Shown: in pieces, positions 1 through 64,000 of the stretch | How positions within the stretch are numbered: the first letter of the stretch is position 1 | Layout of the letters: every line of letters starts with the position of its first letter | Source: Minisyncoccota bacterium | GTDB lineage: Bacteria > Patescibacteriota > Minisyncoccia > Phycocordibacterales > JABAAK01 | Assembly: GCA_963668425.1 (NCBI GenBank) | Contig: OY764332.1 | Location: forward strand, 105,241 to 169,240 | Direction: 5' to 3' | DNA: 64,000 nucleotides | Translations under genes and position numbers: made by a program | Notes under the pieces: model-generated | Seen by the model: only the letters and a program-made list of their open reading frames with translations | The model's database searches: none | Told to the model about the DNA's origin: nothing

Positions 1-632
1 CCGACAATAGAGGCGATCTCAACTTCCACAAACTCTCTCATTGTCTTAAATGAAGGGGTCTGTAACTCGCCCGGAGTAACGAGCGGGTTGTTTCCAATCG
101 TGAACCATTTCATGCCCCTCTTAATGGGGTATGCTTCTTCACGATCTTTGCAGCCCTCCACCGTGGCAATTCCCACTACCCGATGAATTGGCTCCTCTTC
201 AACCTTCTCGTCAAGGTCGACTGAGAAGAAGAGGGGGAAATTCCTTGACCCTCTTGCGGCGTCAAGTGTCGCTTGGGCTCCGCCCTCAACGCTAAAGCGG
301 GAGAGGGCGCTGACGAGATGTTTGTATTCCTCGTCATCTCCAACACGGAGAAACCCTTTTGCATCTTCAAAGGTCATGATCTGTTTCATATTCCGTTCAA
401 CCATGAGGCGGGATATGGAGAGATCAGGTTTGACCTCTTCGATTTCGGATTCGGAGGGCTCTAGATTTTCATCCAAGCCCTCATCCGAATCCTCTTCAAC
501 TTCAACCTTCTTGATAGCGTCAACGATTCTGTTGACGCCGGGAATGGAAACATGTTCCCCATTCCATGCTTTTAGCACGAATGAGGATGCTATCAACACC
601 AACCCGAGCAACACCAATCCTAATACTTTCAT
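1..632 (-). CDS. hypothetical secreted protein, C-terminus truncated by window edge
   Basis: Minus-strand frame is open from ATG at 632..630 down to base 1, checked codon by codon with no stops. N-terminus MKVLGLVLLGLVLIASSF is signal-peptide-like. It is absent from the ORF track, presumably because it has no stop inside the window. Confidence 0.4.
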   Translation of the reverse strand, partial: MKVLGLVLLGLVLIASSFVLKAWNGEHVSIPGVNRIVDAIKKVEVEEDSDEGLDENLEPSESEIEEVKPDLSISRLMVERNMKQIMTFEDAKGFLRVGDDEEYKHLVSALSRFSVEGGAQATLDAARGSRNFPLFFSVDLDEKVEEEPIHRVVGIATVEGCKDREEAYPIKRGMKWFTIGNNPLVTPGELQTPSFKTMREFVEVEIASIV

Positions 633-989
633 TTTTTTCCTCCCCCGTATTGCGGGATTTTTCCCGCGTGGCGGGAGTTGTTTCTTTTGTGATCTAAATT
701 TTTTGTTTTGAATGAATTAGGTTACACACTCTGTGCAACCTATATAAAATAACGATATATATTACTTTATATAGGATGCTCAGAAAGCGATTTCTGTCTA
801 TAATATACCATTTTGAGTATATTTTGTCAACCCCTCTTGAATGTAGATGATGGTATCTTTTAGTAGTGTACCACATGTCTTGAAATGCTCACTATGTTTG
901 AAATACCCTTTTGTATTAGGGTTTTTAGGAGTATAAAAAAATGCCCCCTACTATAAAAGTAGGAGGGCTTGGTGTTCTTAAAGGATCAA

Positions 990-1886
990 TTATGCTTCAA
1001 CGGCTTCCGCAGTATCGGCAGTATCGGTATCGGCGTTTCGGTTCCGGTTTCGGTTCCGGTTTCGGTTTCTGCGCCGAGGCGTTGCCGCTGTTTCGGTTTC
1101 ACGAGCGCGTTTCTCACGAAGTGCTTCAGCCATGGCCTCTTTCTCTTCTGCAGCCGATGCCTTCTTGGCATCCCGCTTCTCTTTCCAGGACTTTGCCATG
1201 GAGAGAACTTTCCCGGACGCTATCCACAGCAGGATCACTATGCCGGCAAAGACGATTATGTCTGCCAAGTCCATCCCGCCATTTGTGGGTGGGAAGGCGT
1301 TTTTTTCCTCTTTCTCTACAACCTCAGTTTGACCGAGGAGAGAGAGGAGATAGGTGTTTGCCAATGCATACCCTTCGACCGATTGCAGGACTCGATCCAT
1401 CTTTGCCAGTGGCAAATTTGGATCTGTCGCCGCGACAGTCAGTGCCTGGGCGGTTCGATTGTTTTCGCTTATGGCGCTCTCTATTGCCTTGCGGTCTCCA
1501 GATTGCAGGTCTTTGTATCGATCTGCAATCGCCTTCTGTCCATTCCCATAAACTAAGCCGAGGGTGATCTGACGCTTAACTATTGGATCGTTAATTGCGT
1601 TGATGATCTCCGCGGCATTTTCTGTTTCACCTTCAACGACCACTGTGGAACCCTCTTCAGCGTTAAACTTTGAAGAGTATTCTATAGTGACGTCATTTAC
1701 GCCATTCGCCTCATTTGCGGAGGCAGGCGTCTCGTGTGTGGCAACTTCTGGTGTCGTTGCTGTTGTGCCGAAGGACACACCGTCAATGGCCACTGCTGAA
1801 AGGGTGAGAACCATAATCAAAAAAGCTGCTGTCGTACTAATCTTTAAAAACATTTTCAAATTTCCTTTTTTTCTATGACCAACCAA
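990..1886 (-). CDS. hypothetical secreted/membrane-anchored protein with C-terminal (RN)6 and DT repeats
   Basis: 298-aa ORF with N-terminal signal/TM (LKISTTAAFLIMVLTLSAVA). C-terminal basic tail RRRNRNRNRNRNRN is encoded by tandem cggttt/cggttc hexamers at about 1008-1072. Antisense ORFs over this span are rejected. Confidence 0.5.
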   Translation of the reverse strand: MVGHRKKGNLKMFLKISTTAAFLIMVLTLSAVAIDGVSFGTTATTPEVATHETPASANEANGVNDVTIEYSSKFNAEEGSTVVVEGETENAAEIINAINDPIVKRQITLGLVYGNGQKAIADRYKDLQSGDRKAIESAISENNRTAQALTVAATDPNLPLAKMDRVLQSVEGYALANTYLLSLLGQTEVVEKEEKNAFPPTNGGMDLADIIVFAGIVILLWIASGKVLSMAKSWKEKRDAKKASAAEEKEAMAEALREKRARETETAATPRRRNRNRNRNRNRNADTDTADTAEAVEA

Positions 1887-2082
1887 TGATTATAATACTC
1901 AAAAAAAATGATTTGTCAACCCATGACCTTGTCCCGTGCAATATACCACTGCTTAACACGCTGTATGGATTCATTCTTACGAGAACATATAGCACACGCC
2001 CCCTTGTCTTGTAATAAAAAAATCACCCCGAGAAAAGAAAACATAGAAACTATGTATTTTCTCAGGGCAATTGGATGGAACT

Positions 2083-2601
2083 CTACTCAACATTCAGTCC
2101 GGGCTTAGTTGCCCCAATGACCGTGGAGCCCCCCTTGAATTGGTGATTAAAGGTCGCCTTGACCTTCATATCAGTTTCTCGATCTGTGTTAGCAAGGCCG
2201 ACTAATGCTTCTTTTCCGACCCTGAATCCATGTTTCGGGGCGCCAACAACTTTGGCTCCCCCTTTTGCGTCAAATGTCTCGTTTCCACGAATGACTAGCC
2301 GCACAGGGCGACGGGTATTCCCGTTGATTTCCCCGACTTGTGGGGCACGTGCTTTTTGCACTCCGATGGCGGTTGCCGCCTTCACCTGGACGTCTTGCTT
2401 CACGATCACTTTCAGATCAAGCTCAAGGTCTTGAGGTGTTGCAACAGCTGTAACCTCGGACGGAGTGGTTTCAACCGGGACCTCTATTACTTCAGGGGTG
2501 ACAGTTCCACAACCGGCCACAAGTGCCACTGTTATCGCCAGTGCGAACGCGATCATTAAATTTCTCATCATCTTCTCCTTTGCCCGCAGTAACGCAGGCA
2601 A
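2083..2601 (-). CDS. putative lipoprotein
   Basis: 172 aa with lipobox-like signal peptide IAFALAITVALVAGCGTV. No recognisable catalytic motif. Confidence 0.45.
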   Translation of the reverse strand: MPALLRAKEKMMRNLMIAFALAITVALVAGCGTVTPEVIEVPVETTPSEVTAVATPQDLELDLKVIVKQDVQVKAATAIGVQKARAPQVGEINGNTRRPVRLVIRGNETFDAKGGAKVVGAPKHGFRVGKEALVGLANTDRETDMKVKATFNHQFKGGSTVIGATKPGLNVE

Positions 2602-2669
2602 ACTGTGAGTGAATTTCTTGTTTCAAAAGGACAAACTTGGGAAAAGTATACCAAAAAAAAGTGGTCATG

Positions 2670-2969
2670 TCAACTGCACGTGGTTTCCATGAGGTGCTGT
2701 AAGGAAACTTGGATGTCTGATTCTGCCAATCTGCCGACAAAGCTGATAATTGTCCAGACAGAGGTGATGATGAAAATGCCTACAATACTCCAGCCGAGTT
2801 TGGCAAAAAGGTCTTTTCTTTCTGTTGATTCTGCACCGGCAATGAGCTTTATACTGATAATAATGAAAAATAGGATGGCAATGAAAAGCATTCCTGCCAT
2901 TAAAGGGTTTACAATGTGGTCAAATAGGTTGTCGGCTATGTTCTTTGCTGAGAGGGCGTATGTGAGCAT
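2670..2969 (-). CDS. small membrane protein, VirB2/TrbC-like pilin topology, paralog 1 of 5
   Basis: C-terminal hydrophobic helix, short charged loop (ESTERKDLFAKLGW), second hydrophobic helix. This module is shared with the ORFs at 3000, 3362, 5426 and 5770. Confidence 0.5.
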   Translation of the reverse strand: MLTYALSAKNIADNLFDHIVNPLMAGMLFIAILFFIIISIKLIAGAESTERKDLFAKLGWSIVGIFIITSVWTIISFVGRLAESDIQVSLQHLMETTCS

Positions 2970-2999
2970 ACAGGTTTAGTATACAAGGTTTATTAGGTT

Positions 3000-3359
3000 T
3001 TAGAGCGATTCTACTTTTCGGAATTCTATATTTGGATCGGGCTGTGATGACCCCCCTGTTCCTAACACTGCAGTTTGTAGAAAATACACTAATCCCCACA
3101 TGCTTACTAATACAAAAATACCTATAATGCCCCATAGTATTCGCTTTTTTGCATCTTCCGATGTGGCATTATCCTTGCGAATATAGTCCACTAGTCCCCA
3201 GAAAAAATAAAGGAAAATCAAGGTAACAGCTACGATAATGAGTGCTCTTATTGCCATAGAAAAATCATCAAATAGGAATAGTATTCTATCTATCTCTTGC
3301 AGGGCAGGACCTTTATCTCCTGTGTCTGCAAAAACCATTCCATGCGAGAGTGTCAGCAT
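3000..3359 (-). CDS. small membrane protein, VirB2/TrbC-like, paralog 2
   Basis: FLYFFWGLVDYIRKDNATSEDAKKRILWGIIGIFVLVSMWGLVYFL matches the family pattern hhhhGF/W..Y.R...AKKR..G..G.....S.WG. Confidence 0.5.
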   Translation of the reverse strand: MLTLSHGMVFADTGDKGPALQEIDRILFLFDDFSMAIRALIIVAVTLIFLYFFWGLVDYIRKDNATSEDAKKRILWGIIGIFVLVSMWGLVYFLQTAVLGTGGSSQPDPNIEFRKVESL

Positions 3360-3361
3360 AT

Positions 3362-4138
3362 TTAGTTACCTGTATACACTTGGATTCCTCTGTTTACATT
3401 TTTAGATATTCTTCTACAATTTGTTGTAAGATGATGGCATTGCTTTGGATCTACACATTCTGTTATTCCCTTTCTTCCACTTTTTGTATAGCAGGGTTTT
3501 TCTGCAGCACCAGCCCCAGGGATAAGCCCTGTGGTGTCCTGACCTGCAGCACTTAGTGCGTTTATATCCTGCTGTGTAATAGTATAGTTATATACGGTAG
3601 TATCACCTTCACTGAAATTTACTGTAGGCAAGGTCAGATCGTCAACCACTTCCCCTGCATTAATTCCTAATACTCCACGCACAAATCCGATGATACCCCA
3701 TAAGGTTACAATCACAAAAATCGCTGCTAATGAGTAGCCCATCCTTGTTTTTGCTGCCTCTTTGTCCTCTTCATCTCTAATGTATTTTACCAAGTTCCAG
3801 AAGAAGTAAAAGAATGCGGCGGTTACCACAATACCTACCATTGTTTGTAAGAGTACTGCAAACACGTTTGCCCCTTCGTAGAAGTTGCCTATTGCGTATG
3901 CAATGGTTCCGCCACATATAGGTGCACCTCCTCCTGTTGGGTGTGTATGTGAGTCAGCGTTTGTGCAGTGTTCTATTGGAAGATTATTAACAAGGTAGGG
4001 ATCGGCATATGCTGTGTGTTGCGAGAGAGTAAAAAGGAATACTATACTCGTAATGATCGCTACAATGAAAAAGATCTTGCTTATTGTTTGATTGTTGTGT
4101 ATGCTATTCATATGTAGTAAGTATATCCTGTTTTCCAT
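3362..4138 (-). CDS. membrane protein with Cys-containing extracellular N-domain and VirB2/TrbC-like C-terminal hairpin, paralog 3
   Basis: 258 aa. FFYFFWNLVKYIRDEEDKEAAKTRMGYSLAAIFVIVTLWGIIGF is the same two-helix module, preceded by a longer Cys/Gly-rich domain. Confidence 0.5.
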   Translation of the reverse strand: MENRIYLLHMNSIHNNQTISKIFFIVAIITSIVFLFTLSQHTAYADPYLVNNLPIEHCTNADSHTHPTGGGAPICGGTIAYAIGNFYEGANVFAVLLQTMVGIVVTAAFFYFFWNLVKYIRDEEDKEAAKTRMGYSLAAIFVIVTLWGIIGFVRGVLGINAGEVVDDLTLPTVNFSEGDTTVYNYTITQQDINALSAAGQDTTGLIPGAGAAEKPCYTKSGRKGITECVDPKQCHHLTTNCRRISKNVNRGIQVYTGN

Positions 4139-4252
4139 GTATTAAAGATAGTATGTGGATAAAAAATGGAGTCACTTTCTCAATAAAATCTTGTTTTTTC
4201 TGCCTTGTGCTTTACAAATAATCTTGCCGGCAATGTAGTTATATCACAGGGT

Positions 4253-4280
4253 TGACAAAAATAATGGCAAGTGCTATAGT
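4253..4280 (+). promoter_or_regulatory. sigma70-like promoter, TTGACA-16 nt-TATAGT, in front of the non-coding transcript
   Basis: TTGACA at 4253-4258, 16-nt spacer, TATAGT at 4275-4280. No ORF of 60 aa or more follows on the plus strand. Confidence 0.55.
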
Positions 4281-4287
4281 GCTATCA

Positions 4288-4680
4288 GTGGTCGGGAAGC
4301 GTGGAGAAATCCCGCGTACCGGGACCCTGCTCTTTGATCACAGGAATTAATTGTGTTGAGGTGTTTAGTAACGTTCGTTGAAGGTCAGAGTAAGCGTGTG
4401 CCTTGGTTGGTTGCGCTGAAGATCTCCGAACTGTGAAAGACCATACCTCCTATTTTACTTCCTAGGCCATGGGTGGTCAGCGAATATAGTGCTTCTGGCT
4501 CATTCGCTCCCCTGGTTGAATTCTTACTTTCTAAAATTGCTCCCACTGTGTTTAAGGAAGGACGCGACCAACGTCACTGACCTTGCACTTTTAACCGACC
4601 AACCATCGTGTGGTTGAGCAGTGAGTGATACTAAGTAGACCCATTATGCCCAGACAATCGCGTCTGGGCATATTCTTTTA
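4288..4680 (+). ncRNA. candidate structured ncRNA of about 390 nt, possibly RNase P RNA (rnpB); class unconfirmed
   Basis: Consensus promoter upstream. Rho-independent terminator GCCCAGAC-aatcgc-GTCTGGGC plus T-tract at 4648-4680. No plus-strand ORF. Motifs resemble bacterial RNase P RNA: GGAGAAAUCCCGCG vs P4 GGAAAGUCCGGGC, GUAAGCGUGUGCC vs GUAAGAGCGCACC, and CAGUGAGUGAU..UAGAC near the 3' end vs CAGUGAGCGAU..UAGAUGA. The motif order is not fully consistent, so this is tentative. Confidence 0.4.
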
Positions 4681-4809
4681 TGTCTATATACTATGCACAC
4701 ATTGACATTGTGTGCGTTTTTTATTGACATACCACTTGTTCTTGCTTTATCATATAGGTATATGGTGTGGGGTTTGAATTCAAGTAACTTGTAAGCAGGA
4801 GGTGTACTA

Positions 4810-5367
4810 GTGAAACGGTTTGTTGTATTTTTTTTATTTTGCGTTGCTAGTTGTGTGTTGTTGCTGTATGGGTGTGGCAGTACGACACGCAGTGTCGGAG
4901 GTGGCTTATTGTTCAGCAACACACGTCGCTCAATTACGGCCATCGTTGTACATCACACTGCTGGCACGGCGAGCAATGATATACAGCAGGTTGCATCAGA
5001 GATTTCCCGGTTGCATAAACGGAAGTTTCGTAAGATGCGTAAGAGTGTTGGGTTGCATGTTGCTTACCACTACCTGATTACGCCAAATGGAAAGGTGTGG
5101 AAAGTGCGCGATCCGGATGATGTCGGCTATCACGCTGGCAACTGGAGTATCAATAAGCGATCTGTTGCTGTTTGCGTGGTTGGTGATTTTTCAAAGTATC
5201 ACCCGACCCGTGCGCAGGTACGATCTCTTGACACGCTGGTCAAAAAGATGCAGAGAGAGCGACAGATCAAGAATGTAATTCCACATTCTTATTGCAGAGC
5301 AACGCTCTGTTGTGGCGAATACCTGAAGCGAGAAGTTCGTAATCTCTCGTGGGGGAGATATTTTTAA
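4810..5367 (+). CDS. N-acetylmuramoyl-L-alanine amidase (Amidase_2/PGRP family)
   Basis: GTG start preceded by AGGAGGTG. Signal peptide present. AIVVHHTAG...GYHAGNWSINKRSVAVCVVGDF is typical of the Amidase_2 zinc-amidase domain. Terminator at 5393-5428. Confidence 0.7.
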   Translation: MKRFVVFFLFCVASCVLLLYGCGSTTRSVGGGLLFSNTRRSITAIVVHHTAGTASNDIQQVASEISRLHKRKFRKMRKSVGLHVAYHYLITPNGKVWKVRDPDDVGYHAGNWSINKRSVAVCVVGDFSKYHPTRAQVRSLDTLVKKMQRERQIKNVIPHSYCRATLCCGEYLKREVRNLSWGRYF

Positions 5368-5392
5368 CAACTATGATCTTTACTATTTGAAT

Positions 5393-5428
5393 ACCTAACA
5401 CACACTGTTGTGTTAGGTATTTTTTTTA
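5393..5428 (+). terminator. intrinsic terminator after the amidase gene
   Basis: ACCTAACACA-cactgt-TGTGTTAGGT followed by a T8 tract. Confidence 0.7.
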
Positions 5429-5773
5429 TCCGGTAAATATAGTACGCAGAAGATATACAAATCCCCAGAGGGAGAAGACAGCGAAGAGTGTGAGGATGCC
5501 GTAAAGGAGACGTTTCTTGGCGAGGTCTGCCATGTTGCTGTCGCCTTTACTTGCCCCGCGCATGTAGAGAACAATACCGTATATAAACATGAAGAGGAGA
5601 ATAGTTACTGCAAGCGGTATAAGCACTCCGCCAAGCGCTTGAATGACAAGATCTACTATGCCCTTGAGTGAGAGATTCTCCCAAGTTGGTTGGGCGTACA
5701 CGTTGCCTACGCTTGTTGCCATAATGCAGAGCAAGGGTATTGTTATTATTTTTATATATACACTCCTTTTCAT
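5426..5773 (-). CDS. small membrane protein, VirB2/TrbC-like, paralog 4
   Basis: LFMFIYGIVLYMRGASKGDSNMADLAKKRLLYGILTLFAVFSLWGFVYLL. Translationally coupled to the upstream paralog by a 4-nt overlap. Confidence 0.5.
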   Translation of the reverse strand: MKRSVYIKIITIPLLCIMATSVGNVYAQPTWENLSLKGIVDLVIQALGGVLIPLAVTILLFMFIYGIVLYMRGASKGDSNMADLAKKRLLYGILTLFAVFSLWGFVYLLRTIFTG

Positions 5774-6162
5774 ACTTCTCCTTCTTCCTGACCTCCAATA
5801 ACCTCCACCTTATACTCATCGTCCAGCACATCGTTGAGTGTATTTTGAATTACAAAGAGAATGCCACGCGCGCCGAGAACGAGAAACAAGCCAACCAAAG
5901 ACCACGCAAAAGCATCTTTCCACTTCGTATAATCAGCATTTTTTTCTTTGCCGGCAAGCACCATACGGAAACCAATGTAGGCAATGCCGAGTACAATAAT
6001 AGGCATTAAGATAATAGTAATACCCTCTGTCAGTGCCAGTATGAGTTCGCCGAGTGTATCATATTCCAATGGGTTACAAAAAATAACATCGGGGTCACAA
6101 TCCGCATATGCAAGGGTTGGAACAAATAGTGCAACTGCTGACAGTATAATGGCGTGTACCAT
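5770..6162 (-). CDS. small membrane protein, VirB2/TrbC-like, paralog 5
   Basis: IIVLGIAYIGFRMVLAGKEKNADYTKWKDAFAWSLVGLFLVLGARGILFVI has the same architecture. Confidence 0.5.
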   Translation of the reverse strand: MVHAIILSAVALFVPTLAYADCDPDVIFCNPLEYDTLGELILALTEGITIILMPIIVLGIAYIGFRMVLAGKEKNADYTKWKDAFAWSLVGLFLVLGARGILFVIQNTLNDVLDDEYKVEVIGGQEEGEV

Positions 6163-6223
6163 ATTAGTTGCAGTATACCATCGTTGTTTTTGCTGTTGCT
6201 TATTTGGTGGTGGGTAGGGCTAT

Positions 6224-7564
6224 CTACTCAAACAGTGTTTCAATAACTCTTGCCTCTTGCTTTGCTGTGCGGATACCGATGATGACATTCTTTAGTGCAT
6301 TGAGCGTACCTGATATCATGCCTTGAGAGAGTGGTATACTTCTGCTACTAAAGAGCGTGTCAATGAATACTTGATCAGACGTGGTAGTGGCATTGAAAAA
6401 TGCTTCTATTTTTCTTGCTTCTTCGTCTGTACTGGTGAGTGCCAATCTTGATGCGCGATCAAAATTGTTAATTGGCACTGGTAATGAGGTTGCTTGAAAT
6501 ATTTCTGTCGGAAACCGTTGTATTGTTGTTGCCACATCAAATACAACCTGATGTGCGGGTCCCAGATGCCTGTTTTTTTTCGGAATAGCAAGAGCGTATA
6601 GTTTTGTCGGCACTACTGCTACACTGTTGGTAGCAAGTTGTGGCAATGGGGCAACCTGTATCACAATATTTGGATTCGCTCGTTGCAGGTCTTGATATTC
6701 GCTAATAAATCCCGGGTAAAATAAGAGTTGATTTCCAACAAACATGCTTCGCGCATTTAGAAATGTTTCACCCCATGTCTGTATAGGTGAGCGCAGTGCG
6801 ACAAATCTTGTATAAAATGTGATAAGGTCTTCTGTTGAGGGTGAGGCAGTGCCAAACTCCCGTGCCTGTAATATAAGTGTTGCAAAGAGATGTGGTGCAT
6901 TGGCATAGTTACCGTAGGCACCGAGTGGTATTATTGCCTTGTCAGTTTTCCTGTATGCCTCAGCAATCTCCTGATATTCTTTTTCAGTAAAATCTTCCCA
7001 TACTTTCGGCAGTTGGCGTAGATTACTTTGGCGGCGCAGGCCTTCGTTGTAATACAGCACTAAACTGTCCGCCACTACCGGCAGGGCAATATAGCCACCT
7101 GGACGTAAGAATATATTTGCTGGTGGGATGAATAGGTTCTGATACCCTGCAACAGTGGTTAATGGATGGTGCCCAAACGGGATGGTTTTTAATGCCGTAT
7201 GCTCAAACGCAAGTACCTCAGCCGACTCCAGCAGTAGCATATCTGGAGATCGTTCATCATATGCAACCGCTCGTACATACTCACTTTCTATGGCATTGGC
7301 ACTCTTTTTTACATACTGCACTGTATCATATCCCTTAGCCACACCACCCTGCGCCCTTCCAAGTATGGTATTTGCTACGCCGGCATCCAGTGTTCCCCAT
7401 ACAATAATTTCAATATGCTCCCGATTTTGTGCCGATCCTGATTCTGAAGATGTTGCTTGCTCGTTTTTTTGCAGGAGACCATACAACGCCAAACTACCGA
7501 AGCCGACAAGGACAAAAAAGCCGAATACAACATAGGTAACGATTTGAAAATTTTGTTTGTTCAT
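6224..7564 (-). CDS. membrane-anchored extracellular solute-binding-like protein (SBP family 1-like), function unknown
   Basis: 446 aa with N-terminal TM. IIVWGTLDAG resembles the start of type-1 periplasmic binding proteins. The annotation is weak. Confidence 0.35.
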   Translation of the reverse strand: MNKQNFQIVTYVVFGFFVLVGFGSLALYGLLQKNEQATSSESGSAQNREHIEIIVWGTLDAGVANTILGRAQGGVAKGYDTVQYVKKSANAIESEYVRAVAYDERSPDMLLLESAEVLAFEHTALKTIPFGHHPLTTVAGYQNLFIPPANIFLRPGGYIALPVVADSLVLYYNEGLRRQSNLRQLPKVWEDFTEKEYQEIAEAYRKTDKAIIPLGAYGNYANAPHLFATLILQAREFGTASPSTEDLITFYTRFVALRSPIQTWGETFLNARSMFVGNQLLFYPGFISEYQDLQRANPNIVIQVAPLPQLATNSVAVVPTKLYALAIPKKNRHLGPAHQVVFDVATTIQRFPTEIFQATSLPVPINNFDRASRLALTSTDEEARKIEAFFNATTTSDQVFIDTLFSSRSIPLSQGMISGTLNALKNVIIGIRTAKQEARVIETLFE

Positions 7565-7578
7565 ACCCTGACTAACAG

Positions 7579-10026
7579 TTACTGCACCATAGTGCTTGCA
7601 GTCAGTATATCATCTCCTTTCAGTTTCATAACCCGCACCCCCTGTGTTTGTCGTCCACGTTCAGGTATTTCACTTGTTGCCATCCGTACTATTTGTCCTT
7701 TCTTAGACATTGTAATTAATTCATCATCTGATTTTTCAAGCAGTATGTGAATGCCGACAACCTTTCCGGTTTTTGTTGTCACTTCAGCGGCCTTGATACC
7801 GCCACCGCCGCGTTTCTGTATCTTGAATAATGAAACCTTTGTCTGTTTGCCATATCCTTTCTCAGCGATAGTTAATAGACGACTTTTTGCTTTTGCATCT
7901 TCCTGTATTACTAGCGCGCCGATAACGCTGTCTTCTTTTCCGAGCCGTATTCCACGGACACCTTTTGCAGAGCGACCGGATGCTCGCACTTCTTTTGCCG
8001 TGAAGCGAATTGCCTTACCGCCCCGACTTACCAGAATGATTGTGTCTTCGTTCGCGCAGAACATCGTATTCACTAACTGGTCTCCCCGATCAAGCGAAAC
8101 GGCTATGATTCCGCTCTTACGGATATTCTCAAACTGGTCTATCGTAACTTTTTTAATTGTCCCGTTTTGTGTTACAAAGAAAAGATATGCATTTTTCTTT
8201 GTGTCTTGTGATACTGGTATTATGGATGTTACTCGTTCATCCGCGTCTATTGAGATAAAGTTGACCAGCGCACGCCCTTTGCTGGTTCGTTTTGCTTCAG
8301 GTATCTCGTATGCTTTTAGTTGATACACTTTACCCTTGTCAGTGAAAAAGTAGAGTGTGTCGTGTGAACTTGCGCTGATAGAGATAGTGGTAAAATCCTC
8401 TTCTTTCAATTCTGCCCCTTTGGTGCCGATGCCGCCGCGTCGTTGCTGTTTGTATTCATCATTGGTAGTGCGCTTGATGTATCCGCCCCCGGTAATCATA
8501 ATGATGCACTGTTTTTCAGGGATAAGATCTTCATCGGCTACTGCGTTATGTGCCTGACTTACTATCTTAGTACGACGGTCATCTCCAAACAGATCCCGTG
8601 CTTCCTGTATCCCTTTTCCTACCTCTTCATCAACTTTTTTCTTGCTTTGTAAAATATCTTCTAACCGCTTAATGGTTTTCTTCAAATTCTCCAATTCATC
8701 TTCCACTTTTTTTCGTTCCAGTCCCGCGAGTTTTTGTAATCGCATTTCTAAAATGGCATTTGCCTGCACTTCGGAGAATGTGAATGTTTTCATCAGTGCT
8801 TTTCGCGCATCAGACACTGCCTGTGATTTTCTGATGAGTGCAATAATCTTATCTATATGATCCAGTGCTTTTTTTAATCCTTCTACAATATGCGCCCGCT
8901 CTTTTGCCCGCGTTAAATCAAATTTGACTGCCCGTTCAACAATTATTCGCCGATGATCTATGTATGCCTGTAGCAGTTGATGCAGGGTTAGCGTTTGTGG
9001 TATACCGTTGAGCAGTCCGACGACGTTGTAGTGATACGTTTCCTGCAGTTGCGTGTGCTTGTAGAGCGCGTTTTGTAGTCGATGAGGTTGCGCGTTTGCT
9101 TTTAATTCAATGACAATGCGTATATCGTCTGTTGATTCATCACGAAGATCCTTGATACCTTCTATTTTTTTATTACGTACCAACTCTCCTATTTTTTCAA
9201 TCATTCGCGCTTTGTTTACTCGGTACGGAATGGAACTAATAACTAAACTGACACCTTTTTTATCTTCTACAATCTCAACTTCACCTCGCACCAAAACACC
9301 GCCCCGCCCAGTTGCATATGCCTGTGCTATGGCTTTTTTATCATATGCAATCGCACCCATTGGAAAATCAGGTCCTTTGATGTGCTCTAACAGGTCTTCC
9401 GTAGTGGCATCAGGATCTTTGATCAGGTGTGTCAGTGCATCGCACACCTCCCGCAAATTGTGTGGCGGAATATCTGTTGCCATACCAACTGCAATGCCGA
9501 GTGTTCCGTTGGCTAATAAATTTGGCACTTTTGCTGGCAGTACCTTCGGCTCTTCAATAGTGTTTTCATAATTTGGTACGAAATCTACTGTTTTCTTTTC
9601 AATATCTTCCATCATCTTTTCTGCATACGCAGACATCTTTGCTTCAGTGTATCGTTCTGCCGCAGGTGGATCGCCATCTATAGAACCAAAGTTTCCCTGT
9701 CCAGTTACCAAAGGATACCGCGTAACAAAGTTCTGGGTCATTTTTGCCATCGCCTCATATACCGCCAAATTGCCGTGTGGATGATACTTACCAAGTGTTT
9801 CACCAACCACGGTTGCAGATTTACGGGTCTTTGTGGAATGTCGCAATCCCATGCCAAACATCGCATAGAGAATACGTCGTTGCACTGGTTTCAAGCCGTC
9901 CTGAACATCAGGCAATGCTCGTGCGGTAATAACAGACATTGCATAGTCCAGATACGCACTACGCATCTCTTCGGTGATATCTTTACTAAAAATCTTTGCA
10001 CCCTGATTTGCCGTGTCTTCTGCCAT
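7579..10026 (-). CDS. gyrA: DNA gyrase subunit A
   Basis: 815 aa with canonical GyrA N-terminus ([20 protein letters not shown]-like YHPHGN active-site region) and C-terminal beta-pinwheel repeats. Confidence 0.95.
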
Positions 10027-10241
10027 ACTTTCTTTGTTTTAGTATAACACATTACCCATCATTGCTTATGGTGTCTGGTTGGTTATTTCTTTCAAACAGA
10101 AAGGCAGGTTTGTATAAAAAGAGTGCGATTGGTATCCATACTACACAGATTACAATACATGCAATCATCGCACGCCGCTTCTTTTTTTCGCTCTGCTCTT
10201 TTTGTCGTTGTAGAAACTCCTCAGGATGCATAGGTCTTTAC

Positions 10242-10889
10242 TTACGAAAAGATAATCACTTTTGTCTTCCCTTCTAATAGCTCTTTTTTCTTGAGCGTAT
10301 ACTTACCAGTCACCTCTTCACTATCGCCCATTTCTTTTGCTAGTTTCTTTTTTAGCGCCTCATTGTTACCAATTGGCACAATTCGTTGCGCCTGCGTTGT
10401 GACAGCAATGCCAGCAATGCCGATTGCATCTATCCGCTTATCTTCTGTTGTAGGAGAAAATGCAACGAGCATGTCAATGTCACCAATCTCAGATATCGTC
10501 TGTGCTACTTCTTTTTGTCCAACAACGTCGCCTAGCACCAGCACCCGAATACCTTCTGCATCTATACACCATGTTGTTGTCTGCACACGCACACCTTGTA
10601 CTACTGTTTCCGTGCTAAACCCTTTGATGTATATATTTTCTTTTTCATACTCACCAGCATTTTGAAATAGCTGCTGTTCCCTGCTGTCTGCTTTCAGTAC
10701 ATGCGCCCAGTCGCCGACTGGTACCGGATAGGTGGAGAGGATAATAGCAGGCGGTACCCCCTTGCTCTTTTCAGGAGGGTTAATGGCGACAACACCTTCA
10801 GAAAATTTTAAGGCAATACCAGTGATTGCTGTCTGATGGATTTCCATAGAGAGATGTTGGTAGTATACCATCAACATACCATACAACAT
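10242..10889 (-). CDS. hypothetical protein
   Basis: 215-aa ORF with no recognised motif. Confidence 0.4.
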   Translation of the reverse strand: MLYGMLMVYYQHLSMEIHQTAITGIALKFSEGVVAINPPEKSKGVPPAIILSTYPVPVGDWAHVLKADSREQQLFQNAGEYEKENIYIKGFSTETVVQGVRVQTTTWCIDAEGIRVLVLGDVVGQKEVAQTISEIGDIDMLVAFSPTTEDKRIDAIGIAGIAVTTQAQRIVPIGNNEALKKKLAKEMGDSEEVTGKYTLKKKELLEGKTKVIIFS

Positions 10890-11057
10890 TACACACCTTT
10901 CTACCTACACTATGCCAAATTTTTTGCTTCAGTACAACGTTGACAGATAGACACATCTCTTATTTTGTACATGAGACGCGCGAGGCAATCTTGCCGGCTG
11001 TATTATCGCAAACAAGATGTGATGCTTTTTTTTATAAAAAATACACGGTATACTATT

Positions 11058-11087
11058 CTTGACACTATGTCAGGTTTGACACTATTA
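11058..11087 (+). promoter_or_regulatory. rpsA promoter region with duplicated TTGACA motifs
   Basis: TTGACA at 11058-11063, 18-nt spacer, TATTAT at 11082-11087. A second TTGACACTAT copy lies at 11075. Confidence 0.4.
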
Positions 11088-11146
11088 TGATGTCAGGTCA
11101 GTATTGTATATAGTCAGTATATTATATTACAAAAATATATAACCAT

Positions 11147-12280
11147 ATGTCTACAGCAACTACAACAGAGGGCGCACAAATAAAAACACCCGAAACTTAT
11201 GCCGTTGGTGATGTGGTGGATGGAGTTGTTGTTGCCGTGGATCGGTCGGTTGTATATGTAGATCTCTCCCCGATTGGCACTGGCATTATTTACGGCAGAG
11301 AGTTTTCTGTCGCAAAGGATATTTTACGAAAGACGCATGTTGGTGATGCTATTTCTGCACAAATTATTGAATTAGAAACATCGGATGGTTATATTGATCT
11401 TTCACTCAAGGAGGCACGAAAGGCGTTTATTTGGAGTGAAGCGGAGGAGTCATTGCGCAATAAGCAGGTGTATGAGGTGGTTGTTAAAAATGCAAATCGT
11501 GGCGGGTTGGTTATAGAGTGGAATGGTGTTCGTGGTTTTCTACCTGCCTCACAACTCACTGAGGAAAAATATCCGAAGGTGTTGAGTCGAGATAAAGACA
11601 GTATCTTAAACGAGCTTAAAAAATTTGTGGATACAAAGATGATGGTAACTATAGAAAGCGTTGATCCCGATAATGACACTATTATTTTTTCAGAACATAA
11701 AGATGGCACAACAGGCAAAAAATCTACCGGAGAGTCAAAGCCGGCAAATGAGTATAACGTAGGTGACATTAAGAATGGTATTGTTACTGGCGTGGTTGAC
11801 TTCGGTGCTTTTGTTACTGTTGACAATGCTATTGAGGGCTTGGTGCATATCTCTGAAATGGATTGGGGATTGGTTGATGATCCGAGAAAATTCTGTACTG
11901 TTGGCAATCAGGTACAGGTAAAAATTATTGATATTGAAGATGATAAATATTCATTTTCATTTAAGGAATTGCATAAGAATCCGTGGGAGGAGATTCATGA
12001 GCGACACAAAGTCGGTGATATGGTCTCTGGCGTGGTGATTAAATATGGCGGATTTGGTGCATTTGCTTCAATCAAAGCTGGTGTGTCGGGCTTGGTGCAT
12101 ATTTCAAACTTCGCTGATGAAAGTGATTTGCGAAATTCGTTAGAAATTGGCAAAACATATGAATTTGTTATTACTAACCTTGAGCCAAGTGGGCAGAAAC
12201 TTACCTTAGTGCCTAAAGACCGTTATCAGCCAGAAGCAGCTCCTGCAGCACAGCAGGCATCGGAAGAAAAATCTGGATAA
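11147..12280 (+). CDS. rpsA: 30S ribosomal protein S1 (four S1 domains, short form)
   Basis: Repeated S1 domains, e.g. GDVVDGVVVAVDRSVVYVDL and GLVIEWNGVRGFLPASQL. Confidence 0.9.
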   Translation: MSTATTTEGAQIKTPETYAVGDVVDGVVVAVDRSVVYVDLSPIGTGIIYGREFSVAKDILRKTHVGDAISAQIIELETSDGYIDLSLKEARKAFIWSEAEESLRNKQVYEVVVKNANRGGLVIEWNGVRGFLPASQLTEEKYPKVLSRDKDSILNELKKFVDTKMMVTIESVDPDNDTIIFSEHKDGTTGKKSTGESKPANEYNVGDIKNGIVTGVVDFGAFVTVDNAIEGLVHISEMDWGLVDDPRKFCTVGNQVQVKIIDIEDDKYSFSFKELHKNPWEEIHERHKVGDMVSGVVIKYGGFGAFASIKAGVSGLVHISNFADESDLRNSLEIGKTYEFVITNLEPSGQKLTLVPKDRYQPEAAPAAQQASEEKSG

Positions 12281-12294
12281 TCCATACTGTGGTG

Positions 12295-12837
12295 TTATTT
12301 TTTGTTTTTGTGTAGCGCTGTCTGTGCCGGCAGTTGGTTGAGTATGATATTTGGTAGTGTGGTATGTACTGTGTGCGTGATACTATTCATGTCAGATGAT
12401 GGTATTTTCTTTAGTACATACTCTTTAAGGTCGCCGTTATCTTTTCCCACACCTATTCGTAGACGGAAAAATGCATTTGTGCTTAACGCATCAGCGACCG
12501 AGGCAACACCGTTGTGTCCCCCAGGACTTTTGTTGTATGATAAACGGATTGAACCGACTGGTAAGGCAACTTCATCGTGTACCACCACTAATCGCGTTGG
12601 ATCAATTTCCAGCAATGCATCTTGCATATCCCGTCCAGTTTCGTTCATGAAGCCATTAGACACCATACAGGCGACTCGGTGTGGGCCAAGCAGTAAGCAC
12701 CCTACCCTACCCTTTGCCACGGTATGCCATTTACCTCCATCCTCAGACACTAACCCTTCAATCAGGTCTTTGCCGATGTTGTGTCGCGTACCCCGATATT
12801 CCGGCGGATTACCCAAACCAAGAAACAAGAAGTCCAT
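12295..12837 (-). CDS. pth: peptidyl-tRNA hydrolase
   Basis: MDFLFLGLGNPPEYRGTRHNIG matches the Pth N-terminus. Start moved to ATG at 12837. TGTATACT lies 8 nt upstream. Confidence 0.85.
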   Translation of the reverse strand: MDFLFLGLGNPPEYRGTRHNIGKDLIEGLVSEDGGKWHTVAKGRVGCLLLGPHRVACMVSNGFMNETGRDMQDALLEIDPTRLVVVHDEVALPVGSIRLSYNKSPGGHNGVASVADALSTNAFFRLRIGVGKDNGDLKEYVLKKIPSSDMNSITHTVHTTLPNIILNQLPAQTALHKNKK

Positions 12838-13056
12838 ACAGTTTTTAGTATACATGTAACACATGGTTATAGTCACAGTGCTAACCATACTATATTCTTT
12901 GATACTTCAAATTAATCTGGCGAACACCTTGTTGGCAAACAGGAAGATGTATGATCTTATTTTTTGGTACGTGGGTGCACCTTAGGTAACGCAAAGTTGA
13001 CAGAAGTGGTGATTTGGGGTAATTGCTGTGATATACTGTTGATTGTTTACTGGTGT

Positions 13057-13707
13057 ATGAGTAATACGACACAACAAAACAATACCATCGTAGAAAAAAA
13101 AACGAGGCGCGGAAGCGTGGATATTGTCCAAATATCTGTTATGGTTGCCGGCATAGTATCCGCTCTTTTTGTCTGGTTTTTTGGTTTTCGCCCTTTTTTG
13201 GTGAATGGCATATCAATGTATCCGTCATTTAACGCCTCTTTTACTGATACAACCACATCTTCACTTATAGCTGGTGATTATCTTATTATTGATGCATTTT
13301 CTTATCGTTTTTTAGAAGATCCGAAGCGGCTTGATGTTATTGTCGCAAAGAGTCCGATAGAGCCAGGAAAACATCTTTTGAAACGAATAATAGGACTTCC
13401 AAATGAGCAAATCCGTTTTTCTGATACCACCATTGAAATCACCACTGCAGATAATACTTCTTTTGTTTTGCATGAGCCATATATCAACCAAGAGCAATCA
13501 CCGCTCTATAAAAATCAGACCATGCAACTTAGTGAAAATCAGTACTTTATCCTCGGAGATAATAGGATGAATAGTTTGGATTCCCGTGTGTGGGGTGCCC
13601 TGACAAAAGATCATATCATTGGTCGTGTTGTGTTGCGTCTGTACCCGTTTAATGAGTTGGCAACATTGCCGGGAGGCGTTGACCAGAATGCACGTAATGT
13701 GTTATAA
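13057..13707 (+). CDS. lepB: signal peptidase I
   Basis: SPase I boxes present: GISMYPSF, KRIIGLPNEQ, GDNRMNSLDSRVWG. Start placed at ATG 13057 before the TM segment. Confidence 0.85.
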   Translation: MSNTTQQNNTIVEKKTRRGSVDIVQISVMVAGIVSALFVWFFGFRPFLVNGISMYPSFNASFTDTTTSSLIAGDYLIIDAFSYRFLEDPKRLDVIVAKSPIEPGKHLLKRIIGLPNEQIRFSDTTIEITTADNTSFVLHEPYINQEQSPLYKNQTMQLSENQYFILGDNRMNSLDSRVWGALTKDHIIGRVVLRLYPFNELATLPGGVDQNARNVL

Positions 13708-13718
13708 TATATATTGTT

Positions 13719-14897
13719 ATGCGATCCTTTACCCTTACCCCTGAAAAATTCTTTGATAAGGCACATAAGATTGCCGGTCTCTACGGTTTTGGACCGATCA
13801 ATGAGGTGTTTAAGGGCTATAAGCACATGAAACGGATGAAAATTACACCCTGCAAAAAACTGGATGAAAAACATTTACAGCACCTTTCTCTCATACTACG
13901 GTTCTACTTTGAACGGTCGTTGCATACGCATGAATATGAGCCAATGTTTCTCTTTCACAGCAACATAGACAAAGATACTAAGTCAACAATTACCACATCA
14001 AAAAAACCTGGTGCCACTTACTTCTCTCTCACCGTTGTAGGTGTGCGTGATTCCTACGCCGAGGCACTCCTGCTCTCTTGCGCCAGTCATATATTCCGTT
14101 CACTTAAATCGGATACGTACCGTATTCGTATCAATTCAATGGGTACCGTTGATGATTCAAAGTTGTATTTTTCAAAATTGTCAAAAACTTTGAGGAAGGT
14201 GCGAAAAAATATACACCCTGACTGTCAAAAACTTCTCAATAATGAAAAGTTGTGCGAAGCGCATTCTTTACTGCATCATGGCGAACACACCGGTGTTGCC
14301 GAATATATCACACCAACATTGCGATTGCTTTCAGAGAAGGCACGGCAACATTTTGAGCGGGTTATAGAGTACCTTGAGGCGCATCAGCTACCGTATGAAC
14401 TCGCACCTGATATTGTTGAATTGACCCGATACGGTATTCACACCGCCTTTGAGATTGATGACGAACAAACACCCTTGTATGCCCGTGGCGCTCGATATGA
14501 TACGTTGCCTTACCATCTCTATCGCCGTAAGATACCTGCAACCTCAATCACTATTACACTTCCTGAAAAAGCAACGGGTACTCATCAACTGAAATCTCGG
14601 TCAAGGAGGCCACGAGCATTCTTTTTTCATACCGGTGAAACAGCTCGCTTGCGTTCTTTGAGAGTTATTTCTCAGTTATATGATGCGAATATACCAGTGG
14701 CACATCGCCTCCACTATACTAGAGTTGCTGATCAACTCAACGATGAGGCACGATCTTACCCGTATACTATTGTTTTTGGACAAGAAGAAGCCGAAAATAA
14801 TGTTATTTGTATCCGTAAAAGCGATACAAAGGCCTTCAGAATGGTGAATTTGACTGAGGAAGCCCTTCAATCAGCCAGAGAATTCCTTAAAAAATAA
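13719..14897 (+). CDS. histidyl-tRNA synthetase-like protein (class II HisS/HisZ family) with degenerate motif 2
   Basis: GARYD resembles HisRS GGRYD. The C-terminal anticodon-binding-like region is FGQEEAENNVICIRK. The motif-2 arginine cluster (RxERPQxGRxRxFxQ) is not recognisable. Confidence 0.5.
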   Translation: MRSFTLTPEKFFDKAHKIAGLYGFGPINEVFKGYKHMKRMKITPCKKLDEKHLQHLSLILRFYFERSLHTHEYEPMFLFHSNIDKDTKSTITTSKKPGATYFSLTVVGVRDSYAEALLLSCASHIFRSLKSDTYRIRINSMGTVDDSKLYFSKLSKTLRKVRKNIHPDCQKLLNNEKLCEAHSLLHHGEHTGVAEYITPTLRLLSEKARQHFERVIEYLEAHQLPYELAPDIVELTRYGIHTAFEIDDEQTPLYARGARYDTLPYHLYRRKIPATSITITLPEKATGTHQLKSRSRRPRAFFFHTGETARLRSLRVISQLYDANIPVAHRLHYTRVADQLNDEARSYPYTIVFGQEEAENNVICIRKSDTKAFRMVNLTEEALQSAREFLKK

Positions 14898-14947
14898 GAT
14901 CTTTTAGTGTGTGGAGCCACTGGCTATGAGTAGTTGTAGCCGAAAAA

Positions 14948-14985
14948 CCCCTTTATCTTAAGGGGTTTTTGTTGTTTTGGGGCGA
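14948..14985 (+). terminator. intrinsic terminator after the HisRS-like gene
   Basis: CCCCTT-tatctt-AAGGGG followed by TTTTTGTTGTTTT. Confidence 0.65.
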
Positions 14986-15109
14986 CTTTGAAACTTGCAT
15001 TATTTGTTGTTTTATGGTATAGTACGTGTAGTATACTCTGTGGTAGGGGGCATGTTGCCTCCCTCACAGATGGACATTACACAAACTTAATTACATTAAG
15101 GGAGACGAA

Positions 15110-16963
15110 ATGGATATCAAAAGAATTGTTAGTATTGGTTGGCTTGCTGCTATTGCGGTAGCCGCATTATTTCTCTTTAATTACAGCCCGATGGAACCAG
15201 TTATGGGTCCGGCTAATCCGACAACGCCCGCAGTGGTACTGCCTCAAGTACAAACACCTGATACGGTGGTGGTACCTGAAGTGCAAATCCCTGGCGTGGT
15301 TCCGTTGCTTTCAGCACCTGATGTGGTGCTCAATCAAGCGGCAATTGACGCCGCAAAGAGTTCCGCACTGTACACCCAGATACTTGTAGCGCTCGTGTTA
15401 CTTTTGGGTAGTGCGGGACTTGTGATTGCCCGCGGGTATGAGAGCCCAGGTCCCAAAGCTGTTGCTGTAGGGGGGGGAGCCGCGTCACTTGCTGTGGCAG
15501 CGGTGATGTTCAGCCAGGACTGGATACCCTCTGAGGTACTCCCGTCGGGACTTGCACTTCTCGCCATTGCCGCAGCAACGACAGGGCCTGTCCTGCAACT
15601 CATGGCACCAGATCAAAAGGTGTTGGATGAGTTGGATGAAGCCGAGGAAGAGGCTGAAGGACTTGAAGCAGATCTTGAATCTGCCGAAGAAGAGATCGAA
15701 AAATCTCTAAAGGTCGTAGAAGGGCTGAAGAAAGGTCTTGAAACTGCCAAGGCGGAAGCCAAGGCGGTTGGCGGCAAAGTTGCTGACGCAGAAAAGAGCG
15801 CCCAACAGGCGGTCGAGCGCGCAGATGTTGCTGAGAAAGCCGCCGCTGAGGCAGTGGAAGCACGGCATACTGCTGAGTCCGCGCAAGCGACTGCTGAAGC
15901 AGAAGCCACCACACTCCGTGGACATGCGGAACGCGCGGAAGCAAACTCTGCTGACTTACAGGTTCGCCTCAGCTCTTTTGAAGAGCGTAAAGTAGCGGAT
16001 CAGGAAGCTTTGAATCTCTCTGTTGCAGAGGAAGATCTTGCTGTTGCAAAGCAGCGAGTAACCTCGATCCAAAACGACCTACAGGTCGCAGAGGCAGAGC
16101 AGCAGCGCTTGCACACTGCGCATAGCGATGCAGTTAGTGCAGCTGATACTGCTTGGACCGCTGTTGAGGAAGCCGCAAAGGCCGCTCTTAAAACAGAGGC
16201 AACGCTTGTCGAGGCAAGTAAGGCGTCTGACGCGGCAGCGGAAGCCGTCGCCAATGGCGTCAAGATTCTTGACTCTGACGGTCTCGCACAGCAACTCGCT
16301 GATGCTGATGTGGAACATGGCAAAGCGGCAGACGCACTTACTCATCTCAACTCTGAGGCACGTAACGCTGACATTACTATCGGACGTCTTGCTTCTGAGT
16401 TTGAAGTTGCTAAAGCAAAGGTTGCTGATGTAACTGTAAACCTTGAAACAGCGAAGAGTAACCTTGATGTGGCGAAGGTTTCTGTTGACGAGGTGGCCAA
16501 AGTCGCTGAGGCGGCAGAGATTGAAGCAGTCGCCGCCAAACGTCGCTTCGCCGCACTCGTTGCTGCCGAACAGCAGAGTGCTGAACTGGCAACACAGGTT
16601 GCTAGTGAGCGAGCAGAGAAGGAAGCACTTGTCGCTCAGAACACTGAACTGAAAGACGCAGTGAAGGATGCCTTACGTGCATCTGGCTGTACGCTTTCAC
16701 TTGACAGGTTTGCTGCTGACGAAGACGTCGCTCGTTACCGAGCCGAGCTTCGTATGGCACAACCAAATGAGATCACCTTCGGAGTTCATATTGAAGACGA
16801 TGAAGGTGAAGAGGTACTTTTCCGAACAATTCCGGCTGGTCAAAAGTACTCGGAGGGTTTTGATGTGGATCGCGGCTACAATGCCAAAATTCGTGTCTTG
16901 CCCCCAGGGCAGACCGCGGATGCCCTCGGCACCTCCGAAATTGTTCCTTACTTGGTGGCATAG
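15110..16963 (+). CDS. membrane-anchored Ala/Glu-rich coiled-coil protein
   Basis: 617 aa with N-terminal hydrophobic segments and then a long low-complexity A/E/K coiled-coil. The many overlapping antisense ORFs in this higher-GC stretch are rejected. Confidence 0.55.
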   Translation: MDIKRIVSIGWLAAIAVAALFLFNYSPMEPVMGPANPTTPAVVLPQVQTPDTVVVPEVQIPGVVPLLSAPDVVLNQAAIDAAKSSALYTQILVALVLLLGSAGLVIARGYESPGPKAVAVGGGAASLAVAAVMFSQDWIPSEVLPSGLALLAIAAATTGPVLQLMAPDQKVLDELDEAEEEAEGLEADLESAEEEIEKSLKVVEGLKKGLETAKAEAKAVGGKVADAEKSAQQAVERADVAEKAAAEAVEARHTAESAQATAEAEATTLRGHAERAEANSADLQVRLSSFEERKVADQEALNLSVAEEDLAVAKQRVTSIQNDLQVAEAEQQRLHTAHSDAVSAADTAWTAVEEAAKAALKTEATLVEASKASDAAAEAVANGVKILDSDGLAQQLADADVEHGKAADALTHLNSEARNADITIGRLASEFEVAKAKVADVTVNLETAKSNLDVAKVSVDEVAKVAEAAEIEAVAAKRRFAALVAAEQQSAELATQVASERAEKEALVAQNTELKDAVKDALRASGCTLSLDRFAADEDVARYRAELRMAQPNEITFGVHIEDDEGEEVLFRTIPAGQKYSEGFDVDRGYNAKIRVLPPGQTADALGTSEIVPYLVA

Positions 16964-17063
16964 CCACCCTTACCATAGAGGACACTATACGTATGATGTT
17001 ATATATCATAGTATACGTGTCCTCTTTTTCTATACCTACTTTTTCTGCTATACTGTATGCACT

Positions 17064-17303
17064 ATGGCAGATAGTATTATAATGACAAAGCATGATAATG
17101 AAGGGGCGGCATCATTGTATCGCCGCTTTGTGAAGCATTTTCGATCATCGGGTATTCAATCCTCAGCAAAGCAAAAGCGATTTCACGGGCGAAAATTATC
17201 AAAAAATATCAAAAGAAAAGATTGCATTAATCGTCTGACTAAAAAAGAGGTGTATGAAAAAGCGTACCGTGAAGGAAAAATACCAGCTGCACGTGGGAAG
17301 TAG
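17064..17303 (+). CDS. rpsU: 30S ribosomal protein S21
   Basis: LYRRFVKHFRSSGIQSSAKQKRFHGRKLSKNIKRKD...EVYEK resembles S21 [26 protein letters not shown]. It is the 3' part of track ORF 16668..17303, restarted at ATG 17064. Confidence 0.75.
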   Translation: MADSIIMTKHDNEGAASLYRRFVKHFRSSGIQSSAKQKRFHGRKLSKNIKRKDCINRLTKKEVYEKAYREGKIPAARGK

Positions 17304-17310
17304 CCCTCCA

Positions 17311-17694
17311 ATGGCACACACGTTACATATTTTTAACGAGACAAAGGTTCAAGTGCCACGAACAGTTATGACCACTATCTATACCGACCTTCTTCAAAAA
17401 ATTTGCTCACTCAATGTTATTTGCATTGGTGATGCATTTTCACAAAAACTAAATAAAACGCACCGCGGGAAAGATACTCCGTCAAATATTCTTACCTTTC
17501 CACCAAATGATGATACTGTTGCTGAGATATACATAAATACTACTATGGCGAAGAAAACGGCGAAAAAGCATTGTATTTCGGTAAAAAAACAATTTCTTTT
17601 TCTCTATATCCACGGCATATTACACCTTCTCGGACATTGCCACGGCACGGACATGGAGATACTTGAGGATAGGTATATTACAATGTACACATAA
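17311..17694 (+). CDS. ybeY: rRNA maturation endoribonuclease YbeY
   Basis: HGILHLLGHCHGTD matches the YbeY H3xH5xH zinc motif. Confidence 0.8.
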   Translation: MAHTLHIFNETKVQVPRTVMTTIYTDLLQKICSLNVICIGDAFSQKLNKTHRGKDTPSNILTFPPNDDTVAEIYINTTMAKKTAKKHCISVKKQFLFLYIHGILHLLGHCHGTDMEILEDRYITMYT

Positions 17695-17707
17695 CCAAGA
17701 ACATTGT

Positions 17708-18913
17708 ATGAAGCAACGAGAAAGAAACATCGTCGCGATGGATGTGGGGAATATGCATATAAAAGTGCTGGTTGGTTCGTACAATGAGCCGGTGCGGACG
17801 TCTAAGCCATTCTTTGAATTGCAGGGTGCAATGATGCCTGTGAAAGGTGTGTCAAGGCAGGGTGTCATCACCCACAAAAAAAATCTCGTATATACGATGC
17901 GTAGAACCCTTGATGCCCTATCATCTTTTTCAGGGTATGATGTTGATGAAATCTTGCTAACATATACTCACCCAAACATTTCTTTTTTCAAAAAAACAAT
18001 TGGCTTGCAGGATATACAAAATAAGAGTGGCGGTATATATATCACAGAGCAATGGCTGGATGCACAGAAAGAAAAAATACAAGAACGCATACGCCAAACA
18101 CATCAACATAAAAAATGCGCCTATTTTGCAATTGTTTCACTTGTTGCAGATGGTGAAGAGGTTCTCTATGATCCGTATGAGTTTACTGCTATAAAATCAC
18201 TCTATCTGACGTACATATATCTCTTAGCACCGGCTGCATTTTTAGGCACACTCTTAGAAAGCGCTGAACATGTTGCGGCAATTCGCTCAGTACAACCGGC
18301 AGCAATCGTTAATGGCACATTGCTGTCAGACAGACAAAAAGAACAAGGTATTGTCATGTGTGATGTTGGCACTGAATTCACTAATGTAACGGTATACAAA
18401 GACGGTATGCCGATAGGTGTGTGTGTTATACCTTTTGGTGGCAGTACCATCACTAATGCGATAGCACTACTAAAAAAGATCTCACCGGAAGAAGCAGAGC
18501 AACAAAAGATGATGCTTGCTGATGAAGAACCACCACTCAAAAAACAGGACCTGCAACGAATCAATAAAAAAATTACACTTGCTTTGAAAAAATATCTCCT
18601 TCCTTATTTAAAAGGGATAGATACGCAAAAGGATTTTCCTGGTGGCATCATGCTGTTGGGCAAAGGATCGTTGTACCCAGATATGGAAGTGCTTGTAGAA
18701 AAAGCAATCGGACTTCATTCGTTTTATGCAAAAACACCATATCACATCCAGAGTCAACAGCATGCTCACCAAACGACGTGGCACACTTCGTATGCAACGC
18801 TCTGCAGTGTGATTACTCGGCAGGACTATGGTGCTGCTATACAGTATGAAAAACCATCTTTCTTAGAAAGAATTATGGGCTATCTTCATGCAATAACAAA
18901 GATACTGCGGTAA
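17708..18913 (+). CDS. ftsA: cell division protein FtsA
   Basis: Actin-fold ATPase, AMDVGNMHIKVLVGS, immediately upstream of ftsZ. Confidence 0.8.
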   Translation: MKQRERNIVAMDVGNMHIKVLVGSYNEPVRTSKPFFELQGAMMPVKGVSRQGVITHKKNLVYTMRRTLDALSSFSGYDVDEILLTYTHPNISFFKKTIGLQDIQNKSGGIYITEQWLDAQKEKIQERIRQTHQHKKCAYFAIVSLVADGEEVLYDPYEFTAIKSLYLTYIYLLAPAAFLGTLLESAEHVAAIRSVQPAAIVNGTLLSDRQKEQGIVMCDVGTEFTNVTVYKDGMPIGVCVIPFGGSTITNAIALLKKISPEEAEQQKMMLADEEPPLKKQDLQRINKKITLALKKYLLPYLKGIDTQKDFPGGIMLLGKGSLYPDMEVLVEKAIGLHSFYAKTPYHIQSQQHAHQTTWHTSYATLCSVITRQDYGAAIQYEKPSFLERIMGYLHAITKILR

Positions 18914-18969
18914 CAAAAATAAGGTGATTTGATGTTTTTAGTGCGTATGGTGTATAGTAATAGTACGAT

Positions 18970-20241
18970 ATGAAAAAAGTGACTCCACCAGAAAGTGAAA
19001 CCTTTGCTAGAATTCGTGTTATCGGTATTGGTGGTTCAGGGAAAAATGCAACAAATCATATGATTAAGGTCGGCATACCTGGCGTTGAGTTCATTGTTGC
19101 AAATACTGATTCACAAGATTTGCAACAATCAAAAGCGGAGCGAAAGGTGCATCTCGGCAAACGCTCAACACAAGGACTTGGTACTGGCATGAACCCGATG
19201 CTCGGCAGAACATCGGCGGAAGAATCGATCTCTGAAATTACTGAGGTCATCAAGGGTGCAGATATGATTTTTATTGCCTGTGGTATGGGAGGTGGCACTG
19301 GTACTGGAGCGGCGCCGGTTGTCGCAAAGGCCGCTCAGGATTTAGGGATTTTAACTGTCTCGGTTGTTACTAAACCGTTTACCTTTGAAGGTGGCAAACG
19401 GAAGCAGATTGCTGAAGAAGGGCTCCTTGAATTGGCACAGATCACTGATGCGATGGTAACGATACCGAATGACAATATTCTCTCTATTGCTGATGATGAT
19501 ACCACCATGGCGGACGCATTTACGCTCAGCGATGAGATTTTGTCACAGGCAGTTAATGGTATCGCTCAGTTAATTATGAGGCCAGGAGATATTAACATTG
19601 ACTTTGCTGACATTCGTACCATTCTTGAAGATTCCGGAGCTGCGCTACTCGGTCTTGGGTCTGGACGAGGTGTCAATAAGGCAGAAATAGCAGTTGCTAG
19701 GGTCATCTCTTCCCCACTGTTGGAGGTTTCCATTAATGGTGCACAACGTGCTTTGTTTTCAATTGCATCGCGCACTCGATCAGAAGTATCTATGCGAGAA
19801 GTTCAAACTATCGCTGAGCAGATTTCAGAGGCCGTTGATCCGAATGCAAAAATTATTTTCGGTACTTCTACGGATAAGGATATGAAGCAGGGAGAATTGC
19901 GTATCACTTTGATAGCGACTGATTTTAAAAAGTCCCAACCCGAACCTGAAGCAGAGAGCGCTTCTGGTGTGGTAGCAAATGCAGAGCAAATCACACCCCC
20001 TGCACAACCACCGGCTCCAGTTCCTGCGCCATCAAAAAAAGTGGTATCAATACAAACTCCTTCTTCCGAAAGATTGAAGCCAGCTGCTGCGCGCTTGGAT
20101 GGGTACACTGCACCAGATGAAGCAGATGTGTTTGATGTAGATGCCTCGGATGATGCTATACTGCTTGATGATGAGTATGTGATGAGTGATGAGCAGGATA
20201 ATAAAAAAACAGGATGGAGAAAACTGTGGAGCAAGCATTAG
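18970..20241 (+). CDS. ftsZ: cell division GTPase FtsZ
   Basis: IRVIGIGGSGKNATNHM and the tubulin signature GGGTGTGAAPV. Confidence 0.95.
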   Translation: MKKVTPPESETFARIRVIGIGGSGKNATNHMIKVGIPGVEFIVANTDSQDLQQSKAERKVHLGKRSTQGLGTGMNPMLGRTSAEESISEITEVIKGADMIFIACGMGGGTGTGAAPVVAKAAQDLGILTVSVVTKPFTFEGGKRKQIAEEGLLELAQITDAMVTIPNDNILSIADDDTTMADAFTLSDEILSQAVNGIAQLIMRPGDINIDFADIRTILEDSGAALLGLGSGRGVNKAEIAVARVISSPLLEVSINGAQRALFSIASRTRSEVSMREVQTIAEQISEAVDPNAKIIFGTSTDKDMKQGELRITLIATDFKKSQPEPEAESASGVVANAEQITPPAQPPAPVPAPSKKVVSIQTPSSERLKPAAARLDGYTAPDEADVFDVDASDDAILLDDEYVMSDEQDNKKTGWRKLWSKH

Positions 20242-21149
20242 AACTAGTAATTATAGGTGGCGGTCCAGCAGGTACCGCAGCGGGAGTGTATGCAGCACGA
20301 AAACAACTGAAAACTATTTTAGTGACAGAGTCGTTTGGTGGTCAAAGCGTTGTTTCTGCTGATATTAAAAATTGGATTGGCACTCCTAGTATTAGTGGGA
20401 CTGATCTTGCCGACTCATTCAAGAGGCATTTGCAAGAATATGAGAGTGACTGGTTCTCTATTGTTGAGACAAAGGCAGTATCAGTAACAGAAGAAGATGG
20501 TGTGTTCATCGTGGAATTAGCAAATGGTAGCACACTCAAAACAAGTACTATTTTGTTGACAACCGGCTCAACCAGACGCAAGCTTGCCGTACCAGGTGCT
20601 GATACGTTTGAACATAAGGGGCTTACCTACTGTGCCTCTTGTGATGGTCCGCTTTTTGCAGATAAGGATGTTGCTGTCATTGGTGGTGGTAATGCTGGCT
20701 TTGAAACTGCCGCCCAATTGCTTGCATATGCGAAAAGTGTTACTCTCCTGCACCGTAGCCCAGCGTATGACAAGGCGGATGCGATTACGGTCAAAAAGGT
20801 TCTTTCCCATCCGAATATGACTGGCATTACCAATGCACAGACATCTTCTGTTTTTGGCGAAATGTTGGTACAGGGACTTTCCTATGAAAAAGATGGTGTA
20901 GAACACACCCTTGCTGTTGAGGGTATTTTTGTTGAAATTGGACTTATTCCTTCAACTTCTATTATTAAGGATCTAGTATCACTGGATTCGGTTGGCAGAA
21001 TACTGGTAGACCCAAAAACGCAACAGTCATCACACACCCGCATCTGGGCAGCAGGCGATTGTACTGACGGACTCTTTCACCAAAATAATATCGCTGCTGG
21101 TGATGCTGTTAAAGCCATTGAACACATATACCTCACCCTCCATACATAA
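20214..21149 (+). CDS. trxB: thioredoxin-disulfide reductase
   Basis: LVIIGGGPAGTAAGVYAAR (FAD site), CASCDG redox CxxC and GGGNAGFETAAQL (NADPH site). Confidence 0.85.
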   Translation: MEKTVEQALELVIIGGGPAGTAAGVYAARKQLKTILVTESFGGQSVVSADIKNWIGTPSISGTDLADSFKRHLQEYESDWFSIVETKAVSVTEEDGVFIVELANGSTLKTSTILLTTGSTRRKLAVPGADTFEHKGLTYCASCDGPLFADKDVAVIGGGNAGFETAAQLLAYAKSVTLLHRSPAYDKADAITVKKVLSHPNMTGITNAQTSSVFGEMLVQGLSYEKDGVEHTLAVEGIFVEIGLIPSTSIIKDLVSLDSVGRILVDPKTQQSSHTRIWAAGDCTDGLFHQNNIAAGDAVKAIEHIYLTLHT

Positions 21150-21174
21150 AGTGGGCTTAAAAAGCTGAATACCG

Positions 21175-22545
21175 TTAATAGCTCTCCAGTTTTTTAACCT
21201 CGGTGTGTGCTCGAAGTTTTTCAAGTGCTCGGGATTCAATTTGTCGTACCCGTTCACGAGTTACGCCGAGTGCCAACCCTATCTGCTCTAAGGTATGCTG
21301 TATGCCATCTTCTAGCCCATGTCGCATTTCTATTACCTGCCTCTCTCGTGGTGAAAGGTCTTTTAAGATGCCCTGCACTTGATCTTTCAGAATATCTTTT
21401 GAAACTATTTTCTCCTGTGTCTCCTGATCATGATCTTCAACTGTATCAGATATGCGTGTATTACCTTCTTCATCACCGCCCCCGCCTAGCGGTCGTTCTA
21501 GTTGCACAATATCTTGCGATATTCTTCGTATCATGTACACTTTTTCTGGATCAATACTAAGTTCGGTTGCTATTTCCTGCACTGTTGGCGCGCGCCCTAA
21601 ATCTTTTTCCATCTGCACCATAGCTTTTTGATATCGCTGTGTTGTTTCTGACATATGTACCGGTATGCGAATTGTTCTTGACTTGTCTGCCAAACCGCGA
21701 ACAATTGATTGTTTAATCCACCAGGTTGCATACGTTGAAAATTTAAAACCACGCTGTGGTTCAAATTTATCAACTGCTTTATACAATCCCTCTGAACCTT
21801 CCTGCACTAAGTCAAGCAAACTCAAATCACGGCTTCTGCCAGCATAGTTTTTTGCAATAGAAACCACTAGTCGTAAATTAGCGGTGGCTAATTTATTACG
21901 CGCTTCAAGCCCCTCATTCAAAATCTTATTTTTTTGTGCCGATGTCAATCGTTTCTTGTTTCTTTTTTCTAATACATCTCGTCGTGCCATTATTTTTTTG
22001 CCCAGTGTCTGCTCCTCTGCTGCACTGAGTAGTTGGTACTTTCCAATATCCCGCAGATACATTTGTATAGAGTCATATGAAGATGGATCAAACTCAGGAA
22101 ATCGCGGATCTGATTCCAAGCTGACCTCTTGGAGCAATCCTTCATTTTCTACCAGATCAACACAGCTTGTTTTTAATACACCTTCAATGCAATTCCATAC
22201 ATCGCCTGTGTTATCGCACTCTTCCATCCCGACGTACTCCAACACTTCCTCTGATGTTACATACCCCTTGCTTTTGCACTTGTTAACCATATCCTTGATT
22301 TTCTTTCTATACTTATTTGGAATCGATTCGTATAAGTTTTTCTCTTGTTGTGCAGTGTCGATTAAATCCTCAAGTACTTCTACTGGTTTGGTATGTTGCT
22401 TTTTTTTCTTTGCGACTGCCTTTTTTACAGTTTGCTTTTTTTTCTTTACTGCAGATTTCTTTTTAGCGTGCACAGAACTCTTCTTTTTCTTTTCTTTTTT
22501 TTTCGCTACATCCGATTTTCTTTTTTTACTCAATTTTTTTTTCAT
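21175..22545 (-). CDS. rpoD: RNA polymerase sigma factor RpoD
   Basis: Lysine-rich N-terminus. Region 2 [11 protein letters not shown]. Regions 3 and 4 with an HTH at the C-terminus. Confidence 0.9.
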
Positions 22546-22828
22546 ATTCCCTCTTAAAAATATCGCTGTTATAGATGTTTTTATTGTATCACGCCACCCT
22601 ATCCTTGCCCAATTTTGCGTTTGTGCTTTTTCTGGAAAACTTCTGGAAAACTTTTTTACTTACCCTCCCCCTACAAAAGAAAATCCCCCCGACTTGACCG
22701 AGGTTTTTTTATAAAAATAAACTCTCCTTGTCAAATCGAGGGGTTTTGAGAACACCCTCTTTATTTTTTTAGAATGAGAGAGTGTTGAAAGAAATTGATG
22801 TTGCCCCAGATTCATCAATTCTTTATAA

Positions 22829-22911
22829 TGGCTTTCGGCCACGGACAGCATAAGCTGTCTTTGTGTTGTGGCTTTCGGCCACGCCGTAATTCAAAAATAT
22901 ATTTTTGAATT
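22829..22911. promoter_or_regulatory. repeat/palindrome cluster in the rpoD-tRNA divergent intergenic region
   Basis: TGGCTTTCGGCCACG occurs at 22829-22844 and 22869-22884, each an internal TGGC/GCCA hairpin. GGACAGC-ataa-GCTGTC hairpin lies between them. A perfect 24-bp palindrome AATTCAAAAATATATTTTTGAATT is at 22888-22911. Confidence 0.5.
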
Positions 22912-23310
22912 ACCAGTAACAGTAGTGTGTTACACTTATATTTCTTAAGTGTTTGTATTGTGTTTTACATTGTACTTTTTTATCTTTACAATGTTAATTT
23001 TAAAGAACATTCTGTGAGAAAAGATTTTTCTCACAAAGGATCAATTCACGAGGTAAGCAAGTTCTACCATCCGGCGTTACACCGGAGTTATGGTAGATAC
23101 ATGCGCTTATTTTATTACCCTTTTTTTACAATAGTTGTTTTTCACAACTTTTTCACTGTAAATTTTTCTCCGGGTTATTTACATTCCCCGTCTACTATTT
23201 ATATTAAACCATATATGACATGCCTGACAATGCCGTGTGGATAACCAACAATGTCCCGGAGCTCTTGCTGTTTTTTTCTCTGTTTAGGAGTGTATTATAC
23301 TGAACATATT

Positions 23311-23383
23311 GCCATCTTAGCTCAGTCGGTAGAGCACTCCCATGGTAAGGGAGAGGTCGCCGGTTCAAATCCGGCAGATGGCT
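23311..23383 (+). tRNA. tRNA-Thr(GGU)
   Basis: Cloverleaf folded by hand: acceptor GCCATCT/AGATGGC, D-arm GCTC..GAGC, anticodon stem CTCCC/GGGAG with loop AUGGUAA giving anticodon GGU, T-arm GCCGG-TTCAAAT-CCGGC. CCA is not encoded. Confidence 0.9.
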
Positions 23384-23616
23384 CTTGGCTCGGATATCCG
23401 TTGCACATGCTCTGTTTTGAAGTATTGCATATCTTGCATTCCTCGTGCGGCTTAACCAACCTGCAAAGTACTGTCTCTTACGATCTTTCTAAAAGGCACT
23501 CGGAATGCAACTATGTAATGTTTTCATTTGTGTATGTTCACCGTGTACCTCTCGCCGGCGGATGAGGCGATAGTTATTTGTTATTGTGTTGAATGGAGTG
23601 ATCTTCGCGGATGCTG

Positions 23617-23672
23617 TGTTGTGTAGTATAAGTTGTGCAGTATAGGTTGTGCAGTATAAGTTGTGCAGTATA
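23617..23672 (+). repeat. four tandem copies of a 14-nt repeat (RGTTGTGCAGTATA) upstream of secG
   Basis: Direct reading gives tgttgtgtagtata / agttgtgcagtata / ggttgtgcagtata / agttgtgcagtata. Confidence 0.8.
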
Positions 23673-23739
23673 AAAATTTTTGTGTTGTGGGTATTACTTG
23701 TGTTTTGCGTTTATGCTATACTATTGGCATATAAGGATT

Positions 23740-23973
23740 ATGAGTATCTCATTTATCATACAAGCAGTTCAGGTTACCAGTGCAATACTCCTCATCATCG
23801 CTGTTCTTCTGCAGCACGGTGAAGCCAATGTTGGTAGTGCATTCGGTGGTGGTGATGTTTCTGAAACGGGTAACGCTAAGCGACGTGGATCAGAAAAAAT
23901 AGTATTCATGGCGACTTTTGTAATCGCAGCAATTTTTGTTGTTAGTATTGTTTTCCCATTCATCGCACCTTAG
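23740..23973 (+). CDS. secG: preprotein translocase subunit SecG
   Basis: 77 aa, two TM segments, LLQHGEANVGSAFGGG Gly-rich SecG motif. Start at the internal ATG of track ORF 23680. Confidence 0.75.
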   Translation: MSISFIIQAVQVTSAILLIIAVLLQHGEANVGSAFGGGDVSETGNAKRRGSEKIVFMATFVIAAIFVVSIVFPFIAP

Positions 23974-24084
23974 TCCAAGTGCTATCACAACTTCCATTTG
24001 CAATCGCGATATGCTGTAAAAGAATATGTGAAAAGAATATGTGCGTATTCGCTTTCTGCATATAATTAATAGTACAATTAATTA

Positions 24085-24141
24085 ATAGTACAATGAAATC
24101 ATTTATATCATTAACAGCACAATGAAATCATTTATATCATT
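24085..24141 (+). repeat. tandem duplication including the start codon region of the SBP gene
   Basis: ACAATGAAATCATTTATATCATT occurs twice, at about 24089-24111 and 24119-24141. AATTAATAGTACAAT and AAAAGAATATGTG duplications lie just upstream. Confidence 0.7.
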
Positions 24142-25873
24142 CCGCCCTCATCCGGGTATATACAAAAAATTACCTCTATCAGATGCCTGCGTCGTACTCT
24201 TTCTGATGAGCATTCTTTGCGTGCAACTTTTTTTTCTCCTTCTTGCCCTTAACAACACTTTTCTACATGAAACAATTGTTCGTCGCGGAGAAATTAACGA
24301 AGGTGTTATTGGTGTGCCGATATACAAAAATCCTCTGTATGCGGACAATGCCGCAGAGAAAGATGTCGTTGCACTCATGCATGCTGGCTTACTCAAATAT
24401 ACTATTGCCGGCGAGCTCATTCCACACCTCGCTAAAACATGGAGGCAAGATAGTCCAAACCGTTATACATTCACCCTCAGGAAAAATGCTTCTTTTCACG
24501 ACGGCTCTCTTATAACTACAGCAGATGTACTTTACACCATCGGAATGATCCAAGAGGAACAAAAATATAAAACGCATCTTCACGAAGCGTGGCGTGATGT
24601 TGTTGTAGAGGACGTAGATGACATGACTCTTGCATTCACTATCCCTGAAGGAAACCTTCACTTCCCTGAACAATTCACTATTCCTATTCTTCCGAAACAT
24701 GTTTGGAAAAAAATACCGACAGATAAGCAACGCAACTACAATGGTTCAGGTGTACACATTGGCGCAGGTCCGTACAAATATAATCAAGAAACTATAACCT
24801 TAGACGGACGCCCAACGAATATAACTCTTGAAGAATTTTCTGGCTATGTTCTTGGCAGGCCCTTCATTAAAAAAATTACTTTGCACTTTTTTGTGGATGT
24901 TATTGATCTCCTTCAGGCATATCAGACCGGCATTATAGACAGTGTCTATGGTATCGCCGGTGGTGAAGTGACGGCACTCCTCAAGCAAAGAAAGGAAGAG
25001 GGTGAGATTCATACCGCTTATACTAACCGCGTCTTTGGTGTATTCTTCAATGCTGAAGATGGTCGTATTCTTCAGGACTCCTTTCTTCGTAGCATTCTCT
25101 CTCAGTGGGTTAAGCGTGAATATATTATCAACCAAGTGTTCAGCACGCATGCCACTCCCATACAACACCCACTTCCGACCGATGTCAGCATAAAAGAACA
25201 AGACATAACACTCGCAGAGATCAAACAGACGTTAGAAGACATTAATTGGGACTTTGAATCTGCTACTGGGTATCGTGAACAAGATGGCGTCCCTCTTAAG
25301 ATTTCTTTTGTCATCCCTGATATTAAAGAAGCACAGCAGATAGCGGATATGCTTACGGAAGGATGGCGACGACTCGGCATTGCTGTAACAACAAAAACTG
25401 TTCCAGAAAAAGAGATTGTTACTACCATACAAGAAAAGGATTTTGATGCCATACTCTACGGCTATGAAGCAAATACTGTGAAAGATTTGGTCGCATTATG
25501 GAAATCTGGCAACCGTGAAAATCTCGCTTCAATCACTAGTTTTGGTAGCCCAACACTTAATAATCTTCTCACTGACTTGGAGCAATTCACTCCCCCACAA
25601 CGCCTTATTGAGCAGTTATCCCGAACCCCTGATGACAACTGGCGGAATATAGTGTATGATGCTGTTAAGGTAGAGATGACGAAAAATGTTCCGGCAATTT
25701 TTCTTTATTCGCCTCACTTTCTCTATATACTACCCAAGAATATCAAAAGGGTGGATCTACAAACAGGACAGCAACAGATCGGGAGGATAACAGATTCAAG
25801 CGATAGGTTTATCAATGTACATAAATGGTACACCCAACGGGAGAAGGTGTGGAAACCTTTTGTTGAGAATTAA
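24122..25873 (+). CDS. extracellular solute-binding protein, family 5 (OppA/DppA-like peptide-binding)
   Basis: 583 aa with N-terminal TM/signal. Size and blocks are typical of SBP_bac_5. Confidence 0.5.
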   Translation: MKSFISFRPHPGIYKKLPLSDACVVLFLMSILCVQLFFLLLALNNTFLHETIVRRGEINEGVIGVPIYKNPLYADNAAEKDVVALMHAGLLKYTIAGELIPHLAKTWRQDSPNRYTFTLRKNASFHDGSLITTADVLYTIGMIQEEQKYKTHLHEAWRDVVVEDVDDMTLAFTIPEGNLHFPEQFTIPILPKHVWKKIPTDKQRNYNGSGVHIGAGPYKYNQETITLDGRPTNITLEEFSGYVLGRPFIKKITLHFFVDVIDLLQAYQTGIIDSVYGIAGGEVTALLKQRKEEGEIHTAYTNRVFGVFFNAEDGRILQDSFLRSILSQWVKREYIINQVFSTHATPIQHPLPTDVSIKEQDITLAEIKQTLEDINWDFESATGYREQDGVPLKISFVIPDIKEAQQIADMLTEGWRRLGIAVTTKTVPEKEIVTTIQEKDFDAILYGYEANTVKDLVALWKSGNRENLASITSFGSPTLNNLLTDLEQFTPPQRLIEQLSRTPDDNWRNIVYDAVKVEMTKNVPAIFLYSPHFLYILPKNIKRVDLQTGQQQIGRITDSSDRFINVHKWYTQREKVWKPFVEN

Positions 25874-25882
25874 CCAACGACT

Positions 25883-27667
25883 ATGGCAACACCAAAAAGA
25901 AGTTACAAAAAACCACGTCCAACACGACAAAAAGGCAAAGCAGCCCCCATCAAAAAAGCAAAAAAAGTATTTATCCCGAAGCCAAATCGGGGTGAGATTC
26001 GTGCGCTTGTGTTCGGCGGTATATCAGAAATCGGCAAAAATATGTACGGTATTGAATACAACAATAACATTGTGCTATTGGAGTGCGGCACTATGTTTGG
26101 CGAGAGCAACACCCCTGGCGTGAATACCGTGATGCCGAATATTCAATATCTTAAAGATAGAAAACAAGATGTTAAAGCGCTCGTTGTAACGGACGCTTCA
26201 ATGAAGCATATCGGTGCTATTCCGCATGCTATTCGTGATATAGGAAGCCCGACAATATATGCCAGAAAACTTACCAAGGCAATTATAGAGAATCATCAAA
26301 GCACCCTTCGTAAAAAATCAACCCTAACATTTCACGAAGTAGAAAAAGCGGAGTCAGTTACTATTAACGACGATATTACTCTTCACTTTTTTGGTGTTAC
26401 CGACAACACACCGAGCACTCTTGGTGTGCTTGTAGAAACTTCTTCTGGCTGTGTTGCCTATACCGGCAACCTAAAGGTGAGTCACAACAAAGAGGTTATT
26501 CGTGCTGAAGAGGAAAAGGTATTTCAGGCAGCAAAGGAAAAGGAGGTTGTTCTTTCTCTCGCTGATTCAGTAGGATCAGAACGTCCTGGCTTTGCCATCA
26601 CCGATGATGAGATTGCTAAAGAAATTGATCAGATGATGCAAGAGGCACCGTATCGTGTGATGACACCTCTCTTCCCTTCTCAGATAAAAAGGAATGCAAT
26701 GATATTGGAAAAAGCTCTCCGAGCAGGTAAAAAAATCTATGTAGAAGGATCACTCCTGTTGGAAAATCTTCAAACTGCTTCTGACCTTGGTATAGCCCAG
26801 ATACCGAAAGAAGCCCTCATTCCTATACAAGAGATGAAAAAAGAAGAGGATGACTTGAAAAAAGTATTTATTGCTTTTACTGCCCAAGAGAATGAGATCT
26901 GTGAGGCATTAGAAAGCATTTCTCGAGAAAGTTATCGGCATACTTCTGTCATTACAAAAGATACTATTATATTTCCTTCACCAATGATCCCCACAAATGC
27001 ACAAGCGATTCAAAACCTTAAAGACCGCCTTTCCCGTCTTGGCGCAATAACCCGATCCTATGATACTAGCGATGTTAAAGGCAGTGGACATGCTAATAAG
27101 AGTGAGTTGCGTTGGATGCACCAACTCCTCAATGCGAAATTCTTTATCCCTCTGCAGGGTTACCACTATATGTTGAATGCACATACTCATATACTTCGCG
27201 AACTCGGTATGAGTCAGGATTCTTTTGTTATACCGGAAAATGGAACAATAGTAGATATTAGCCCAGATGGTCAGGTGATTAAAAAACAGAAACAACAAAT
27301 GGAAACTACTGCGGTATCCATTGACGGACATACTCTCGCTCCGATACAGGAAGTTGTGATACAAGACAGGAACACTCTTTCCCAAGAGGGTATATTTATT
27401 ATCATTGTTTTCATTGACCGCAAAACTTTTGAGGTTAAGAAATCTCCTGACATTATCTCTCGTGGCTTTATATACTTGCGAGAGTCGCAAGATCTCATTG
27501 CGCGTGTCCGGATTGTTATTAAAAAAGCTGCTGAAAAAGAAGCGGAAGAAGCCGGTCAAATAGAAATTGATAAAATGAAAAAAGTAATACAAAAAGAAGT
27601 CCAAACCTTTCTGGTGAACGAGACCAGCAAACGACCGATTATTGTTCCTGTTATATTCACTCAATAA
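25883..27667 (+). CDS. RNase J-like metallo-beta-lactamase/beta-CASP protein with degenerate motif II (likely non-catalytic paralog)
   Basis: Collinear with the downstream RNase J (GGISEIGKNMYGIEY, SGHANKSEL motif C). HxHxDH is replaced by VTDASMKHIG. Basic N-terminal tail. Confidence 0.8.
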   Translation: MATPKRSYKKPRPTRQKGKAAPIKKAKKVFIPKPNRGEIRALVFGGISEIGKNMYGIEYNNNIVLLECGTMFGESNTPGVNTVMPNIQYLKDRKQDVKALVVTDASMKHIGAIPHAIRDIGSPTIYARKLTKAIIENHQSTLRKKSTLTFHEVEKAESVTINDDITLHFFGVTDNTPSTLGVLVETSSGCVAYTGNLKVSHNKEVIRAEEEKVFQAAKEKEVVLSLADSVGSERPGFAITDDEIAKEIDQMMQEAPYRVMTPLFPSQIKRNAMILEKALRAGKKIYVEGSLLLENLQTASDLGIAQIPKEALIPIQEMKKEEDDLKKVFIAFTAQENEICEALESISRESYRHTSVITKDTIIFPSPMIPTNAQAIQNLKDRLSRLGAITRSYDTSDVKGSGHANKSELRWMHQLLNAKFFIPLQGYHYMLNAHTHILRELGMSQDSFVIPENGTIVDISPDGQVIKKQKQQMETTAVSIDGHTLAPIQEVVIQDRNTLSQEGIFIIIVFIDRKTFEVKKSPDIISRGFIYLRESQDLIARVRIVIKKAAEKEAEEAGQIEIDKMKKVIQKEVQTFLVNETSKRPIIVPVIFTQ

Positions 27668-27673
27668 GTACCA

Positions 27674-29614
27674 ATGCCTATGATAGAAAAAAAACAACGC
27701 ACAACTACTAAAAAAACAACTGATGACACCGCCAAGAGCGCAAGCATAAAGAGTAAAGATACACCCGCAAAGAAAAATGTGTCAAAAAAACAAGTTGCCA
27801 AACCAAACGACACGCAAAGGAAAAAAGTACCGTCTGGACTATACCAAAAACCTATTCGTCGCCAAGGTGGACTCATCGGCTCACGCGAGCTTACTACTGG
27901 GTTTGATGCAGAATCAACTCTTAACATCCCTCAGCAAGAGAAAGGCGGGATCCGTGTTCTCTTCTTTGGTGGTGTTGGAGAAATCGGCAAAAACATGTAT
28001 GGCATTGAGTATGAGGATGATATCATTCTTTTGGACTGTGGTATGAAGTTTGCCCAGAATGATACTCCTGGTATTGATTTTATTGTTCCTAATGTCCAGT
28101 ACCTTGAAGAGCGGAAAGAAAAGATACGAGGGCTTGTTATTTCTCACGCCCACCTTGATCACGTTGGTGGCATATCAGTTGTTATGAACAGAATCGGCAA
28201 TCCTCCGATATTCTCCCGCAAATTGAGTATTGAACTTATTAAAAATAGACAAAAGGAATTTGAGAACAAGGATGCGATTAAATATCATGAAGTGGAGAAA
28301 AGCACCGTACTTAAACTCGGTGAGAATATGACACTCACCTTCTTCTCAGTCACCCACACTATCCCTGATTCAATGGGGATAGTTGTAGACACTCCCATCG
28401 GCGCGATTGTATTTACCGGTGACCTCAAGCTCACTCATGAGGATGGCGTTGTTGGTCCTGACGAAGTTGCAGAATTTGCGGGAATCAAAAAGAAAAATGT
28501 CCTTCTCACCATGGCAGATTCAACTAATGCGGAACGGCCTGGTTTCTCCTTGCCTGAAAAACGTGTTGTGGAAACTATCGGCAAGATAATTAAGGAAACC
28601 AAAGGCAGAATTATTCTTTCTGCGTTCTCAACTCAAATAGAGCGCACTATTAGGGTTATTGAGCATGCTATTGATAGTGGCAGAAAAGTGATTGTACAGG
28701 GCAGATCAATGATCACTAACCTGACTATTGCATCGGAATTAGGTCTTCTCAAGATGCCTCTCAGCTCTATCATCCCCGCAGACAAAATGGGTGACTATCC
28801 GAAAGACAAGATACTTATACTCGCAACTGGCGCTCAAGGAGATAATTTCGCTGCGATGGATAGGATGTCCCGTGGCACCCATCGACATATTAAACTAGAC
28901 CCTAAAGATACTGTTGTCTTTTCTTCTTCAATTATTCCCGGCAATGAAGAGCCCGTGCAAAATCTTAAAGATCGTCTTTCCAAACTTGGTGTTGACCTTA
29001 TCACGTATCAAACAAGTGATGTCCATTCCAGTGGACATGCTAATCGGGATGAACTCAAATGGATACATGAAAATATCGGTGCAAAATTCTTTACTCCGAT
29101 TCATGGTTACCATTTCATGCTCTCCGCCCACGCTCAAATACTTCGCGATATTGGCATGCCTGAAGAAAATATCATCCTTCCTAATAATGGATGTATTGTT
29201 GACATCAGTCCAGATGGTAAAGCAATCACCATGCAGGATTACACCATGCCAACAGAAGTTATAGTTGTGGACGGTAATGCTGTCGGTACTGCACAAACAG
29301 TTGTTTTGAATGACAGGATTACTCTTAAAGAAGAAGGTATCTTTGTTGTCATTGTGCTCATCAACAAACGACTTAAGAAGGTCAAAAAATCTCCCGATAT
29401 TATCTCTCGTGGTTTTGTCTATCTTAAGGAATCTCAACAATTTATCAACCGATCTCGTATGGTAGCCCGTCGCTCTGTGGAACAAACCCTTCGGAAAGAC
29501 AGAATGATAAATCTTGACACTATCAAACGAAATCTTGTTCGTGAAACACAAAACTATCTCTATACTGAAACTAAAAAACGCCCCATCATTGTTCCCGTCA
29601 TCTTTATCTCTTAA
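27674..29614 (+). CDS. rnj: ribonuclease J
   Basis: ISHAHLDHVGG (motif II), TGDLKLTHEDG, SSGHANRDEL (beta-CASP motif C). Long basic N-terminal extension. Confidence 0.85.
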   Translation: MPMIEKKQRTTTKKTTDDTAKSASIKSKDTPAKKNVSKKQVAKPNDTQRKKVPSGLYQKPIRRQGGLIGSRELTTGFDAESTLNIPQQEKGGIRVLFFGGVGEIGKNMYGIEYEDDIILLDCGMKFAQNDTPGIDFIVPNVQYLEERKEKIRGLVISHAHLDHVGGISVVMNRIGNPPIFSRKLSIELIKNRQKEFENKDAIKYHEVEKSTVLKLGENMTLTFFSVTHTIPDSMGIVVDTPIGAIVFTGDLKLTHEDGVVGPDEVAEFAGIKKKNVLLTMADSTNAERPGFSLPEKRVVETIGKIIKETKGRIILSAFSTQIERTIRVIEHAIDSGRKVIVQGRSMITNLTIASELGLLKMPLSSIIPADKMGDYPKDKILILATGAQGDNFAAMDRMSRGTHRHIKLDPKDTVVFSSSIIPGNEEPVQNLKDRLSKLGVDLITYQTSDVHSSGHANRDELKWIHENIGAKFFTPIHGYHFMLSAHAQILRDIGMPEENIILPNNGCIVDISPDGKAITMQDYTMPTEVIVVDGNAVGTAQTVVLNDRITLKEEGIFVVIVLINKRLKKVKKSPDIISRGFVYLKESQQFINRSRMVARRSVEQTLRKDRMINLDTIKRNLVRETQNYLYTETKKRPIIVPVIFIS

Positions 29615-29706
29615 ATGCACCCCCCCTATTGCTCACTGCACCACAACACTGAACAACTGAAAGCAATGTCTGGTGTCAATCGCTCTATCAGTTTGCACCA
29701 CTAGGG

Positions 29707-30543
29707 TTAGGAACATCCGTTTTGTGCGTCTGTCGCCTTTGTGCTTATCAAACCTGTTTTATATACATCAATACTCCGTGTAGCAGTGATGCCGGTTGTG
29801 GCAACAAAAGCAATACGAACCCCCTCATACGTGTCTGAAATTCTCTTTGTTGCGCCGTTCGGCTCAATGGCACTGTAGGTGTATGTTGTCCCGACAACTG
29901 GCATTACATTCACATATACCTCTCGGGTCGGCTGTTCAATTGAAAAATGGATATCAAAATTATTTCGTGCTGTTTTTGTCGCGTCATACCCACTTACGAA
30001 TGGATTGGGAGAGCTACAAAGCATAGAATCGGAAGCGCAGCTCTGGTCGCTGTTCAGCACCAACTGCTTTCGGGTATATCGTGGAGCGGCGTCAGCGTCT
30101 ATAAAGCATACGTCAACAAAATATTGTTCGGCTGTCTCCAATGAAACGGTCGATGATCCTGGCACCTCTCCATCCCGTGCAGTCGCGAAATTAGACCCTT
30201 CAGCAAAACCGGCAAACGGTCCGGCTGCCCTTTCAAGACGAAAATCCTTTAGGATTCCGTCCCGCACCTTTATACGCACCACCTGAAACCCCTGTGTCGG
30301 CAGCACTGTGTTTTGCGAGAACGTTTCTGCGGAGCCGGAACGCTCTTGCGCAAACCGAATATATTCTCCTAACTCATCAACTCGTATCCGTAGCAGTGAA
30401 TGGCTTGTAAATGATGCGTAGTTAACAAACACCACCCCCACAATAATCCCCATGATGGCAATGGAAACTAATACTTCAATCAGTGTAAACCCCCCATCAT
30501 CACCCCCACGCAAAGAAAAAAAACGCACAGCGGACATATGCAA
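29707..30543 (-). CDS. type IV pilin-like protein (minor pilin/pseudopilin-like)
   Basis: Prepilin N-terminus GFTLIEVLVSIAIMGIIVGV after a short leader. Large variable C-domain. Confidence 0.75.
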   Translation of the reverse strand: MHMSAVRFFSLRGGDDGGFTLIEVLVSIAIMGIIVGVVFVNYASFTSHSLLRIRVDELGEYIRFAQERSGSAETFSQNTVLPTQGFQVVRIKVRDGILKDFRLERAAGPFAGFAEGSNFATARDGEVPGSSTVSLETAEQYFVDVCFIDADAAPRYTRKQLVLNSDQSCASDSMLCSSPNPFVSGYDATKTARNNFDIHFSIEQPTREVYVNVMPVVGTTYTYSAIEPNGATKRISDTYEGVRIAFVATTGITATRSIDVYKTGLISTKATDAQNGCS

Positions 30544-30558
30544 GTAGTATACCTTGAC

Positions 30559-31005
30559 CTACATCACGGTAGTGATGTCGTCTACCTGACTTCCCTGCTC
30601 CATTTGTGACGGCTGATATTTAATCGCATTCTGATAAAGATATGCAGGCATGCGGACACAAACAATAATCACAAAAACAATAAGCCCTCCCACCAAATGC
30701 TTTTTTGCTGACTGCCGCTCTCTTTCTAAGAAACGAAATATCAGAAAAAATATGAAAATAACAAACGGAGATATCATAAGAGCAGCCAGCATCGCTCCTT
30801 TAATAGGGCTCTGCAACAGGTCTTCCTTAAGGAATAATGTCAAATAATCTGATAAAAGACCACCACCAACACCCAACAATACACCAAGGATTAACAAAGC
30901 AATGTCTCTTTGTATATCGCCCTGCTGTGACATATTTTTATCGTTATGCATCTTTTTAGTTTTTTCGTTGCTCATTATTTTTAATTTTACACTATACCGT
31001 TGCAT
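30559..31005 (-). CDS. hypothetical membrane protein (paralog of 32075..32467)
   Basis: 148 aa, three or four TM segments. The C-terminal codons and 3' flank (41 bp CAAGTAGTATACCTTGACCTACATCACGG...) are shared with the paralog. Confidence 0.55.
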   Translation of the reverse strand: MQRYSVKLKIMSNEKTKKMHNDKNMSQQGDIQRDIALLILGVLLGVGGGLLSDYLTLFLKEDLLQSPIKGAMLAALMISPFVIFIFFLIFRFLERERQSAKKHLVGGLIVFVIIVCVRMPAYLYQNAIKYQPSQMEQGSQVDDITTVM

Positions 31006-31059
31006 ATTGCAATATACAAGCGTGCCGTACCTGAGTAACGTACTTGTTGCGTTAGATTA

Positions 31060-31803
31060 TTGCTCCCAAGTATGAAATTGACTTGGTTTTGTATATGTAC
31101 TAACATACTGAACATGAATAATAATTCCTACCAAAAACCAGAGTTCCGGAAAGATGGCTTTCATTGTTCCTTTTGTGGTATATATGCCAACCATGACTGG
31201 AAAAATCTTTTTCTGGCAGAGCGTCTGGATTATGGGAATGAGTGGAAACCAATTTCAATATCATCTCAATGTGACCACTGCAAGAGATATGCCCTATGGA
31301 TTCCTAGTGAGGGGGGTGAGTGGCATATGGTTTATCCAAGAAAAATGCTTTCCCCTCTGGCGCATTCTGACATGCCAGGGTTAGTGAAAGCATTATATGA
31401 AGAGGCGAGAAGTATATCAGACCAATCACCAAGAGCAGCTGCTGCCTTATTACGATGCGCTCTTGAAAGGTTAACTGAGCACCTTGGAGAAAAAGATGGT
31501 TCGTTATATGCAAGAATTGGAAATCTGGCTCAGAAAGGTTTGCCAAAGATGGTTTTAAAGGCGTTAGATATTGTACGTATCACCGCAAACGAAGGCGGTT
31601 CTCATTGTGGAGAGATTGATTTGACAGGAAAAGACGGAAAAGAGGTTGTTGACAAATTGTTTTTGTTGGTGAACTTCATTGTTGAAAAAACAATTACAGA
31701 GCCCAAAGAAGTTACTATGATGTTTTTGGACCTGCCTGAAAGCAAGAAAGATGGTGTGCGAAATAGGGATAATAAACATGAAAAGAAGATAGAAAATGAG
31801 TGA
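31060..31803 (+). CDS. DUF4145 (HEPN-clan-like) domain protein
   Basis: AAAALLRCALERLTEHLG...LAQKGLPKMVLKALDIVRITANEGGSH is characteristic of DUF4145. Confidence 0.6.
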   Translation: MLPSMKLTWFCICTNILNMNNNSYQKPEFRKDGFHCSFCGIYANHDWKNLFLAERLDYGNEWKPISISSQCDHCKRYALWIPSEGGEWHMVYPRKMLSPLAHSDMPGLVKALYEEARSISDQSPRAAAALLRCALERLTEHLGEKDGSLYARIGNLAQKGLPKMVLKALDIVRITANEGGSHCGEIDLTGKDGKEVVDKLFLLVNFIVEKTITEPKEVTMMFLDLPESKKDGVRNRDNKHEKKIENE

Positions 31804-32074
31804 GATATTGGTATAGAGTAACAAAAAAATAACCGATAAATATTACAGATTGCTCTGGAAAAGAATTTAATTAATGGTATTAAAATACCCGAAATTGAAA
31901 ATGGGTCTTCCTTTATTAATACTAATGTCCTTGTCAACCCAACCCAGCCCAGCTTTGGGAGGTAAGCCAGATCCAGATCCTGCGTATAGAATATACGACG
32001 GAAACCTGTCTATGGTTTCGTTTATTGTTTCCATTTTTTGTTTTTGTGGTTGCATACAAGTAGTATACCTTGAC

Positions 32075-32467
32075 CTACATCACGGCAGTAGTGGCGTTGC
32101 TGTATAGGTACATAAACGTGAGAGCGCAGATAAACACGGTAAAGAACAAATAACATTTCCAATCACTCTTCCAGGCCGACACTAAGAAATCAGACATGTT
32201 TTGACCTTCTTCTGCCTGATAGAGATTTAACAACAAGAATATAAAAGTAGAAAATAGGAAAACCATAAAAGTAGTAATGATTGAATTTAAAAAAGGGTTT
32301 TTTAATAACATGTCCCTTGAGAATATTGTTAGGTGGCTTCCAACATAGCCGCCTACTACACCCGCTAATATACCCATCACAAAAAGAGTGTTTTCCTTAA
32401 AAGTGAGTTTTTCTTTTTCCTGAATAGCGGATTCTCCCCTTTCAATGTTTTTATCTGTCTTACTCAT
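32075..32467 (-). CDS. hypothetical membrane protein (paralog of 30559..31005)
   Basis: 130 aa. MGILAGVVGGYVGSHLTIFSRDMLLKNP parallels LGVLLGVGGGLLSDYLTLFLKEDLLQSP in the paralog. Confidence 0.55.
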   Translation of the reverse strand: MSKTDKNIERGESAIQEKEKLTFKENTLFVMGILAGVVGGYVGSHLTIFSRDMLLKNPFLNSIITTFMVFLFSTFIFLLLNLYQAEEGQNMSDFLVSAWKSDWKCYLFFTVFICALTFMYLYSNATTAVM

Positions 32468-32998
32468 AGATGTATTTTTTGTTTTTTTGAGTACGGATGC
32501 TTTCTTGGATTGCCGCTCTTCTTCTCCTTTTACCCTCGCCTAACACTACCCTCACCCAGTTTTCCAACGGTGCTATGTTGTGATGGATCATTGCTGTACG
32601 AATACTCGGATGAACTGATGCACAACAGGCGGTGGTTCCAAATATCATCAAAACCGCTATAATATAAACTACAATTTTGTTTGGTAAATTGTTTTTATTA
32701 AAATTTATTATCGATACCTTTAGTATACATCACCCTGTGAAAACCGCAAGACGCAAAAACAAGCGAGTTATTCTCACTTGTTTTTTATTTATTTTTCTTT
32801 ATAGATGACAAATAGTATTAAATAGCGATATTTTTCTTATGTTAATAGTATATCCTACAACTGTTGCGCAAGAGCAAATGTTTGCTTTTTAAACAATGAT
32901 CGTTTATACTACTGGTAGTTTAGTAGAAGAGTTCCAGGCCCATTGGGATATCTGGGCTCTTTTCGTTTTAATACGTCATCATCAGGCACTATAGACAT

Positions 32999-33436
32999 AT
33001 GTCTCTTTGGAAAAAAATTAAAAATGTTATTCTTGGATCTTTGCTTTTTCCTCTCAAAGAGTATGGTCTTGCACTCAAGATTTGTGTAGGAAACATGGCA
33101 GCTTTACCATTCCTGGTAACTGTGGCTTACTATGTGGAGAAATCGGGTCGGGAAATACCCCTTGACTTTATATCCGTATTGCTCAAAACCTTCTTCATAT
33201 CTTTCACTTGCTATCTATGCCTTATTTTTGGAAAGATTTTTCGTAATCGGATTCTTATTATTTTTTCTGGTTATCTTCTTTTTTCTATTCTTTTTATTTA
33301 TGTTATAATTTGGGTACATCTGTATGGAATGGTGTGTAATATTTCAAAGATGAAGACAGAACAGAGCGTAGTAAATCGTTATTCAGCTAAGGCTTTTTGC
33401 CTCCCGCACACCACATATGCACATCTCTTTTTATAA
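32999..33436 (+). CDS. hypothetical polytopic membrane protein
   Basis: 145 aa, four predicted TM helices. Confidence 0.45.
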   Translation: MSLWKKIKNVILGSLLFPLKEYGLALKICVGNMAALPFLVTVAYYVEKSGREIPLDFISVLLKTFFISFTCYLCLIFGKIFRNRILIIFSGYLLFSILFIYVIIWVHLYGMVCNISKMKTEQSVVNRYSAKAFCLPHTTYAHLFL

Positions 33437-33529
33437 AAGTAACACAAAAAGAAAAATACACGGAGTTTTCCGTGTGTTTTTCAGATGAGTGAGCGCACTC
33501 TGGTTGTGTTACTTACACTAGGCAGATTT

Positions 33530-34057
33530 TTATGTGCACCTCGGATTGCTTCCACTTGTGCTGGCAGGACTTCCGTTCAACGACCCCAAGAACCCGTTAT
33601 AGTCCGTGCAGTAGATATCGTTCCCACTACCTCCTGTTCCATCAGCGTCTGGCAATGCACCCCAAACAACCCATTTACCACGGTTTGCATAACAACAAAT
33701 CTCTCCTGCTGAAACTCCTGATTTCAATCCGCTTGTGCCAATAAGGTCGCCCTTCGCACACACAGCACTTCCATCCCATTTATCCCAACTGTCTTTTTGA
33801 CCAGAGATTTTTTCGTAGATGTTGTCGCACAAAGTATCTCCGGTGAGGTTTGTGTTTATTGCGGTTTCAGCAAAAGCCAGTGTGCGGATACTGGACACTC
33901 CCAATTTTGCACTGCTCTTTCCAGCGTTTCCTGTCTGAGTGCCGATGGAAACGATTACCGTTGTGGCAAGGACACCGATGATTGCGATAACAATAAGAAG
34001 TTCTATAAGGGTAAATCCTTTACTGCTATTGAGATTTTTCCTGTAGTAGTTTTTCAT
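33530..34057 (-). CDS. type IV pilin (paralog 1 of 3)
   Basis: KGFTLIELLIVIAIIGVLATTVIVS prepilin motif. Cys-containing variable C-domain. Confidence 0.85.
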   Translation of the reverse strand: MKNYYRKNLNSSKGFTLIELLIVIAIIGVLATTVIVSIGTQTGNAGKSSAKLGVSSIRTLAFAETAINTNLTGDTLCDNIYEKISGQKDSWDKWDGSAVCAKGDLIGTSGLKSGVSAGEICCYANRGKWVVWGALPDADGTGGSGNDIYCTDYNGFLGSLNGSPASTSGSNPRCT

Positions 34058-34077
34058 ACAGTGATCTTTATTGTTCA

Positions 34078-34647
34078 TTACTCACAACTTTCAATTGTGG
34101 CGGCATTACTGTTACCTACCACCCCCTCTCCTTTTTTGACTGTCTTGTTGTTTCTGGTATCATTGCCACTATTGGCAAGAGTAAACTTACCTAAAAATCC
34201 ACCGCTGTCAGCACAATACACCTCACCGGTGCCTGCCCCGTTGCCGCTTAACTTTGCCCACAGTACCCATTTTTCATTTTTTGATGAACAACATATCTCT
34301 CCAGCAACACCAGCAACACTATCGGCTTTACATATTTGATTAGCGTCAGTACCTTCATTCCCCCAAGTCCACTTGGTCTTCTCACCAGAGACCTTTGGGT
34401 ATATCTCATCGCAGACACCATTGGCACCGTAGCCACCCCCAATAACTGTTACGGTCGCAATAGTCCTCAAACTGGACACACCACTTTTTACTGAGGAGAT
34501 TTGTGCCTTCTCTGTTTGACTTCCCAGTGAGACCACGACCGTTGCCGCCAGCACGCCTATGATTGCGATGACAATAAGCAACTCGATTAAGGTAAATCCT
34601 TCGCTGTGCCTCGTGCCACTAAAGTTTTGCTGCCATATTTGCAACAT
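34078..34647 (-). CDS. type IV pilin (paralog 2 of 3)
   Basis: EGFTLIELLIVIAIIGVLAATVVVSLGSQT is identical to the next paralog through the N-terminal helix. The C-domain is divergent. Confidence 0.85.
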   Translation of the reverse strand: MLQIWQQNFSGTRHSEGFTLIELLIVIAIIGVLAATVVVSLGSQTEKAQISSVKSGVSSLRTIATVTVIGGGYGANGVCDEIYPKVSGEKTKWTWGNEGTDANQICKADSVAGVAGEICCSSKNEKWVLWAKLSGNGAGTGEVYCADSGGFLGKFTLANSGNDTRNNKTVKKGEGVVGNSNAATIESCE

Positions 34648-34659
34648 ACAAGTGCTTTA

Positions 34660-35199
34660 TTACTTGCACGTTTCAAGCACCACATCTGCGTCACTTCCGT
34701 CACTTTTTACCACGCTTTTGGCACTGGCACTATCTTGATCAAGCGTAACACTTCCTGCAAACCCAGTGCTGTCTGCACAGTAAACTTTTCCGGTTTCGGC
34801 TGCTCCCCAGAGCACCCACTTTTCAGGACTACTGCCTGTAGCGGCTACTGATGAACAGCAAATCTCACCACCTCCAAGCGGCTCATTTGCTTTACACTCA
34901 GCAGCAGGAGTGGCCTTGCCCCAAGTCCAGTCATCCTTTTCTCCCGAAACTTGCGGAAGTATTAGTTCACAAACCTTGTCGTTAACACCAAGTGATGTGT
35001 TACCAACTTTGCCCTCAACAACTGCAATTGTCGCAAGGTTTCTAATACTGGATACGCCGATCTTTACCGACCCCTGCTGGGCTTTATCTGTTTGCGAGCC
35101 AAGAGAAACGACCACTGTCGCCGCCAACACTCCGATGATTGCAATCACAATCAGCAATTCAATCAGTGTGAATCCTTTTTTGTATTTTTTATTAAACAT
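34660..35199 (-). CDS. type IV pilin (paralog 3 of 3)
   Basis: MFNKKYKKGFTLIELLIVIAIIGVLAATVVVSLGSQT. Classical short basic leader. Confidence 0.85.
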   Translation of the reverse strand: MFNKKYKKGFTLIELLIVIAIIGVLAATVVVSLGSQTDKAQQGSVKIGVSSIRNLATIAVVEGKVGNTSLGVNDKVCELILPQVSGEKDDWTWGKATPAAECKANEPLGGGEICCSSVAATGSSPEKWVLWGAAETGKVYCADSTGFAGSVTLDQDSASAKSVVKSDGSDADVVLETCK

Positions 35200-35407
35200 A
35201 CTTAAATATTACTTATAATTATTAACGTTTTTAGTGTACCATCCCCCAAAATCCCCACCACACCACCCCTGTGGATAACCACCACCTACCCTTTTCCGCC
35301 AAAAATTTCTATTGTTTGGCACATCTATGACATAAAACTACCTCAACTAGTAATACCCTCTGTAAAATAAGTATTGAATTATATTTCGTTTGTGCCATAA
35401 TTCATTT

Positions 35408-36226
35408 ATGAACCAGGAAAATAAAGTTAACAAAGATGATTTAAAGAAGGTTGGAAAAATAGGATTTGAGCACAATGGGAAAAAATATAACCTGTTTCGC
35501 TATTTTTGGTCTCCAGACAAAGCGGAAGGAGATCTTGAAATAGCAATAACCATTCCTAAAAAATATACAAACATTACAGATAGTGTTTATTATCTTAAAA
35601 GGTTGCGTGCTGGAAAAGTTGTAGAAAGGCATAAAAGTTACTCAAAACTTCTTAAAATAAGTTTTCATAGTAGTGGTGCATATCATATTTCTGGGGAAAA
35701 CATGCCAAACAGAAGTAAAAACCCTTATGCGATGGGAGCATCATTTGGGGGATATTCTGGTGCACCACTTGGTTTCATGTACACAGATGACTTATCATCA
35801 TTTATGCATAGTGGGAATATAACCGATGATTTAAACACACGCTTTATTGTTGACAGCGGGCACTCAACTATTTTCGTTGCACTGTATAGAGTAGAAAATA
35901 CTTTATACAGGAGAAAAGACGGTATGGGCATTGCTGAAGAACTTAGAGATCATATCATTAGCAGTCTTGAAAGAGACAAAGATAGAATTGGCATATGTTT
36001 GGAAGACCCTTACTTTATTCCGCTAGATTATCCAGGGAACACAGACCATATATTCCTACTAGCTTGCTTCCGTGGAAATCCCAAACCAAAAGAAATAATG
36101 GAAGGAACTTTTGTCGGAACATATGCCTACGAGGCAGATGGCGATGCCTTGTCCCTGTATGTTAACAGAGATGATGAGAAAGTTCCTGAAATCAAGCGGC
36201 GCCCCAGGATACCGCTTGCATTTTAA
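35408..36226 (+). CDS. hypothetical protein
   Basis: 273-aa ORF (MNQENKVNKDD start), no recognised motif. Confidence 0.45.
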   Translation: MNQENKVNKDDLKKVGKIGFEHNGKKYNLFRYFWSPDKAEGDLEIAITIPKKYTNITDSVYYLKRLRAGKVVERHKSYSKLLKISFHSSGAYHISGENMPNRSKNPYAMGASFGGYSGAPLGFMYTDDLSSFMHSGNITDDLNTRFIVDSGHSTIFVALYRVENTLYRRKDGMGIAEELRDHIISSLERDKDRIGICLEDPYFIPLDYPGNTDHIFLLACFRGNPKPKEIMEGTFVGTYAYEADGDALSLYVNRDDEKVPEIKRRPRIPLAF

Positions 36227-36245
36227 CAAGTGTTACGTTTTCAAT

Positions 36246-36446
36246 ATGGTTGGTAGTGTTTCTGGCATCGCACTATTCGCATTACTTATAGTACCGCTAA
36301 CAGTGTTGTTGGTGAATACCCTCTTTAGATTGTGGGAATATGCTTTTGATAAATCAGTTCGTTTTGCCGCTATTTTATCTTGCACAATCCCCTTAGTGTT
36401 GCTTGCAGAGTTGCTTTGTTGGGCTAGACTGTTTGGGTGGTATTAG
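36246..36446 (+). CDS. small 2-TM protein, 3' portion shared with 43306..43641 (left direct repeat)
   Basis: LFRLWEYAFDKSVRFAAILSCTIP is identical to the paralog. About 95 bp of DNA identity (36322-36416 vs 43515-43609). Confidence 0.5.
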   Translation: MVGSVSGIALFALLIVPLTVLLVNTLFRLWEYAFDKSVRFAAILSCTIPLVLLAELLCWARLFGWY

Positions 36447-36451
36447 TTTTA

Positions 36452-37147
36452 TTACTGTATCTTATTCATCCCTCCGCTAACAGCATTAGCGACAATTTCA
36501 AGCGGTGTACCCATTTTATCTTCTTTTGTGTGTGGAGGGGTTGTGATAAATTCAACAACTTTACTGGCTAGCAAAGGTCTTATCTCTTGATCTTCAACAC
36601 TTCTGAGTACATTATAGTAACTTTGTGCTAACACTTGTCTATGCTTCATATCAATAAATAAATTTCTGTACAAAGAATATTGCCTGGCACAAAAGTAGAG
36701 AGCGTAGACCGCAACACCAGTTATGGTCAATCCGCTCAACCGAAATTCCCAACTGATGTTATATTTCACACAGTAAAAAAAATACAGAACAGAGATAGCG
36801 AAAGTCATCAATACCATAAATGTAGTTGCTCTGAGCCATTTATCACGATCCTCCCTATACCCAGATCCGGCTTTTTCAAAAGCATCAGCTAATTTCTTCG
36901 TCTGAAAGATGTCTATTTGTTTTTTTAGAGAGACATTCTTGTCAGACAGATTGTCCACCTCAGACCGCTTTGATTTTATTTCGTTTGTTAAATTTCCTAT
37001 TTCAGTATCTTTGTTCTTATTCTCTTCCCGAAGTGATTCACGCTCCTCCTCAAGTGCTTTGACCTTTGCATCTAAGTGCTCAATTTTACCTTCTTTTCCA
37101 CTCAAGAGCTGCTCCCAATACTCCCTATTTCTTCTTTGTGCGTTCAT
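36452..37147 (-). CDS. coiled-coil membrane protein, candidate effector partner of the OLD-family ATPase
   Basis: 231 aa from ATG 37147: N-terminal coiled-coil, two TM helices, 80-aa C-domain. Directly downstream of the ATPase gene. The TGTATAAT motif sits 12 nt upstream of the ATG. Track start 37264 is an alternative. Confidence 0.55.
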   Translation of the reverse strand: MNAQRRNREYWEQLLSGKEGKIEHLDAKVKALEEERESLREENKNKDTEIGNLTNEIKSKRSEVDNLSDKNVSLKKQIDIFQTKKLADAFEKAGSGYREDRDKWLRATTFMVLMTFAISVLYFFYCVKYNISWEFRLSGLTITGVAVYALYFCARQYSLYRNLFIDMKHRQVLAQSYYNVLRSVEDQEIRPLLASKVVEFITTPPHTKEDKMGTPLEIVANAVSGGMNKIQ

Positions 37148-37301
37148 ATACCCAATTATACACCAAGCGATAACAGTGCACCATATCCCCGCCTGAAATA
37201 CAACAATCGCACAAACCAGCGACCGTCTCGGACAACCACCCCACGCACAACACAAAACTCTCACTCCTGTTTTTTAAGCACTCTCTTATCTATTCAAGCC
37301 C

Positions 37302-38408
37302 TCAAGAGGTGGGCTTCTGTTGGAGTATGTCTCGCAGGTATTTTATTGCACCTTTCTTTACATCTTCAGTAATTTCAGGTGTTTGCTTACCAGTTTCTCT
37401 ATTAGATTTTTTTGTTTTATGTGCCACACCTCTCCTTATATCAAAAATTTTGATGTCCTTTATTTCTTCTTTTTTGAATTTAACTTCTGTTTCAGGTTCC
37501 TCTGCCTTTTGATATAATTGTAAAAAATAATCTGTTGAAACTACGCCAAAAATCAGATAGTTAATCTCTGCATCTGATCTGTAATTCAATACGCCAAATT
37601 TATCCTCCATCTCTTTCACATCAGTTGAATAATTTTTCTCAGGATTTCTAAACACTTCATAGATTTTCTGCCCACTGCCAAGCTCTATGAAATATGGATC
37701 GTGTGTGCTGATGATAATGTTGATGTTGTTGTTTTTGCTACGGGATAGAGTGGAGAGCGCTTCGTACAGACTCTTTTTTAAGCGTGGATGCAGGTATATT
37801 TCTGGTTCTTCAAACAAAATAAATATTTCATCATCACTTACACCGACCTTCCCTAGTTCTTGGATTACAGAAGCAACAATGAGACGTTGTGTCCCTTGAC
37901 TCGCATCTCCGATTGCCAAAGGTGATGAATCTTTTGATTTGTCATGCGTGTCTAACACTTTTGCTTCAAGCACCTTCTTTACAACGGCATCATGAATGGA
38001 TTTTTTTACATCATCTTTAGTAAGCTTCTTCTGAGTTAGTTGCAATTCGGCACCAATAACATCAAAATTTTTGAAGGTTTCTGATATGCTACTAAATAAT
38101 TCGGTTATTTCCTTGTAATTTATTTTAGGCATACTTTTAACTGTTATATTTATAAGTTCAGCGATGGCAGAATGCATAGGGTCAGAAATGGCACTAGTCT
38201 TCATTTGCTCCTCTGCATTAATTTTTTCTGCGGGTATATAAATAACTTTTCCTGCCTTGCTTTCTTTTATCTTCTTTTGTATCGCATTCATTAAATGAGT
38301 TTTCCCGGCATTATTTTCTCCAGCAAATATCGTATAAGGGGCAAGGTCAATCCCATCAATTTTCTCTGTAATACTACTGTCCTTCTGTGGAGATATGGTT
38401 ATTTTCAT
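37302..38408 (-). CDS. OLD-family ABC-type ATPase (AAA_15/AAA_21-like), no TOPRIM
   Basis: Walker A FAGENNAGKTHLMNAI, long coiled-coil insert, D-loop/Walker B region ILFEEPEIYLHP, and H-loop IIISTHDP typical of OLD/PtuA/GajA-like ATPases. Confidence 0.75.
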   Translation of the reverse strand: MKITISPQKDSSITEKIDGIDLAPYTIFAGENNAGKTHLMNAIQKKIKESKAGKVIYIPAEKINAEEQMKTSAISDPMHSAIAELINITVKSMPKINYKEITELFSSISETFKNFDVIGAELQLTQKKLTKDDVKKSIHDAVVKKVLEAKVLDTHDKSKDSSPLAIGDASQGTQRLIVASVIQELGKVGVSDDEIFILFEEPEIYLHPRLKKSLYEALSTLSRSKNNNINIIISTHDPYFIELGSGQKIYEVFRNPEKNYSTDVKEMEDKFGVLNYRSDAEINYLIFGVVSTDYFLQLYQKAEEPETEVKFKKEEIKDIKIFDIRRGVAHKTKKSNRETGKQTPEITEDVKKGAIKYLRDILQQKPTS

Positions 38409-38530
38409 ATAGTTTCAGTATACCAAGCAGTGTCGGAATTTCAAAATGTTCTTTGCCATCTTCTTGCATGTTTTTTCTTGTATTTTGTCTATATCGTCAT
38501 CTACAGATTGCACAAACCTCACCTATTCCA

Positions 38531-38568
38531 ACGCAAAACGGTTAAAAGGGTGTCTATAGCAATCGCGC
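38531..38568. repeat. 38-bp conserved element B, copy 1, upstream of the ATPase gene
   Basis: CAAAACGGTTAAAAGGGTGTCTATAGCAATCGCGCCAC, identical to 42226-42263. Confidence 0.8.
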
Positions 38569-38646
38569 CACCACCACTTTTCATCAAAACCAACACACAG
38601 CATAAAACTACTCCCCTCTTTATACATTCCTACATTTTTTAAACCT

Positions 38647-39117
38647 TTAGTCCGTTTTATTCATTGACTGCCTTTTAAACTCCTTATAGTTTATACAAGA
38701 AAATCTTTTTTCTAGGAGCGCCTTCTGTAATTTCTTGTCATTTGTCACGCAAGTGTACTCACCGGGATAACGTTCTACAGCGGCCATTATGTGTGCGTCA
38801 CATATACCTCTTCCGTTCATTATGTCATATTCAATATTAGTAGCAAATGCAGATTTTAAGTGCCCAGCGAACTGAATGTCACTATTGGTTTTTATAATAT
38901 TATTTTGGGGTATACTGCTCCACAATTTATGACGATTTTGAATATCTCTCTCTTTCTCCTCTGGTGAAATATCTTTGGCAATATTAATGTAATCGTGTAT
39001 AAATTCTTTTTTACATACTCCAACAGTGTATATAGACATAAAATCAATACGTTCCTCAAAATTATTTTCCTCGCTTAATTTAACTAGGGCACAGCTGTCA
39101 AAAATGAATTTGTTCAT
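38647..39117 (-). CDS. PIN-like domain protein
   Basis: N-terminal FIFDSCALV and C-terminal GICDAHIMAAVERY...CVTNDKKL follow the PIN acidic-residue pattern. 4-nt overlap with the upstream gene. Confidence 0.5.
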   Translation of the reverse strand: MNKFIFDSCALVKLSEENNFEERIDFMSIYTVGVCKKEFIHDYINIAKDISPEEKERDIQNRHKLWSSIPQNNIIKTNSDIQFAGHLKSAFATNIEYDIMNGRGICDAHIMAAVERYPGEYTCVTNDKKLQKALLEKRFSCINYKEFKRQSMNKTD

Positions 39118-40319
39118 AGGCCATGTTCACGCTTAACATTGCGCAAAAACAATCTAGCATCCTTTTTGTCGCCACTAAAAGAAATAAGGTTCGCTGTTTC
39201 TTTCTCCCCCACCTTATTAAGATTACTACTAAGTAATTCCTTCGGATAAAAATGAGCAAATGCTTTCATCAAAGATTGACCCCCTTTGCTTTTCTTTTTT
39301 TTCGTTTCATCAGATGGACTAGTCGGTCTTTCTTCACAGATACTCACATACCTTTCTTTATCACTCTTACAGAACAAGAACCATACTAAGAAGGAGGGTG
39401 AAACACCGTAATCTTTTGCGAGCAACTTTGCGTCCTCCCATGAAACAATTTTCTCCTGTAATTGCTTGATTTCTTTATCATCAAAAAGAAGAAAGCCCAC
39501 AAAATCAAATGATTCGTTTTTTATTTCCCTGTATTCGTCATTGTGATACAAAGCAATGGCATTGCTACCAATGCCAATTGAGTGTAACAATGCCAATGCG
39601 GTTACTATCCTTCTCTCAAAAGAAATTATTTTTGAATTTACCAATATTGCAGCAGATCTACCTGATTCAGAAATCACAGACAAGCCGTCAAATGTAGCGC
39701 TATCAGGTAGTTTTTCAGGCATGACGCCGTTTCTATTGTGTGACCTGAACACTGGCACGCCGACACCATTTATTTTTTCCATTACGTAATTGAATCTTTG
39801 ACTGGGCTCTTTGATTGATCGAAATTCTGACAGGGTAAGGTTAAGTATCTCTCTCACTGTCACTGCAGCATCCCATGGACTTTTTTTGTGCAGAAGTCCA
39901 ATAAAATTACCGTTCTCCACCCCATAACTGATATTGTTTGATATGTATTGGCTTATCCTTTGAAGTGAATACTGTTCAGCGCCTCCACCACTCCTTATAT
40001 GGCCATAATATTTTACATTTTCCATCCTATACTTCTCCGCTTTAATAATTTTTTCCTCTGGCACAAAAATGTATGACCATTTTTCTTTGAATATTCTTTT
40101 TAAATCAGAAAATGTAATATCATTGCGAGTACCATCTCTAATCTGTCTTATAATCCCAGGCGTTTTTTCTGTTCCTAGCCCCCTTTTTATGTTGAATACT
40201 TTGTGCAAACGCAAAATTATATCTTTTGGAACACTAAAATGAAACGCATTCCTATAGTAGACATCAATCATACTAACATCTAAGGTGTGTATAAAGAGTG
40301 TTTGTTGTTTTGTTTTCAT
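39114..40319 (-). CDS. hypothetical 401-aa protein translationally coupled to the PIN-like gene
   Basis: No HExxH or nucleotide-binding motif found. Operon partner of the PIN-like protein. Confidence 0.45.
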   Translation of the reverse strand: MKTKQQTLFIHTLDVSMIDVYYRNAFHFSVPKDIILRLHKVFNIKRGLGTEKTPGIIRQIRDGTRNDITFSDLKRIFKEKWSYIFVPEEKIIKAEKYRMENVKYYGHIRSGGGAEQYSLQRISQYISNNISYGVENGNFIGLLHKKSPWDAAVTVREILNLTLSEFRSIKEPSQRFNYVMEKINGVGVPVFRSHNRNGVMPEKLPDSATFDGLSVISESGRSAAILVNSKIISFERRIVTALALLHSIGIGSNAIALYHNDEYREIKNESFDFVGFLLFDDKEIKQLQEKIVSWEDAKLLAKDYGVSPSFLVWFLFCKSDKERYVSICEERPTSPSDETKKKKSKGGQSLMKAFAHFYPKELLSSNLNKVGEKETANLISFSGDKKDARLFLRNVKREHGL

Positions 40320-40384
40320 ATTTGTTTGAAAAAAGCCACAATATTACTTGTGGCTCTTGTGTTCCCGCCCATGTATTTGGTCGT

Positions 40385-40594
40385 TTAATAGTTCCTTGTT
40401 GCGTCCCTGATAGAGTAGGCGGACACAAAGTCACGTGTCTCTTTTAAGGAGACCAAACGGCTTGCGACATCTACTGTTTTCACACCCTCAGTGGACATTA
40501 TCTTGACGATACTATCCTCCATCTCCTTCTTTTTCTCCTTAAGAGTGCTCAATGTATCACGTATATCCAAGTATTCTTTTATTTGTGTTTTCAT
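40385..40594 (-). CDS. small hypothetical protein (69 aa, charged/coiled)
   Basis: Short ORF downstream of the small hydrophobic ORF. Confidence 0.35.
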   Translation of the reverse strand: MKTQIKEYLDIRDTLSTLKEKKKEMEDSIVKIMSTEGVKTVDVASRLVSLKETRDFVSAYSIRDATRNY

Positions 40595-40603
40595 GTTTTT
40601 TTG

Positions 40604-40771
40604 TTAAAAATGCAAAGTCACTCCGAACAGTCCAAACACAAATACTGAAACAGACATTATAATCGTTGCCAGCACCAACTGAATGAACCCAATAAGGAGT
40701 AACCCCAATAACGCTTCAGCGCTTTCGATAGTAAAAAGCGTGCTAAAAATAAAGTCCTTTTCCATATGCAT
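40604..40771 (-). CDS. small hydrophobic 2-TM peptide (55 aa), not in the ORF track
   Basis: Hand translation: MHMEKDFIFSTLFTIESAEALLGLLLIGFIQLVLATIIMSVSVFVFGLFGVTLHF. Confidence 0.3.
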   Translation of the reverse strand: MHMEKDFIFSTLFTIESAEALLGLLLIGFIQLVLATIIMSVSVFVFGLFGVTLHF

Positions 40772-40944
40772 TTTGTTATCTTAATAATATCCGCCGTTAG
40801 GTAGACGGGGCTTCAGGAACAGTATATATCAGTGTCGGCTGGTACGCAAATGCACGATTAATCGTGTATTTACCGCGCCCCTTCTTTACCTTATTTTTGG
40901 GTTGAACCTTGCCCTCTGGTTATAGTCCGGTTTGGGTATTGAAA

Positions 40945-42171
40945 TCAATGATTTTTGTAAGCATCATAGTAACGTTGCATATCGTTTGTATTAACATTTT
41001 CTAATCCAGCCGCCCATCCCACTCTCTTTACTATATCAAAAAGTGATTCAGTATAATTCTTTTTAAGATTCTGATACATGATTGTCTCTGTAAGATTAAT
41101 GGAGTCATCAACTGAGCCATTATTAAAAGGTTCCTCGGTCTTTAAACTTAAGTTTGTTTCATTAGGGATGTTTCCAAATGGAACATTTTCAATATTGTCC
41201 AGTGATACCTTTAATTCAAGAAAGCCCCAGTACCCAATCTCTGCATAAAACTCTATGGCTGACGCGAGGAATAGATCAAGGCGAGATAATAAGTGCCCAA
41301 GATGAAAAACATCATGCCCGCCTTCTGTGTCTTTTTTAGAACGAATTTTTGTTTTGTGATAGTAAAAACCATATTGATTCAGTTCATCGTAGAGCAATCC
41401 AAGAATAGAGTGCTGAAAAAGCCGACAAAACCCATGTTGCACTGGTGAAAATATACAGTCGGAATTGTTGCGTGGGAGTGGAAACTGGACGACGCCCCAT
41501 CTACTAACCTGCATCTTTGTTAATATATTATTAGGGAGTTCCTGGTAGTCAGCCAGTATGTCAAATGGATACAGCGGGACAATACTGAAAGAGGTATCTA
41601 TACACCTTGGGTCTTGTTTGAACCTTTTACATAACACAACAGATCTTTCCTTTGCGGATTGATAAAAAGATTCTTTTAATTCAGTGGATTTTTTGCGCTT
41701 TTCAGTAAGCCAAAGTATCCTGTCAACATTTGCCAACTCTTCTGGCTCGTTGCTTGTATCAGTCCTGATATACACCTTTGTATTGTCTTTGATTGCGTGC
41801 GGTGTTGTATCGCTTTGCGGTACCCTGATCACAATCAAAGCATTCTCTTCCTTTTCATCTGAACAAATTTGCACTTCAGGGAAAATCGGAGGGGTGATTC
41901 TTCCAAGCACAATATTATTAATTCGCTCCCGTAGACCCTTTTTATAAGCAATACCCTGTACAGGCAATTCTGGTGTACTATCTTTGTCCTCAACACCAAT
42001 TATAATAACCCCTCCCCATGTATTAGCCATAGCAGCCATGGTTTTTGGCAAACTTGCATTATTGATTTCTCGTTTGTAATCAAGATGTATTGATTCTCGG
42101 TGTTTTTCTTCGCAGAAATCAATCACATCCTGATAGGTGATTTCTTCAATTTTTTTGGTGTATAGCAACAT
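40945..42171 (-). CDS. AlbA_2 (Schlafen-like divergent AAA) domain protein
   Basis: N-terminal YQDVIDFCEEKHRESIHLDYKREI...MANTWGGVIIIGVEDK resembles PF04326. C-terminal 270 aa unknown. Element B lies 55 nt upstream. Confidence 0.55.
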   Translation of the reverse strand: MLLYTKKIEEITYQDVIDFCEEKHRESIHLDYKREINNASLPKTMAAMANTWGGVIIIGVEDKDSTPELPVQGIAYKKGLRERINNIVLGRITPPIFPEVQICSDEKEENALIVIRVPQSDTTPHAIKDNTKVYIRTDTSNEPEELANVDRILWLTEKRKKSTELKESFYQSAKERSVVLCKRFKQDPRCIDTSFSIVPLYPFDILADYQELPNNILTKMQVSRWGVVQFPLPRNNSDCIFSPVQHGFCRLFQHSILGLLYDELNQYGFYYHKTKIRSKKDTEGGHDVFHLGHLLSRLDLFLASAIEFYAEIGYWGFLELKVSLDNIENVPFGNIPNETNLSLKTEEPFNNGSVDDSINLTETIMYQNLKKNYTESLFDIVKRVGWAAGLENVNTNDMQRYYDAYKNH

Positions 42172-42225
42172 ACTTTACTGTACCCTAATTTGACCTTTTT
42201 TATCAAGGGCAAGGTTTGCCCCATG

Positions 42226-42263
42226 CAAAACGGTTAAAAGGGTGTCTATAGCAATCGCGCCAC
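42226..42263. repeat. 38-bp conserved element B, copy 2, upstream of the AlbA_2 gene
   Basis: Identical to 38531-38568. Followed by an ATCTCAACCAATGACAACC motif that recurs at 43731. Confidence 0.8.
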
Positions 42264-42407
42264 TTACGATTAGATTCTTGGTTGAAATACAGCAATTATC
42301 TTGCCACACCATTTACGACCTGGCACCATCTCAACCAATGACAACCTTTCTTTGTAAAAGAGATTTTTGTTTAGTGCATGGATTTAATAATCTAGTGCAA
42401 CAGTAAA

Positions 42408-43190
42408 TTACTTATTTCGAATTATGTTCCACAAGCATTCTCTATCTTCGGCATTTAATACTTCAGAAAGGTGATCAAATTCAAGTACTATAGATGCGAA
42501 ATACCTTTCTATCTCTTTTAAATCTTTTGACACTTCTTCCTCCTTGGAGAAAGTGTGGTTTGGGTGAATGTACCTACTACAATTTTGATAAAGCGCTGAA
42601 AAAACATATCGTTCTTTTTTAGTGTCCTCAGTTTCAAAAGCTTGTATTGCTTGTTCATAAATGCTTTTTTTTGCAATTGATTTTAACAAAGGATTGTCAT
42701 TGATTTCTTTCTCGTGCTCTTGTATTTTTGCATTAGCTTCTGACTCCCCTTCTTTGATTTTTTTCTCAGTTTCTGCAATATCTTTAAGATCCTGTTCGGT
42801 TGTTTTAGGATTTTCTTTCATCTCTTTCAGAGATTTTTTTCTTGCTTTCCAATGGCGTAACCCTTCATTGCAAAATTTTAATTCAAAAGCCCTAACTACC
42901 CTCTCCTGCTCTTCCATAGTTTTGTACTCTGAAACATGTTTCTTGATTAGAAGTATTTTTATAAGTACTTCCAGTAAAACCCTGAGCAATACTGCATTTG
43001 TTTTTGCATATCTATTATTATTTTTTGTATTATTTTCTGCTAATGTTATTATTTCTACAGCATACTCAAACAACTCACATATCTTATCAAGCACTGCCTG
43101 TGATTGTATTAGGGCAACCTTTACTTTTGAAGGTTTGCTGATAATGCCGTCTCCGATATTTATTAACTTATTTATTGTTTTATCTGACAT
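42408..43190 (-). CDS. hypothetical protein
   Basis: 260 aa from MSDKTINKL. Charged, helical, no motif. Confidence 0.45.
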   Translation of the reverse strand: MSDKTINKLINIGDGIISKPSKVKVALIQSQAVLDKICELFEYAVEIITLAENNTKNNNRYAKTNAVLLRVLLEVLIKILLIKKHVSEYKTMEEQERVVRAFELKFCNEGLRHWKARKKSLKEMKENPKTTEQDLKDIAETEKKIKEGESEANAKIQEHEKEINDNPLLKSIAKKSIYEQAIQAFETEDTKKERYVFSALYQNCSRYIHPNHTFSKEEEVSKDLKEIERYFASIVLEFDHLSEVLNAEDRECLWNIIRNK

Positions 43191-43305
43191 TTTGTGTACG
43201 CATAGTGTAGTATATTTTTGTGTTTCAGGCAAAAGAAATTTTGTTCAATCTTGGTATTTTCTAAATGTTCGGAGGTTGGATTGTGAAGTATAATCTAAAC
43301 ATACC

Positions 43306-43641
43306 ATGAAACAAGAGAAGATACAATGTGTTCTAAAAGCTGTGTTGCGTTGGTTGTTTTGCTGGATACCGCTTGCATTTTTGATAGGTGTAATGTCATT
43401 GCTCCTGCTCTATGTTTTCGGTTTCTATTATGATAGTGATGTTTCCGGTTTCTATGATAGTGATGTCGTACCATTCACGCTGCCTGCAGTGCCCTTAATG
43501 GTATTGGTGGTGAATATCCTCTTTAGATTGTGGGAATATGCTTTTGATAAATCAGTTCGTTTTGCCGCTATTTTATCTTGCACAATCCCCTTTGTGTTGT
43601 TTCTATCTCTGCTTTTTTTGTCTGTTTTGTTTGGGTGGTAG
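43306..43641 (+). CDS. small membrane protein (full-length copy carrying the right direct repeat)
   Basis: 111 aa, TM helix, DSDV repeat, then LFRLWEYAFDKSVRFAAILSCTIP shared with 36246..36446. Confidence 0.5.
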   Translation: MKQEKIQCVLKAVLRWLFCWIPLAFLIGVMSLLLLYVFGFYYDSDVSGFYDSDVVPFTLPAVPLMVLVVNILFRLWEYAFDKSVRFAAILSCTIPFVLFLSLLFLSVLFGW

Positions 43642-44071
43642 TACTTAATAACGACACTGTATGAATAAAAATTTCTAGATGTCACTATATCCGTGCTGTG
43701 AACCTCTAACTACACACCAAGTGCTGATACTATCTCAACCAACGACAACCATCCTTTATATTTTCAATCAGGAGTGAGTCAGTAAAAAATCTGTTGGAAG
43801 TTGCTTATAGGTGTAATTTCGTGGATATGGCGATGGGCAAATGTTAAAAATGCTCTTATAGCATCGAATTTCATACATATAAGGGTGGTTTTTGTAATAA
43901 TCAGACAAAAAATACTCTTATATCTCTAAAAATCAGACCTATAAGGATTTAACCCTTATTTCATAAGGCGAAACGGCTATAGAACTACAAAAACCCTATA
44001 TCTAAAGAGGATTTTATGTAGTGAAAGTATATTATAGTAGCCATCTTTTTATTGAGGAATTATATACTTAA

Positions 44072-44569
44072 TTACCCCAGCAGTCCGTTATTGACCTCTC
44101 TTTGAAACTCTTGTATGGCATACACACCAATCAAGGCACGATCAGGACTGACCTGATCCTTCAACCACTCCACTGCCTTTTTTTTATATCCACCTCCATC
44201 AAGTAGTATTATTGTTGGTACGTCTGCTTTAATAATGTTGTGCAGTAAAAAAGGATACTTCTCATCCACCGATCCTGATGACTGTTGCCATTTGCATTCT
44301 ATGACTAATCCATCATCAAACAACTCCTTATTGAAAACTATAAAATCACACTTCCTTGGAGATTCATATATTGTAGTTCCGATAGGTACTTGTTTTGAAT
44401 ACTGTTTTCCACCAATCAAACTGATGTTTTTATACAACTGATTCTTGTGATCCCGGAACTCTGTATACCCTTTGCCTATCAAAACACTTTCAATAAGCAT
44501 CTCTAAACTTTCTCCAGTTTTGTTTGCCTTTGTTCCGCCTGTATCAGTAGTTTTTGATGATGAGTTCAT
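44072..44569 (-). CDS. putative type II restriction endonuclease (PD-(D/E)xK fold)
   Basis: CDFIVFNKELFDDGLVIECKWQ gives a D-x13-E-C-K motif. Overlaps the 3' end of the Dam-family methyltransferase gene. Confidence 0.5.
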   Translation of the reverse strand: MNSSSKTTDTGGTKANKTGESLEMLIESVLIGKGYTEFRDHKNQLYKNISLIGGKQYSKQVPIGTTIYESPRKCDFIVFNKELFDDGLVIECKWQQSSGSVDEKYPFLLHNIIKADVPTIILLDGGGYKKKAVEWLKDQVSPDRALIGVYAIQEFQREVNNGLLG

Positions 44570-45425
44570 TTTCTTTTCCTCGTTGATGTGCTTTACAGGA
44601 CACCGATCTGCTCGCCTGTATTACCTCTATAGTATACTTGCTGTATAAAAAGCGTATGAGTGGTGTATCGCTATTTGAGAGCAGAAAATATGATCCAACT
44701 TTGTTTATTTCATTACAAAAATCAGCAAGTTTTTCATGCTCCTCCTTACCGAAACCTGCACCGTTGTACTGACTGTATGTTGTGTGGTACGGGGGATCAA
44801 GATAGTAAAAGGTGTTCTTTTTTGGTTTCAATTGCGTAAAATCTTTTTGTTCTATGACGGTGTCTTTTAAGGACGCAGAACAAGCACGCAGATTATCCTC
44901 ATCAAGTATTGACGGATTTTCATAAGACCCTATAGGAACATTGAAACCGCCTGACTTGTTTACTCTGTACAGACCATTGAAACAAGTTTTGTTAAGGTAT
45001 ATGAATATAGCCGCAATTTTTGCACGATCTGTTTCTGTGTTCAATCTTGCTCTCACTCTGCCGTAGTATTCTTTGTTGTGATTTTTCTTGTGCCGTTTTA
45101 GGTGCCGTACAACATCATCAACAGTATCACGAACTGCACTGTAAGTTGCTATCAGCGTGAAGTTTATATCGGACAGGTGGGCATTCTCTGGCTGTATTTC
45201 AAAAAAAAGTGCACCGCCACCAACAAATGGTTCACAATAATATCCGGTAAAGCCGACCTTTGCTTGTTCAGTCAGATGTGGCAATGCTGATCGCTTTCCT
45301 CCTACCCACTTCACGAATGGTTTAGCAGATATGTGTAAATCACTTACATCCTGACCCGCAATGGTTTGTAAAACATCATTAAATGATCCATCAATCGGAT
45401 CGTGGTGTTTTCTTTCTCGTATCAT
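44544..45425 (-). CDS. DNA adenine methyltransferase (Dam/D12 class N6-MTase)
   Basis: FVKWVGGKRSALPHL, EPFVGGGA, CFNGLYRVNKSGGFNVPIG and YYLDPPY (DPPY motif) are collinear with E. coli Dam. Confidence 0.85.
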   Translation of the reverse strand: MIRERKHHDPIDGSFNDVLQTIAGQDVSDLHISAKPFVKWVGGKRSALPHLTEQAKVGFTGYYCEPFVGGGALFFEIQPENAHLSDINFTLIATYSAVRDTVDDVVRHLKRHKKNHNKEYYGRVRARLNTETDRAKIAAIFIYLNKTCFNGLYRVNKSGGFNVPIGSYENPSILDEDNLRACSASLKDTVIEQKDFTQLKPKKNTFYYLDPPYHTTYSQYNGAGFGKEEHEKLADFCNEINKVGSYFLLSNSDTPLIRFLYSKYTIEVIQASRSVSCKAHQRGKENELIIKNY

Positions 45426-45550
45426 ATTTATTTTGTAATTACCTTGTAAGAGGTGGTAGGACTTTCAGTTATGTTTACCAGTATACCGTTGAATACATCA
45501 GTAATCTTTTCAGCCCTGCTGGTGTGTGATATACTACTAATTGAAACTAA

Positions 45551-45748
45551 TTGACACTTTTTAATAGGTTCACTGTTAATACCGCTATGAAAAAGAACAG
45601 GAAGATGACAATCAAAGAGTATGCAGAAAAAAGGAATATTGATTTTGAAAGATTATTTTCTGGTGAGAATCCAAACATATCTATGCAATCCTATCTAAAA
45701 AAAGATAGGACTTCCAAGTGTTGCAAAAGTATTTTGTATATTGAATAA
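45551..45748 (+). CDS. small ORF (65 aa), possible HTH regulator
   Basis: Divergent from the R-M pair. Ends at the left inverted-repeat terminator module. Confidence 0.3.
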   Translation: MTLFNRFTVNTAMKKNRKMTIKEYAEKRNIDFERLFSGENPNISMQSYLKKDRTSKCCKSILYIE

Positions 45749-45754
45749 CGAGAA

Positions 45755-45838
45755 AGCGTAATGCCGGTTAAGTGTCGTATCACAGCACCGAAACATACGT
45801 TGCTTAGAAAAAGGTCCGTCAGGGACTTTTTTTGTTTT
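45755..45838. repeat. inverted-repeat element, copy 1 (contains bidirectional terminator-like hairpin)
   Basis: AAGCGTAATGCCGGTTAAGTGTCGTATCACAGCACCGAAACATACGTTGCTTAGAAAAAGGTCCGTCAGGGACTTTTTTTG. Reverse complement of 52524-52606 is about 93% identical. Similarity extends about 25 bp further. Confidence 0.85.
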
Positions 45839-46030
45839 TTTACAGCATCAACGCTCTGGCAATTAGGTTCTCGACTGAAGTACAACAATTGTGCATATTA
45901 GAGGGCGGAGTGGCTCTCAAGAGGTGTGTAAAATAAGGTGATAATTTGGTTTTCAACACTTCTTGCGGAAAAAATATATTTTTGATATACTGTTAGTGAC
46001 TTGAGGTTATCTCAGGTGGCAAAACCCCTA

Positions 46031-46780
46031 TCAAAGGGGCTTTTTGTTTCTCCTTTTTCTGCCCTCTGGCAATAACCTGCAACTCCCCTCGTCGTCACGA
46101 TGGATAAGTTTTTGCTTTTCCATAGAAACCAACTTTTTTTTAAACCTGGTTTTATTTTGTTCTTTGTTCATGCCAAATAACTCTTCAAGTGTCTTATCTC
46201 CATCTTCAAGAGATAGTAATATTTCTTTTTCTGAGGTCAATCTTGGGTCAGTAATGACCTTCTTGTTGCCAACTTTGAGTATGTCAGGAAACATAATATC
46301 TGCAGATTCATCAATCTTTTGTTGTATTTGTTTGGTATCCATATCGCTGTATAGTCGTATTAGCTCAGCATATATCCATTTGGTTGCATAGAAGGTGAAA
46401 TTAGTGTCAATACGCTCCAGATTAACCCCGCCGAGGTGTGCGGCATCTCTCTCATTACGAAAACCGAGCAAGATTTTAACCAATGGAGCAACTTTTGTTC
46501 TTAGTGATACATCAGCACCTGAATTGTTTGCTAGATTATTAATAATCTTTCCAGTATCAGAAATCTGTTTGCCTATTGGGGTGAATTTTTTTGTTAAAAT
46601 ATATTCAAAAATTCGCAGTATTACCTCACAGAATTTTCCTACAGATGTTTCATGATGCTCAAAGTCACTGCTTTGATACCTACCTATCACTTTTTTGTAT
46701 TCAGCGGTCAGCGTCTTTTCTAATTCCTTTGGAATGCCCGCAAAAAGAGGGTGTTTATTTTTCTGTTTTTTTCTTGCCAT
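46031..46780 (-). CDS. DUF4145/HEPN-like protein (Rx4-6H-like motif GFRNERDAAH)
   Basis: LVKILLGFRNERDAAHLGGVNL parallels LKALDIVRITANEGGSHCGEIDL of the DUF4145 protein at 31060. Last gene of a three-gene overlapping operon. Confidence 0.5.
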   Translation of the reverse strand: MARKKQKNKHPLFAGIPKELEKTLTAEYKKVIGRYQSSDFEHHETSVGKFCEVILRIFEYILTKKFTPIGKQISDTGKIINNLANNSGADVSLRTKVAPLVKILLGFRNERDAAHLGGVNLERIDTNFTFYATKWIYAELIRLYSDMDTKQIQQKIDESADIMFPDILKVGNKKVITDPRLTSEKEILLSLEDGDKTLEELFGMNKEQNKTRFKKKLVSMEKQKLIHRDDEGSCRLLPEGRKRRNKKPL

Positions 46781-47243
46781 GTTTTTTTCTCTTACTCTTA
46801 TGGTATTTTTTAGAAATGTTTTTCAGTGAATCTTCATTGGGGAGTTGTGATACTATCTCTCTCGTGGTTGCATTTATCTTATATTTCCCATGCCCAGCAC
46901 CACTTATATACCCATATGTCCCTATGGAGTGCTGAATGTCTTTACCAATATTCCTCCCATTCATTAATGAAACCTCCGTCTCTAAAAAAGATTCTAATGC
47001 TTTTTTTTCAATGACTTCATTACTACTGCCATTGGTTAAATAATATACAGCAAGAGCGACGATAAAATAGTAGTTTTTTGTTTCTTTTTCTTGAAAAAAA
47101 GTGTCCCATTCGTTTGGGATAAGTTTTAACTCACCTTTGGTTGGGTTATTTGTTGTTCTTTCTGCAGATACTGATTGATTCTTTAACAAATCTCTAATCT
47201 CCTCCAAGAGTTTTATTATTACTTTTTCGTTTTCTGTGTTCAT
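46755..47243 (-). CDS. hypothetical protein (middle gene of three-gene operon)
   Basis: 162 aa. Overlaps the downstream gene by 26 nt and the upstream gene by 4 nt. Confidence 0.45.
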   Translation of the reverse strand: MNTENEKVIIKLLEEIRDLLKNQSVSAERTTNNPTKGELKLIPNEWDTFFQEKETKNYYFIVALAVYYLTNGSSNEVIEKKALESFLETEVSLMNGRNIGKDIQHSIGTYGYISGAGHGKYKINATTREIVSQLPNEDSLKNISKKYHKSKRKKHGKKKTEK

Positions 47244-47671
47244 TTTTCTTCTTCTTTTCTTAACTCTGCGAGCGCCTCAAGCCCTGTGTTGGTCAGTGAG
47301 TACATCCTATTCCTATGCTTGCCAGAGATAACGTCAACAAACCCTTTTTTGTGCAACCGAGCAATCACATCACTTGGGTTTCCAGGCGTTTTTTCTTTTA
47401 CGGTTTTGTAGGACTCTTGAATCGCTTTCAGGTCAAACCCATCCTTACTGTTCTCATTATCCAGTATTGACATGATCGCAAGGCACTTTTCTACGTCTGA
47501 TTCCAAGCTATATTGCAAGAAGATCTCTCGCTTGCTTAGGTTTTTTTTAATAGATGATTTCACCTCGCTGGAAGACATCTGGCTCTCTATTGCTGCAACC
47601 CTTTTTACAAGTGCATCAAAATCTTCTTTTGTTATTGTCTTTGTCGTCATAATATTTATAGCATACAGCAC
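47240..47671 (-). CDS. winged-helix domain protein (first gene of three-gene operon)
   Basis: C-terminal NPSDVIARLHKKGFVDVISGKHRNRMYSLTNTGLEAL is wHTH-like. Confidence 0.45.
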   Translation of the reverse strand: MLYAINIMTTKTITKEDFDALVKRVAAIESQMSSSEVKSSIKKNLSKREIFLQYSLESDVEKCLAIMSILDNENSKDGFDLKAIQESYKTVKEKTPGNPSDVIARLHKKGFVDVISGKHRNRMYSLTNTGLEALAELRKEEEK

Positions 47672-47958
47672 TGTTAAGAATCTGTCAATGCATCATAATA
47701 ATGTTTCTATTTTTGTTTTTTGTTGTATATGCTTTTCAGTAGATAAAAAGTATAATATTCTTATTTTACCATGGTCTATCTATATTTATTTTCAATATTT
47801 TTACAAAAATCAAAATAAAAAAATAAAATCGTTTTTTGAGTACCTTAAAAAGTATAAAAATATGTTTATTTATTAGGTTAAAATTTATCTTTTGTAACTG
47901 CTTGCTATAAAAAATAATTTTTTTGACTTCTTATTAATTTTTATGTATACTTACTCAT

Positions 47959-48546
47959 ATGATGACATTTAAAGAAAAAATTTACTTACTATTGTTAGAT
48001 AAGTGCAATTTGATGACTATATCTATGGCAGTTATTGCTGTTATATCTGTTACTATAATTTGCTCACCATCTGTTTTGAAATATGCTATTGGCCATACCT
48101 TATTGCAATATGTTTTTCCAGCATCCGCTGCAATATCTACAGCATGTCTTGCTTTTTTTACTTATTTAAATTACAGAATAAAGCTTAATGGTGTAGTATT
48201 GTTCATTTGCAGAGAATCTGGTTTGTATGACCACCTTAAGGCGAAAAGAGCGATAGATGGAAAGTCAGAGCAGTACTTATATATTCAAGTCAATAATGCA
48301 TGCAGGAATGCCATCACTCTTTCCATTTTCAAAAGTGATAATGGCTTTGAAATGCCACTTGCAAGTAAAAAAGAAAGTGATGCGTTTAGTTTTAATTGGA
48401 TAATAGAAGCAGGCAAACGTCATCATAATTTATTTTCAATAGATACAAAACAATTTGAGACACTCAAAAAGAGTAAGTATCTATATGTCATAGACTTTTC
48501 AGGCAAGCCGTATAAGTTATCTCTGCCCGACCAACCTGCAAAATAG
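47959..48546 (+). CDS. hypothetical membrane protein
   Basis: 195 aa with N-terminal TM helices. Preceded by a 260-bp region of over 80% AT. Confidence 0.45.
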   Translation: MMTFKEKIYLLLLDKCNLMTISMAVIAVISVTIICSPSVLKYAIGHTLLQYVFPASAAISTACLAFFTYLNYRIKLNGVVLFICRESGLYDHLKAKRAIDGKSEQYLYIQVNNACRNAITLSIFKSDNGFEMPLASKKESDAFSFNWIIEAGKRHHNLFSIDTKQFETLKKSKYLYVIDFSGKPYKLSLPDQPAK

Positions 48547-48888
48547 CACTGACATGAATGAGTGAAATGCCCCTGGCGAAGGTGGATATGCTCCAAGTTA
48601 ATGCCTTCATGGACCAAAACCTCTATATTGCAATATACTCTTGTCGTAAACCTCACTATACACCAAGCGACAATAATGTGCCAATAAATATCGTCAGCTT
48701 CCCGACTGCGGTGTGGCAATTATTTTACCTAATAAATATATTAGGTTAAAATCTGCCACAACTTCTTGAGGTAAGGTATGCTTTTTGCCTTTTCTTCGAG
48801 TGTTTCTTTTTTTATTTTCTGCTCAAGCCATTTTTTTGTGATCTCATCGCACCCCTACTACCTTTTTATCACATGGCAACATATTTAT

Positions 48889-49755
48889 CTAAAACCCCTC
48901 TTTTTGCAGATCTTTTAGTATTTCTTTTGCCTTTTTGCTGAGTTTTTTGGGGTATGCGATGTGGCAGAATACAATCAATCGGTCGTTGCCTGCTGGTCGT
49001 GGTATTCCTTTTCCTTGAAATACAATATGGGTTCCCTCTCTGCTCATTTCTGGCACTGTTACTGCGAGTGTGTTGCCCCGTATGTCCTGTATTTCTTTTG
49101 TGGTGCCGAGCACTGCCTCACTCGGTGTTAGCTGTAGTGGGCATACCACATCGCCACCTTGGCGTTCAAACACTGGGTGTCTTTGCACTCGTATCTGTAT
49201 GAATAGGTCTCCTGGTGCTGATTGCCCGTCTTTTGATATCTCTCCTTTTCCTGCGTACTGCAGTCGTGCTCCCGGCTCTATTCCTGCCGGTATCTGTACC
49301 TCAATTGTCTCGGATGCTTTTCTTCGGTATGGTATGGTGAATTGTTTTGTTGTGCCGAATATTGACTCTTCAAATGAGATAGTTAGGTCAATCTGTATAT
49401 TCGCTCCACGGTTCATTGCTTCACGAAACATTGCTTTACGGTTCATTATTTCACGAAACATCTGGTTAATGGCATCGTCAAAGCCACCCGCACTACCGCC
49501 GAAATCAAACCCCTCAAAGCCAGAGGTGTCAGAGCCACCTGCACCTGCGCTTCGTGGGTCCACTCCGGCGTCATACTGTGCCCTTTTTTGTTGATTGCTC
49601 AATATTTGATATGCCTCATTCACTTCTTTGAATTTATTCACGTCACCTCCTTTTTTATCAGGATGATACTGATGTGCTAATGTACGAAACGCCTTTTGAA
49701 TATCCTCTTGGGATGCTCCTCTGTCAACACCGAGTATCTTGTAGTAATCTTTCAT
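48889..49755 (-). CDS. dnaJ: DnaJ-family co-chaperone (J domain; lacks Cys-rich zinc finger)
   Basis: MKDYYKILGV...HQYHPDK J domain, G/F-rich region, C-terminal substrate-binding domains, no CxxCxGxG repeats. Internal 8-aa duplication AMFREAMN. Confidence 0.8.
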   Translation of the reverse strand: MKDYYKILGVDRGASQEDIQKAFRTLAHQYHPDKKGGDVNKFKEVNEAYQILSNQQKRAQYDAGVDPRSAGAGGSDTSGFEGFDFGGSAGGFDDAINQMFREIMNRKAMFREAMNRGANIQIDLTISFEESIFGTTKQFTIPYRRKASETIEVQIPAGIEPGARLQYAGKGEISKDGQSAPGDLFIQIRVQRHPVFERQGGDVVCPLQLTPSEAVLGTTKEIQDIRGNTLAVTVPEMSREGTHIVFQGKGIPRPAGNDRLIVFCHIAYPKKLSKKAKEILKDLQKEGF

Positions 49756-49773
49756 ATTTGTAGTATAGAGGGG

Positions 49774-51681
49774 TTATTCCTCTTTTTGTTCTCCTGCCTT
49801 GTCGTCTTCTTTGTCAGTGTCATTGCTACTGCTTTCGGAGGTGTCCTTGTCACTGGGGGTTTCGGTGCCGTCAGTGTCTGCTGTTTGTCCTTCGGTGCTT
49901 GCCTGTCGGTGCTTTGCAAATACTCCTGATGCTTCTGTGATTGCCTGTTGGATTGTTTCTTTGTCATCTTTTTCTTTTTCGGCGCGTAGTTTTGTTATTG
50001 CATCTTCTACTTCTTTCTTTGCGTCAGCAGACAAATTGTCCTGTTTTGCAATTTTCTCTCCTTCGTACACTGCCTGCTCTGCGATATTTTGCACTTCAAT
50101 TAACTCTTTTTTCTTTATATCTTCATCGGCGTGTGCTTCGGCACTTTGTTTCATCTGCTCTATATCTTCATCTGAGAGTCCTGATCGCGCTTCTATTTTT
50201 ATGGACTGTGTTTTGTTTGTTTTTTTGTCTTTTGCGGTAACATTTAGGATGCCATCTGTATCTAAATCAAACTCAACTTCAATTTGTGGCATACCTCGTG
50301 GCGCATTGTCAATTCCGTCCAGGATAAACCGTCCCAAACTCTTGTTATCTGTTGCCATAGACCGTTCTCCCTGCACAATGTGTATCTCAACTGAGGGTTG
50401 GTTATCAGCTGCCGTGGAAAATACTTGTGAGGCACTGGTCGGCAATGTGGTGTTTTTCTCAATCACCTTTGTTGCGACACCGCCGAGTGTCTCAATGCCA
50501 AGTGACAGTGGTGTAACATCCAGCAGTAATACATCTCGCACATCACCGCTTAAAATACCTCCTTGAATAGCCGCGCCTAACGCCACCACCTCATCAGGAT
50601 TAATAGATCGATTTGGCTGCTTGCCGAAGAGGTCTTCAACTGCTTTGATTACTGCTGGCATTCGTGTTTGCCCTCCGACTAAAATGACTTCGTTCACATC
50701 GGAAACTGAAGCAGACGCGTCAGAGAGTACCCCTTTTGTAATCTCTAGTGTTTTGTCAATATACCGCTTTGCCAACTCTTCTAATTTTGCACGTGTTAGT
50801 GTTATAAGTAGGTGTTGTGGTCCGGCAGAAGTGGACGTGATAAACGGAATGTTAATCTCTGTTTCTTGTGACTGTGATAATTCTTTCTTTGCCCGCTCAA
50901 CCTCTTCATCAAGCCGCTGTACCGCTAATGAGTCCTCAGATAGGTCAACACCGCTCTCTTTTTTATATTCGGCAACCACATAGTTTAATACCTCACGGTC
51001 AATATCCCGTCCGCCGAGGTGTGAATCCCCACCTGTTGATTTCACCTCAACTATATCATCTCCGACTTGCAAGATAGACACATCAAAGGTACCGCCACCA
51101 AAATCAAACACGGCGATTTTTTCATTTTTCTTTTTGTCAAACCCGTATGCGAGTGCGGCAGCGGTTGGCTCGTTAATAATTCGCTTTACCTCAAGACCGG
51201 CGATTTTTCCTGCGTCTTTGGTTGCCTTTCGCTGTGCATCATTAAAATATGCTGGAGTGGTAATCACTGCCTCGGTTACACTTCCGCCCAGTCGCGCTTC
51301 AGCGTCTTCTTTTAGTTTTCGTAGTACCATGGCTGATACTTCTTCTGGGCTATACTCTTTATCTCCAAGCACTACTGACACTCCTCCGGTTGATGACTTT
51401 TTTACTGAAAATGATGCATTTTTGACATCTTCCTGCACTGCCTTGTCATCAAATGCGTGTCCGATAAATCGCTTAATTCCGTATACGGTATTGGCTGGAT
51501 TCGTAACCGCTTGTCGTCGTGCGGCAACACCCACCAATCGTTCTTTTGTTTTTGCGATAGCAACAACAGAGGGGGTCGTTCTTGCCCCTTCGGCATTTTC
51601 TAAAATCTCAGGACCCGATGACTCCATCACTGCAACCGCAGAGTTCGTTGTCCCTAAATCTATCCCTATAATCTTGCTCAT
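49774..51681 (-). CDS. dnaK: molecular chaperone DnaK (Hsp70)
   Basis: [41 protein letters not shown]. Start placed at ATG 51681. TATTATACAT -10-like directly upstream. Confidence 0.95.
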
Positions 51682-51865
51682 ATATGTATTATGTATAATA
51701 GTATTTTTATATAAAAACAGCAATTCCCCATCTATTTTTCCACGGGCAATCGCATATTGTTTAGTATAACAATAAATTTGTCTTTTCTTCAACTTTTTAT
51801 TGAGAATTTAATAATCTGATTTGAATATTTTATAGGTTTTTTGTATACTGCGCTGTAAAAACAAC

Positions 51866-52513
51866 ATGACGGATATTTTTATAGATGAGAGTGGAAACTT
51901 AGGGAAAGGTGAGCAGTTTTTTATCATAGCAGCAGTTCAGTTTGAATCAGATGATGATTATAAGAAGTGGAAAAATCTTGCAAAAAGAGTTATAAAAAAT
52001 AAAAATAATTTAAGAGAAATAAAATCCTCTGCAATGGATTATGACTCAAAGAAAGAAATTTTACAGCAGATCAAGAAGAGGAATATACGATTTACTGTTT
52101 GGCTTGGTATTATTGACACAAATCATAAGCGCTATAAAGAGAGATTTATTTTGAAGAATAACTCTAAAGAACTTGCCTTCAATTACACTTTGAAAAAGAT
52201 GTTTGAAAGATGTATTGCAAAAAATATTCAAAAGAGGCATATAGTTGTATGTGTTGACCAGCGAAACACAAAAACTGGTTCAAGATATTCATTGAAGGAT
52301 TACCTAAATGTGGAGTTTATTCATAACCAATCAATTACATTACAGAGTGTTTCTATTGAGTACTGCGATTCCAAAAGGAGTTATGGTGTTCAGTTATCAG
52401 ATTTGGTTGCAAATATCACTTATACTAAGTTTGAATACAATAAATCAAACCATCTTTTTGAGACATATATAAAACCTAAAATATTGGGAGAGTGCAGTTA
52501 TCCAGAATGTTGA
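51866..52513 (+). CDS. DUF3800 family protein
   Basis: N-terminal MTDIFIDESGNLG matches the DUF3800 hallmark (h-Y/F-h-D-E-S-G). Confidence 0.6.
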   Translation: MTDIFIDESGNLGKGEQFFIIAAVQFESDDDYKKWKNLAKRVIKNKNNLREIKSSAMDYDSKKEILQQIKKRNIRFTVWLGIIDTNHKRYKERFILKNNSKELAFNYTLKKMFERCIAKNIQKRHIVVCVDQRNTKTGSRYSLKDYLNVEFIHNQSITLQSVSIEYCDSKRSYGVQLSDLVANITYTKFEYNKSNHLFETYIKPKILGECSYPEC

Positions 52514-52523
52514 TGTTGTAAAA

Positions 52524-52606
52524 AACGAAAAAGATCCCTGACGGACCTTTCTCTAAGCAACTTATGTTTCGGTGCCGTGATACGACACTTAACCGGCATT
52601 ACGCTT
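52524..52606. repeat. inverted-repeat element, copy 2
   Basis: Reverse complement matches 45755-45838 with 5-6 mismatches. Confidence 0.85.
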
Positions 52607-52855
52607 GGGTCTCCACATAAGGTTTATGCCTACTACTACTATACCTTTTTATCTTTATATTTTCAACGGTATGCGAGATATGTGGAAAATATTGTACCCT
52701 CTCTTGAAGTATTAAAAAGATAGGTTGCCTTTGTCCATGCGTTTGCTATATGCTCACCATTATGCTGTGATATGTGCTTGTTGAAAAGTGTATACATTTT
52801 TTACTACTTCCTTTATACTGGTTGTGTATATAAAGTTTATTGGTGGATTACCATT

Positions 52856-53056
52856 ATGAAACATTTTCTAAATAAAATTAAAGCTATATTTACTGATACT
52901 CAGACAAATGCAAATAAGACAGGTGTTGCTGATGTTACTAGTAATCAAAGTGCGGGCAAGTTGAGTCCAGAAGAGAGGGAGCGGAGAATTAAGCACGCCG
53001 CTGAGTATACTGTTAAAGAATATGGGAGTGTCATTGAACGACTCGCAAAAGAGTAG
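52856..53056 (+). CDS. putative antitoxin (partner of Doc/Fic toxin)
   Basis: 66-aa ORF. Its stop TAG is followed after 1 nt by the ATG of the Doc-family gene. Confidence 0.45.
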   Translation: MKHFLNKIKAIFTDTQTNANKTGVADVTSNQSAGKLSPEERERRIKHAAEYTVKEYGSVIERLAKE

Positions 53057-53057
53057 C

Positions 53058-53489
53058 ATGAATTTCTTTACTAAGGGAGATCTGTTGCTTTTGTATGAGG
53101 AAGAATATAATACGCAGTATGTAACTGGCGGGCTTTTTGGTGCGTTTCTACCTACAGAAAAAGAACAGTGGGCAGAGCAAATGTTTTCAGCGCAGCAGAC
53201 CGTGCAGACAAGAGTGAGTATGGTTGGCGGTACTGTGCATGAGGCAGCGGCTCGCCTTATGTTCTGTATTATCAAAGGGCACAAACTTGCTGACGGCAAT
53301 AAACGCTCGTCCATTCTTTGTATGATTGGGTTCTATAGATTAAACAACTATAAGTTTAAATCTAATAAAGACGATCTCTACAATAAAACAAAAGAAGTGG
53401 CAGCATTGGACTCTCAGACAATAGATGATGAAAAAGAGATTGTTAACCTCACCAAATTTCTTGAAGATAACACTGAGTCCTTTGAATAA
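53058..53489 (+). CDS. Fic/Doc family toxin (Doc-type)
   Basis: HKLADGNKRSS matches the Doc/Fic motif HxFx(D/N)GNKR. Size about 143 aa as for Doc. Confidence 0.7.
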   Translation: MNFFTKGDLLLLYEEEYNTQYVTGGLFGAFLPTEKEQWAEQMFSAQQTVQTRVSMVGGTVHEAAARLMFCIIKGHKLADGNKRSSILCMIGFYRLNNYKFKSNKDDLYNKTKEVAALDSQTIDDEKEIVNLTKFLEDNTESFE

Positions 53490-53509
53490 CCGATATGTGT
53501 ACCTGCCTG

Positions 53510-54136
53510 CTATTGTGAAATAGTTGCGCTTGCGGGCTGGACAGTGTCTACTGTAGGGACAGTGACTATTGTGTTTGCCTGGATTTTTGCTCTTACATTT
53601 GAGACGGTACTCGCTACATCAGCATTAGTCAAGGTATAGCCGGTAAAGTGCTTCTCCTTATTTGCACCGATTGTAAGGTCGTGCGCGATGTCGTCGTCTA
53701 TGATAAAGCCGTCTTTATCAAGCCACTCTATTCTGGCGGTAAATGACTTGCTGCTATCAGCGTCATTTTTTACTGTCAAAATCCATGAGAATTTGTAGTA
53801 GGCATCATTCTTTTCTGTAATTTTTGTGGCGATATTTACTATTTGTATACTTGGCTCTTGTGTCTGTGGTGTTACCTCTTCTGACGTGTTCCCTGCCGAC
53901 TGTGTTTTTGCTATCCATGCGCGGTTTCGCTCGGCAACAATGTTGTGTATGTTGCTTAAGATGTACTGGATGCCATTTGAACTGGTCAGTAGCCCTTGTA
54001 GCCATGATTCACACTGTGTCCTCGTCTGACTCTGCACACCTCCAACCAGCAAGCCAAAAACTGCCACAATAGAAAGCACAAAACCAATACACACACCAAG
54101 TAGTATATTCTTATGTAACATCTTCATTACCGGCAC
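53510..54136 (-). CDS. hypothetical membrane-anchored protein
   Basis: 208 aa, N-terminal TM. Confidence 0.45.
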   Translation of the reverse strand: MPVMKMLHKNILLGVCIGFVLSIVAVFGLLVGGVQSQTRTQCESWLQGLLTSSNGIQYILSNIHNIVAERNRAWIAKTQSAGNTSEEVTPQTQEPSIQIVNIATKITEKNDAYYKFSWILTVKNDADSSKSFTARIEWLDKDGFIIDDDIAHDLTIGANKEKHFTGYTLTNADVASTVSNVRAKIQANTIVTVPTVDTVQPASATISQ

Positions 54137-54360
54137 TATACCCTACAAAACACCGAAGTTTTATCATTATCCCCACTTTCTGTACTACACATAGCATCAA
54201 AGTCAGTCGCAGGCTGCCTTTCCTATTACCCGAGAAAAGTGCAAAAAGTCGGGTATTAGTGGTATACTACAGCTACACTTAATTAAACAAGGAACACCTT
54301 CGCTTTTTAGCGAAGGTGTTCCTTTTACTCAACTCAAAAGGCCTCTTTCTTTTCAATACT

Positions 54361-55359
54361 TTAGTGCACAGGCCATATATAGTCCTTTGTTTCTCTCTCT
54401 TTCCATGCCTTTATGTGCTGAGGGGTGTCGTCGGTAGCGAATTTCCAGAGGTCGTGACGAGTGCCACCAATTCCTACCACACCTTTATCATGTTTTATGG
54501 TCTCTTTTTCTCTCATACAGACGTACTGGACACCATCATTGCTTGACGCTTCAAGCATTGGAAGCCATTTCTCTTCAGAAACCTCACGACAGTCAACTGA
54601 ATCAGATTCAACAGATGCATATCCTTTCACTGTTGTGTTTCGGACAATCATTAGAGGAGATAGTATCTCCCATACACGTTTACCCTTGGTTGCCCTCACG
54701 CAGATGTAGAAGATGCCATCTTCTTTAAGGTCACCAACCTTTAGTATTTTCGATCTGTAGGTTACTTCTTCACATGATTTCTTTTTGGTAAGTGCATATT
54801 TAATCTTTTTTGTTTTAACTCTTACAGTAAATTCTGGGGCAGATATAAGTGGTGCTTTCTTGTTCCGCATCTCATCTTCAGTGATTAATCCCTCGTGCCC
54901 GCGACTAAAACCATTATTTGCTGCAACACCAATAAACCTTGGTTCTCCATCTTTCTTCAAGAACAGTTTTTTGGTTTTATTCTTCTCCAGATCAGCTAGG
55001 TGTTCTATAATGTCTTCAATGGTCCAGTCCGCTGGAAACGAAGGAGGCAAGTTGAACCCATCCCCCTCATCATCAGTAGCATCCTCATCAATATCATCTG
55101 CGCTAACAGTTGTCTGAGTATCATCGGTGGTTTGTGCAACCTCAGCAGTAGTTTGTGTAGAATCAGTAGTATCTTCATCAGTAGCGTCCTCATCATCAAT
55201 AGTATTCTCATCAACGGTTTGTGTAGAATCATCAGTGGTTCGTGGAAGTCCAACAACGGTCTGTGCAGATACGGTGAACACGCTCGCAGATGTTATTGCA
55301 CATATCGTCAATATCACTGCCAAAGAAATACTTTTTCTTTTCATTATTAAGTTTGACAT
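54361..55359 (-). CDS. hypothetical secreted protein with acidic D/T/E-rich repeats
   Basis: Signal peptide. Low-complexity acidic region (DDTQTTVSADDIDEDATDDEGDG). C-terminal folded domain. Confidence 0.5.
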   Translation of the reverse strand: MSNLIMKRKSISLAVILTICAITSASVFTVSAQTVVGLPRTTDDSTQTVDENTIDDEDATDEDTTDSTQTTAEVAQTTDDTQTTVSADDIDEDATDDEGDGFNLPPSFPADWTIEDIIEHLADLEKNKTKKLFLKKDGEPRFIGVAANNGFSRGHEGLITEDEMRNKKAPLISAPEFTVRVKTKKIKYALTKKKSCEEVTYRSKILKVGDLKEDGIFYICVRATKGKRVWEILSPLMIVRNTTVKGYASVESDSVDCREVSEEKWLPMLEASSNDGVQYVCMREKETIKHDKGVVGIGGTRHDLWKFATDDTPQHIKAWKERETKDYIWPVH

Positions 55360-55485
55360 ATTTATTTTTTATTTTTAATAAAGTACTAAAAGTTCATATC
55401 TGTGTACATATCTATATTAGCACAAAAAACTTACAAGAGTAAGTAAAAGGAGGGGCTATACCCTCCTTTTTATTATAGTTCTAAA

Positions 55486-55908
55486 TTATTTCCTTTTGTG
55501 AATTTCATGATTGAGATCTATAAGCACTATATTGAATACCCCTTTCCATTGGTATCCGAAGATGCGTATCTCTTGTGTTACTGAAAGGTATGATGGATAA
55601 TACTCTTCTCCATTTGAATAATCTGCTTCTTTAGCACATGCATTTTTTATAACTTCTTTAACCTTTTTGTCTTTTATTTCTTTTATCGGATTTGCTTGAT
55701 TTCCACTATAGAGATATTCTGATTTTTGCACTTCTTTCCACTTTCGTCTTTCAAGATTTTTTAATGCTTCAACCACTTCTGCTATTTTTTTAAAATTTTC
55801 TTTCTCCAGTTTTACACTCTTCAATTTTGGTGGGTTGTAATTGTAGTTAATCCTTTCAAATGAGTATTTAAAATCTTCTTCTGTAAATTTAGGATCAATT
55901 ACTGGCAT
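55486..55908 (-). CDS. hypothetical protein, candidate toxin partner of the Panacea-domain protein
   Basis: 141 aa from internal ATG. Overlaps or abuts the upstream Panacea-domain gene. Confidence 0.4.
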   Translation of the reverse strand: MPVIDPKFTEEDFKYSFERINYNYNPPKLKSVKLEKENFKKIAEVVEALKNLERRKWKEVQKSEYLYSGNQANPIKEIKDKKVKEVIKNACAKEADYSNGEEYYPSYLSVTQEIRIFGYQWKGVFNIVLIDLNHEIHKRK

Positions 55909-56410
55909 ACTCTTCAGATAATATCGGTTTGTAGTACTTCTGTATTGCTTTTTGTGGAATGACAATATCCTGCTCTCCGTTTTCTACCCTTTTTTTATAA
56001 TGTTTCCATGGCTGTTTGTGTGAGTGAGTGATTTCCATAAGTCGTACCGCTGAGTAACCACCGAAGGTCTCTAATACTTCGCTGACTATCTTTTTATCTT
56101 CATTTGGCACATTGATATCATGCTTCTTTACTTCTGCCTTGGGCAATGGATTGTTTTTATATTCCTTATACTCTTCATATACCTCCTTTACCACCGGCCC
56201 GTATTTCCATGCACATATATCTTCTTCAAACATTGGTCTATCCAACTTAGCTAATGAAAATGCTTGGCAGAAATATAGGAGTTTCTGCAATTTTAGATTT
56301 GATACACCCTCTGAGACCCCTTCATCAATTTCTTTATCTTTGCTATAGAATGCAGTGATGATGTATTTAGCCACATCTGTAGCAGATAGGGTGTTTGTGT
56401 TTGTTTCCAT
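55895..56410 (-). CDS. Panacea domain (DUF4065, SocA/GepA-like) antitoxin-type protein
   Basis: KLQKLLYFCQAFSLAKLDRPMFEEDICAWKYGPVVKEVYEEYKEY matches the Panacea consensus (KL.KLLYFa....G.PlF...f.AW..GPV...vY). Confidence 0.65.
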   Translation of the reverse strand: METNTNTLSATDVAKYIITAFYSKDKEIDEGVSEGVSNLKLQKLLYFCQAFSLAKLDRPMFEEDICAWKYGPVVKEVYEEYKEYKNNPLPKAEVKKHDINVPNEDKKIVSEVLETFGGYSAVRLMEITHSHKQPWKHYKKRVENGEQDIVIPQKAIQKYYKPILSEEYASN

Positions 56411-56600
56411 GTGTCTATAGTTGTTGTTTAGTATAGCATGTTACACAAGCATTCCCCTGTTTGAGCATTGTGTTTCAAGATAGTATTTAGATGTTTTTTT
56501 TGACTTATCTTGTTATTTCCTGTATACTATATATAGTATCTTTCTGTCGTATCCTACCTATACCATATAACATAACCTTAATTAGGAAAGGAAACTTCTA

Positions 56601-57143
56601 ATGAAATATGTGCTGTTGCTTCTTTCTTTGTGCATTTTTGCGTTTGGCTGTGGTCAAGAGGGTGGTGTCCAGACACTCATGACTACCGCTGAAACATCGG
56701 TAATCAAAAATGATACCTCTTCTGATGATGTGCCAACTCAAGAGGAGGCGTATGACATGACTATTGACATTTTGACCGCTGTGACGATAGATCGTCTTGT
56801 CGCACGTGAGGCCCTTGACCCTGAAGACCCAGATTATGAGACCCTCATGGACGCTGTGTATGATGAAGCACTGATTCGTGAGGCCGGTTTTTCTCTCTCT
56901 TTTTTGAGAGAGACGTTGCGTCCGATCGTTGCTGATGTGCACGGCATTGTCGTTGAAGAAGAATTTGACCTTGGACTGACCGGAGAGTATGTGTATCTTG
57001 GGTTTCTACACCCAAACAGTAGTCAAGAAGCGCTTCTTCTTTTGTTCAGAGAATCTGTAGAACGTGAAGAAGAGCGGATTCAAACTCTTCATATTGTTGT
57101 TCTTGATCAGGTGTCGGAACAACGCACCCCACAAGAAAACTAA
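56601..57143 (+). CDS. putative lipoprotein
   Basis: MKYVLLLLSLCIFAFGCGQ lipobox. Acidic. Confidence 0.45.
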   Translation: MKYVLLLLSLCIFAFGCGQEGGVQTLMTTAETSVIKNDTSSDDVPTQEEAYDMTIDILTAVTIDRLVAREALDPEDPDYETLMDAVYDEALIREAGFSLSFLRETLRPIVADVHGIVVEEEFDLGLTGEYVYLGFLHPNSSQEALLLLFRESVEREEERIQTLHIVVLDQVSEQRTPQEN

Positions 57144-57476
57144 TGGGGTATATCAAGATCGTATGTATTATACATACGGTCTTTTTTTATACAAAATATT
57201 TTTCTCTTCCGTGGTGACGCAAACTCAACCAGTGTTTGACATAAGTTAAAAAATCTATTATAATATTGTTCAGTGTGTTCGTTTTTATGTACTATATGTA
57301 ATTTTGATTTGAGGAGGTAAATATCGTGGAACTTTTTTGGTTTTTTGCTTTCAAGTTTTTGTCAGTCTTAGCGCGCGTGGGTATTGTTTGGGCGGTTGCT
57401 ATCACATTCTCTTCCAGATGTCGCAAGATATGGACGAACATTCTGGACAAAATATTTTATTAAGCAGGAGAACTAT

Positions 57477-57806
57477 ATGGACTACTATGCGCCGGTGCAG
57501 TTGTATGCCTTACTGGCAATTGGCCTTGCACTCTACTCTGCCACAATGTCAAGATTGGCACTCAGGTATCCGCTTCCTGACAACACGAAGATGTTTGCTG
57601 GAGCTGATTTCCTCCTTTTTGTTACTTGGATACCATTGGCGATGTATCAAGTAGCATTGTTTGCTAACATGTCTTCCGAAATAATTCCCTATCACGATGT
57701 GTCAGATAGCGCGATCCGGCTCTATAAACGGATTGCTTACTTTTCCCACGTGGTAATTGTGTATCTGCTCTTTTTCTGGATGCCTGCTTTTTCTAAAGTA
57801 AGGTGA
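57477..57806 (+). CDS. hypothetical membrane protein
   Basis: AGGAG RBS 7 nt upstream of ATG 57477. Three TM helices. Confidence 0.45.
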   Translation: MDYYAPVQLYALLAIGLALYSATMSRLALRYPLPDNTKMFAGADFLLFVTWIPLAMYQVALFANMSSEIIPYHDVSDSAIRLYKRIAYFSHVVIVYLLFFWMPAFSKVR

Positions 57807-57840
57807 TATAAGTAATGTTGTAGTGCAACACCACTCCCAA

Positions 57841-57927
57841 AAGGAGCGACCAATGGTCGCTCCTTATTGTATTTTATAAGGAACACCTCCACTGGAGCAG
57901 AAGCGATCTAACGCTTCTGCTTTTTTT
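57841..57927 (+). terminator. two tandem intrinsic terminators
   Basis: AGGAGCGACC-aatg-GTCGCTCCT plus T-rich at 57841-57876. GCAGAAGCG-atctaa-CGCTTCTGC plus T7 at 57896-57927. Confidence 0.7.
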
Positions 57928-58084
57928 ATATACATTTATATACATTTCACACTCTTGGGCATACGCCCGGCACGCACAACATTTATATAACAACTTTCTC
58001 TTGCTCCAGCCGTCCCGGTTTCGCATATCCGGGAGAGCGAGTACGATTTACGGACATAGTACCATTGTCCCAATCACTCAAGAA

Positions 58085-59590
<1,506 letters not shown>

Positions 59591-59941
59591 AAAACGGTTG
59601 GAGCAAGAGAAAATTGTCAATCAATTATCTCTTGCAGCTATTGTTTGTTGTGTTGCATAGTTTCGTATAGTAAATATAAAAAACTATAGATAGAAAAATT
59701 GTAAGGATCATCATCGCTCTCTTAACACAAATTGTACACGCACATTTACTAAAACACACTACATTGAGATATGCGTTTATATAGTATACCACAGTTATAC
59801 GCATGAAAATAGCAATTTGGTTGCTTTTGCACAATGGACTTGGTGCCGGAAAAATAAAAGATTGCGTGGTTTTCTGTGACGGTCTATAGTTTTTGGCTGT
59901 TTGTTGCCACAAATCAGTGCCCTGCTTGCAATGTCTTTGCT

Positions 59942-61360
59942 TTATAGGGGCAGATACTCTGCTGGGTTTAGTTTTGCGTCTTGAGCGGCAACTGGTACAA
60001 TCAGACCCCGACATCGTGCGTTGCTTGATACCCGCTCGTAAGGGATAATGCGTATACCGTTTGAATCATACACACCAAAATGGAGGTGTGGGCCGGTACT
60101 GAAGCCAGTGTTGCCACTATAGCCAATCAACTCTCCCGCTTTCACTTTTTGTCCAAGCCGTACTTTTATAAGTGACAGGTGGGCGTAGAGTGTTGTGAGA
60201 CCAAATCCATGTTTAATCACAATCCATTTTCCCCATGAATGACAGCTTGACACAATATCGGTATTGCCGGTTCCAATGACAATTCCATCAGCACTGGCAA
60301 ATAATTGTGTTCCCGTTGGCAATCCAAAATCTGTACCGTCGTGGAATGGCCTGCCGTATCGCAATGCATTTGCGATAGCGAATGCTGTTTTGCCGAATTG
60401 CTGCGTGAGTGGTGCCTTAATATTGAACGGCATACGAAGCAACCCTTTTTTCGGTCCTGGTACCGTCTTTGGATCACGTAAATACTCTATACGTGACTCA
60501 TATTCATAAATATCCTGCTGTAATTCCAGTCGTTCCTGCTGCTTTTCTTTCAGCAAATCTTGATACACCGCCTCGTCATTGCGTGTTTGTTTCACTAATA
60601 ACTCCTGTTGCTTAATAGAGAATTCATAAATTTTCTTTCTGTCTGCCAACTCTTTTTGCTGTTGTTCCAATGTTGCCCGCCTCTTGACAACATCTTTTTT
60701 ATTCTGCTGTAATTTCTTTGTTTCATTTTCTAAAAACTCCAAATGCGTATGTAGCGCTTTTGAGTACCGCTCAATCTCTTCTATTCGCTGTAGCACATCA
60801 GAAAATGAGGTGTGCATGAGGAGCAGTGTCTTTCCATGCAATTCAAACTCATTTGCCTGTTGAAAATTCTGTCGCAAGACATTATAGAGCACCTCAAGGT
60901 TTTCTGCGTTGTCAACAATGGAAGTATCCAGTGCTTTCAATTTCAACTGCCCCTGTTGGATACCATCTTCAGTTTTACGTATCTGTGCTTCATTTTTCCT
61001 TTTTGTAAGTGTCAATCCGTTTAATTTACTCTCCAATGAATCTTTCTTCTTATATATTTGACTGAGTTGCATGTTAATGCCCCGAATCTCTTCCTCAGCG
61101 TTGCGAATGCGAGATTCTTTGCTCCCTATCTGGTTGCGCAAACTTGCAATTTCTGAACTCTCACGCAACAAGACAATTTCCCCCTCTTCTGTTTCATCAT
61201 TCTCTATCGGCGTATACACACCAGATGTTGGTGTTGGCGAGGTTATGGTCGCACTACTACTATGCACATAGATTGGCAATACTGTATTGCCAAGAATAAA
61301 AAATGAGCTTACATAAATAAGTAAGTAATATACAATACTGTATCTACACCACGCCTTCAT
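59942..61360 (-). CDS. M23 family metallopeptidase with N-terminal coiled-coil
   Basis: FHDGTDFGLPTGTQLFASADGIV...HLHFGVY matches the LytM/M23 HxxxD...HxH motifs. Start placed at ATG 61360. Confidence 0.8.
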   Translation of the reverse strand: MKAWCRYSIVYYLLIYVSSFFILGNTVLPIYVHSSSATITSPTPTSGVYTPIENDETEEGEIVLLRESSEIASLRNQIGSKESRIRNAEEEIRGINMQLSQIYKKKDSLESKLNGLTLTKRKNEAQIRKTEDGIQQGQLKLKALDTSIVDNAENLEVLYNVLRQNFQQANEFELHGKTLLLMHTSFSDVLQRIEEIERYSKALHTHLEFLENETKKLQQNKKDVVKRRATLEQQQKELADRKKIYEFSIKQQELLVKQTRNDEAVYQDLLKEKQQERLELQQDIYEYESRIEYLRDPKTVPGPKKGLLRMPFNIKAPLTQQFGKTAFAIANALRYGRPFHDGTDFGLPTGTQLFASADGIVIGTGNTDIVSSCHSWGKWIVIKHGFGLTTLYAHLSLIKVRLGQKVKAGELIGYSGNTGFSTGPHLHFGVYDSNGIRIIPYERVSSNARCRGLIVPVAAQDAKLNPAEYLPL

Positions 61361-61362
61361 AA

Positions 61363-62763
61363 TTACTTTAGTATACCCTCTAAGAGTGCACATGCTTTCT
61401 GTACCCGCCGTATTGTCTGTCGCTTACCAATTGCCTGCGCAATTGCAAACGGTCCTGGACTCTTATCCTTTCCGGATAGTGCGATCCGTAATGGCCACAG
61501 AATTATAGATTTTCCTTTCTGCTCAGCGTAATCCCATACCTTTTTTCGTATACACTCTTCATTCCATCCTGTATAAGTGCTCATTTGTTGTAATAGCGTG
61601 TGGGTTCCCCACAGCCCTGACAGCACCTCACGCGCCATATCTTCACGTGCCATGTCGCTCTTTGGTAGTAGCAGTTGCACATCGTACCTTGGCTCTCTAA
61701 AATAAAAATCGTATGCACCGTTGTCAATGAGTAACTGCACCTCTCCAAATGGCATGCCTTTTTCCCGCATAGTATGCAGAACTGTTTTTATTGACCGAGG
61801 CCGCAGTCGTGATCGCATCGGAAACCGTTTTACTAGTGCTGGCACTATCATTTTTCGCAAACGATATTCTGACATTTGCTGTATATGCTTTTTTTGGAAC
61901 CAGAGTAGTTTTTTTTCATTAAATACTGCTTCTTTCTTCTGTATCCCTTCCAGTGTAAAAATGGCAGTCAATTCCTCTAATGAAAAAACCTCGTCGTCGT
62001 GTTTTGGGCTCCACCCCATGAGTGCGATGGCATTTATAATCGCTTCTGGCAGATATCCGCGCTCACGAAATTCTGTTATTGCAGTTGCATCTTTGCGTTT
62101 TGACAACTTACCCCCACCTGGTGAATGAATTAGTGGTATGTGTGTATATGATGGCGGCGTACCACCTAGTGCTTTAAGTAGTAGTATTTGCCTGGGTGTG
62201 TTAATAATATGGTCATCGCCACGCAAAATATGTGTAACTCCCATTTCCATGTCATCTATCACTACCGCAAGATGATATAGCGGATCATCCACTGACCGTG
62301 CTATTACAAAATCTCCCAAATCACTGATATCAACAGTAATATCTCCCCGAACAGTGTCAATGAACGAGACGCTTGGCGAGGTGTTTCTGAAACGCACAAT
62401 TTCCACTTCTTGTGTTGGATCTTTTTTTGATATCTCTTTTGACACATATGCCTTATCCTCTTCTAATAATTGCTGTATGTACTTTTTATATATTGCAGTG
62501 CGGTCTGATTGTCGTACAATTTTATCTGGCTTGAGTGAGAGCCATTGTAGCGCGCTGAGTATATCCTCTTCATACTTCTTTTCACTTCGCTCCTGATCAG
62601 TATCTTCAAATCGTAAAATAAATACTCCTCCGTGCCTCTTTGTAAAAAGATAGTTACATAATGCTGTGCGGGCAGTGCCGATGTGTAGTGCACCGGTCGG
62701 ACTTGGCGCAATGCGTGTTACTGGTACGTGTATATCTACATCATTGTAATTATTATTTTTCAT
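61363..62763 (-). CDS. gltX: glutamyl-tRNA synthetase
   Basis: PSPTGALHIGTARTAL (HIGH), KLSKR (KMSKS), class I catalytic core. Confidence 0.9.
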   Translation of the reverse strand: MKNNNYNDVDIHVPVTRIAPSPTGALHIGTARTALCNYLFTKRHGGVFILRFEDTDQERSEKKYEEDILSALQWLSLKPDKIVRQSDRTAIYKKYIQQLLEEDKAYVSKEISKKDPTQEVEIVRFRNTSPSVSFIDTVRGDITVDISDLGDFVIARSVDDPLYHLAVVIDDMEMGVTHILRGDDHIINTPRQILLLKALGGTPPSYTHIPLIHSPGGGKLSKRKDATAITEFRERGYLPEAIINAIALMGWSPKHDDEVFSLEELTAIFTLEGIQKKEAVFNEKKLLWFQKKHIQQMSEYRLRKMIVPALVKRFPMRSRLRPRSIKTVLHTMREKGMPFGEVQLLIDNGAYDFYFREPRYDVQLLLPKSDMAREDMAREVLSGLWGTHTLLQQMSTYTGWNEECIRKKVWDYAEQKGKSIILWPLRIALSGKDKSPGPFAIAQAIGKRQTIRRVQKACALLEGILK

Positions 62764-63904
62764 GTGATTTCAGTATATCTACTAATAATTTTGCCACTTT
62801 CTCTGATGCATTTGGTGTTGAAAATGCTTTTGCCTTCTGACGCATTTCATCACCCACCTTCTTATTTTGCAGTATATGATTAACTTGCGATACCAGTAAG
62901 TGTGGTGAAAGATTCTGTTCTTCTACTACTACACCACCTGCGGATCGTGCATACGCATACGCATTCTTTTTTTGATCATGCGCTACCTCTTCTCGTATCG
63001 GTATAATAATTGCTGGTATTCCCCATTCTGCAATTTCGTATAAGGTTCCGGACCCGGCTCTGGTAATGATTACATCCGCAACACTATATAGCGCTCGCAT
63101 ATGGTAGGCATTTAAAAACGGTAGCGGATGATAGGTGTGCATATCTGGCAAGGCGTGCAAAAAACTCTCTGCTTCTTTTTTAAGATCAGTAAACATTTTT
63201 TTTCCGGTCTGATGTACCACTTGGTATCTCCGTAACATAATCGGCAATGCGTCTAAAACATTTTCATTCAAAAACTGTGCCCCGCTTGAGCCGCCAAGTA
63301 TCGCTACCGTCTTCATGTCGGGATCAAGCTTCAGTATGGTGTGTGCATCAGGGTTTGGATTGTATCGCAGCTGTCGACGAATTGGTATGCCGATGAGTGC
63401 TGCTTTTTCTTGCTGTTTTTTACTAAGATCATTTTCTGCCTCAGGATATGCAATTGCTATGTGTGTTGCAAATGTAGCAGACCACCGTGATACCCGCCCG
63501 AGCGTTGAATCAGAATCATGAATTACTACTGGAATGCGCAATATTCGTGCGGCAAAGAGTATTGGAAAACTGGCATAACCGCCTTTGCTGAACACAACAT
63601 CTGGGAAAATCACAAATAAGGTAAACAGCGCTTTTAATGCGCCAAAAAAGAGGGAGATGAGGGAGAAAAGGTTTTTTATACGGGATAGTATGTCTTTTGT
63701 CCGTCGCATTTTCCCTGCTGGACAAAATACAAATGTAATACCTGCATTGTATAACGCTTTTTCATCGTAGTGTGTCGGCCCTAGGTAATACTTTTTTGGT
63801 TGCACTAGCTGATTTTCCAGTGCATACCGTTCAATTTCTTCTGCAACCGCAATTAACGGATAAAAATGTCCTCCCGTACCACCCCCCACAAACACTATTT
63901 TCAT
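62753..63904 (-). CDS. murG: UDP-N-acetylglucosamine--N-acetylmuramyl-(pentapeptide) pyrophosphoryl-undecaprenol N-acetylglucosamine transferase
   Basis: MKIVFVGGGTGGHFYP N-terminal G-rich loop and GT28 C-terminal domain. TAAAGTATA lies directly before the ATG. Confidence 0.9.
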   Translation of the reverse strand: MKIVFVGGGTGGHFYPLIAVAEEIERYALENQLVQPKKYYLGPTHYDEKALYNAGITFVFCPAGKMRRTKDILSRIKNLFSLISLFFGALKALFTLFVIFPDVVFSKGGYASFPILFAARILRIPVVIHDSDSTLGRVSRWSATFATHIAIAYPEAENDLSKKQQEKAALIGIPIRRQLRYNPNPDAHTILKLDPDMKTVAILGGSSGAQFLNENVLDALPIMLRRYQVVHQTGKKMFTDLKKEAESFLHALPDMHTYHPLPFLNAYHMRALYSVADVIITRAGSGTLYEIAEWGIPAIIIPIREEVAHDQKKNAYAYARSAGGVVVEEQNLSPHLLVSQVNHILQNKKVGDEMRQKAKAFSTPNASEKVAKLLVDILKSHEK

Positions 63905-64000
63905 ATACTTTAGTGTACCACCACATTACTACTGCACAATTTGCTATATAGTTCTGTTGATGCTGGCTCCAGAAAAAGTGTGCGCAACTTGGATGCCTAA

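What the first reader, a model, noticed from the sequence alone, without database searches (positions are those of the whole stretch)
2670..6162. Family of five VirB2/TrbC-like small membrane proteins clustered downstream of gyrA
Five ORFs are in the same orientation, with three contiguous and two overlapping by 4 nt. All end in the same module: hydrophobic helix, charged loop with an AKKR/AKTR-like stretch, then a second helix with an S.WG motif. This is the topology of conjugative or T4SS pilins. The N-terminal parts vary from none to a 150-aa Cys-containing domain. No VirB4/VirB6/relaxase is present in the window, so the function is open: T4SS-like pilus, competence, or a novel surface filament. 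A structured ncRNA candidate and a peptidoglycan amidase interrupt the cluster.
Basis: partly seen in the sequence, partly recalled or inferred. Interest (0 to 1): 0.55.

Follow-up and report, generated by a model that had tools for sequence, protein, structure and literature searches.

The report
Patescibacterial VirB2-like T4SS pilin gene array

Summary
The five minus-strand ORFs exist as described. All five score above the curated cut-off of Pfam PF18895 (T4SS_pilin). No other ORF in the 64 kb carries the module. The window comes from a Kaiserbacteria-like Patescibacterium (class Paceibacteria).

Arrays of 2-11 divergent VirB2-like pilin genes, in tandem or split by one non-pilin gene, are already published for this phylum (PMC12102498). 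A six-gene PF18895 array is essential in Southlakia epibionticum (PMC10633639). This locus is therefore a new member of a known kind.

- P3 does not end in the module. A Cys-containing tail of about 105 aa follows it.
- The AKKR/AKTR and S.WG motifs occur in three of the five proteins.

New here:
- Each paralog has its own ortholog, in the same order, in related genomes.
- No VirB4, VirB6 or VirD4 lies in the window.
- The array sits directly behind a membrane-anchored solute-binding-like gene. That linkage recurs in 49 of 60 diverse Patescibacteria loci.
- The "ncRNA candidate" inside the array is a structured RNA of about 310 nt with no Rfam match (covariation z = -7).

Whether these proteins form a pilus remains inferred.

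The parts
5770..6162 (-). P5, VirB2-like pilin paralog (130 aa). It has a signal peptide ending AYA|DC and a conserved Cys pair (DCDPDVIFCNPL) before the helical hairpin.
   Evidence: PF18895 40.8 bits and TrbC PF04956 21.7 bits. The AF2 model has helices 37-70 and 78-112, mean pLDDT 68.8. Orthologs are 80% and 61% identical in L001 and L006.
5426..5773 (-). P4, pilin paralog (115 aa). It has a signal peptide ending VYA|Q, an AKKR loop and SLWG. Its start overlaps the P5 stop by 4 nt.
   Evidence: PF18895 26.9 bits. NCBIfam NF045849 25.5 bits, below the cut-off. Orthologs are 81% and 71% identical.
4810..5367 (+). N-acetylmuramoyl-L-alanine amidase lipoprotein (185 aa, lipobox LLYGC). It is convergent with P4, has its own promoter at 4724-4753 and a terminator at 5389-5422.
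   Evidence: Amidase_2 E = 5e-23. PHROG amidase and endolysin families hit it. It is conserved at this position in L001, L006, L092, L093, L094 and L095, but absent from 78 of the 80 SBP-anchored loci.
4252..4717 (+). Independent transcription unit for a structured RNA of unknown family. Promoter TTGACA-17-TATAGT at 4252-4280; start near 4287; structured core about 4289-4601; terminators at 4645-4672 and 4693-4717.
   Evidence: Promoter scores 11 of 12 with an extended TG, and both terminators are found. No Rfam match in the window, L001 or L006 copies. RNAalifold on three sequences gives 27 covarying pairs against 13.6 +/- 3.3 in column shuffles, and an energy z of -7.2. The same promoter occurs at the same place in seven genomes.
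3362..4138 (-). P3, extended pilin paralog (258 aa; the start is probably the ATG at 4111). Layout: signal peptide, then an N-terminal piece with two Cys, then the pilin hairpin at aa 97-153, then a C-terminal tail of about 105 aa with four Cys.
   Evidence: PF18895 28.7 bits at residues 97-153. Cys positions are 58, 75, 216, 228, 234 and 241. The near-identical homologue P0001 (from a near-identical strain, contig 130,672 bp) starts at residue 10. It is the most variable paralog: 63% and 43% identity to orthologs.
3000..3359 (-). P2, pilin paralog (119 aa). It has only an 11-aa leader, an AKKR loop and SMWG.
   Evidence: PF18895 36.3 bits. Orthologs are 63% and 62% identical. Some orthologs carry a full signal peptide (P0030).
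2670..2969 (-). P1, pilin paralog (99 aa). It has no signal peptide and is the most conserved of the five.
   Evidence: PF18895 29.8 bits and TrbC 17.3 bits. Orthologs are 85-86% identical. P0018 is 100% identical and lies on a 696,550-bp NCBI/ENA contig.
6224..7564 (-). Membrane-anchored solute-binding-protein-like gene (446 aa, one N-terminal TM helix). It lies 14 nt after gyrA and 61 nt before P5. It is a conserved upstream partner of pilin arrays.
   Evidence: SBP_bac_8 30.8 bits. TM helix at residues 5-32. In 49 of 60 SBP-anchored loci, pilin-module ORFs follow it within 8 kb; only 2 of 58 have one upstream.
7579..10026 (-). gyrA. This is a context gene at the head of the likely gyrA-SBP-P5-P4 transcription unit.
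   Evidence: The translation is 91% identical to the genes annotated DNA_topoisoIV + DNA_gyraseA_C in L001.
990..2601 (-). Two conserved downstream genes of unknown function: a 172-aa lipoprotein (2083-2601, own promoter at 2673-2645) and a 298-aa protein with a signal peptide and a C-terminal TM helix (990-1886). The N-terminus of a homologue of the 581-aa protein of L001 (the window copy runs off its start, so its length is unknown) follows at 1 to about 560.
   Evidence: No Pfam or NCBIfam hit. The same order is kept in L001, L006 and L092, at about 52% identity.

Best explanation
The five genes are a chromosomal array of divergent VirB2-like pilin paralogs (Pfam T4SS_pilin, PF18895). This kind of array belongs to the type IV secretion-like apparatus of Patescibacteria.

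Shown here:
- Each protein is a helical hairpin of two hydrophobic helices joined by a short charged loop.
- Three of the five have cleavable-looking signal peptides.
- The five are old paralogs (about 20-40% identical over the module). Each has its own ortholog, in the same gene order, in related genomes.

Inferred from what is established for VirB2/TraA pilins:
- The proteins are inserted by Sec with both ends outside and the basic loop in the cytoplasm.
- They form a membrane pool and are extracted and polymerised by a VirB4-type ATPase/VirB6 machine encoded elsewhere in the genome.
- The product is an extracellular filament or conduit that contacts the host cell.
- The conserved short forms (P1, P2, P4, P5) would be structural subunits.
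- P3, whose Cys-containing N- and C-terminal pieces would both face outward, would be a decorated or minor subunit.
- The lipoprotein amidase inside the array could open the cell wall locally, a VirB1-like role.
- The upstream membrane-anchored solute-binding-like protein is a conserved partner of unknown role.
For: - All five pass the PF18895 gathering cut-off. They are the only such ORFs in the 64 kb.
- The family is large: 15,084 representatives at 50% identity match the profile at E <= 1e-3. NCBI names one ortholog 'pilin' and a Portnoybacteria relative 'TrbC/VirB2 family protein'.
- The six essential pilin genes SEML1_0014-0019, inside the T4SS cluster of S. epibionticum, are all PF18895 proteins (PMC10633639 Tables S1/S2; main text).
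[quoted passage not shown] The window matches this: 3 + 2 genes, with 19-27% global identity of P2-P5 to P1 in the MAFFT alignment.
- The AF2 model of P5 is a two-helix hairpin.
- One-to-one orthologs at 43-86% identity, in the same order, occur in L001, L006 and L092-L095.
- 11 of 16 sampled Kaiserbacteria MAGs are listed as having VirB4 (PMC12102498 Table S1).
Against: - No VirB4, VirB3, VirB6 or VirD4 lies in the window: about 58 kb on the gyrA side of the array, and only about 2.7 kb on the other.
- None lies within 10 kb of the array in relatives.
- Among 80 SBP-anchored loci, only one large ORF (at least 450 aa) with a Walker A motif proved HerA/VirB4-like.
- Whether this genome has VirB4 at all could not be tested.
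- Homology to classical VirB2 is not demonstrable here beyond Pfam. A PDB sequence profile search found no VirB2/TraA. Foldseek found nothing at E <= 1. hhalign against five annotated MPF_T VirB2/TrbC proteins gave probability 8%.
- Family members with 2-6 fused hairpin modules, or with protease, lytic transglycosylase or adhesin-repeat fusions, exist. None is reported for classical T4SS pilins in the papers read here, as far as I know.
- The papers read here do not report an observed pilus made of these proteins. The 2025 review speaks only of a 'potential to elaborate conjugative pili'.
Confidence: 0.65

Rival explanations
1. The array is a T4SS-independent envelope module. The PF18895 hairpin would act as a two-helix membrane anchor, or as a membrane oligomer, that displays variable outward-facing domains. 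It would work together with the conserved upstream membrane-anchored solute-binding-like protein, for example in host contact or nutrient capture, without being polymerised by VirB4.
For: - The SBP-like gene is followed by pilin-module ORFs in 49 of 60 loci from very different Patescibacteria. ORF density is 0.48 per kb downstream against 0.013 per kb upstream.
- A VirB4-like ATPase is essentially never within 10 kb of these loci.
- Some hairpin modules are fused to Peptidase_S8 + SLT, to InlB B-repeats or to Cys-rich domains. Others occur as 2-6 tandem copies in one chain.
- P1 and P2 lack a normal signal peptide.
Against: - In the only organism tested genetically, PF18895 genes sit inside the T4SS cluster and are essential together with it.
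- In 1,135 of 1,948 assemblies a pilin gene lies near virB4.
- The SBP linkage could be inherited gene order. In Moranbacteria-type loci the housekeeping GTPase BipA lies between the SBP gene and the array.
- Outward-facing fusions are also compatible with a decorated pilus, because both termini of VirB2/TraA-type pilins face outside (established knowledge of F and T pili).
Confidence: 0.2
2. The small two-helix proteins are holins. Together with the adjacent Amidase_2 they would form a phage-type lysis cassette.
For: - The proteins are small with two hydrophobic helices.
- They lie next to an amidase that matches phage endolysin and amidase PHROGs.
Against: - None of the five hits any PHROG family.
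- The amidase is a lipoprotein with its own signal sequence and promoter on the opposite strand.
- There are no other phage genes nearby, and the locus keeps the same order from gyrA through the SBP-like gene and all five pilin genes in eight related chromosomal loci (L001-L003, L006, L092-L095).
- The pilin array occurs without the amidase in 78 of 80 SBP-anchored loci.
Confidence: 0.02
3. The proteins are type IV pilus or competence pseudopilins.
For: They are small, are found in an array, and would be surface exposed. Patescibacteria rely on type IV pili.
Against: - None of the five has the N-terminal prepilin methylation motif; there is no PF07963 hit.
- True type IV prepilins with the GFTLIELL motif are encoded elsewhere in the window, at 29707-30543 and 33530-35199.
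Confidence: 0.02

Closest known systems
VirB2-like pilin arrays of Patescibacteria (S. epibionticum ML1 SEML1_0014-0019; survey in PMC12102498)
   Same: - Same Pfam family (PF18895).
- Same phylum.
- Several sequence-divergent paralogs (about 25% identity) in tandem or separated by one non-pilin gene.
- Chromosomal location.
   Different: - Here the array is not in a T4SS cluster. It lies behind gyrA and a solute-binding-like gene, is split by an amidase and an RNA gene, and has no VirB4 or VirB6 in the 64-kb window.
- Essentiality is known only for the Saccharibacteria array.
Classical VirB2/TrbC pilins (Agrobacterium T-pilus VirB2, Pfam PF04956)
   Same: - Size of about 100-130 aa.
- Leader peptide followed by two hydrophobic helices with a short basic loop.
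- Weak PF04956 hits for P5 and P1, and above-threshold hits for some family members.
   Different: - The window proteins are below the PF04956 cut-off.
- Profile-profile comparison with five annotated VirB2/TrbC proteins is not significant.
- No virB1 or virB3 neighbours, whereas these flank the annotated virB2 genes.
- The host is a monoderm.
Multiple VirB2 paralogs of Bartonella and Anaplasma T4SS (as cited in PMC12102498)
   Same: Tandem, diverged copies of the pilin gene in a host-dependent bacterium.
   Different: Those arrays are thought to serve antigenic variation. Here each paralog is conserved one-to-one across genomes (P1 85-86%). That points to fixed, distinct subunit roles rather than rapid variation.
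Mbov_0395 family pilin-like conjugal transfer protein of Mycoplasma ICEs (NCBIfam NF045849)
   Same: P1-P4 align over nearly the whole 80-residue model with E = 4e-6 to 2e-5. This links the module to conjugative elements of wall-less monoderms.
   Different: Scores of 24-26 bits are below the curated cut-off of 40, and P5 does not hit.

Membership tests
Pfam PF18895 T4SS_pilin | Whole-protein score at or above the gathering cut-off of 26.6 bits | tested here: met
   Scores are 29.8, 36.3, 28.7, 26.9 and 40.8 bits for P1-P5.
Pfam PF18895 T4SS_pilin | Two hydrophobic helices joined by a short charged loop (helical hairpin) | tested here: met
   Hydropathy segments are found in all five. The AF2 model of P5 has helices 37-70 and 78-112.
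Patescibacteria VirB2-like pilin array (PMC12102498) | Two or more pilin genes in tandem or separated by one non-pilin gene | tested here: met
   P5-P4 and P3-P2-P1 are separated by one protein gene (the amidase) plus an RNA gene.
Patescibacteria VirB2-like pilin array (PMC12102498) | Paralogs strongly diverged (mean about 25%, maximum 54% identity) | tested here: met
   P2-P5 are 19-27% identical to P1 in the global MAFFT alignment. The best local pair is 41.5%.
Patescibacteria VirB2-like pilin array (PMC12102498) | Host genome belongs to Patescibacteria | tested here: met
   The closest loci are Ca. Kaiserbacteria GCA_026713605.1 and a Ca. Paceibacterota chromosome, with GyrA 91% identical.
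Patescibacteria T4SS (VirB4-centred cluster) | VirB4 ATPase in the genome, often within 20 CDS of the pilins | not testable with these tools
   None lies in the window or within 10 kb in relatives. The rest of the 696,550-bp source contig could not be fetched. 11 of 16 sampled Kaiserbacteria MAGs are listed with VirB4.
Classical TrbC/VirB2 (Pfam PF04956) | Score at or above the gathering cut-off of 27.9 bits | tested here: not met
   P5 scores 21.7 bits and P1 17.3 bits; P2-P4 give no hit. A relative (L012:13522-14985) scores 38.4 bits.
Classical TrbC/VirB2 (Pfam PF04956) | Significant profile-profile or structural match to experimentally grounded VirB2/TraA pilins | tested here: inconclusive
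   hhalign gives probability 8% and aligns only helix 2. Foldseek against PDB gives no hit at E <= 1. The PDB sequence profile search finds only unrelated TM helices. Short hairpins carry little signal.
Classical TrbC/VirB2 (Pfam PF04956) | Polymerises into an extracellular pilus | not testable with these tools
   This needs microscopy or biochemistry.
NCBIfam NF045849 Mbov_0395 pilin-like conjugal transfer protein | Score at or above the cut-off of 40 bits | tested here: not met
   P1-P4 score 24.2-26.3 bits; P5 gives no hit.
Phage holins | Match to a holin family, in a lysis cassette within a phage context | tested here: not met
   No PHROG hit for any of the five. The chromosomal gene order is conserved.
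Type IV pilins (T4P) | N-terminal prepilin methylation motif (PF07963, G|FTLIE) | tested here: not met
   The motif is absent from all five. It is present in other window genes.

The most novel reading that the evidence does not exclude
The pilin arrays that follow the solute-binding-like gene, found across Paceibacteria and many other Patescibacteria, may form a distinct module that does not depend on VirB4. In this reading the VirB2-like hairpins are a membrane or surface scaffold. They occur as single units, as units fused in 2-6 copies, or carrying protease, lytic transglycosylase, adhesin or Cys-rich domains. They would work with an orphan membrane-anchored binding protein. In the Kaiserbacteria lineage a dedicated structured RNA of about 310 nt, encoded inside the array, would accompany or control them.
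Probability: 0.15. Interest if true: 0.65.

Novelty: new member of a known kind. Interest (0 to 1): 0.3.

Why it matters
VirB2-like pilin arrays belong to the only type IV secretion system known to be essential for its owner's growth. That system is thought to underlie how ultra-small Patescibacteria live on host cells.

This locus adds no new principle, but it sharpens three points:
- The paralogs are fixed, individually conserved subunit types rather than fast-varying copies.
- In Paceibacteria the array lies away from any T4SS ATPase and is tightly linked to a solute-binding-like membrane protein. The two main papers do not mention this protein.
- A new structured RNA sits inside the array.

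These points give testable leads on how, and with what partners, the proteins are used.

Tried and rejected
1. Fetching the source contig. Exact look-ups of window proteins P3, P1 and P5 found no indexed gene. The rest of the 696,550-bp genome, and so its VirB4 status, stayed out of reach.
2. Structural confirmation. The AF2 model of P5 is a plain hairpin with mean pLDDT 68.8. Foldseek against PDB gave only chance matches at E > 3.
3. Sequence link to solved pilins. A profile search of PDB sequences returned only photosystem and reaction-centre TM helices.
4. Profile-profile comparison. I used five annotated MPF_T VirB2/TrbC proteins, retrieved from plasmids with a recalled VirB2 probe that proved 100% identical to annotated virB2. 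The result was probability 8%.
5. Holin reading. Rejected.
6. Large unknown ORF as VirB4. The 617-aa ORF at 15110-16963 is a TM plus Ala/Glu coiled-coil protein with no P-loop.
7. The ~595-aa gene between the SBP gene and the array in Moranbacteria-type loci. It is BipA/TypA, not a T4SS part.
8. Identity of the RNA. RNase P, tmRNA, SRP, 6S and riboswitches were considered. No Rfam family matches any of three copies, even at E <= 1, apart from terminator-driven noise.
9. More RNA homologs. A metagenome scan for the RNA's promoter found only a copy identical to L001. More diverged copies came from protein look-ups instead. Four of them (L006, L093, L094, L095) are too diverged to align by sequence.

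Full report
**Observation.** P5 and P4 overlap by ATGA. P3 and P2 are 2 nt apart, and P2 and P1 are 30 nt apart. Aligned, they share a core of two hydrophobic helices with a charged loop of 12-17 residues between them. P2-P5 are 19-27% identical to P1 in the global MAFFT alignment, and the best local pair is 41.5%.

An HMM of the shared core finds exactly these five among 942 six-frame ORFs of the window; the next best hit has E = 0.16. The family is therefore not a by-product of hydrophobic composition.

- P3's module sits at residues 97-153 and is followed by a tail of about 105 residues with four Cys. Not all five proteins 'end' in the module.
- The AKKR/AKTR and [ST].WG motifs occur in P2, P3 and P4 only.
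- Signal-peptide-like N-termini ending A-Y-A occur in P3, P4 and P5. P2 has an 11-residue leader and P1 has none.

[quoted passage not shown] P5 and P1 also give sub-threshold TrbC/VirB2 PF04956 hits. P1-P4 also match, below threshold, the NCBIfam model for a pilin-like conjugal transfer protein of Mycoplasma ICEs. None hits any phage family, holins included.

A profile of the family matches 15,084 representatives at 50% identity in a library of 1.84 billion proteins. NCBI names one ortholog 'pilin' and a Portnoybacteria relative 'TrbC/VirB2 family protein'. An AF2 model of P5 is a two-helix hairpin with helices 37-70 and 78-112 and mean pLDDT 68.8.

I could not strengthen the link to classical VirB2 beyond Pfam:
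- A PDB sequence profile search gave nothing relevant.
- Foldseek against PDB gave nothing relevant.
- hhalign against five annotated MPF_T VirB2/TrbC proteins gave nothing significant.

Short hairpins carry little signal, so these results are inconclusive rather than negative.

**Organism and context.** The window is chromosomal. It holds gyrA, ftsA/ftsZ, a sigma-70 factor, two RNase J genes, dnaK/dnaJ, gltX, a 16S rRNA gene and one tRNA. P1, P5 and the upstream gene are identical to proteins on a 696,550-bp NCBI/ENA contig.

The nearest fetched loci are a Candidatus Kaiserbacteria MAG and a Candidatus Paceibacterota chromosome, with GyrA 91% identical. They show the same order: gyrA, SBP-like gene, P5, P4, amidase on the opposite strand, gap, P3, P2, P1, then three conserved genes of unknown function. 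Four further ENA contigs show the same layout.

Each paralog has its own ortholog. Identities to L001 / L006 are:
- P1: 85% / 86%
- P4: 81% / 71%
- P5: 80% / 61%
- P2: 63% / 62%
- P3: 63% / 43%

The five are therefore old, individually maintained subunit types.

None of the 31 window ORFs (172-815 aa) scanned against Pfam matches VirB4, VirB6, VirD4 or a relaxase, and a check for membrane helices and Walker A motifs (the only check run on 62753-63904) finds no polytopic or VirB4-like candidate among the rest. The one large unknown ORF (617 aa) is a TM plus coiled-coil protein without a P-loop.

**What is already known.**
- PMC12102498 searched 3,035 Patescibacteria genomes with PF04956 and PF18895. 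It reports VirB2-like pilins in 1,948 VirB4-containing assemblies, near virB4 in 1,135 of them. [quoted passage not shown] Its tables list SEML1_0014-0019 as PF18895 proteins scored essential.

The window's locus is thus a new instance of a described kind.

**Mechanism.** The best-supported reading is that the proteins are Sec-inserted hairpins with both ends outside and the basic loop inside. They would be drawn from the membrane and polymerised by a VirB4/VirB6 machine encoded elsewhere. P3 would display its Cys-containing N- and C-terminal pieces on the outside. These steps are inferred from classical VirB2/TraA biology and from the Saccharibacteria genetics. None is shown for this locus.

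I could not test whether this genome has VirB4. In Table S1 of PMC12102498, 11 of 16 sampled Kaiserbacteria MAGs do.

**What appears to be new.** Using the upstream solute-binding-like gene as an anchor, I fetched 80 loci from one genome per species and scanned them with my own pilin HMM. Pfam confirmed that HMM at E <= 0.002 on all nine large hits I checked, eight of them above the 26.6-bit cut-off and one (L041) at 18.6 bits. The results:
- Of 60 loci with at least 3 kb downstream, 49 have at least one pilin-module ORF within 8 kb downstream, and 48 have at least two.
- Of 58 loci with at least 3 kb upstream, 2 have one upstream.
- Density is 0.48 ORFs per kb downstream against 0.013 per kb upstream.

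The linkage holds where gyrA is absent, and in Moranbacteria-type loci where BipA and other genes are inserted between the two. Only one large ORF with a Walker A motif in all these loci proved HerA/VirB4-like. Neither paper mentions this gene.

The family also contains proteins with 2-6 fused hairpin modules, and fusions to Peptidase_S8 + SLT, InlB B-repeats and Cys-rich domains. These facts keep a T4SS-independent 'display scaffold' reading alive at about 0.2. They are also compatible with decorated pili and with inherited gene order.

**The interrupting elements.** The amidase (4810-5367, + strand) is a lipoprotein with its own promoter and terminator. It is conserved only in the Kaiserbacteria-like loci, so a VirB1-like wall-opening role is only a suggestion.

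The 670-nt gap holds an independent + strand unit. It has a near-consensus promoter (4252-4280), a structured core (about 4289-4601) and two terminators. No Rfam family matches any of three copies.

The promoter and the first bases of the transcript are conserved at the same position in seven genomes, while the body diverges quickly. On the three alignable copies, RNAalifold finds 27 covarying pairs against 13.6 +/- 3.3 in column shuffles (0 of 200 shuffles reach 27). The energy z-score is -7.2; the two-sequence test gave z = -5.0. This is a credible new structured RNA of unknown function, possibly antisense to the leader of the P3-P2-P1 operon.

**Verdict.** The locus is a new member of a known kind. 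Interest is modest at 0.3, lifted slightly by the SBP linkage and the RNA.

Noticed in passing
window 4252-4717 (+): A structured RNA of about 310-430 nt with its own strong promoter and two terminators lies inside the pilin array. It has no Rfam match. The promoter and position are conserved in seven Kaiserbacteria-like genomes. Covariation is well above shuffled controls (z = -7.2; 27 against 13.6 covarying pairs).
   Followed up: partly
window 6224-7564 (-); loci L006-L085: A membrane-anchored solute-binding-protein-like gene sits directly upstream of PF18895 pilin arrays in 49 of 60 diverse Patescibacteria loci, a 36-fold enrichment downstream over upstream. The two main papers on these T4SS do not mention this linkage.
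   Followed up: partly
P0123, P0189; L084:12665-15154; L082:11420-13534; L012:13522-14985: Family members exist with 2-6 tandem pilin hairpin modules in one polypeptide. Others are fused to Peptidase_S8 + SLT lytic transglycosylase, InlB B-repeats or Cys-rich ectodomains. Such fusions are not reported for classical T4SS pilins in the papers read here, as far as I know.
   Followed up: partly
window 33530-35199 (-) and 29707-30543 (-): Three tandem type IV (T4P) prepilin genes with the GFTLIELLIVIAIIGVLA motif, plus a fourth N_methyl protein. This is a separate, genuine type IV pilin array in the same window.
   Followed up: no
window about 36000-48000: A low-GC stretch (0.34-0.39) carries an AAA_15/AAA_21 ATPase (37302-38408), a Schlafen AlbA_2 protein (40945-42171), a Dam-type methyltransferase (44544-45425) and several ORFs without Pfam hits. 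It looks like a defence or mobile island.
   Followed up: no
window 15110-16963 (+): A 617-aa protein with about four N-terminal TM helices and a long Ala/Glu-rich coiled coil. It has no Pfam hit.
   Followed up: partly
window 25883-29614 (+): Two RNase J paralogs lie in tandem, preceded by an SBP_bac_5 gene (24122-25873). The SBP_bac_5 and RNase J pair also lies upstream of the SBP-pilin block in a Parcubacteria locus (L069).
   Followed up: no
window 1-2601 (-): Three genes downstream of the array are kept in the same order in relatives and have no family assignment: a 172-aa lipoprotein, a 298-aa protein with a signal peptide and a C-terminal TM helix and ETETGT/RNRN repeats, and the start of a homologue of the 581-aa protein of L001 (the window copy runs off its start). 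They may belong to the same envelope module.
   Followed up: partly

What the first reader, a model, noticed from the sequence alone, without database searches (positions are those of the whole stretch)
4253..4680. Standalone ~390-nt non-coding transcription unit with consensus promoter and intrinsic terminator (RNase P RNA candidate)
TTGACA-16-TATAGT is followed by about 390 nt without any ORF and a strong hairpin plus T-tract. Several stretches resemble conserved RNase P RNA regions: GGAGAAAUCCCGCG, GUAAGCGUGUGCC, and CAGUGAGUGAU...UAGAC near the 3' end. The predicted TSS leaves too little 5' sequence for P1-P3, and the motif order is imperfect. The RNA could therefore be a different structured RNA, or start further upstream.
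Basis: partly seen in the sequence, partly recalled or inferred. Interest (0 to 1): 0.55.

Follow-up and report, generated by a model that had tools for sequence, protein, structure and literature searches.

The report
Variable structured RNA upstream of amidase
A near-consensus promoter in a Kaiserbacteria (CPR) genome drives a folded, non-coding RNA of about 390 nt just upstream of a cell-wall amidase gene; the RNA is not RNase P RNA, matches no described RNA family, and in closely related species the same invariant promoter drives unrelated RNA sequences.

Summary
There is a near-consensus extended -10 promoter (4252-4280), about 390 nt with no conserved ORF, and a perfect 11-bp terminator (4645-4680). 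A second terminator and a second promoter follow, ahead of a lipoprotein Amidase_2 gene.

The RNase P reading fails. No Rfam model hits the region even at E<=10, here or in seven homologous loci. The "RNase P-like" strings are local hairpin strands or are not conserved. In close relatives the whole RNA body is replaced by unrelated sequence, which is not expected of an essential catalytic RNA.

Eleven syntenic loci from Kaiserbacteria/Paceibacteria share the layout pilin genes(-) | invariant promoter + (U/G)CAG start | structured RNA of 300-525 nt | terminator | amidase.
- Five genomes, including the window, carry one RNA type ("A"). It is 64-80% identical where synonymous sites are saturated. 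Thirty-nine of 88 predicted pairs show compensatory changes.
- Six genomes carry six mutually unrelated but strongly folding bodies. This does not follow the species phylogeny.
- In six of the eleven, the amidase has no promoter of its own and starts 10-70 nt after the terminator.

Best reading: a new, clade-specific structured RNA unit coupled to the amidase, acting as a leader/attenuator. In the window genome it is effectively a stand-alone RNA. Its function has not been demonstrated.

The parts
4234..4300 (+). Conserved promoter island: A/T-rich upstream element, -35, -10 and the first ~15 transcribed nt. It is the only part of the gap alignable in all relatives.
   Evidence: Invariant columns GGTTGACAAA / TGCTATAGTG / TCAG in alignment A1. 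blastn of the window against L005, L059 and L060 finds only this island inside an otherwise dissimilar stretch of ~1.1 kb.
4252..4280 (+). Promoter P1: TTGACA, 17 nt, TGcTATAGT (extended -10).
   Evidence: 11 of 12 matches, TG present. The same promoter is found in 11 of 11 syntenic loci.
4287..4680 (+). The non-coding RNA ('type A' body, ~390 nt). The start at A4287/G4288 and the end in the U-tract are inferred, not mapped.
   Evidence: No ORF. GC is 0.48 against 0.41 for the window. Identity to L001/L002/L006/L007 is 64-80%, while amidase 4-fold sites are 34-42% identical. There are 88 predicted pairs; 88.5% of cells are paired and 39 pairs carry double changes.
4288..4341 (+). 5'-terminal hairpin domain (RNA nt 4-57): a 20-pair stem with a conserved AGAAA bulge. 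It begins at about the first transcribed nucleotide.
   Evidence: Hand-registered pair table: 93 of 100 cells paired, with compensatory changes at 7 pairs. Covariance model R1 finds it only in the five type A loci, E 1e-17 to 1e-20.
4342..4463 (+). Domain 2: a long irregular hairpin (helices 3-7), tipped by a hairpin whose loop carries CUUGGUUGGU (4393-4417).
   Evidence: helices 3, 5, 6 and 7 each have 2-4 pairs with double changes. Helix 4 is the weakest, with 73% of cells paired.
4465..4517 (+). Domain 3: a stem enclosing a hairpin (4479-4508) with the conserved loop UUCUGGCUCA (4493-4502).
   Evidence: helices 8 and 10 have 3 and 4 pairs with double changes and 94% of cells paired.
4518..4547 (+). 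A/U-rich linker predicted to be unpaired, with the conserved CUCCC (4540-4544).
   Evidence: Alignment A2 and consensus fold. That it is single-stranded is a prediction only.
4548..4588 (+). Domain 4: 3' hairpin (15 pairs, loop CGACCAA).
   Evidence: helix 11: 7 of 15 pairs have double changes and 94.6% of cells are paired.
4589..4607 (+). C/A-rich, G-poor linker UUUUAACCGACCAACCAUC. It is complementary both to the GU-rich loop at 4402-4412 and to the 5' end UGGUCGG. A possible pseudoknot or alternative pairing; unresolved.
   Evidence: The consensus fold pairs it with nt 5-9. The loop-linker pairing was checked by eye only; its register differs in L002 and there are no clean double changes.
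4645..4680 (+). Intrinsic terminator T1 (11-bp stem, 6-nt loop, U-tract).
   Evidence: A terminator sits at the equivalent place in all 11 RNAs.
4693..4723 (+). Second terminator T2. Its T-tract runs into the -35 of P2.
   Evidence: Present in the window, L001, L002 and L006.
4724..4753 (+). Promoter P2 of the amidase gene (TTGACA, 18 nt, TATCAT).
   Evidence: 11 of 12 matches. Conserved in the window, L001, L002, L006 and L060. No promoter of at least 9/12 is found in L005, L007, L008, L009, L050 or L059.
4762..4781 (+). Conserved motif AUGGUGUGGGGUUUGAAUUC in the P2-derived 5' UTR.
   Evidence: Alignment A1. L060 matches window 4743-4776.
4810..5367 (+). Downstream gene: a 185-aa lipoprotein N-acetylmuramoyl-L-alanine amidase (lipobox LYGC). 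It is always next to the RNA and in the same orientation.
   Evidence: Pfam Amidase_2, 5e-23. PHROG amidase/endolysin families. Synteny in 11 loci.
3362..4138 (-). Divergently transcribed pilin-like gene (context). Its N- and C-terminal parts are hypervariable between relatives.
   Evidence: Pfam T4SS_pilin. blastn breaks in similarity.

Best explanation
This is a real, clade-restricted, structured non-coding RNA transcription unit in a Kaiserbacteria-like CPR bacterium. It belongs to no described RNA family and is not RNase P RNA.

Shown:
- An invariant, near-consensus sigma-70 promoter starts transcription about one nucleotide before a 5'-terminal hairpin.
- The RNA (~390 nt here, 300-525 nt in relatives) is multi-domain and folded, and it ends at an intrinsic terminator directly upstream of a co-oriented lipoprotein peptidoglycan amidase gene.
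- The window's version ('type A') is under purifying selection and shows compensatory base-pair changes.

Inferred mechanism, about 45% likely: the unit works as a long leader/attenuator. Most P1 transcripts stop at the terminator and accumulate as a stable RNA protected by its 5' stem. Terminator read-through sets transcription of the amidase gene. In six of the eleven genomes this appears to be the only route to amidase mRNA.

In the window genome, two tandem terminators and a separate promoter P2 uncouple the two genes. Here the RNA is effectively a stand-alone RNA. Its conserved sequence implies a function of its own, possibly pairing of C-rich/anti-SD segments with the amidase mRNA; this last step is speculative.
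For: Promoter, terminator and absence of an ORF.

Invariant promoter and start in 11 syntenic loci with the order pilin(-) | RNA(+) | amidase(+).

Purifying selection on type A: RNA identity is 64-80%, against 34-42% at amidase 4-fold sites, and it tracks the identity of the coding flanks.

Structure of type A:
- 88.5% of cells are paired.
- 39 of 88 pairs carry double changes, against 17.3 +/- 2.8 in shuffles (0 of 500 reach the observed value) and 6-14 in slid controls.
- Many G-U pairs fit only the + strand.
- The 5' hairpin table is.

All 11 RNAs begin pairing at nt 1-4. The non-A bodies fold far better than shuffles, with z of -3.2 to -5.8.

Coupling to the amidase: L005, L007, L008, L009, L050 and L059 have no promoter of at least 9/12 between the RNA and the amidase, and the terminator ends 10-70 nt before the RBS.

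No described family matches.
Against: - There is no expression or end-mapping data. The TSS and the 3' end are inferred.
- In the window, L001, L002, L006 and L060 the amidase has its own 11/12 promoter, mostly behind two terminators, so the RNA cannot be only a leader there.
- The terminators in the genomes without P2 are strong (7 U's), and no conserved antiterminator alternative was found.
- There is no conserved aptamer-like core. Six RNA bodies are unrelated to type A and to each other. This argues against ligand sensing and is hard to square with the strong sequence constraint inside type A.
- The window RNA's own MFE z-score is only -1.2.
- The covariation rests on five sequences and on a structure predicted from those same sequences.
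- A weak internal promoter in the genomes without P2 cannot be excluded.
Confidence: 0.55

Rival explanations
1. RNase P RNA (rnpB), the first reader's candidate: the catalytic RNA subunit of the tRNA 5'-processing enzyme, perhaps too divergent for standard models.
For: The size (~390 nt), strong promoter, terminator and three short strings loosely recall CR-I, P10-12 and P15-18 (read directly from the sequence). No rnpB gene was found elsewhere in the 64 kb, but that is only about 9% of a ~700-kb genome.
Against: - No RNase P model of any type matches at E<=10 on 751 nt or at E<=1 in seven homologous loci.
- The 'CR-I-like' string pairs locally within a 5' hairpin rather than forming P4.
- The other two strings are not conserved even within type A.
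- There are no universally conserved internal nucleotides. Species with 89-94% identical GyrA carry unrelated sequence at the locus.
Confidence: 0.02
2. A stand-alone trans-acting regulatory RNA, base-pairing or protein-sequestering. On this reading its adjacency to the amidase is historical, or it regulates amidase or pilin mRNAs in trans.
For: - In the window genome it has its own promoter and two terminators, followed by a separate amidase promoter.
- Sequence-level purifying selection and compensatory changes in type A.
- Anti-SD-like ACCUCCU (4443-4451) is complementary to the amidase SD AGGAGGUGU (4797-4805), 9 bp. Similar matches occur in L005, L006, L007 and L060.
- G-poor, C-rich tracts lie before the terminator in several bodies. 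From my own knowledge, these resemble the C-rich seed regions of Gram-positive sRNAs.
Against: - A sequence-specific trans-regulator should not be replaceable six times by unrelated sequence among close relatives.
- The anti-SD segment is paired in the consensus fold (helix 4).
- Complementarity of 8-11 bp is about what chance gives.
- Cognate and non-cognate duplex energies do not differ.
- The strict co-orientation and adjacency to the amidase in 11 of 11 loci would be unexplained.
Confidence: 0.25
3. Transcription itself is the selected feature. The invariant strong promoter would serve, for example, as the amidase promoter, as an insulator, or to couple supercoiling to the divergent pilin operon. 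The RNA body would then be a largely dispensable, structured by-product.
For: The promoter is the only element conserved in all 11 loci, while the bodies are unrelated. The divergent pilin operon starts ~115-150 nt upstream.
Against: - Type A is conserved as strongly as the flanking coding sequence and shows compensatory changes.
- The non-A bodies are GC-rich (0.45-0.52; L005 is 0.40) and fold with z of -3 to -6, which is not expected of neutral spacer DNA.
- Terminators are retained in every locus.
Confidence: 0.08
4. A hypervariable 'cassette' RNA acting as a specificity or conflict determinant (host, phage or kin interaction). On this reading it is maintained as divergent alleles and exchanged by recombination between an invariant promoter and the conserved amidase core.
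For: - The bodies do not follow the GyrA and SBP trees. Type A occurs in all clades, and six unrelated bodies are scattered among them.
- The neighbourhood (pilin-like surface proteins, a lytic amidase) is itself hypervariable.
- The layout promoter - ncRNA - terminator - gene recalls type III toxin-antitoxin loci (my own knowledge).
Against: - Each non-A body is a singleton, so shared alleles across species are shown only for type A, whose divergence matches vertical descent.
- There are no tandem repeats and no endoribonuclease toxin.
- The RNA has no copy elsewhere in the window, so there is no DGR-type TR/VR pair.
- No defence genes were identified nearby.
Confidence: 0.1

Closest known systems
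Terminator-ended 5' leaders / transcription attenuators, including riboswitch leaders upstream of cell-wall hydrolase genes such as the c-di-AMP (ydaO) riboswitch
   Same: A promoter, then a long structured untranslated RNA, then an intrinsic terminator immediately before the RBS of the controlled gene (six of eleven loci). The controlled gene is a peptidoglycan hydrolase.
   Different: No Rfam riboswitch or leader model matches. There is no conserved aptamer core, and the bodies are unrelated between close species. No antiterminator alternative was identified. In five loci a second promoter bypasses the leader.
Type III toxin-antitoxin loci (ToxIN-like): promoter, antitoxin RNA, terminator, toxin gene
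   Same: The order of elements; a terminator that would set the RNA-to-mRNA ratio; and fast-evolving, locus-specific RNA.
   Different: No tandem repeats. The downstream protein is a secreted lipoprotein amidase, not a ToxN/CptN/TenpN endoribonuclease.
Large bacterial ncRNAs of unknown function found by comparative genomics (OLE, ROOL, GOLLD, raiA, HEARO)
   Same: Size of hundreds of nucleotides, a multi-domain fold supported by covariation, lineage restriction and an unknown biochemical role.
   Different: None of their Rfam models matches. Those families have conserved cores across wide ranges, whereas this locus keeps the promoter and swaps the body.
Bacterial RNase P RNA (types A and B)
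   Same: Length of about 390 nt, a stand-alone gene with promoter and terminator, and raised GC.
   Different: No CM match, no P4/CR-I-CR-V core, not conserved among close relatives, and a different fold (independent hairpin domains).
Stand-alone sRNAs with C-rich seed regions in Hfq-independent bacteria (RoxS/RsaE-type)
   Same: Own promoter and terminator, and G-poor C-rich tracts near the 3' end in several bodies.
   Different: It is three to four times longer. There is no sequence similarity. C-rich tracts are not significant in the window's own RNA, and no targets have been shown.

Membership tests
RNase P RNA (Rfam RNaseP_bact_a/b and related) | The covariance model scores at or above gathering, or at least gives a weak consistent hit. 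| tested here: not met
   No hit at gathering, none at E<=10 on 4100-4850 on either strand, and none at E<=1 in seven homologous loci.
RNase P RNA (Rfam RNaseP_bact_a/b and related) | A long-range P4 helix formed by the universally conserved CR-I (GAGGAAAGUCC) and CR-V (ACAGAA..GGCUUA). | tested here: not met
   GGAGAAAUCCCGCG is a bulge plus a strand of a local hairpin pairing with nt 36-40, with covariation. There is no CR-V-like partner, and no internal nucleotide is invariant across the 11 loci.
RNase P RNA (Rfam RNaseP_bact_a/b and related) | An essential gene conserved in sequence among related species. | tested here: not met
   Species with 89-94% identical GyrA have unrelated sequence at the locus.
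RNase P RNA (Rfam RNaseP_bact_a/b and related) | No other rnpB gene or protein-only RNase P in the genome. | not testable with these tools
   Only 64 kb of a ~700-kb genome is held, and there is no rnpB in it. The whole genome could not be fetched.
tmRNA / 6S RNA / SRP RNA | A match to the family model: tRNA-like ends and a tag ORF (tmRNA), a single rod with a central bubble (6S), or the domain IV motif (SRP). | tested here: not met
   ARAGORN finds no tmRNA. There are no Rfam hits. The consensus fold is a string of separate hairpin domains, not a rod.
Riboswitch / ligand-sensing leader | An aptamer core conserved in sequence and structure across species. | tested here: not met
   The bodies are unrelated between close relatives, and no Rfam riboswitch matches.
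Riboswitch / ligand-sensing leader | An expression platform: a terminator next to the controlled gene, with a mutually exclusive antiterminator. | tested here: inconclusive
   The terminator sits directly before the RBS, with no other promoter, in six of eleven loci. Candidate alternative pairings (5' end or GU loop with the C/A linker, or with the terminator arms) are not consistent between genomes.
Type III toxin-antitoxin antitoxin RNA | Tandem direct repeats of the antitoxin unit, followed by a terminator and an endoribonuclease toxin gene. | tested here: not met
   There is no tandem repeat in the RNA. The downstream gene is Amidase_2.
DGR template repeat RNA | A near-copy (VR) of the RNA segment in a nearby target gene, plus a reverse transcriptase. 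| tested here: not met
   No second copy in the 64 kb. Pfam found no RT domain in any of the 20 ORFs scanned, which cover window 322-22545 with a few ORFs unscanned.
Generic structured ncRNA gene (promoter, fold under selection, terminator) | Conserved transcription signals, purifying selection, compensatory base-pair changes and no coding potential. | tested here: met
   Expression itself was not tested.

The most novel reading that the evidence does not exclude
The locus may be a promoter-anchored, hypervariable structured-RNA site. An invariant strong promoter and 5' start are kept, while whole RNA bodies of 300-500 nt, each strongly folded, are repeatedly replaced by unrelated ones among species that differ by only 6-20% in GyrA. 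These RNAs would act as allele-like specificity or conflict determinants, tied to the surface pili and to a lytic amidase of an episymbiotic CPR bacterium. That would make it an RNA-level counterpart of polymorphic toxin/immunity or pherotype cassettes.
Probability: 0.12. Interest if true: 0.85.

Novelty: new variant of a known kind. Interest (0 to 1): 0.6.

Why it matters
CPR/Patescibacteria make up a large share of bacterial diversity, yet almost nothing is known about their regulatory RNAs. I found no paper in the searchable library that describes this locus.

This is a large, covariation-supported RNA with an rRNA-grade promoter, next to a peptidoglycan amidase and pilin genes. Those are the kind of genes expected to mediate attachment to a host or lysis of it.

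If the RNA gates amidase expression, it would be a handle on how these reduced cells control a potentially self-lethal or host-lethal enzyme. If the body replacement is real allele turnover, it is an unusual mode of RNA gene evolution.

The result also removes a false RNase P call.

Tried and rejected
- **Known RNA families.** Rfam at gathering and at permissive E-values, on the window and on seven homologous loci, gave nothing relevant. The weak NmsRb and trpB hits are only the two terminators. ARAGORN found no tmRNA.
- **Alternative genetic code or a hidden ORF.** The standard code fits the window, and no ORF is conserved.
- **Tandem or dispersed repeats, DGR TR/VR.** None.
- **Database scans with the promoter pattern.**
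  - In GTDB genomes the pattern alone is generic: 48 hits, of which only two are relatives.
  - JGI metagenomes returned only the contig already held.
  - IMG/VR gave one chance hit in a GC-rich phage, upstream of a coding gene.
  - Phage blastn found nothing.
- **Exact look-up of the window's amidase.** It failed with both V and M as the first residue. The source genome's gene call is a 110-aa truncation, and that could not be looked up either.
- **Cognate versus non-cognate RNA-mRNA duplex energies.** No specificity, and RNAduplex on long RNAs is uninformative.
- **Antiterminator ideas.** Pairing of the 5' end with the terminator arms works in the window, L001, L002 and L005 but not in L006 or L007 (and reading by eye). 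Pairing of the conserved loop UUCUGGCUCA with the terminator 5' arm is not consistent.
- **GU-loop / CA-linker pseudoknot.** The register differs in L002, so it is left as a possibility only.
- **Shared motifs across RNA types.** A k-mer search found nothing beyond low-complexity U/C runs.
- **Covariance model of the type A 5' domain.** It finds no non-A RNA. The L009 hit at 1252-1321 lies inside a coding region and has no promoter.
- **Failed scripts.** A first k-mer script also timed out.
- **Whole-RNA covariance model.** Not attempted, because the 400-column limit and the calibration limit exclude it.
Full report
**What is in the sequence**

The finding lies in a 670-nt gap (4139-4809). On one side is a pilin-like gene on the minus strand (3362-4138, Pfam T4SS_pilin). 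On the other is a plus-strand gene for a 185-aa Amidase_2 protein with a lipoprotein signal (4810-5367).

The promoter scan finds TTGACA, 17 nt, TGcTATAGT at 4252-4280.

Two terminator-like hairpins follow. T1 (4645-4672) is an 11-bp perfect stem with the tail UUCUUUUAU. T2 is at 4693-4717 with a U6 tail. A second 11/12 promoter (P2, 4724-4753) comes next.

No frame on either strand is open across 4200-4700. The window uses the standard code and is otherwise almost fully coding. GC rises to 0.45-0.49 over the unit, against 0.41 for the window. The descriptive part of the finding is therefore confirmed.

**Organism and neighbourhood**

The window carries a CPR-type 16S rRNA. It also carries core genes: gyrA, S1, signal peptidase, ftsA, ftsZ, trxB and rpoD. 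The closest named amidase homologue is from Candidatus Kaiserbacteria, and one syntenic locus is from a complete Paceibacterota chromosome. This is chromosomal DNA of a Kaiserbacteria-like bacterium with a housekeeping sigma-70, which fits a consensus promoter.

**Test of the RNase P idea**

Rfam 15 at gathering thresholds finds only the 16S gene and one tRNA in the window. A permissive scan (E<=10) of 4100-4850 on both strands yields only weak sRNA-model hits, and these are simply the two terminators. Nothing appears for RNase P, tmRNA, 6S, SRP or any large ncRNA. The same holds at E<=1 for seven homologous loci. ARAGORN finds no tmRNA.

- GGAGAAAUCCCGCG is a conserved AGAAA bulge plus the 5' strand of a local hairpin that pairs with nt 36-40.
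- GUAAGCGUGUGCC is one strand of a covarying, non-conserved hairpin.
- CAGUGAGUGAU...UAGAC lies in the least conserved spacer.

The comparative data below show that close relatives lack this sequence altogether. RNase P RNA is rejected. I could not test whether a canonical rnpB lies elsewhere in the genome.

**Relatives**

The amidase has only about 20 close homologue clusters in 5.8 billion. Fetching their contigs, plus one hit from a promoter-pattern scan of GTDB genomes, gave eleven distinct loci: the window, L001, L002 (identical to L003, L004, L034 and L058), L005-L009, L050, L059 and L060.

All have the same gene order: several pilin-like genes(-), a gap of 560-920 nt, the amidase(+), two pilin-like genes(-), a solute-binding protein(-) and gyrA(-).

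In every gap the promoter GGTTGACAAA-N(10-14)-TGCTATAGTG and the start NNN(T/G)CAG are identical. The rest of the gap is not generally alignable. The promoter pattern on its own is generic: it gave 48 GTDB hits, only two of them relatives.

**One conserved RNA type**

The window, L001, L002, L006 and L007 share one RNA body, here called type A.
- Their pairwise identity is 64-80%. Four-fold degenerate sites of the adjacent amidase are saturated at 34-42%. The RNA's identity tracks that of the coding flanks, 71-81%. This indicates purifying selection and vertical descent.
- RNAalifold predicts a string of hairpin domains.
- On that structure, without one doubtful long-range helix, 88.5% of cells are paired. 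Thirty-nine of 88 pairs have changes on both sides. Column shuffles give 17.3 +/- 2.8 (0 of 500 reach the observed value), and slid controls give 6-14.
- Many invariant G-U pairs fit only the plus strand.
- A hand-registered 20-pair 5' hairpin (RNA nt 4-57) has 93 of 100 cells paired and compensatory changes at seven pairs.

Caveats apply. There are only five sequences, the structure was derived from them, and the window RNA's own MFE z-score is only -1.2.

**Six unrelated bodies behind the same promoter**

Beyond the first 8-40 nt, the RNAs of L005, L050, L008, L059, L009 and L060 show no similarity to type A or to each other. Local-alignment z-scores are below 4, against 10-96 within type A. 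blastn on both strands finds nothing. A covariance model of the type A 5' domain finds only the five type A RNAs.

These are not distant species.
- GyrA identity to the window is 94% for L005, 93% for L008 and 91% for L059, but 86% for L007, which carries type A.
- GyrA and SBP trees agree on three clades: {window, L001, L005, L008}, {L006, L059, L050} and {L002, L060}. Type A occurs in all three.
- L006 (type A) and L059 share 96% GyrA identity over the compared C-terminal segment and have 85% identical flanks, yet their RNAs are unrelated.
- In window coordinates the dissimilar stretch runs from about 3838 to about 4924, interrupted only by the promoter island at 4234-4300.

The non-A bodies are not junk.
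- They are 300-525 nt long.
- Their GC is mostly 0.45-0.52 (L005 is 0.40).
- They contain no conserved ORF.
- They fold far better than dinucleotide shuffles, with z of -3.2, -5.8, -4.6 and -5.8 for the four tested.
- They begin pairing at nt 1-4.
- They end in intrinsic terminators.
- Several carry a G-poor, C-rich tract of 30-52 nt just before the terminator. It is significant in L005, L007, L059 and L060 but not in the window.

I have no explanation for this turnover.

**Relation to the amidase**

The window, L001, L002, L006 and L060 have a conserved strong promoter P2 between the RNA terminator(s) and the amidase. They also share a conserved 5'-UTR motif, AUGGUGUGGGGUUUGAAUUC.

In L005, L007, L008, L009, L050 and L059 there is no promoter of at least 9/12 downstream of RNA nt 150. 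In these, the terminator ends 10-70 nt before the amidase RBS. There the amidase can apparently be transcribed only by read-through from P1.

This is the main reason to read the unit as a leader/attenuator coupled to the amidase. The main reason for doubt is that in the window genome two terminators and P2 uncouple the two genes, while the RNA sequence stays constrained.

**How it most likely works**

Shown: an invariant strong promoter; a non-coding, folded RNA under selection (type A); a 5'-terminal stem; terminators; and fixed adjacency to the amidase in the same orientation.

Inferred:
- The TSS is at 4287/4288, and the 3' end is in the U-tract at 4673-4680.
- The 5' hairpin protects the RNA from 5'-end-dependent decay (general knowledge of bacterial mRNA decay).
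- Most transcripts stop at T1, and read-through or P2 supplies the amidase mRNA.

Speculative: C-rich or anti-SD segments pairing with the amidase SD. ACCUCCU at 4443-4451 matches AGGAGGUGU at 4797-4805 over 9 bp. RNA nt 23-33 can pair with the conserved UTR motif over 11 bp, four of them G-U. Both matches are about what chance gives.

My estimates are about 0.9 that this is a genuine selected ncRNA unit and not RNase P, about 0.45 for the leader/attenuator mechanism, about 0.25 for a purely trans-acting RNA, and about 0.1 each for 'transcription only' and 'conflict cassette'.

**Comparison with known systems**

The unit works most like a terminator-ended leader. Its layout also recalls type III toxin-antitoxin loci. 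It fails the defining tests of both families: there is no conserved aptamer, there are no repeats, and there is no endoribonuclease. It resembles the 'orphan' large ncRNAs (OLE, ROOL, GOLLD, raiA) in size and status but matches none of them. Literature searches in the held library found nothing on this locus or on RNase P in Kaiserbacteria.

**Verdict**

The RNase P label is wrong. What is there is an undescribed, clade-specific structured RNA unit with an unusually rigid promoter and an unusually replaceable body, linked to a peptidoglycan amidase. Interest is moderate to high and the function is unproven.

Noticed in passing
window 58129-59590 (-): The 16S rRNA gene stands alone, with no 23S or 5S anywhere in the 64 kb. 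Its 515F primer site reads GUGCCAGCAGGAGCGGUAAUAC, two mismatches from the universal sequence, so standard amplicon primers would probably miss this organism.
   Followed up: no
window 3000-4138 and 5426-6162 (-): Four PF18895 T4SS_pilin-like paralogues flank the RNA/amidase unit. The N- and C-terminal parts of the 258-aa one (3362-4138) lose all nucleotide similarity between species whose flanks are 72-87% identical, so it looks like a hypervariable surface protein.
   Followed up: partly
window 4152-4164 and 4762-4781: Two conserved short motifs lie outside the RNA. GTATGTGGATAAA sits just upstream of the pilin-like gene start. AUGGUGUGGGGUUUGAAUUC sits in the P2-derived amidase 5' UTR and is also present in L060, which has an unrelated RNA body. 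They may be regulator or RNA-pairing sites.
   Followed up: partly
window 4270-4290: The -10 region is a direct repeat, AGTGCTAT AGTGCTAT C. It creates a second, overlapping -10-like element (TATCAGT) at the start site.
   Followed up: no
window 57236-57264 (+): A perfect consensus promoter (TTGACA, 17 nt, TATAAT). It drives small membrane-protein ORFs with a good RBS (start at 57327), not an RNA gene.
   Followed up: yes
L005 3662-3880 (-) and L009 3603-3947 (-): Public gene calls place ORFs of 72 aa and 114 aa antisense inside the RNA region of these relatives. They have no Pfam hit, are not conserved, and look like spurious calls in a GC-rich non-coding RNA.
   Followed up: partly
window 4810-5367: The source genome's public gene call for the amidase is a 110-aa truncation (P0013: 100% identity, 59% coverage). 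It misses the GTG start and the lipoprotein signal peptide.
   Followed up: no
L059 3749-3772 (RNA nt 181-204): A direct repeat GUUGCGACGACU x2 of a quasi-palindromic unit lies inside the L059 RNA and forms a stable hairpin in the MFE fold.
   Followed up: no

Follow-up and report, generated by a model that had tools for sequence, protein, structure and literature searches.

Several bacteria, Pseudomonas and Neisseria among them, are well known for allelic hypervariability of their pilins through recombination. In P. aeruginosa, pilA forms a 'pilin island' whose allele groups I-V are accompanied by tfp accessory genes. In the CPR/Patescibacteria, pili are considered key to host attachment, DNA uptake and phage attack, and to our knowledge nearly all experimental work on such pili concerns Saccharibacteria. 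Two reports link the diversity of P. aeruginosa PilA to pilus-specific phages (10.64898/2026.03.17.712343; 10.1101/150227). Nanosynbacter lyticus TM7x has small, highly expressed major pilins with a larger pilin carrying an extra domain nearby (PMC11623550), and host specificity has been put forward as the reason for clade-specific pilin diversity (PMC7739484). We found no description of strain-level mosaic pilin hypervariability in Patescibacteria in the literature searched.

We analyzed a stretch of 64,000 nucleotides from a Minisyncoccota bacterium, hereafter referred to as the window. The genome is ultrasmall (approximately 697 kb), and we call the lineage Kaiserbacteria-like because the closest named matches of its FtsZ are 'Candidatus Kaiserbacteria' (82%). 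The list of open reading frames (ORFs) contains three tandem minus-strand ORFs that encode type IV pilin-like proteins, as a preliminary description of this DNA had reported. These are the promoter-proximal A1 (34660..35199, 179 aa), A2 (34078..34647, 189 aa), which starts 12 nt past the stop codon of A1, and A3 (33530..34078, 182 aa as the longest ORF). Translation of A3 probably starts at Met8 (34057), giving a protein of 175 aa, because its orthologues begin with MKN... and the database entry P0065 begins likewise. All three proteins match PF07963 (N_methyl) above cutoff, with E-values from 6e-10 (A1) to 2e-8 and 38.7, 33.8 and 34.7 bits for A1, A2 and A3, respectively, versus a cutoff of 21.2, and they match TIGR02532 with 30-36 bits versus a cutoff of 16.3. 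We defined a class III signal peptide as a short basic leader with a final Gly, Phe at +1, Glu at +5 and approximately 20 hydrophobic residues. The leader of A1 is of this type, with MFNKKYKKG directly followed by FTLIE at the start of FTLIELLIVIAIIGVLAA, and the core is repeated in A2 and A3.

The N-terminal helices of A1 and A2 are identical over 29 residues (GFTLIELLIVIAIIGVLAATVVVSLGSQT), and that of A3 (GFTLIELLIVIAIIGVLATTVIVSIGTQT) differs from them at four residues. Both observations had been made before and hold, except that the identical pair was then placed left-most, which is true only on the coding strand: the two genes have the higher coordinates and are the first two transcribed. 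We do not recover the differences in cysteine positions that had been claimed, since six cysteines are homologous in all three paralogs, align with each other and are invariant or at least 90% conserved across a family of 85 members. The mature proteins have 161-172 aa and a canonical alpha1, and Gly, Ala, Ser and Thr account for 39-43% of A1-A3, compared to 23-34% of cytoplasmic proteins. A high content of these four residues is a criterion for major pilins (PMC11623550), and with their short leaders, canonical alpha1 and this composition A1-A3 look like major pilins. We also considered whether they could be type II secretion pseudopilins or the competence pilin ComGC and rejected both identities: A1-A3 score below the NCBIfam equivalog cutoffs of GspH (36-39 versus 80 bits), GspG (29-38 versus 88.85 bits) and ComGC (23-27 versus 75 bits), and the matches are confined to the N-terminal 35-50 residues. 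As no pilB/C/D/T/M/N/O gene occurs among the window ORFs scanned, we only infer that A1-A3 assemble into a filament.

The fourth, larger pilin-like gene of the preliminary description is also present (29707..30543, minus strand), and encodes 278 aa with GG directly before FTLIE and an N_methyl match (PF07963). It is 98.9% identical to its counterpart in strain L002 at the protein level, with a dN/dS of 0.14, and from its size we consider it a candidate minor or tip pilin, better placed for such a role than A1-A3. The pilus tip function that had been proposed for A1-A3 is therefore unlikely, given their similarity to major pilins and the presence of this better and conserved candidate.

The AF2 model of A1, derived from an 85-sequence alignment (pLDDT 82, pTM 0.73), predicts an alpha1 helix at residues 12-62, a short helix at residues 76-84 and a four-strand sheet at residues 113-152, consistent with the lollipop architecture of a long alpha1 on a globular domain of antiparallel beta-sheet. 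Foldseek comparison of the model with the PDB returned nothing at E<=1, which leaves the globular domain without a significant fold neighbour there. Sequence matches of the pilins in the PDB and NCBIfam are restricted to alpha1, the best in the PDB being Thermus PilA5 (8qqj, E 2e-12, over the N-terminal 90 residues or so). The family of six-Cys globular domains was found only in a small Patescibacteria clade. Scanning genome contigs with peptide patterns of alpha1 only returned mostly generic pilins and a best true relative with 37% identity, and exact-match look-ups of the window A1 and A2 proteins returned no record. The locus resembles that of TM7x in belonging to a Patescibacteria episymbiont lineage and in its clustered pilin genes, lollipop folds, high Gly/Ala/Ser/Thr content and larger pilin nearby. 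Unlike TM7x, it belongs to another class (Kaiserbacteria-like), has no detectable similarity beyond alpha1, and encodes three near-equivalent paralogs instead of one major and dissimilar minor pilins.

The three genes are separated by spacers of 12-20 nt and are predicted to be co-transcribed as one operon. A terminator-like hairpin with a T-run (33448..33475, minus strand), detected by consensus scan only, lies 55 nt past the stop codon of A3 and probably marks the operon end. The G-rich region upstream of A1 (35200..35315, minus strand) is a probable promoter or regulatory region. It is 95-100% identical per 60-nt segment in the three close strains and forms the upstream border of the divergent pilin block described below. 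At 35268-35280 it carries a perfect DnaA-box sequence, GGTTATCCACAGG, a motif that has three copies in the window versus 0.64 expected and that is found 5' of the first pilin gene in seven out of seven related loci. A scan of JGI metagenome contigs for this conserved element returned 0 matches.

With a conserved N-terminal helix, C-terminal globular variation, several pilin sequences at the locus and a G-rich upstream region, the array is reminiscent of Neisseria pilE/pilS. It had indeed been read as a cassette-like arrangement, and Neisseria-type antigenic variation would require that tandem donor and recipient cassettes reshuffle their C-terminal domains through gene conversion within the genome. 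The tandem arrangement and the helices identical in protein would be expected under such a mechanism, as would the G-rich tract upstream of A1; a canonical G4 motif is found upstream of the first pilin in three of the seven related loci, which is a weak lead. In the window, however, the region upstream of A1 contains only three G4-5 runs and no canonical G4 (G3+ motif, loops <=12 nt). All three genes are full-length, each with its own start codon, leader and alpha1, and the window contains no silent, truncated or partial pilin copies (best tblastn E 0.28). The DNA coding for the identical helices is only 71-74% identical between paralogs (74% for A1 and A2), synonymous sites are saturated (pS approximately 0.75) and the longest exact run common to the paralogs is 11 nt, not enough for homologous exchange between them. 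The alignment of the three genes, which had been suggested as a way to locate recombination breakpoints, revealed none between paralogs, only scattered synonymous differences. In L003 and L007 the helix-coding DNA of A1 and A2 is somewhat closer (84-86%) than background, as gene conversion would predict. Three or four pilin genes stand in tandem in L001, L002, L003, L005, L006 and L007, and in a neighbor-joining tree of 85 homologues the paralogs cluster by position and not by genome across at least six genomes. Taken within the window, these data largely refute the cassette arrangement, and we regard intragenomic antigenic variation as very improbable. The locus thus differs from Neisseria pilE/pilS in that the window has no promoterless 5'-truncated silent copies, no DNA tracts common to the copies and no canonical G4, and in that the variation occurs between strains and is not made within a lineage.

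Judging from the sequences, the identical helices are held by purifying selection and not by gene conversion, because the DNA that encodes them has diverged to 71-74% identity with saturated synonymous sites. Comparisons between the window, L001 and L002 return a dN/dS of 0-0.09 in alpha1 versus 0.26-0.66 in the globular part. The triplication is old: each paralog is maintained as a separate orthologous lineage, and the paralogs of one genome do not exchange sequence with one another. The alpha1 helices may have stayed nearly identical since all three would have to fit one assembly machinery and filament core.

Our comparison of strains covered three that are close and three to four at a greater distance, and all comparison sequences are metagenome contigs. 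In one metagenome, ERZ21861969, two alleles co-occur. When the window is compared to L002, the flanking genes are almost identical at the protein level (RNase J1 99.8%, RNase J2 99.2%, SBP 99.1%, large pilin 98.9%), whereas A3, A2 and A1 share 87.9%, 78.7% and 74.3%, respectively. The comparison to L001 gives 97-100% for the flanks and 78-87% for the pilins. Considering the orthologues of both strains, identity amounts to 74-78% for A1, which is the most variable, 79-83% for A2 and 87-88% for A3. A1-A3 are the most divergent of the genes compared in the region, in strains that are otherwise near-identical, a pattern also known in other bacteria for surface proteins on which phages or hosts exert pressure. 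dS ranges from 0.01 to 0.05 in the flanking genes and from 0.27 to 0.64 in the pilins (0.43-0.44 for A1 between strains), with a pilin dN/dS of 0.2-0.5. The divergent block extends with sharp edges from approximately 30 nt inside the A1 coding sequence to the stop codon of A3, and the divergence covers the whole coding sequences, including synonymous alpha1 sites. Deeply diverged alleles therefore occupy one site between near-identical flanks, as expected of a 'pilin island'. As in P. aeruginosa pilA, divergent major-pilin alleles lie at one site with conserved flanks and strain-specific small genes adjoining. Unlike in P. aeruginosa, three co-oriented full-length paralogs vary together and the alleles are mosaic within genes; moreover, there is no adjacent glycosyltransferase, the six-Cys globular family is unrelated and the setting is a defence hotspot.

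Such a pattern could in principle arise with no selection for diversity, if the paralogs served different filaments or roles (adhesion, motility, DNA uptake) and their weakly constrained loops drifted neutrally or under relaxed constraint, perhaps at a locally raised mutation rate. The stable orthologous groups and a dN/dS below 1 everywhere are in line with this explanation, and several major pilins for distinct pili are found elsewhere, in Thermus (PilA4/PilA5, with PDB matches 8qqj and 6xxd) and likewise in TM7x (PilA1/PilA2; PMC11623550). Thermus thermophilus, with PilA4 and PilA5 in wide and narrow pili, exemplifies a cell with more than one major pilin and provides the best PDB match (PilA5), but the similarity is limited to alpha1 and the Thermus genes do not form a tandem hypervariable array. 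Relaxed constraint, however, lifts dN and not dS, and here dS is raised roughly 10-fold over the flanks even at perfectly conserved alpha1 codons. The edges of the block are sharp at coding boundaries, and the alleles show long alternating L001-like and L002-like runs (P-value <= 1e-4) that need recombination and not drift. We thus judge functional paralogy with drift to be unlikely as the source of the divergence.

These runs identify the window alleles as mosaics of the L001 and L002 alleles (three-sequence runs and excursion tests, 303 sites, P-value <= 1e-4), although strain-switch assembly errors in metagenome contigs could mimic mosaics; the contig names, however, suggest long-read assemblies. 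In A1, positions 35020-34956 are L002-like (23:2 sites) and positions 34954-34660 are L001-like (66:17 sites). A PHI-type test returned P-values of 0.007 for A1, 0.006 for A2 and 0.06 for A3, and saturation in the distant sequences could account for part of the high site incompatibility. The idea of variation put forward earlier is thus supported between strains, where the alleles are mosaic and the pilins diverge at 12-26% of their amino acids amid flanks that are 97-100% identical, and not for cassettes within a genome. Invariance across strains with no recombination signal, which had been named as the outcome that would speak against such variation, is clearly not what we observe.

Diversity-generating retroelements (DGRs) are reportedly common in CPR, and hypermutation by such an element or phase variation through invertible DNA could also supply diversity. 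L007 does have a reverse-transcriptase gene at a distance of approximately 3.5 kb from its pilin array, but none of those window genes that were scanned against Pfam encodes such an enzyme. Between 29000 and 37500 there is no template/variable repeat pair, no inverted repeats flank the pilins and no recombinase is adjacent. The divergence is gene-wide and includes synonymous alpha1 sites, as opposed to a short C-terminal variable region. Either source is therefore extremely improbable.

We conclude that the locus probably encodes three intact, functional, co-transcribed major-pilin-like paralogs, and that strains exchange the alleles of these by homologous recombination while balancing or diversifying selection acts on them. 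Variation would arise between genomes, with co-occurring strains swapping whole alleles and sub-genic segments, and the crossovers would fall in conserved flanks and conserved intragenic motifs. Such exchange would leave strains that are approximately 99% identical in their flanking genes with old, divergent and mosaic pilin alleles. The divergence would be concentrated in the exposed loops and the C-terminal tail of the lineage-specific six-cysteine globular domain. High dS and mosaicism indicate imported or old alleles and do not in themselves give the reason for their retention, and a mean dN/dS below 1 does not demonstrate positive selection. The driver may be balancing or negative frequency-dependent selection on the exposed filament surface, with pilus-binding phages, host-cell recognition or both as the likely agents.

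Selection of this kind would fit the place of the operon, which lies between rnj and dnaJ inside a hotspot of defence genes. A strain-variable, defence-rich island (35390..47243) lies between the pilin operon and dnaJ, as context and not as part of the pilus, and includes an AAA_15 Old/AriA-like ATPase (37302-38408), a Schlafen AlbA_2 gene (40945-42171) and a type II D12 MTase (44544-45425) beside a PDDEXK_11 gene (44072-44569). Strains L001-L006 carry other cargo at this position, and that of the relatives comprises SMODS+SLATT, AAA_13, M78+DUF4411 and restriction-modification genes. It is conceivable, if rather doubtful, that the three-pilin operon is a receptor-diversification module of the defence island. 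The pilus surface would then be the main phage receptor, the host-recognition surface or both, and strains would swap alleles, possibly by pilus-dependent natural transformation, in which recombination would be anchored in the invariant DnaA-box/G-rich element on one side and in the downstream flank on the other. If so, pilin 'serotype' and defence cargo would turn over together at one hotspot.

All three major-pilin-like paralogs, with recombinant alleles, are retained in a Kaiserbacteria-like genome of approximately 0.7 Mb. For episymbionts that have not been cultivated, the locus provides a concrete marker with which specificity for hosts or phages can be tested at strain level, and it defines which variable surface loops to test. 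As the phenomenon is already known elsewhere, the result extends a known principle to a new lineage and adds no new mechanism.

Recombination at the locus, which the preliminary description had deduced from its gene content, is supported both by the mosaic pilin alleles and by a strain-variable slot that holds a membrane-protein gene and a DUF4145 gene between two direct repeats of 44 nt (30538-30581 and 32054-32097, 89%). The DUF4145 gene (31060..31803, plus strand) had been recognized correctly, as its Pfam match confirms. It also matches the single-gene anti-phage system PD-T7-4 (PADLOC, E 1.9e-63) and is inserted within the pilin locus together with the gene of a 148-aa membrane protein (30559..31005, minus strand); the insertion is strain-variable, present in L001 and absent from L002. 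The duplicated membrane-protein modules noted before are real, although the 148-aa protein and the 130-aa protein (32075..32467, minus strand) are distant paralogs (29% identity, E 4e-16). By tblastn, a homologue of the 130-aa protein comes after the pilin genes in most of the related loci, one of them L004, where the genomic context is another one; a homologue search with this protein returned just two near-identical matches, and its link to the pilins is one of synteny alone. 3' of A3, L001 and L002 carry a gene of 222 aa that is missing from the window. A further membrane protein of 145 aa (32999..33436, plus strand), with no Pfam or NCBIfam match, is encoded convergently with the pilin operon and adjoins the pilin array in five related loci. 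It is 100% identical to L001 and 88% identical to L002, with a dN/dS of 1.85 between strains.

The three pilin-like genes form a head-to-tail array on the minus strand: A1 (34660-35199, 179 aa), A2 (34078-34647, 189 aa) and A3 (33530-34078, 182 aa in its longest reading). Since the A3 orthologues and a database protein, P0065, begin at the eighth codon, A3 probably starts at 34057. A1 and A2 are separated by only 12 nt and a terminator-like hairpin follows A3 (33475-33448), so the three genes likely form a single, co-transcribed operon. All of them carry the prepilin N-terminal cleavage/methylation motif above curated cutoffs (Pfam PF07963, NCBIfam TIGR02532). The identity of the N-terminal helices reported in the preliminary description was confirmed: the 29-residue stretch GFTLIELLIVIAIIGVLAATVVVSLGSQT is common to A1 and A2, the promoter-proximal genes with the higher coordinates, and four positions differ in A3. 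The Cys positions, described there as different, align in all three genes; these six Cys are invariant or at least 90% conserved among 85 family members. A six-frame motif scan of the window added a single class III signal sequence, in the 278-aa gene (29707-30543) already proposed as a fourth pilin-like gene.

The AlphaFold2 model of A1, based on 85 homologues (pLDDT 82, pTM 0.73), combines an alpha1 helix of 50 residues with a second, short helix and a sheet of four strands, a predicted architecture that is the type IV pilin lollipop. Its globular part has no significant fold neighbour among PDB structures, and sequence matches in the PDB (Thermus PilA5, geopilin, PilE and others) span alpha1 only. 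When the globular part alone was compared with 1.84 billion representative proteins, phmmer returned only 11 matches at E<=1e-3, so the six-Cys domain is restricted to a small clade. In a 1350-aa protein (P0124), seven separate stretches match residues 13-47 of this query (E 1e-4), which include the first conserved Cys and the VSGEK motif; P0124 may be a repeat protein with a unit of pilin origin. Identities as GspG, GspH, ComGC or Myxococcus PilA were rejected, as all equivalog model scores are far under the cutoffs. A1-A3 appear more like major pilins than like minor or tip pilins because of their mature size (161-172 aa), canonical alpha1 and Gly/Ala/Ser/Thr content (39-43%, compared to 23-34% in the cytoplasmic proteins of the window), following the criterion quoted in PMC11623550.

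The shared helices had suggested a cassette-like arrangement, and the DNA alignment of A1-A3 speaks against such intragenomic shuffling. The DNA encoding the shared helix is 71-74% identical among the paralogs, the longest exact run common to any two of them is 11 nt, and synonymous sites are saturated (pS around 0.75 in most comparisons, 0.64 for the alpha1 region of A2 and A3). We detected no further pilin C-terminal domains elsewhere in the window (tblastn with the domains of 25 family members, best E 0.28), and no inverted repeats, template/variable repeat pair or recombinase flanking A1-A3. In a neighbour-joining tree of the 85 homologues, the genes group by position, with one gene per genome in each clade (A1: P0002, P0003, P0004, P0006 and P0012; A2: P0021, P0014, P0017, P0016 and P0011; A3: P0064, P0067, P0049 and P0063), and tandem arrays of three or four pilin genes occur in six related loci. 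Together with the saturated synonymous sites, this means that the triplication is old and that each copy was individually kept. A1-A3 are intact pilin-like paralogs of old origin, and intragenomic conversion among them is absent in the window. Purifying selection accounts for their common helix: the dN/dS of alpha1 is 0-0.09 among the window and two close strains, L001 and L002.

The variation attributed to these pilins does exist, as hypervariability between strains. L001 and L002, two contigs from one sample, are nearly identical to the window outside the pilins. Amino acid identity with L002 is 99.8% for RNase J1, 99.2% for RNase J2, 99.1% for the solute-binding protein and 99.2% for the 130-aa membrane protein, and drops to 87.9% in A3, 78.7% in A2 and 74.3% in A1. 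With L001, it is 100% for the 145-aa membrane protein, 97-98% for three upstream genes, and 86.9%, 83.2% and 78.3% for A3, A2 and A1. The larger pilin-like gene is conserved between close strains (98.9% identity with L002, dN/dS 0.14), which argues against the proposed variation of the pilus tip. Most flanking genes have a synonymous divergence (Nei-Gojobori dS) of 0.01-0.05, and the 130-aa membrane protein reaches 0.09 compared to L001; for the pilins of the window compared with those of either strain it is 0.27-0.64, with an overall dN/dS of 0.19-0.51; even the invariant alpha1 codons show raised values (pS 0.27-0.46). The divergent block is sharp-edged: over the approximately 115 nt 5' of A1, identity among the three strains is 95-100% (60-nt windows), divergence sets in around 30 nt inside the A1 coding sequence, and past the A3 stop the identity with L001 returns to 90-100% across the 145-aa gene. 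Faster amino acid evolution cannot explain a tenfold synonymous excess limited to three coding sequences. The pilin alleles are therefore much older than the strains, and were imported or maintained by recombination.

We then considered the 303 operon sites where L001 and L002 differ and the window matches one of them. The window alternates between L001-like and L002-like states in long runs, the longest of 23 and 21 sites (runs and excursion tests, both P<=1e-4 by permutation). Within A1, positions 35020-34956 are L002-like (23:2 sites) and 34954-34660 are L001-like (66:17), and the switch adjoins the conserved VSGEK-WTW motif. A PHI-type compatibility test on six strains returned P=0.007 for A1, 0.006 for A2 and 0.06 for A3. 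Variable positions concentrate after alpha1, in the loops between conserved Cys motifs and in the C-terminal tail. The pilin alleles of the window are mosaic, in a comparison made with metagenome contigs only, where strain-switch misassembly could mimic mosaics, although their names point to long-read assemblies.

The surroundings also vary, and the recombinational shuffling proposed for them is real, given a strain-variable segment and a 222-aa gene present after A3 in L001 and L002 and absent from the window. The segment (around 1.35 kb), inside the pilin locus, contains a 148-aa membrane protein gene, a distant paralog of the 130-aa one (29%, E 4e-16), and a DUF4145 gene (31060-31803, plus strand) with a PADLOC match (E 1.9e-63) to PD-T7-4, an anti-phage system of a single gene. 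The window and L001 both have the segment, L002 has other sequence in its place, and 44-nt direct repeats (30538-30581 and 32054-32097, 89%) flank the slot. A defence-rich variable island (35390-47243) separates the pilin operon from dnaJ, with an Old/AriA-like AAA_15 ATPase (37302-38408), a Schlafen AlbA_2 protein (40945-42171), and a D12 methyltransferase (44544-45425) with a PDDEXK_11 (PD-(D/E)XK) nuclease (44072-44569); several of its genes have no family match. A DUF3800 gene lies past dnaK (51866-52513). Every related locus has different cargo at the island position, and in relatives this includes SMODS+SLATT, AAA_13, M78+DUF4411, restriction-modification genes, a KAP NTPase and others. 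The pilin operon is within a variable segment bordered by rnj-rnj (25883-29614) and dnaJ-dnaK (48889-51792), and one more distant locus, L005, has the identical two borders with other cargo between.

The window, part of a 696,550-bp contig, is chromosomal and contains gyrA, rpsA, lepB, ftsA, ftsZ, trxB, rpoD, gltX, murG, two tandem RNase J genes, dnaK-dnaJ and a full-length bacterial 16S rRNA gene (58129-59590, minus strand, Rfam 1372 bits). The closest named relatives of its FtsZ (82% and 78%) are both labelled Candidatus Kaiserbacteria. The same pilin array is found on related contigs of 647-847 kb, two of which (647 and 662 kb) have names ending in 'c', suggesting that they are circular.

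The pilins are hypervariable at the strain level and lie in a defence-island context. A1-A3 would use one assembly machinery, their variable loops would be exposed on the filament, and phages and/or host recognition would select for their diversity. Among known systems, the allelic pilA island of P. aeruginosa comes closest; its pilin diversity has been linked to pilus-specific phages (10.1101/150227, 10.64898/2026.03.17.712343). In Patescibacteria, clade-specific pilin diversity was proposed to reflect host specificity (PMC7739484), and two pilus systems were dissected in TM7x (PMC11623550). The present case adds a Kaiserbacteria-like lineage and shows such diversity among strains, in three paralogs that vary together and have a globular domain specific to the lineage.

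Upstream of A1, the perfect DnaA-box sequence TTATCCACA occurs within GGTTATCCACAGG (35268-35280, minus strand). Two other copies are at 23234-23246 and 4154-4162 (both minus), resulting in three in the window compared to 0.64 expected. Each of the seven related loci (L001-L007) has the sequence 70-110 nt 5' of its first pilin gene, including L004, where the pilins are in another genomic neighbourhood; it may serve in regulation or anchor recombination. The G-rich tract at 35240-35300 (minus) has three G4-5 runs, which do not make up a canonical G-quadruplex motif; canonical ones are present 5' of the pilins in L002, L005 and L006. L006 has two copies of the entire G-rich/DnaA-box element (1813-1855 and 3029-3071), one on each side of a 296-aa gene, an arrangement that suggests that the element is a junction of insertion or recombination.

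The 145-aa membrane protein (32999-33436, plus strand) is convergent with the pilin operon, lies beside the array in five related loci and has no family assignment. Compared to L002, it shows 17 amino acid changes and few synonymous ones (dN/dS 1.85), and it may be a pilin-linked accessory protein. In a related species (L007), a reverse-transcriptase gene (RVT_1, 6172-7362) is found around 3.5 kb 3' of a four-pilin array. The tandem RNase J paralogs (25883-27667 and 27674-29614, plus strand) are approximately 43% identical, and the pair is kept in L002 and L005. The first has Pfam matches to the beta-CASP and C-terminal RNase J domains only, and the L002 and L005 orthologues of the second have additional precomputed Lactamase_B matches. 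Finally, a 392-aa ORF (13719-14897, plus strand) with HisS-like similarity (83 bits, compared to an equivalog cutoff of 287) may be a HisZ-like or degenerate paralog.

Follow-up and report, generated by a model that had tools for sequence, protein, structure and literature searches.

Diverged copies of a small membrane-protein gene share a near-identical tract and bracket a mosaic of accessory cassettes in a Candidatus Kaiserbacteria hotspot

Two direct repeats bracket a 7.2-kb accessory gene block in the window, i.e. the whole stretch of 64,000 nt analysed here. They are probably diverged, same-orientation copies of one small gene, located in a hypervariable anti-phage defence hotspot free of integrases: the left copy was truncated, a core common to both was homogenised by gene conversion, and a mosaic of cassettes separates them. 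The feature is of an ordinary kind, in an under-studied lineage, the host being a genome of Candidatus Kaiserbacteria (CPR).

Anatomy of the two copies

Alignment of both copies confirmed that the near-identical repeat described in the first-pass annotation is real. The ungapped register of homology spans 181 nt (36268-36448 against 43466-43646, 81% identical); both copies are on the + strand at a spacing of 7198 nt, in agreement with the same orientation and the distance of about 7.2 kb originally given. Within this register, the two arms of a core (36310-36401 and 43508-43599, both +) match at 90 of 92 bases and contain an exact run of 75 nt (36320-36394 = 43518-43592); given these values, the earlier wording, "about 95 bp identical", is slightly generous. 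Identity between the copies falls to 60% on the 5' side of the core and to 67% on the 3' side, and indels also separate them there. The window contains exactly two instances of a 50-mer taken from the core, where none is expected (100 shuffles), and none of 200,000 shuffles of the mismatch positions reached the length of the 75-nt run, the longest shuffled run being 59. The repeat is not a generic multi-copy family; a protein search for the small gene returned only four clusters, six sequences in all, and only four genomes carry the family.

The right copy (43306-43641, +) is an intact gene for a 111-aa membrane protein with three hydrophobic segments (hydropathy) and an invariant NILFRLWEYAFDK motif; the protein matches no known family. 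Orthologues were found in three relatives: P0002 (L001), P0003 (L002) and P0005 (L003). The upstream region (43241-43305, +) contains GTATAAT and is conserved upstream of the L002 orthologue (85% by blastn, 43244-43399 against L002 684-839), and the gene is probably expressed.

The left copy (36204-36446, +) is a 5'-truncated relic of the small gene, as judged from alignments, ORF list and hydropathy, which supports its earlier description as a 3' fragment of the right gene. Its residual ORF comprises 66 codons (36246-36446) and two hydrophobic helices. An additional 18-nt remnant, GGATACCGCTTGCATTTT, found at 36204-36221, equals 43364-43381 (codons 20-26 of the small gene), and the left copy therefore extends further 5' than this ORF. 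A TTG to TAA change creates a stop at 36224-36226, and a 25-nt deletion shifts the frame. The same structure is present in L003 (98.5% aa identity); since the 66-codon ORF is intact in both genomes, with 4 nt differences, one of them nonsynonymous, the left copy may not be a dead pseudogene.

The truncation coincides with the end of a cassette gene of unknown function encoding 278 aa (35390-36226, +), for which no Pfam match was obtained. Homology to its family extends as far as ..PEIK, at residue 269: P0086-P0089, the homologues, continue for another 7-18 residues with unrelated tails, while the final 9 residues (RRPRIPLAF) and the stop of the 278-aa protein derive from the junction and the small-gene remnant. 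On these alignments, an illegitimate joint located at ~36197-36204 connects the cassette gene, at its 3' end, to the small gene, which is entered in frame at codon ~21.

A mosaic within a variable hotspot

The block is contained within a variable hotspot (30544-48888), delimited by a pilin-like gene (29707-30543) and dnaJ (48889-49755). In L005, a Kaiserbacteria genome, the pilin-like gene directly adjoins dnaJ and the whole ~30.5-48.9 kb region is missing; contents of the hotspot differ among L004, L001+L008, L002, L003 and L009. G+C is lower in the hotspot, 0.31-0.39 across 35-49 kb, and none of the ORFs scanned between 35.4 and 48.7 kb with Pfam, PADLOC and NCBIfam matched an integrase, a transposase or a recombinase.

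Substantial ORFs between the copies (36452-43232) are all on the - strand, as first reported, and their description as accessory, defence-type cargo is supported, with some changes in the individual labels. Convergent with the left copy is a gene for a coiled-coil membrane protein (36452-37264, -), recognised by hydropathy and by matches of coiled-coil type only. It had been proposed as the membrane partner of the adjacent ATPase, but behaves instead as the conserved neighbour of the small gene: its product is 69% identical (aa) to that of the gene adjoining the single small gene of L001, and it stays in L003 although the ATPase is replaced, with no co-variation between the two. Because of its position in L001, the coiled-coil gene looks ancestral.

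The ATPase itself (37302-38408, -, 368 aa) is of the AAA_15/AAA_21 ABC type and resembles the ATPase domains of Old, AriA and GajA. Its match to the Old profile is confined to the ATPase part (positions 159-357 of 578), profile searches report no Toprim family, and the label "OLD-family ATPase" is only partly right. It belongs to a variable cassette, absent at the corresponding position of L003, which has no nucleotide homology to the window between 37259 and 38438. The overlapping genes that follow (38647-40319, -, 156 and 401 aa), 97-98% identical in L003 at the amino acid level, had been called a PIN pair, a label without HMM support even at E<=5. The AlbA_2 assignment was confirmed (PF04326, E 2.3e-18) for the Schlafen/AlbA_2-domain protein of 408 aa (40945-42171, -), another variable cassette, with no homology found in L003. 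A 274-aa protein (42408-43232, -), encoded divergently from the right copy, has no direct Pfam match; a precomputed match to DUF5677 exists for the orthologue in L003, which is 83% identical (aa). No Rfam match was found within the block.

Just outside the right repeat lies a Type II-like R-M pair (44072-45425, -), composed of a PDDEXK_11 nuclease and a D12 N6-adenine methyltransferase (E 6.5e-38 and 1e-55), and the defence cargo therefore runs past the block. L003, a sister genome at 92-98% nt identity, has retained both repeats around its block, with different cassettes between and beyond them: the ATPase and AlbA_2 cassettes are swapped inside the block and, to its right, a KAP NTPase and other R-M genes take the place of the R-M pair. 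The two contexts of the small gene are also found separately. In L001 the order is pilins, single small gene and coiled-coil gene, as around the left copy; in L002 the conserved upstream region is followed by the small gene and then by cargo up to dnaJ, as around the right copy. L002 has a short trace of the coiled-coil gene, with nucleotide homology running to 36463, and its contig stops 745 nt upstream of the small gene, so that a second copy is possible there.

Other short repeats are located at cassette borders. A perfect 39-nt repeat (38533-38571 and 42225-42263), absent from L001-L003, lies upstream of the ATPase and AlbA_2 genes, the two cassettes missing in L003, where homology resumes at 38574, right after the first copy. 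Downstream of the right copy, a 52-nt segment (43699-43750) has a degenerate copy at 42320-42356; L003 contains a perfect direct repeat of 52 nt (9002-9053, 10394-10445), and between its two copies lies a module formed by the small gene and the homologue of the 274-aa protein. In L004, the terminal 61-76 nt of dnaJ, ending precisely with its stop codon, reappear twice between island blocks. In the window, the pair 30538-30581 / 32054-32097 flanks a DUF4145 block, which lies between two diverged paralogous membrane-protein genes. Relic borders of this architecture, e.g. the dnaJ 3'-end copies, recur in relatives.

The 7.2-kb stretch is a patchwork of independently exchangeable cassettes and not a discrete mobile element. 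The earlier proposal of a block inserted as such into a target gene is contradicted by the lack of a recombinase in the scanned ORFs, the ancestral-looking gene at the left end, the mosaicism of L003 and the extension of the variable region past the repeats. Empty sites were looked for by comparison, and neither a single-copy site for the block nor a deletion product was present among the four clusters. Excision, which had also been suggested, is possible in principle, direct repeats of 92 nt and 98% identity being a RecA-type substrate for deletion by homologous recombination, but no product of such a deletion was found.

Origin of the identical tract

Among codons specifying the same amino acid in both copies, synonymous differences were counted in 0 of 28 within the core and in 8 of 13 elsewhere (Fisher p = 1.3e-5). 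Compared with the core, the orthologues of L001 and L002 show a divergence of 14-21% (66-72/84 bases identical), and they are 77% identical to each other across it; because they diverge there, constraint at the protein level alone cannot explain the identity of the core. Given the diverged flanks, the zero synonymous differences and the divergence of the orthologues, the tract is interpreted as the footprint of gene conversion (heteroduplex repair) between two old, diverged copies. A target-site duplication was rejected, the copies outside the core being only 60-67% identical, with indels. In L003 the repeat copies have a core identical to that of the window, or nearly so. One conversion event only is visible and, window and L003 cores being identical, repeated or ongoing conversion would go beyond the data.

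Campbell-type insertion is a rather unlikely alternative. A circle carrying a full small gene, the coiled-coil gene and cargo would have entered by a single crossover in the core of a resident small gene, truncated before or after; the repeats would be the crossover products, able to excise the block. This would account for accessory DNA bracketed by direct repeats, a core stretch of 29-31 nt, invariant in all lineages, could act as the minimal homology segment, and the identity tract could represent heteroduplex repair accompanying the crossover; moreover, accretion with duplicated border fragments is known at this hotspot (L004). However, a simple crossover of 60-80% identical alleles gives no identity tract by itself, and a single Campbell event does not cut the left copy on its 5' side. 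The coiled-coil gene, which in L001 adjoins the single small gene in a syntenic position, looks resident rather than incoming, the block content is not inherited as a unit, as seen in L003, and the six sequences provide neither an empty site nor a circle or deletion product.

Selection at the nucleotide level would keep the core identical if it were a cis-acting site, an embedded or antisense RNA, or the site of an unknown recombination system shuffling cassettes. A 29-nt stretch, TTTAGATTGTGGGARTATGCTTTTGATAA, conserved in 6 of 6 gene copies, several synonymous positions included, points in this direction, as do the short repeats with sharp boundaries found elsewhere in the hotspot at the edges of cassettes. 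The explanation is nevertheless very improbable: outside the 29-mer, many synonymous sites of the core have a different base in L001 and L002, the 29-mer itself is found only in small-gene copies, with none at other cassette junctions or in the public collections scanned, and neither an Rfam match in the block nor a recombinase was detected.

In Neisseria pilS/pilE and in orphan rhs/cdiA-CT modules, truncated copies act as donors of variable segments. A comparable role of the headless left copy, donating a variable C-terminal helix to the right gene via the core, would suit a truncated copy without 5' end and promoter, a conserved core between divergent flanking segments and an ORF open in two genomes; at the one position on the core edge that distinguishes the window copies (36395 A / 43593 T), the L003 right copy has the left-type base. 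This prospect is remote, as there is one donor copy only, an exchanged 3' segment was found in no allele (the right copies of L003 and the window share a 93% identical 3' flank), the A/T difference is explained as easily by point mutation, and deletion-type activation is impossible for an orphan that precedes the intact gene. The chance of a collapsed or chimeric assembly at the repeat is nearly negligible: although the source genome is metagenome-derived, L003, assembled independently from a different sample (ERZ21861969), shows both copies in an identical arrangement, and the sequence flanking each copy is unique and uninterrupted.

Proposed history and comparison with known systems

Under the conversion reading, the two repeats would be anciently diverged copies of one accessory gene, probably xenologues from different lineages. 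In the 5' flank, the left copy is closer to L001 than the right one (67% versus 56%), and the right copy closer to L002 than the left one (70% versus 64%); the order of events and the choice between xenologues and ancient duplicates rest on these weak affinities, since four genomes carry the family. The illegitimate joint with the 278-aa cassette gene would have deprived the left copy of its promoter and first ~20 codons, and the stop codon and frameshifting deletion would have followed. Later, a tract of 75-92 nt in the most conserved part of the gene would have been homogenised through heteroduplex repair, before the split of the window genome and L003, producing the apparent "identical direct repeat". 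For the growth and turnover of the hotspot we infer that incoming DNA was anchored on short homology at one end and joined illegitimately at the other, by homology-facilitated illegitimate recombination (HFIR) or a similar process or by transformation, leaving truncated border relics behind. A published model explains T6SS, Rhs and CDI arrays by HFIR that leaves 3' fragments behind as orphans (PMC5361080).

The identical tract shows no essential difference from intragenomic gene conversion between dispersed paralogues (concerted evolution), where tracts are likewise sharply bounded, with zero synonymous differences, between diverged paralogues a few kb apart; here the tract is short (75-92 nt) and one event is visible. 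Integrase-mediated islands lie between attL/attR direct repeats, which are duplicates of the target gene's 3' end, and the window likewise has same-orientation repeats around an accessory block, one of them a partial 3' gene copy. In contrast to such islands, an integrase is lacking, and the repeats sit in diverged paralogous sequence (60-67% identical) and do not form a clean duplication. The partial copy, being upstream of the intact gene, is on the wrong side, and the block is a mosaic within an island that extends past both repeats.

T6SS effector-immunity, Rhs and CDI orphan arrays (PMC5361080) also feature a 5'-truncated 3' relic beside an intact copy, with a conserved segment common to both and no integrase, and here the architecture recurs (dnaJ 3' relics in L004). 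The present relic differs in lying upstream and not downstream of the intact gene, in deriving from a gene for a 111-aa membrane protein rather than a polymorphic toxin, and in having its truncation explained by a separate joint with the 278-aa cassette gene. Defence hotspots of the E. coli pan-genome, situated between conserved core genes (PMC10121019), similarly occupy fixed chromosomal positions, as does the interval from the pilin-like gene to dnaJ, which has low G+C and a content differing in every relative examined, with cargo including R-M, ABC-type ATPases, Schlafen/AlbA_2, KAP NTPase, SMODS/SLATT and HigB. The great majority of such cargo in E. coli resides on identifiable mobile elements that have integrases (PMC10121019), whereas here, with no recombinase or mobile-element hallmark detected, cassettes are swapped singly, in a CPR bacterium with a genome contig of ~0.7 Mb.

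The two copies of the small gene and their shared core

The right copy of the small membrane-protein gene (43306-43641) is intact and encodes a 111-aa protein with three hydrophobic segments, for which no family was found in Pfam, NCBIfam or PADLOC. The left copy (36204-36446) retains homology to the small gene from codon ~20 onwards, and carries a TTG to TAA change at 36224-36226 and a 25-nt deletion which shifts the frame; its residue is a 66-codon ORF (36246-36446) with two helices. The first-pass annotation, which took this copy for a 3' fragment of the right gene, is thus borne out, and the annotation should mark the 66-codon ORF as a fragment.

The two near-identical segments reported from the sequence alone were also recovered. 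In an ungapped register, 36268-36448 matches 43466-43646 over 181 nt at 81% identity, with a spacing of 7198 nt, and within it 90 of 92 bases are the same in a core (36310-36401 and 43508-43599). The core contains an exact run of 75 nt (36320-36394 and 43518-43592), a length reached in none of 200,000 shuffles of the mismatch positions of the 181-nt alignment, the longest shuffled run being 59. A 50-mer taken from the core has exactly two occurrences in the 64 kb of the window, where none is expected. An 18-nt remnant, GGATACCGCTTGCATTTT, is shared by 36204-36221 and 43364-43381. Outside the core, the copies are 60% identical on the 5' side and 67% on the 3' side, with indels.

Compared with each other, the two copies are 99% identical in the core (83/84 bases), whereas identity to the orthologues found in two other genomes (L001 and L002) is 79-86% there, and 77% between these orthologues. 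Since orthologous cores diverge to this extent, constraint at the protein level does not explain the nucleotide identity. Among codons specifying the same amino acid, synonymous differences number 0/28 inside the core and 8/13 outside it (Fisher p = 1.3e-5). A sharply bounded tract of identity, with synonymous sites unchanged and with flanks and orthologues different, is the defining pattern of gene conversion, and the core is best read as a conversion tract between the intact gene and a diverged second copy that has lost its 5' end, formed by heteroduplex repair with or without crossover. The same core sequence is present in the sister genome L003 (ERZ21861969), with one edge site differing, in that the right copy of L003 has the left-type A; the conversion event would therefore be older than the split between the window and L003.

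Other origins were considered and rejected. A plain crossover between alleles this diverged would yield no identity tract, a target-site duplication does not agree with diverged, indel-bearing flanks, and a recent tandem duplication in situ does not agree with flanks diverging by 33-40%, while the window and L003 differ by just 2-8%.

The sequence upstream of the left-copy homology is part of a 278-aa gene (35390-36226, plus strand). Conservation within its family, represented by four homologues of 266-282 aa (P0086-P0089), reaches residue 269 (..PEIK); beyond it, the homologues end in unrelated tails of 7-18 residues and the window protein continues as RRPR-IPLAF-stop, in frame through codons 21-26 of the small gene. 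An illegitimate joint at about 36197-36204 has therefore cost the left copy its promoter and first ~20 codons, and the 278-aa gene its last few.

Within 36218-36250, a stretch identical in L003, the 278-aa ORF ends in GCA-UUU-UAA-C (UUU-UAA-C at 36221-36227). A +1 slip of tRNA-Phe on UUU-U would enter a frame open from 36111 and leading into the two-helix relic. It is pure speculation, with the open frame as its one argument, that the 278-aa ORF and the relic could be joined in a membrane-anchored fusion of about 350 aa.

Gene content and the pilin-to-dnaJ hotspot

All sizeable ORFs between the two copies lie on the minus strand. Their description as accessory cargo is upheld, as is the AlbA_2 label, and other labels change. 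The 368-aa product of 37302-38408 is an AAA_15/AAA_21 ATPase whose matches to Old, AriA and GajA are confined to their ATPase part (the Old profile at positions 159-357 of 578), and Pfam reported no Toprim nuclease family in it. Because the OLD family is defined by an N-terminal ABC ATPase with a C-terminal Toprim nuclease domain, the earlier OLD-family assignment fails. The supposed PIN pair (38647-40319) finds no profile support, with no PIN-type match in Pfam at E<=5 and none in PADLOC or NCBIfam, these being profile searches rather than fold predictions. Low-stringency Pfam searches with the family-less proteins returned noise alone. The coiled-coil membrane protein (36452-37264), formerly considered the membrane partner of the ATPase, is on synteny a companion of the small gene, with which, and not with the ATPase, it travels. 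The annotation should accordingly list the ATPase as not OLD and pair the coiled-coil protein with the small gene.

DnaJ matches place the organism in Candidatus Kaiserbacteria, within CPR/Parcubacteria. The small-gene family comprises six sequences in four 90%-identity clusters, and searches of genome, metagenome and viral contig collections with peptide patterns and a conserved 29-mer gave no further relatives. In L001, an 847-kb contig, the one copy lies between the pilin cluster and a coiled-coil gene with 69% aa identity to that at 36452-37264, which is the context of the left copy; another contig (L008), overlapping the right end of L001 at 98%, runs on to dnaJ without a second small-gene copy. 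In L002 the recovered sequence has one copy, 745 nt from the contig end upstream of the gene, in the context of the right copy: the upstream regions are 85% identical, and 9.5 kb of other cargo follow up to dnaJ. The homology of L002 to the left copy extends 17 nt beyond the stop codon, to 36463 inside the end of the coiled-coil gene, which suggests that in L002, too, the small gene was once convergently paired with the coiled-coil gene. L003, from a different sample, is 92-98% identical to the window at the nucleotide level and has both copies in the same layout. In it the ATPase cassette (window 37259-38573), the AlbA_2 cassette (40334-42324) and the R-M pair right of the right copy (44000-45640) are replaced, and an extra 2.9 kb follows the equivalent of 45873.

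The copies are part of a variable interval (30544-48888) between a pilin-like gene (29707-30543) and dnaJ (48889-49755). One relative (GCA_001753035.1) is colinear with window 21175-30495 and then passes directly to dnaJ at 48890, so that the whole 18.3 kb (30.5-48.9 kb) is missing and the pilin-like gene adjoins dnaJ. Another relative (L004) has about 5 kb in the interval, against 18 kb in the window and some 20 kb or more in L001 with L008, and the genes differ in each; the 5-kb island of L004 carries SMODS/SLATT and lacks the small gene, and in a further contig (L009) the content differs again. A fixed interval between conserved genes, with content varying among relatives, is what defines a hotspot. 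Recognised defence genes within it are a D12 methyltransferase with a PDDEXK_11 nuclease, the AAA_15/21 ATPase and Schlafen/AlbA_2; the methyltransferase and nuclease (44072-45425) carry the defence cargo past the right repeat. G+C is 0.31-0.39 across 35-49 kb versus 0.41-0.46 in the flanks. In a scan for promoters and terminators, these were no more numerous than in shuffled sequence, and Rfam at gathering thresholds returned just a 16S rRNA and a tRNA, with nothing in the 7.2-kb block.

That the block was inserted, and that it could be excised, had been suggested from the sequence alone. In the ORFs scanned over 35390-48719, Pfam, PADLOC and NCBIfam gave no match to an integrase, a transposase or any other recombinase family. 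Instead of a clean attL/attR duplication, the 92-nt core is embedded in 60-67% identical, indel-bearing paralogous sequence. The relatives compared show neither an empty site nor movement of the block as a unit, L003 keeping the repeats with different internal cassettes. The single-copy contexts of L001 and L002 each match just one border, and no hybrid single-copy product is on record among the six family sequences. Deletion between the repeats, also proposed, is possible in principle; it is unobserved, no product of it is on record, and by homologous recombination it would destroy the sole intact copy. Given the mosaicism revealed by L003, the lack of a recombinase and the extension of the hotspot beyond the repeats, the idea of a discrete element is abandoned: the 7.2 kb are a mosaic stretch inside an integrase-free defence hotspot.

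Additional small elements were noted. A second small variable site (51793-53506), on the other side of dnaK and absent from the relative lacking the 18.3 kb (L005), holds a DUF3800 gene, an RNA-like element and two small ORFs (94 and 155 aa), the longer being 77% identical to an L004 protein with a weak Fic-family match. The element is a conserved sequence of ~90-125 nt ending in a strong terminator hairpin, with copies at window 52517-52641 (minus strand) and 45754-45840 (plus strand), L009 957-1132 and 6362-6448, L002 8975-9129 and L003 13910-13980; its longer copy is preceded by TTGAAA-17-TATAGT. It matches the Rfam DUF3800-I RNA (RF02969) over the full length at a sub-threshold score (19.4 bits against a gathering score of 44.2, E 1.1). 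The copy at 52517-52641 closely follows the DUF3800 gene at 51866-52513, with which it is convergent, and the L009 copies adjoin two DUF3800 genes. The window copies form an 87-nt, 93% inverted repeat around 45841-52519, enclosing dnaJ and dnaK. The folding z-score is -2.4, with almost no covariation among five copies. A small ORF of ~53-65 aa (..MTIKEYAEKRNIDFERLF..), located at 45551-45748 and 95% conserved in L002 and L003, is always found in the hotspot just upstream of the terminator-bearing element (L002 6336-6557 and 6778-6995, two tandem-ish copies; L003 13797-13901). Finally, a 28-nt perfect palindrome (22886-22913) lies about 400 nt upstream of tRNA-Thr (23311-23384).

Relic repeats at cassette borders

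The core shared by the two copies is the longest example of a pattern found throughout the hotspot, in which a truncated relic of a border or anchor gene lies beside acquired DNA; it recurs in the left copy, in the dnaJ repeats of L004 and in the pair starting at 30538-30581. In L004 the 3' end of dnaJ, 61-76 nt that stop precisely at the stop codon, is found at 10791-10867, 13100-13160 and 13720-13795; it is repeated twice inside the island, at 94-95% identity, parting three cargo blocks, and this is a clear footprint of serial insertion beside dnaJ. In the window, a 44-nt repeat (30538-30581 and 32054-32097; 89% identity, 29 nt exact) takes in the final 7 codons of two membrane-protein genes and the junction to the pilin-like gene. 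These genes (148 and 130 aa) are diverged paralogues with 28% aa identity, and the pair brackets a 1.5-kb block with a DUF4145 gene, reproducing in miniature the architecture of the small-gene copies.

A perfect 52-nt direct repeat in L003 (9002-9053 and 10394-10445) brackets a 1.4-kb module made up of a 274-aa (DUF5677-like) homologue and the intact small gene. The window has a good copy at 43699-43750 and a degenerate one at 42320-42356, and the breakpoint of the AlbA_2 cassette between window and L003 falls inside the latter. Window 38439-38521, intergenic and upstream of the ATPase gene, matches L003 4060-4143 over 83 nt at 92% identity; the L003 segment is the 5' part of a 259-aa gene found in L003 alone, and the window segment is seemingly another truncated relic of cassette replacement. 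A perfect 39-nt repeat with sharp edges (38533-38571 and 42225-42263; 44 nt at 95%), reading GTGGCGCGATTGCTATAGACACCCTTTTAACCGTTTTGC in gene orientation, precedes the ATPase gene by 125 nt and the AlbA_2 gene by 54 nt. The cassettes that L003 lacks are these two, and none of L001-L003 has the repeat, which may be an operator or promoter common to both genes, or else the signature of a common donor.

Truncated border relics are predicted by homology-facilitated illegitimate recombination (HFIR), a model put forward to explain the orphan arrays of T6SS, Rhs and CDI loci (PMC5361080), and on this basis we infer that HFIR may have acted at the hotspot. The adjoining type IV pilin genes do no more than hint at DNA uptake. 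The lack of an integrase and the repeated border relics favour recombination of taken-up DNA, homologous or illegitimate, over mobile elements as the way in which these reduced-genome, uncultivated bacteria renew their anti-phage repertoire.

Taken together, a relic paralogue with a conversion tract, in a patchwork within a hotspot, is probably the best explanation of the locus. Campbell-type insertion of the block as a unit, which would leave the two copies as its borders, is unlikely next to the internal replacements of L003. A bolder reading, judged improbable, makes the small-gene core and the other sharply bounded 30-90-nt border repeats functional homology anchors of an integrase-free, transformation-driven system of cassette capture and swapping, the headless left copy being a landing pad or silent donor and not junk; if true, Kaiserbacteria and other CPR bacteria would stack and exchange defence modules beside DNA-uptake pilin genes. 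Each of the remaining readings is very improbable, and an integron/attC model was rejected, there being no integrase and no common sequence among the short border repeats.

Comparison with known systems

With the relic paralogue and conversion tract as the favoured explanation, an apparent repeat-bounded mobile defence island becomes a more ordinary feature of a chromosomal hotspot. Hotspot islands, orphan relics and gene conversion are all known already; what is new is the lineage and this particular pilin-to-dnaJ hotspot. The value of the finding is modest, and consists in documenting a Candidatus Kaiserbacteria defence hotspot that ranges from 0 to about 20 kb or more and is different in every genome sampled.

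An att-flanked genomic island is characterised by an integrase, clean repeats and movement as a unit, and the present block differs from it in all three. In the hotspots of E. coli nearly all defence cargo is located on recognisable mobile elements (PMC10121019); no such carriers were detected here, and this is the main difference between the two. There is also a likeness to the orphan arrays of T6SS, Rhs and CDI loci (PMC5361080), for whose relic fragments HFIR has been proposed and to which the border relics of the pilin-to-dnaJ hotspot are comparable.
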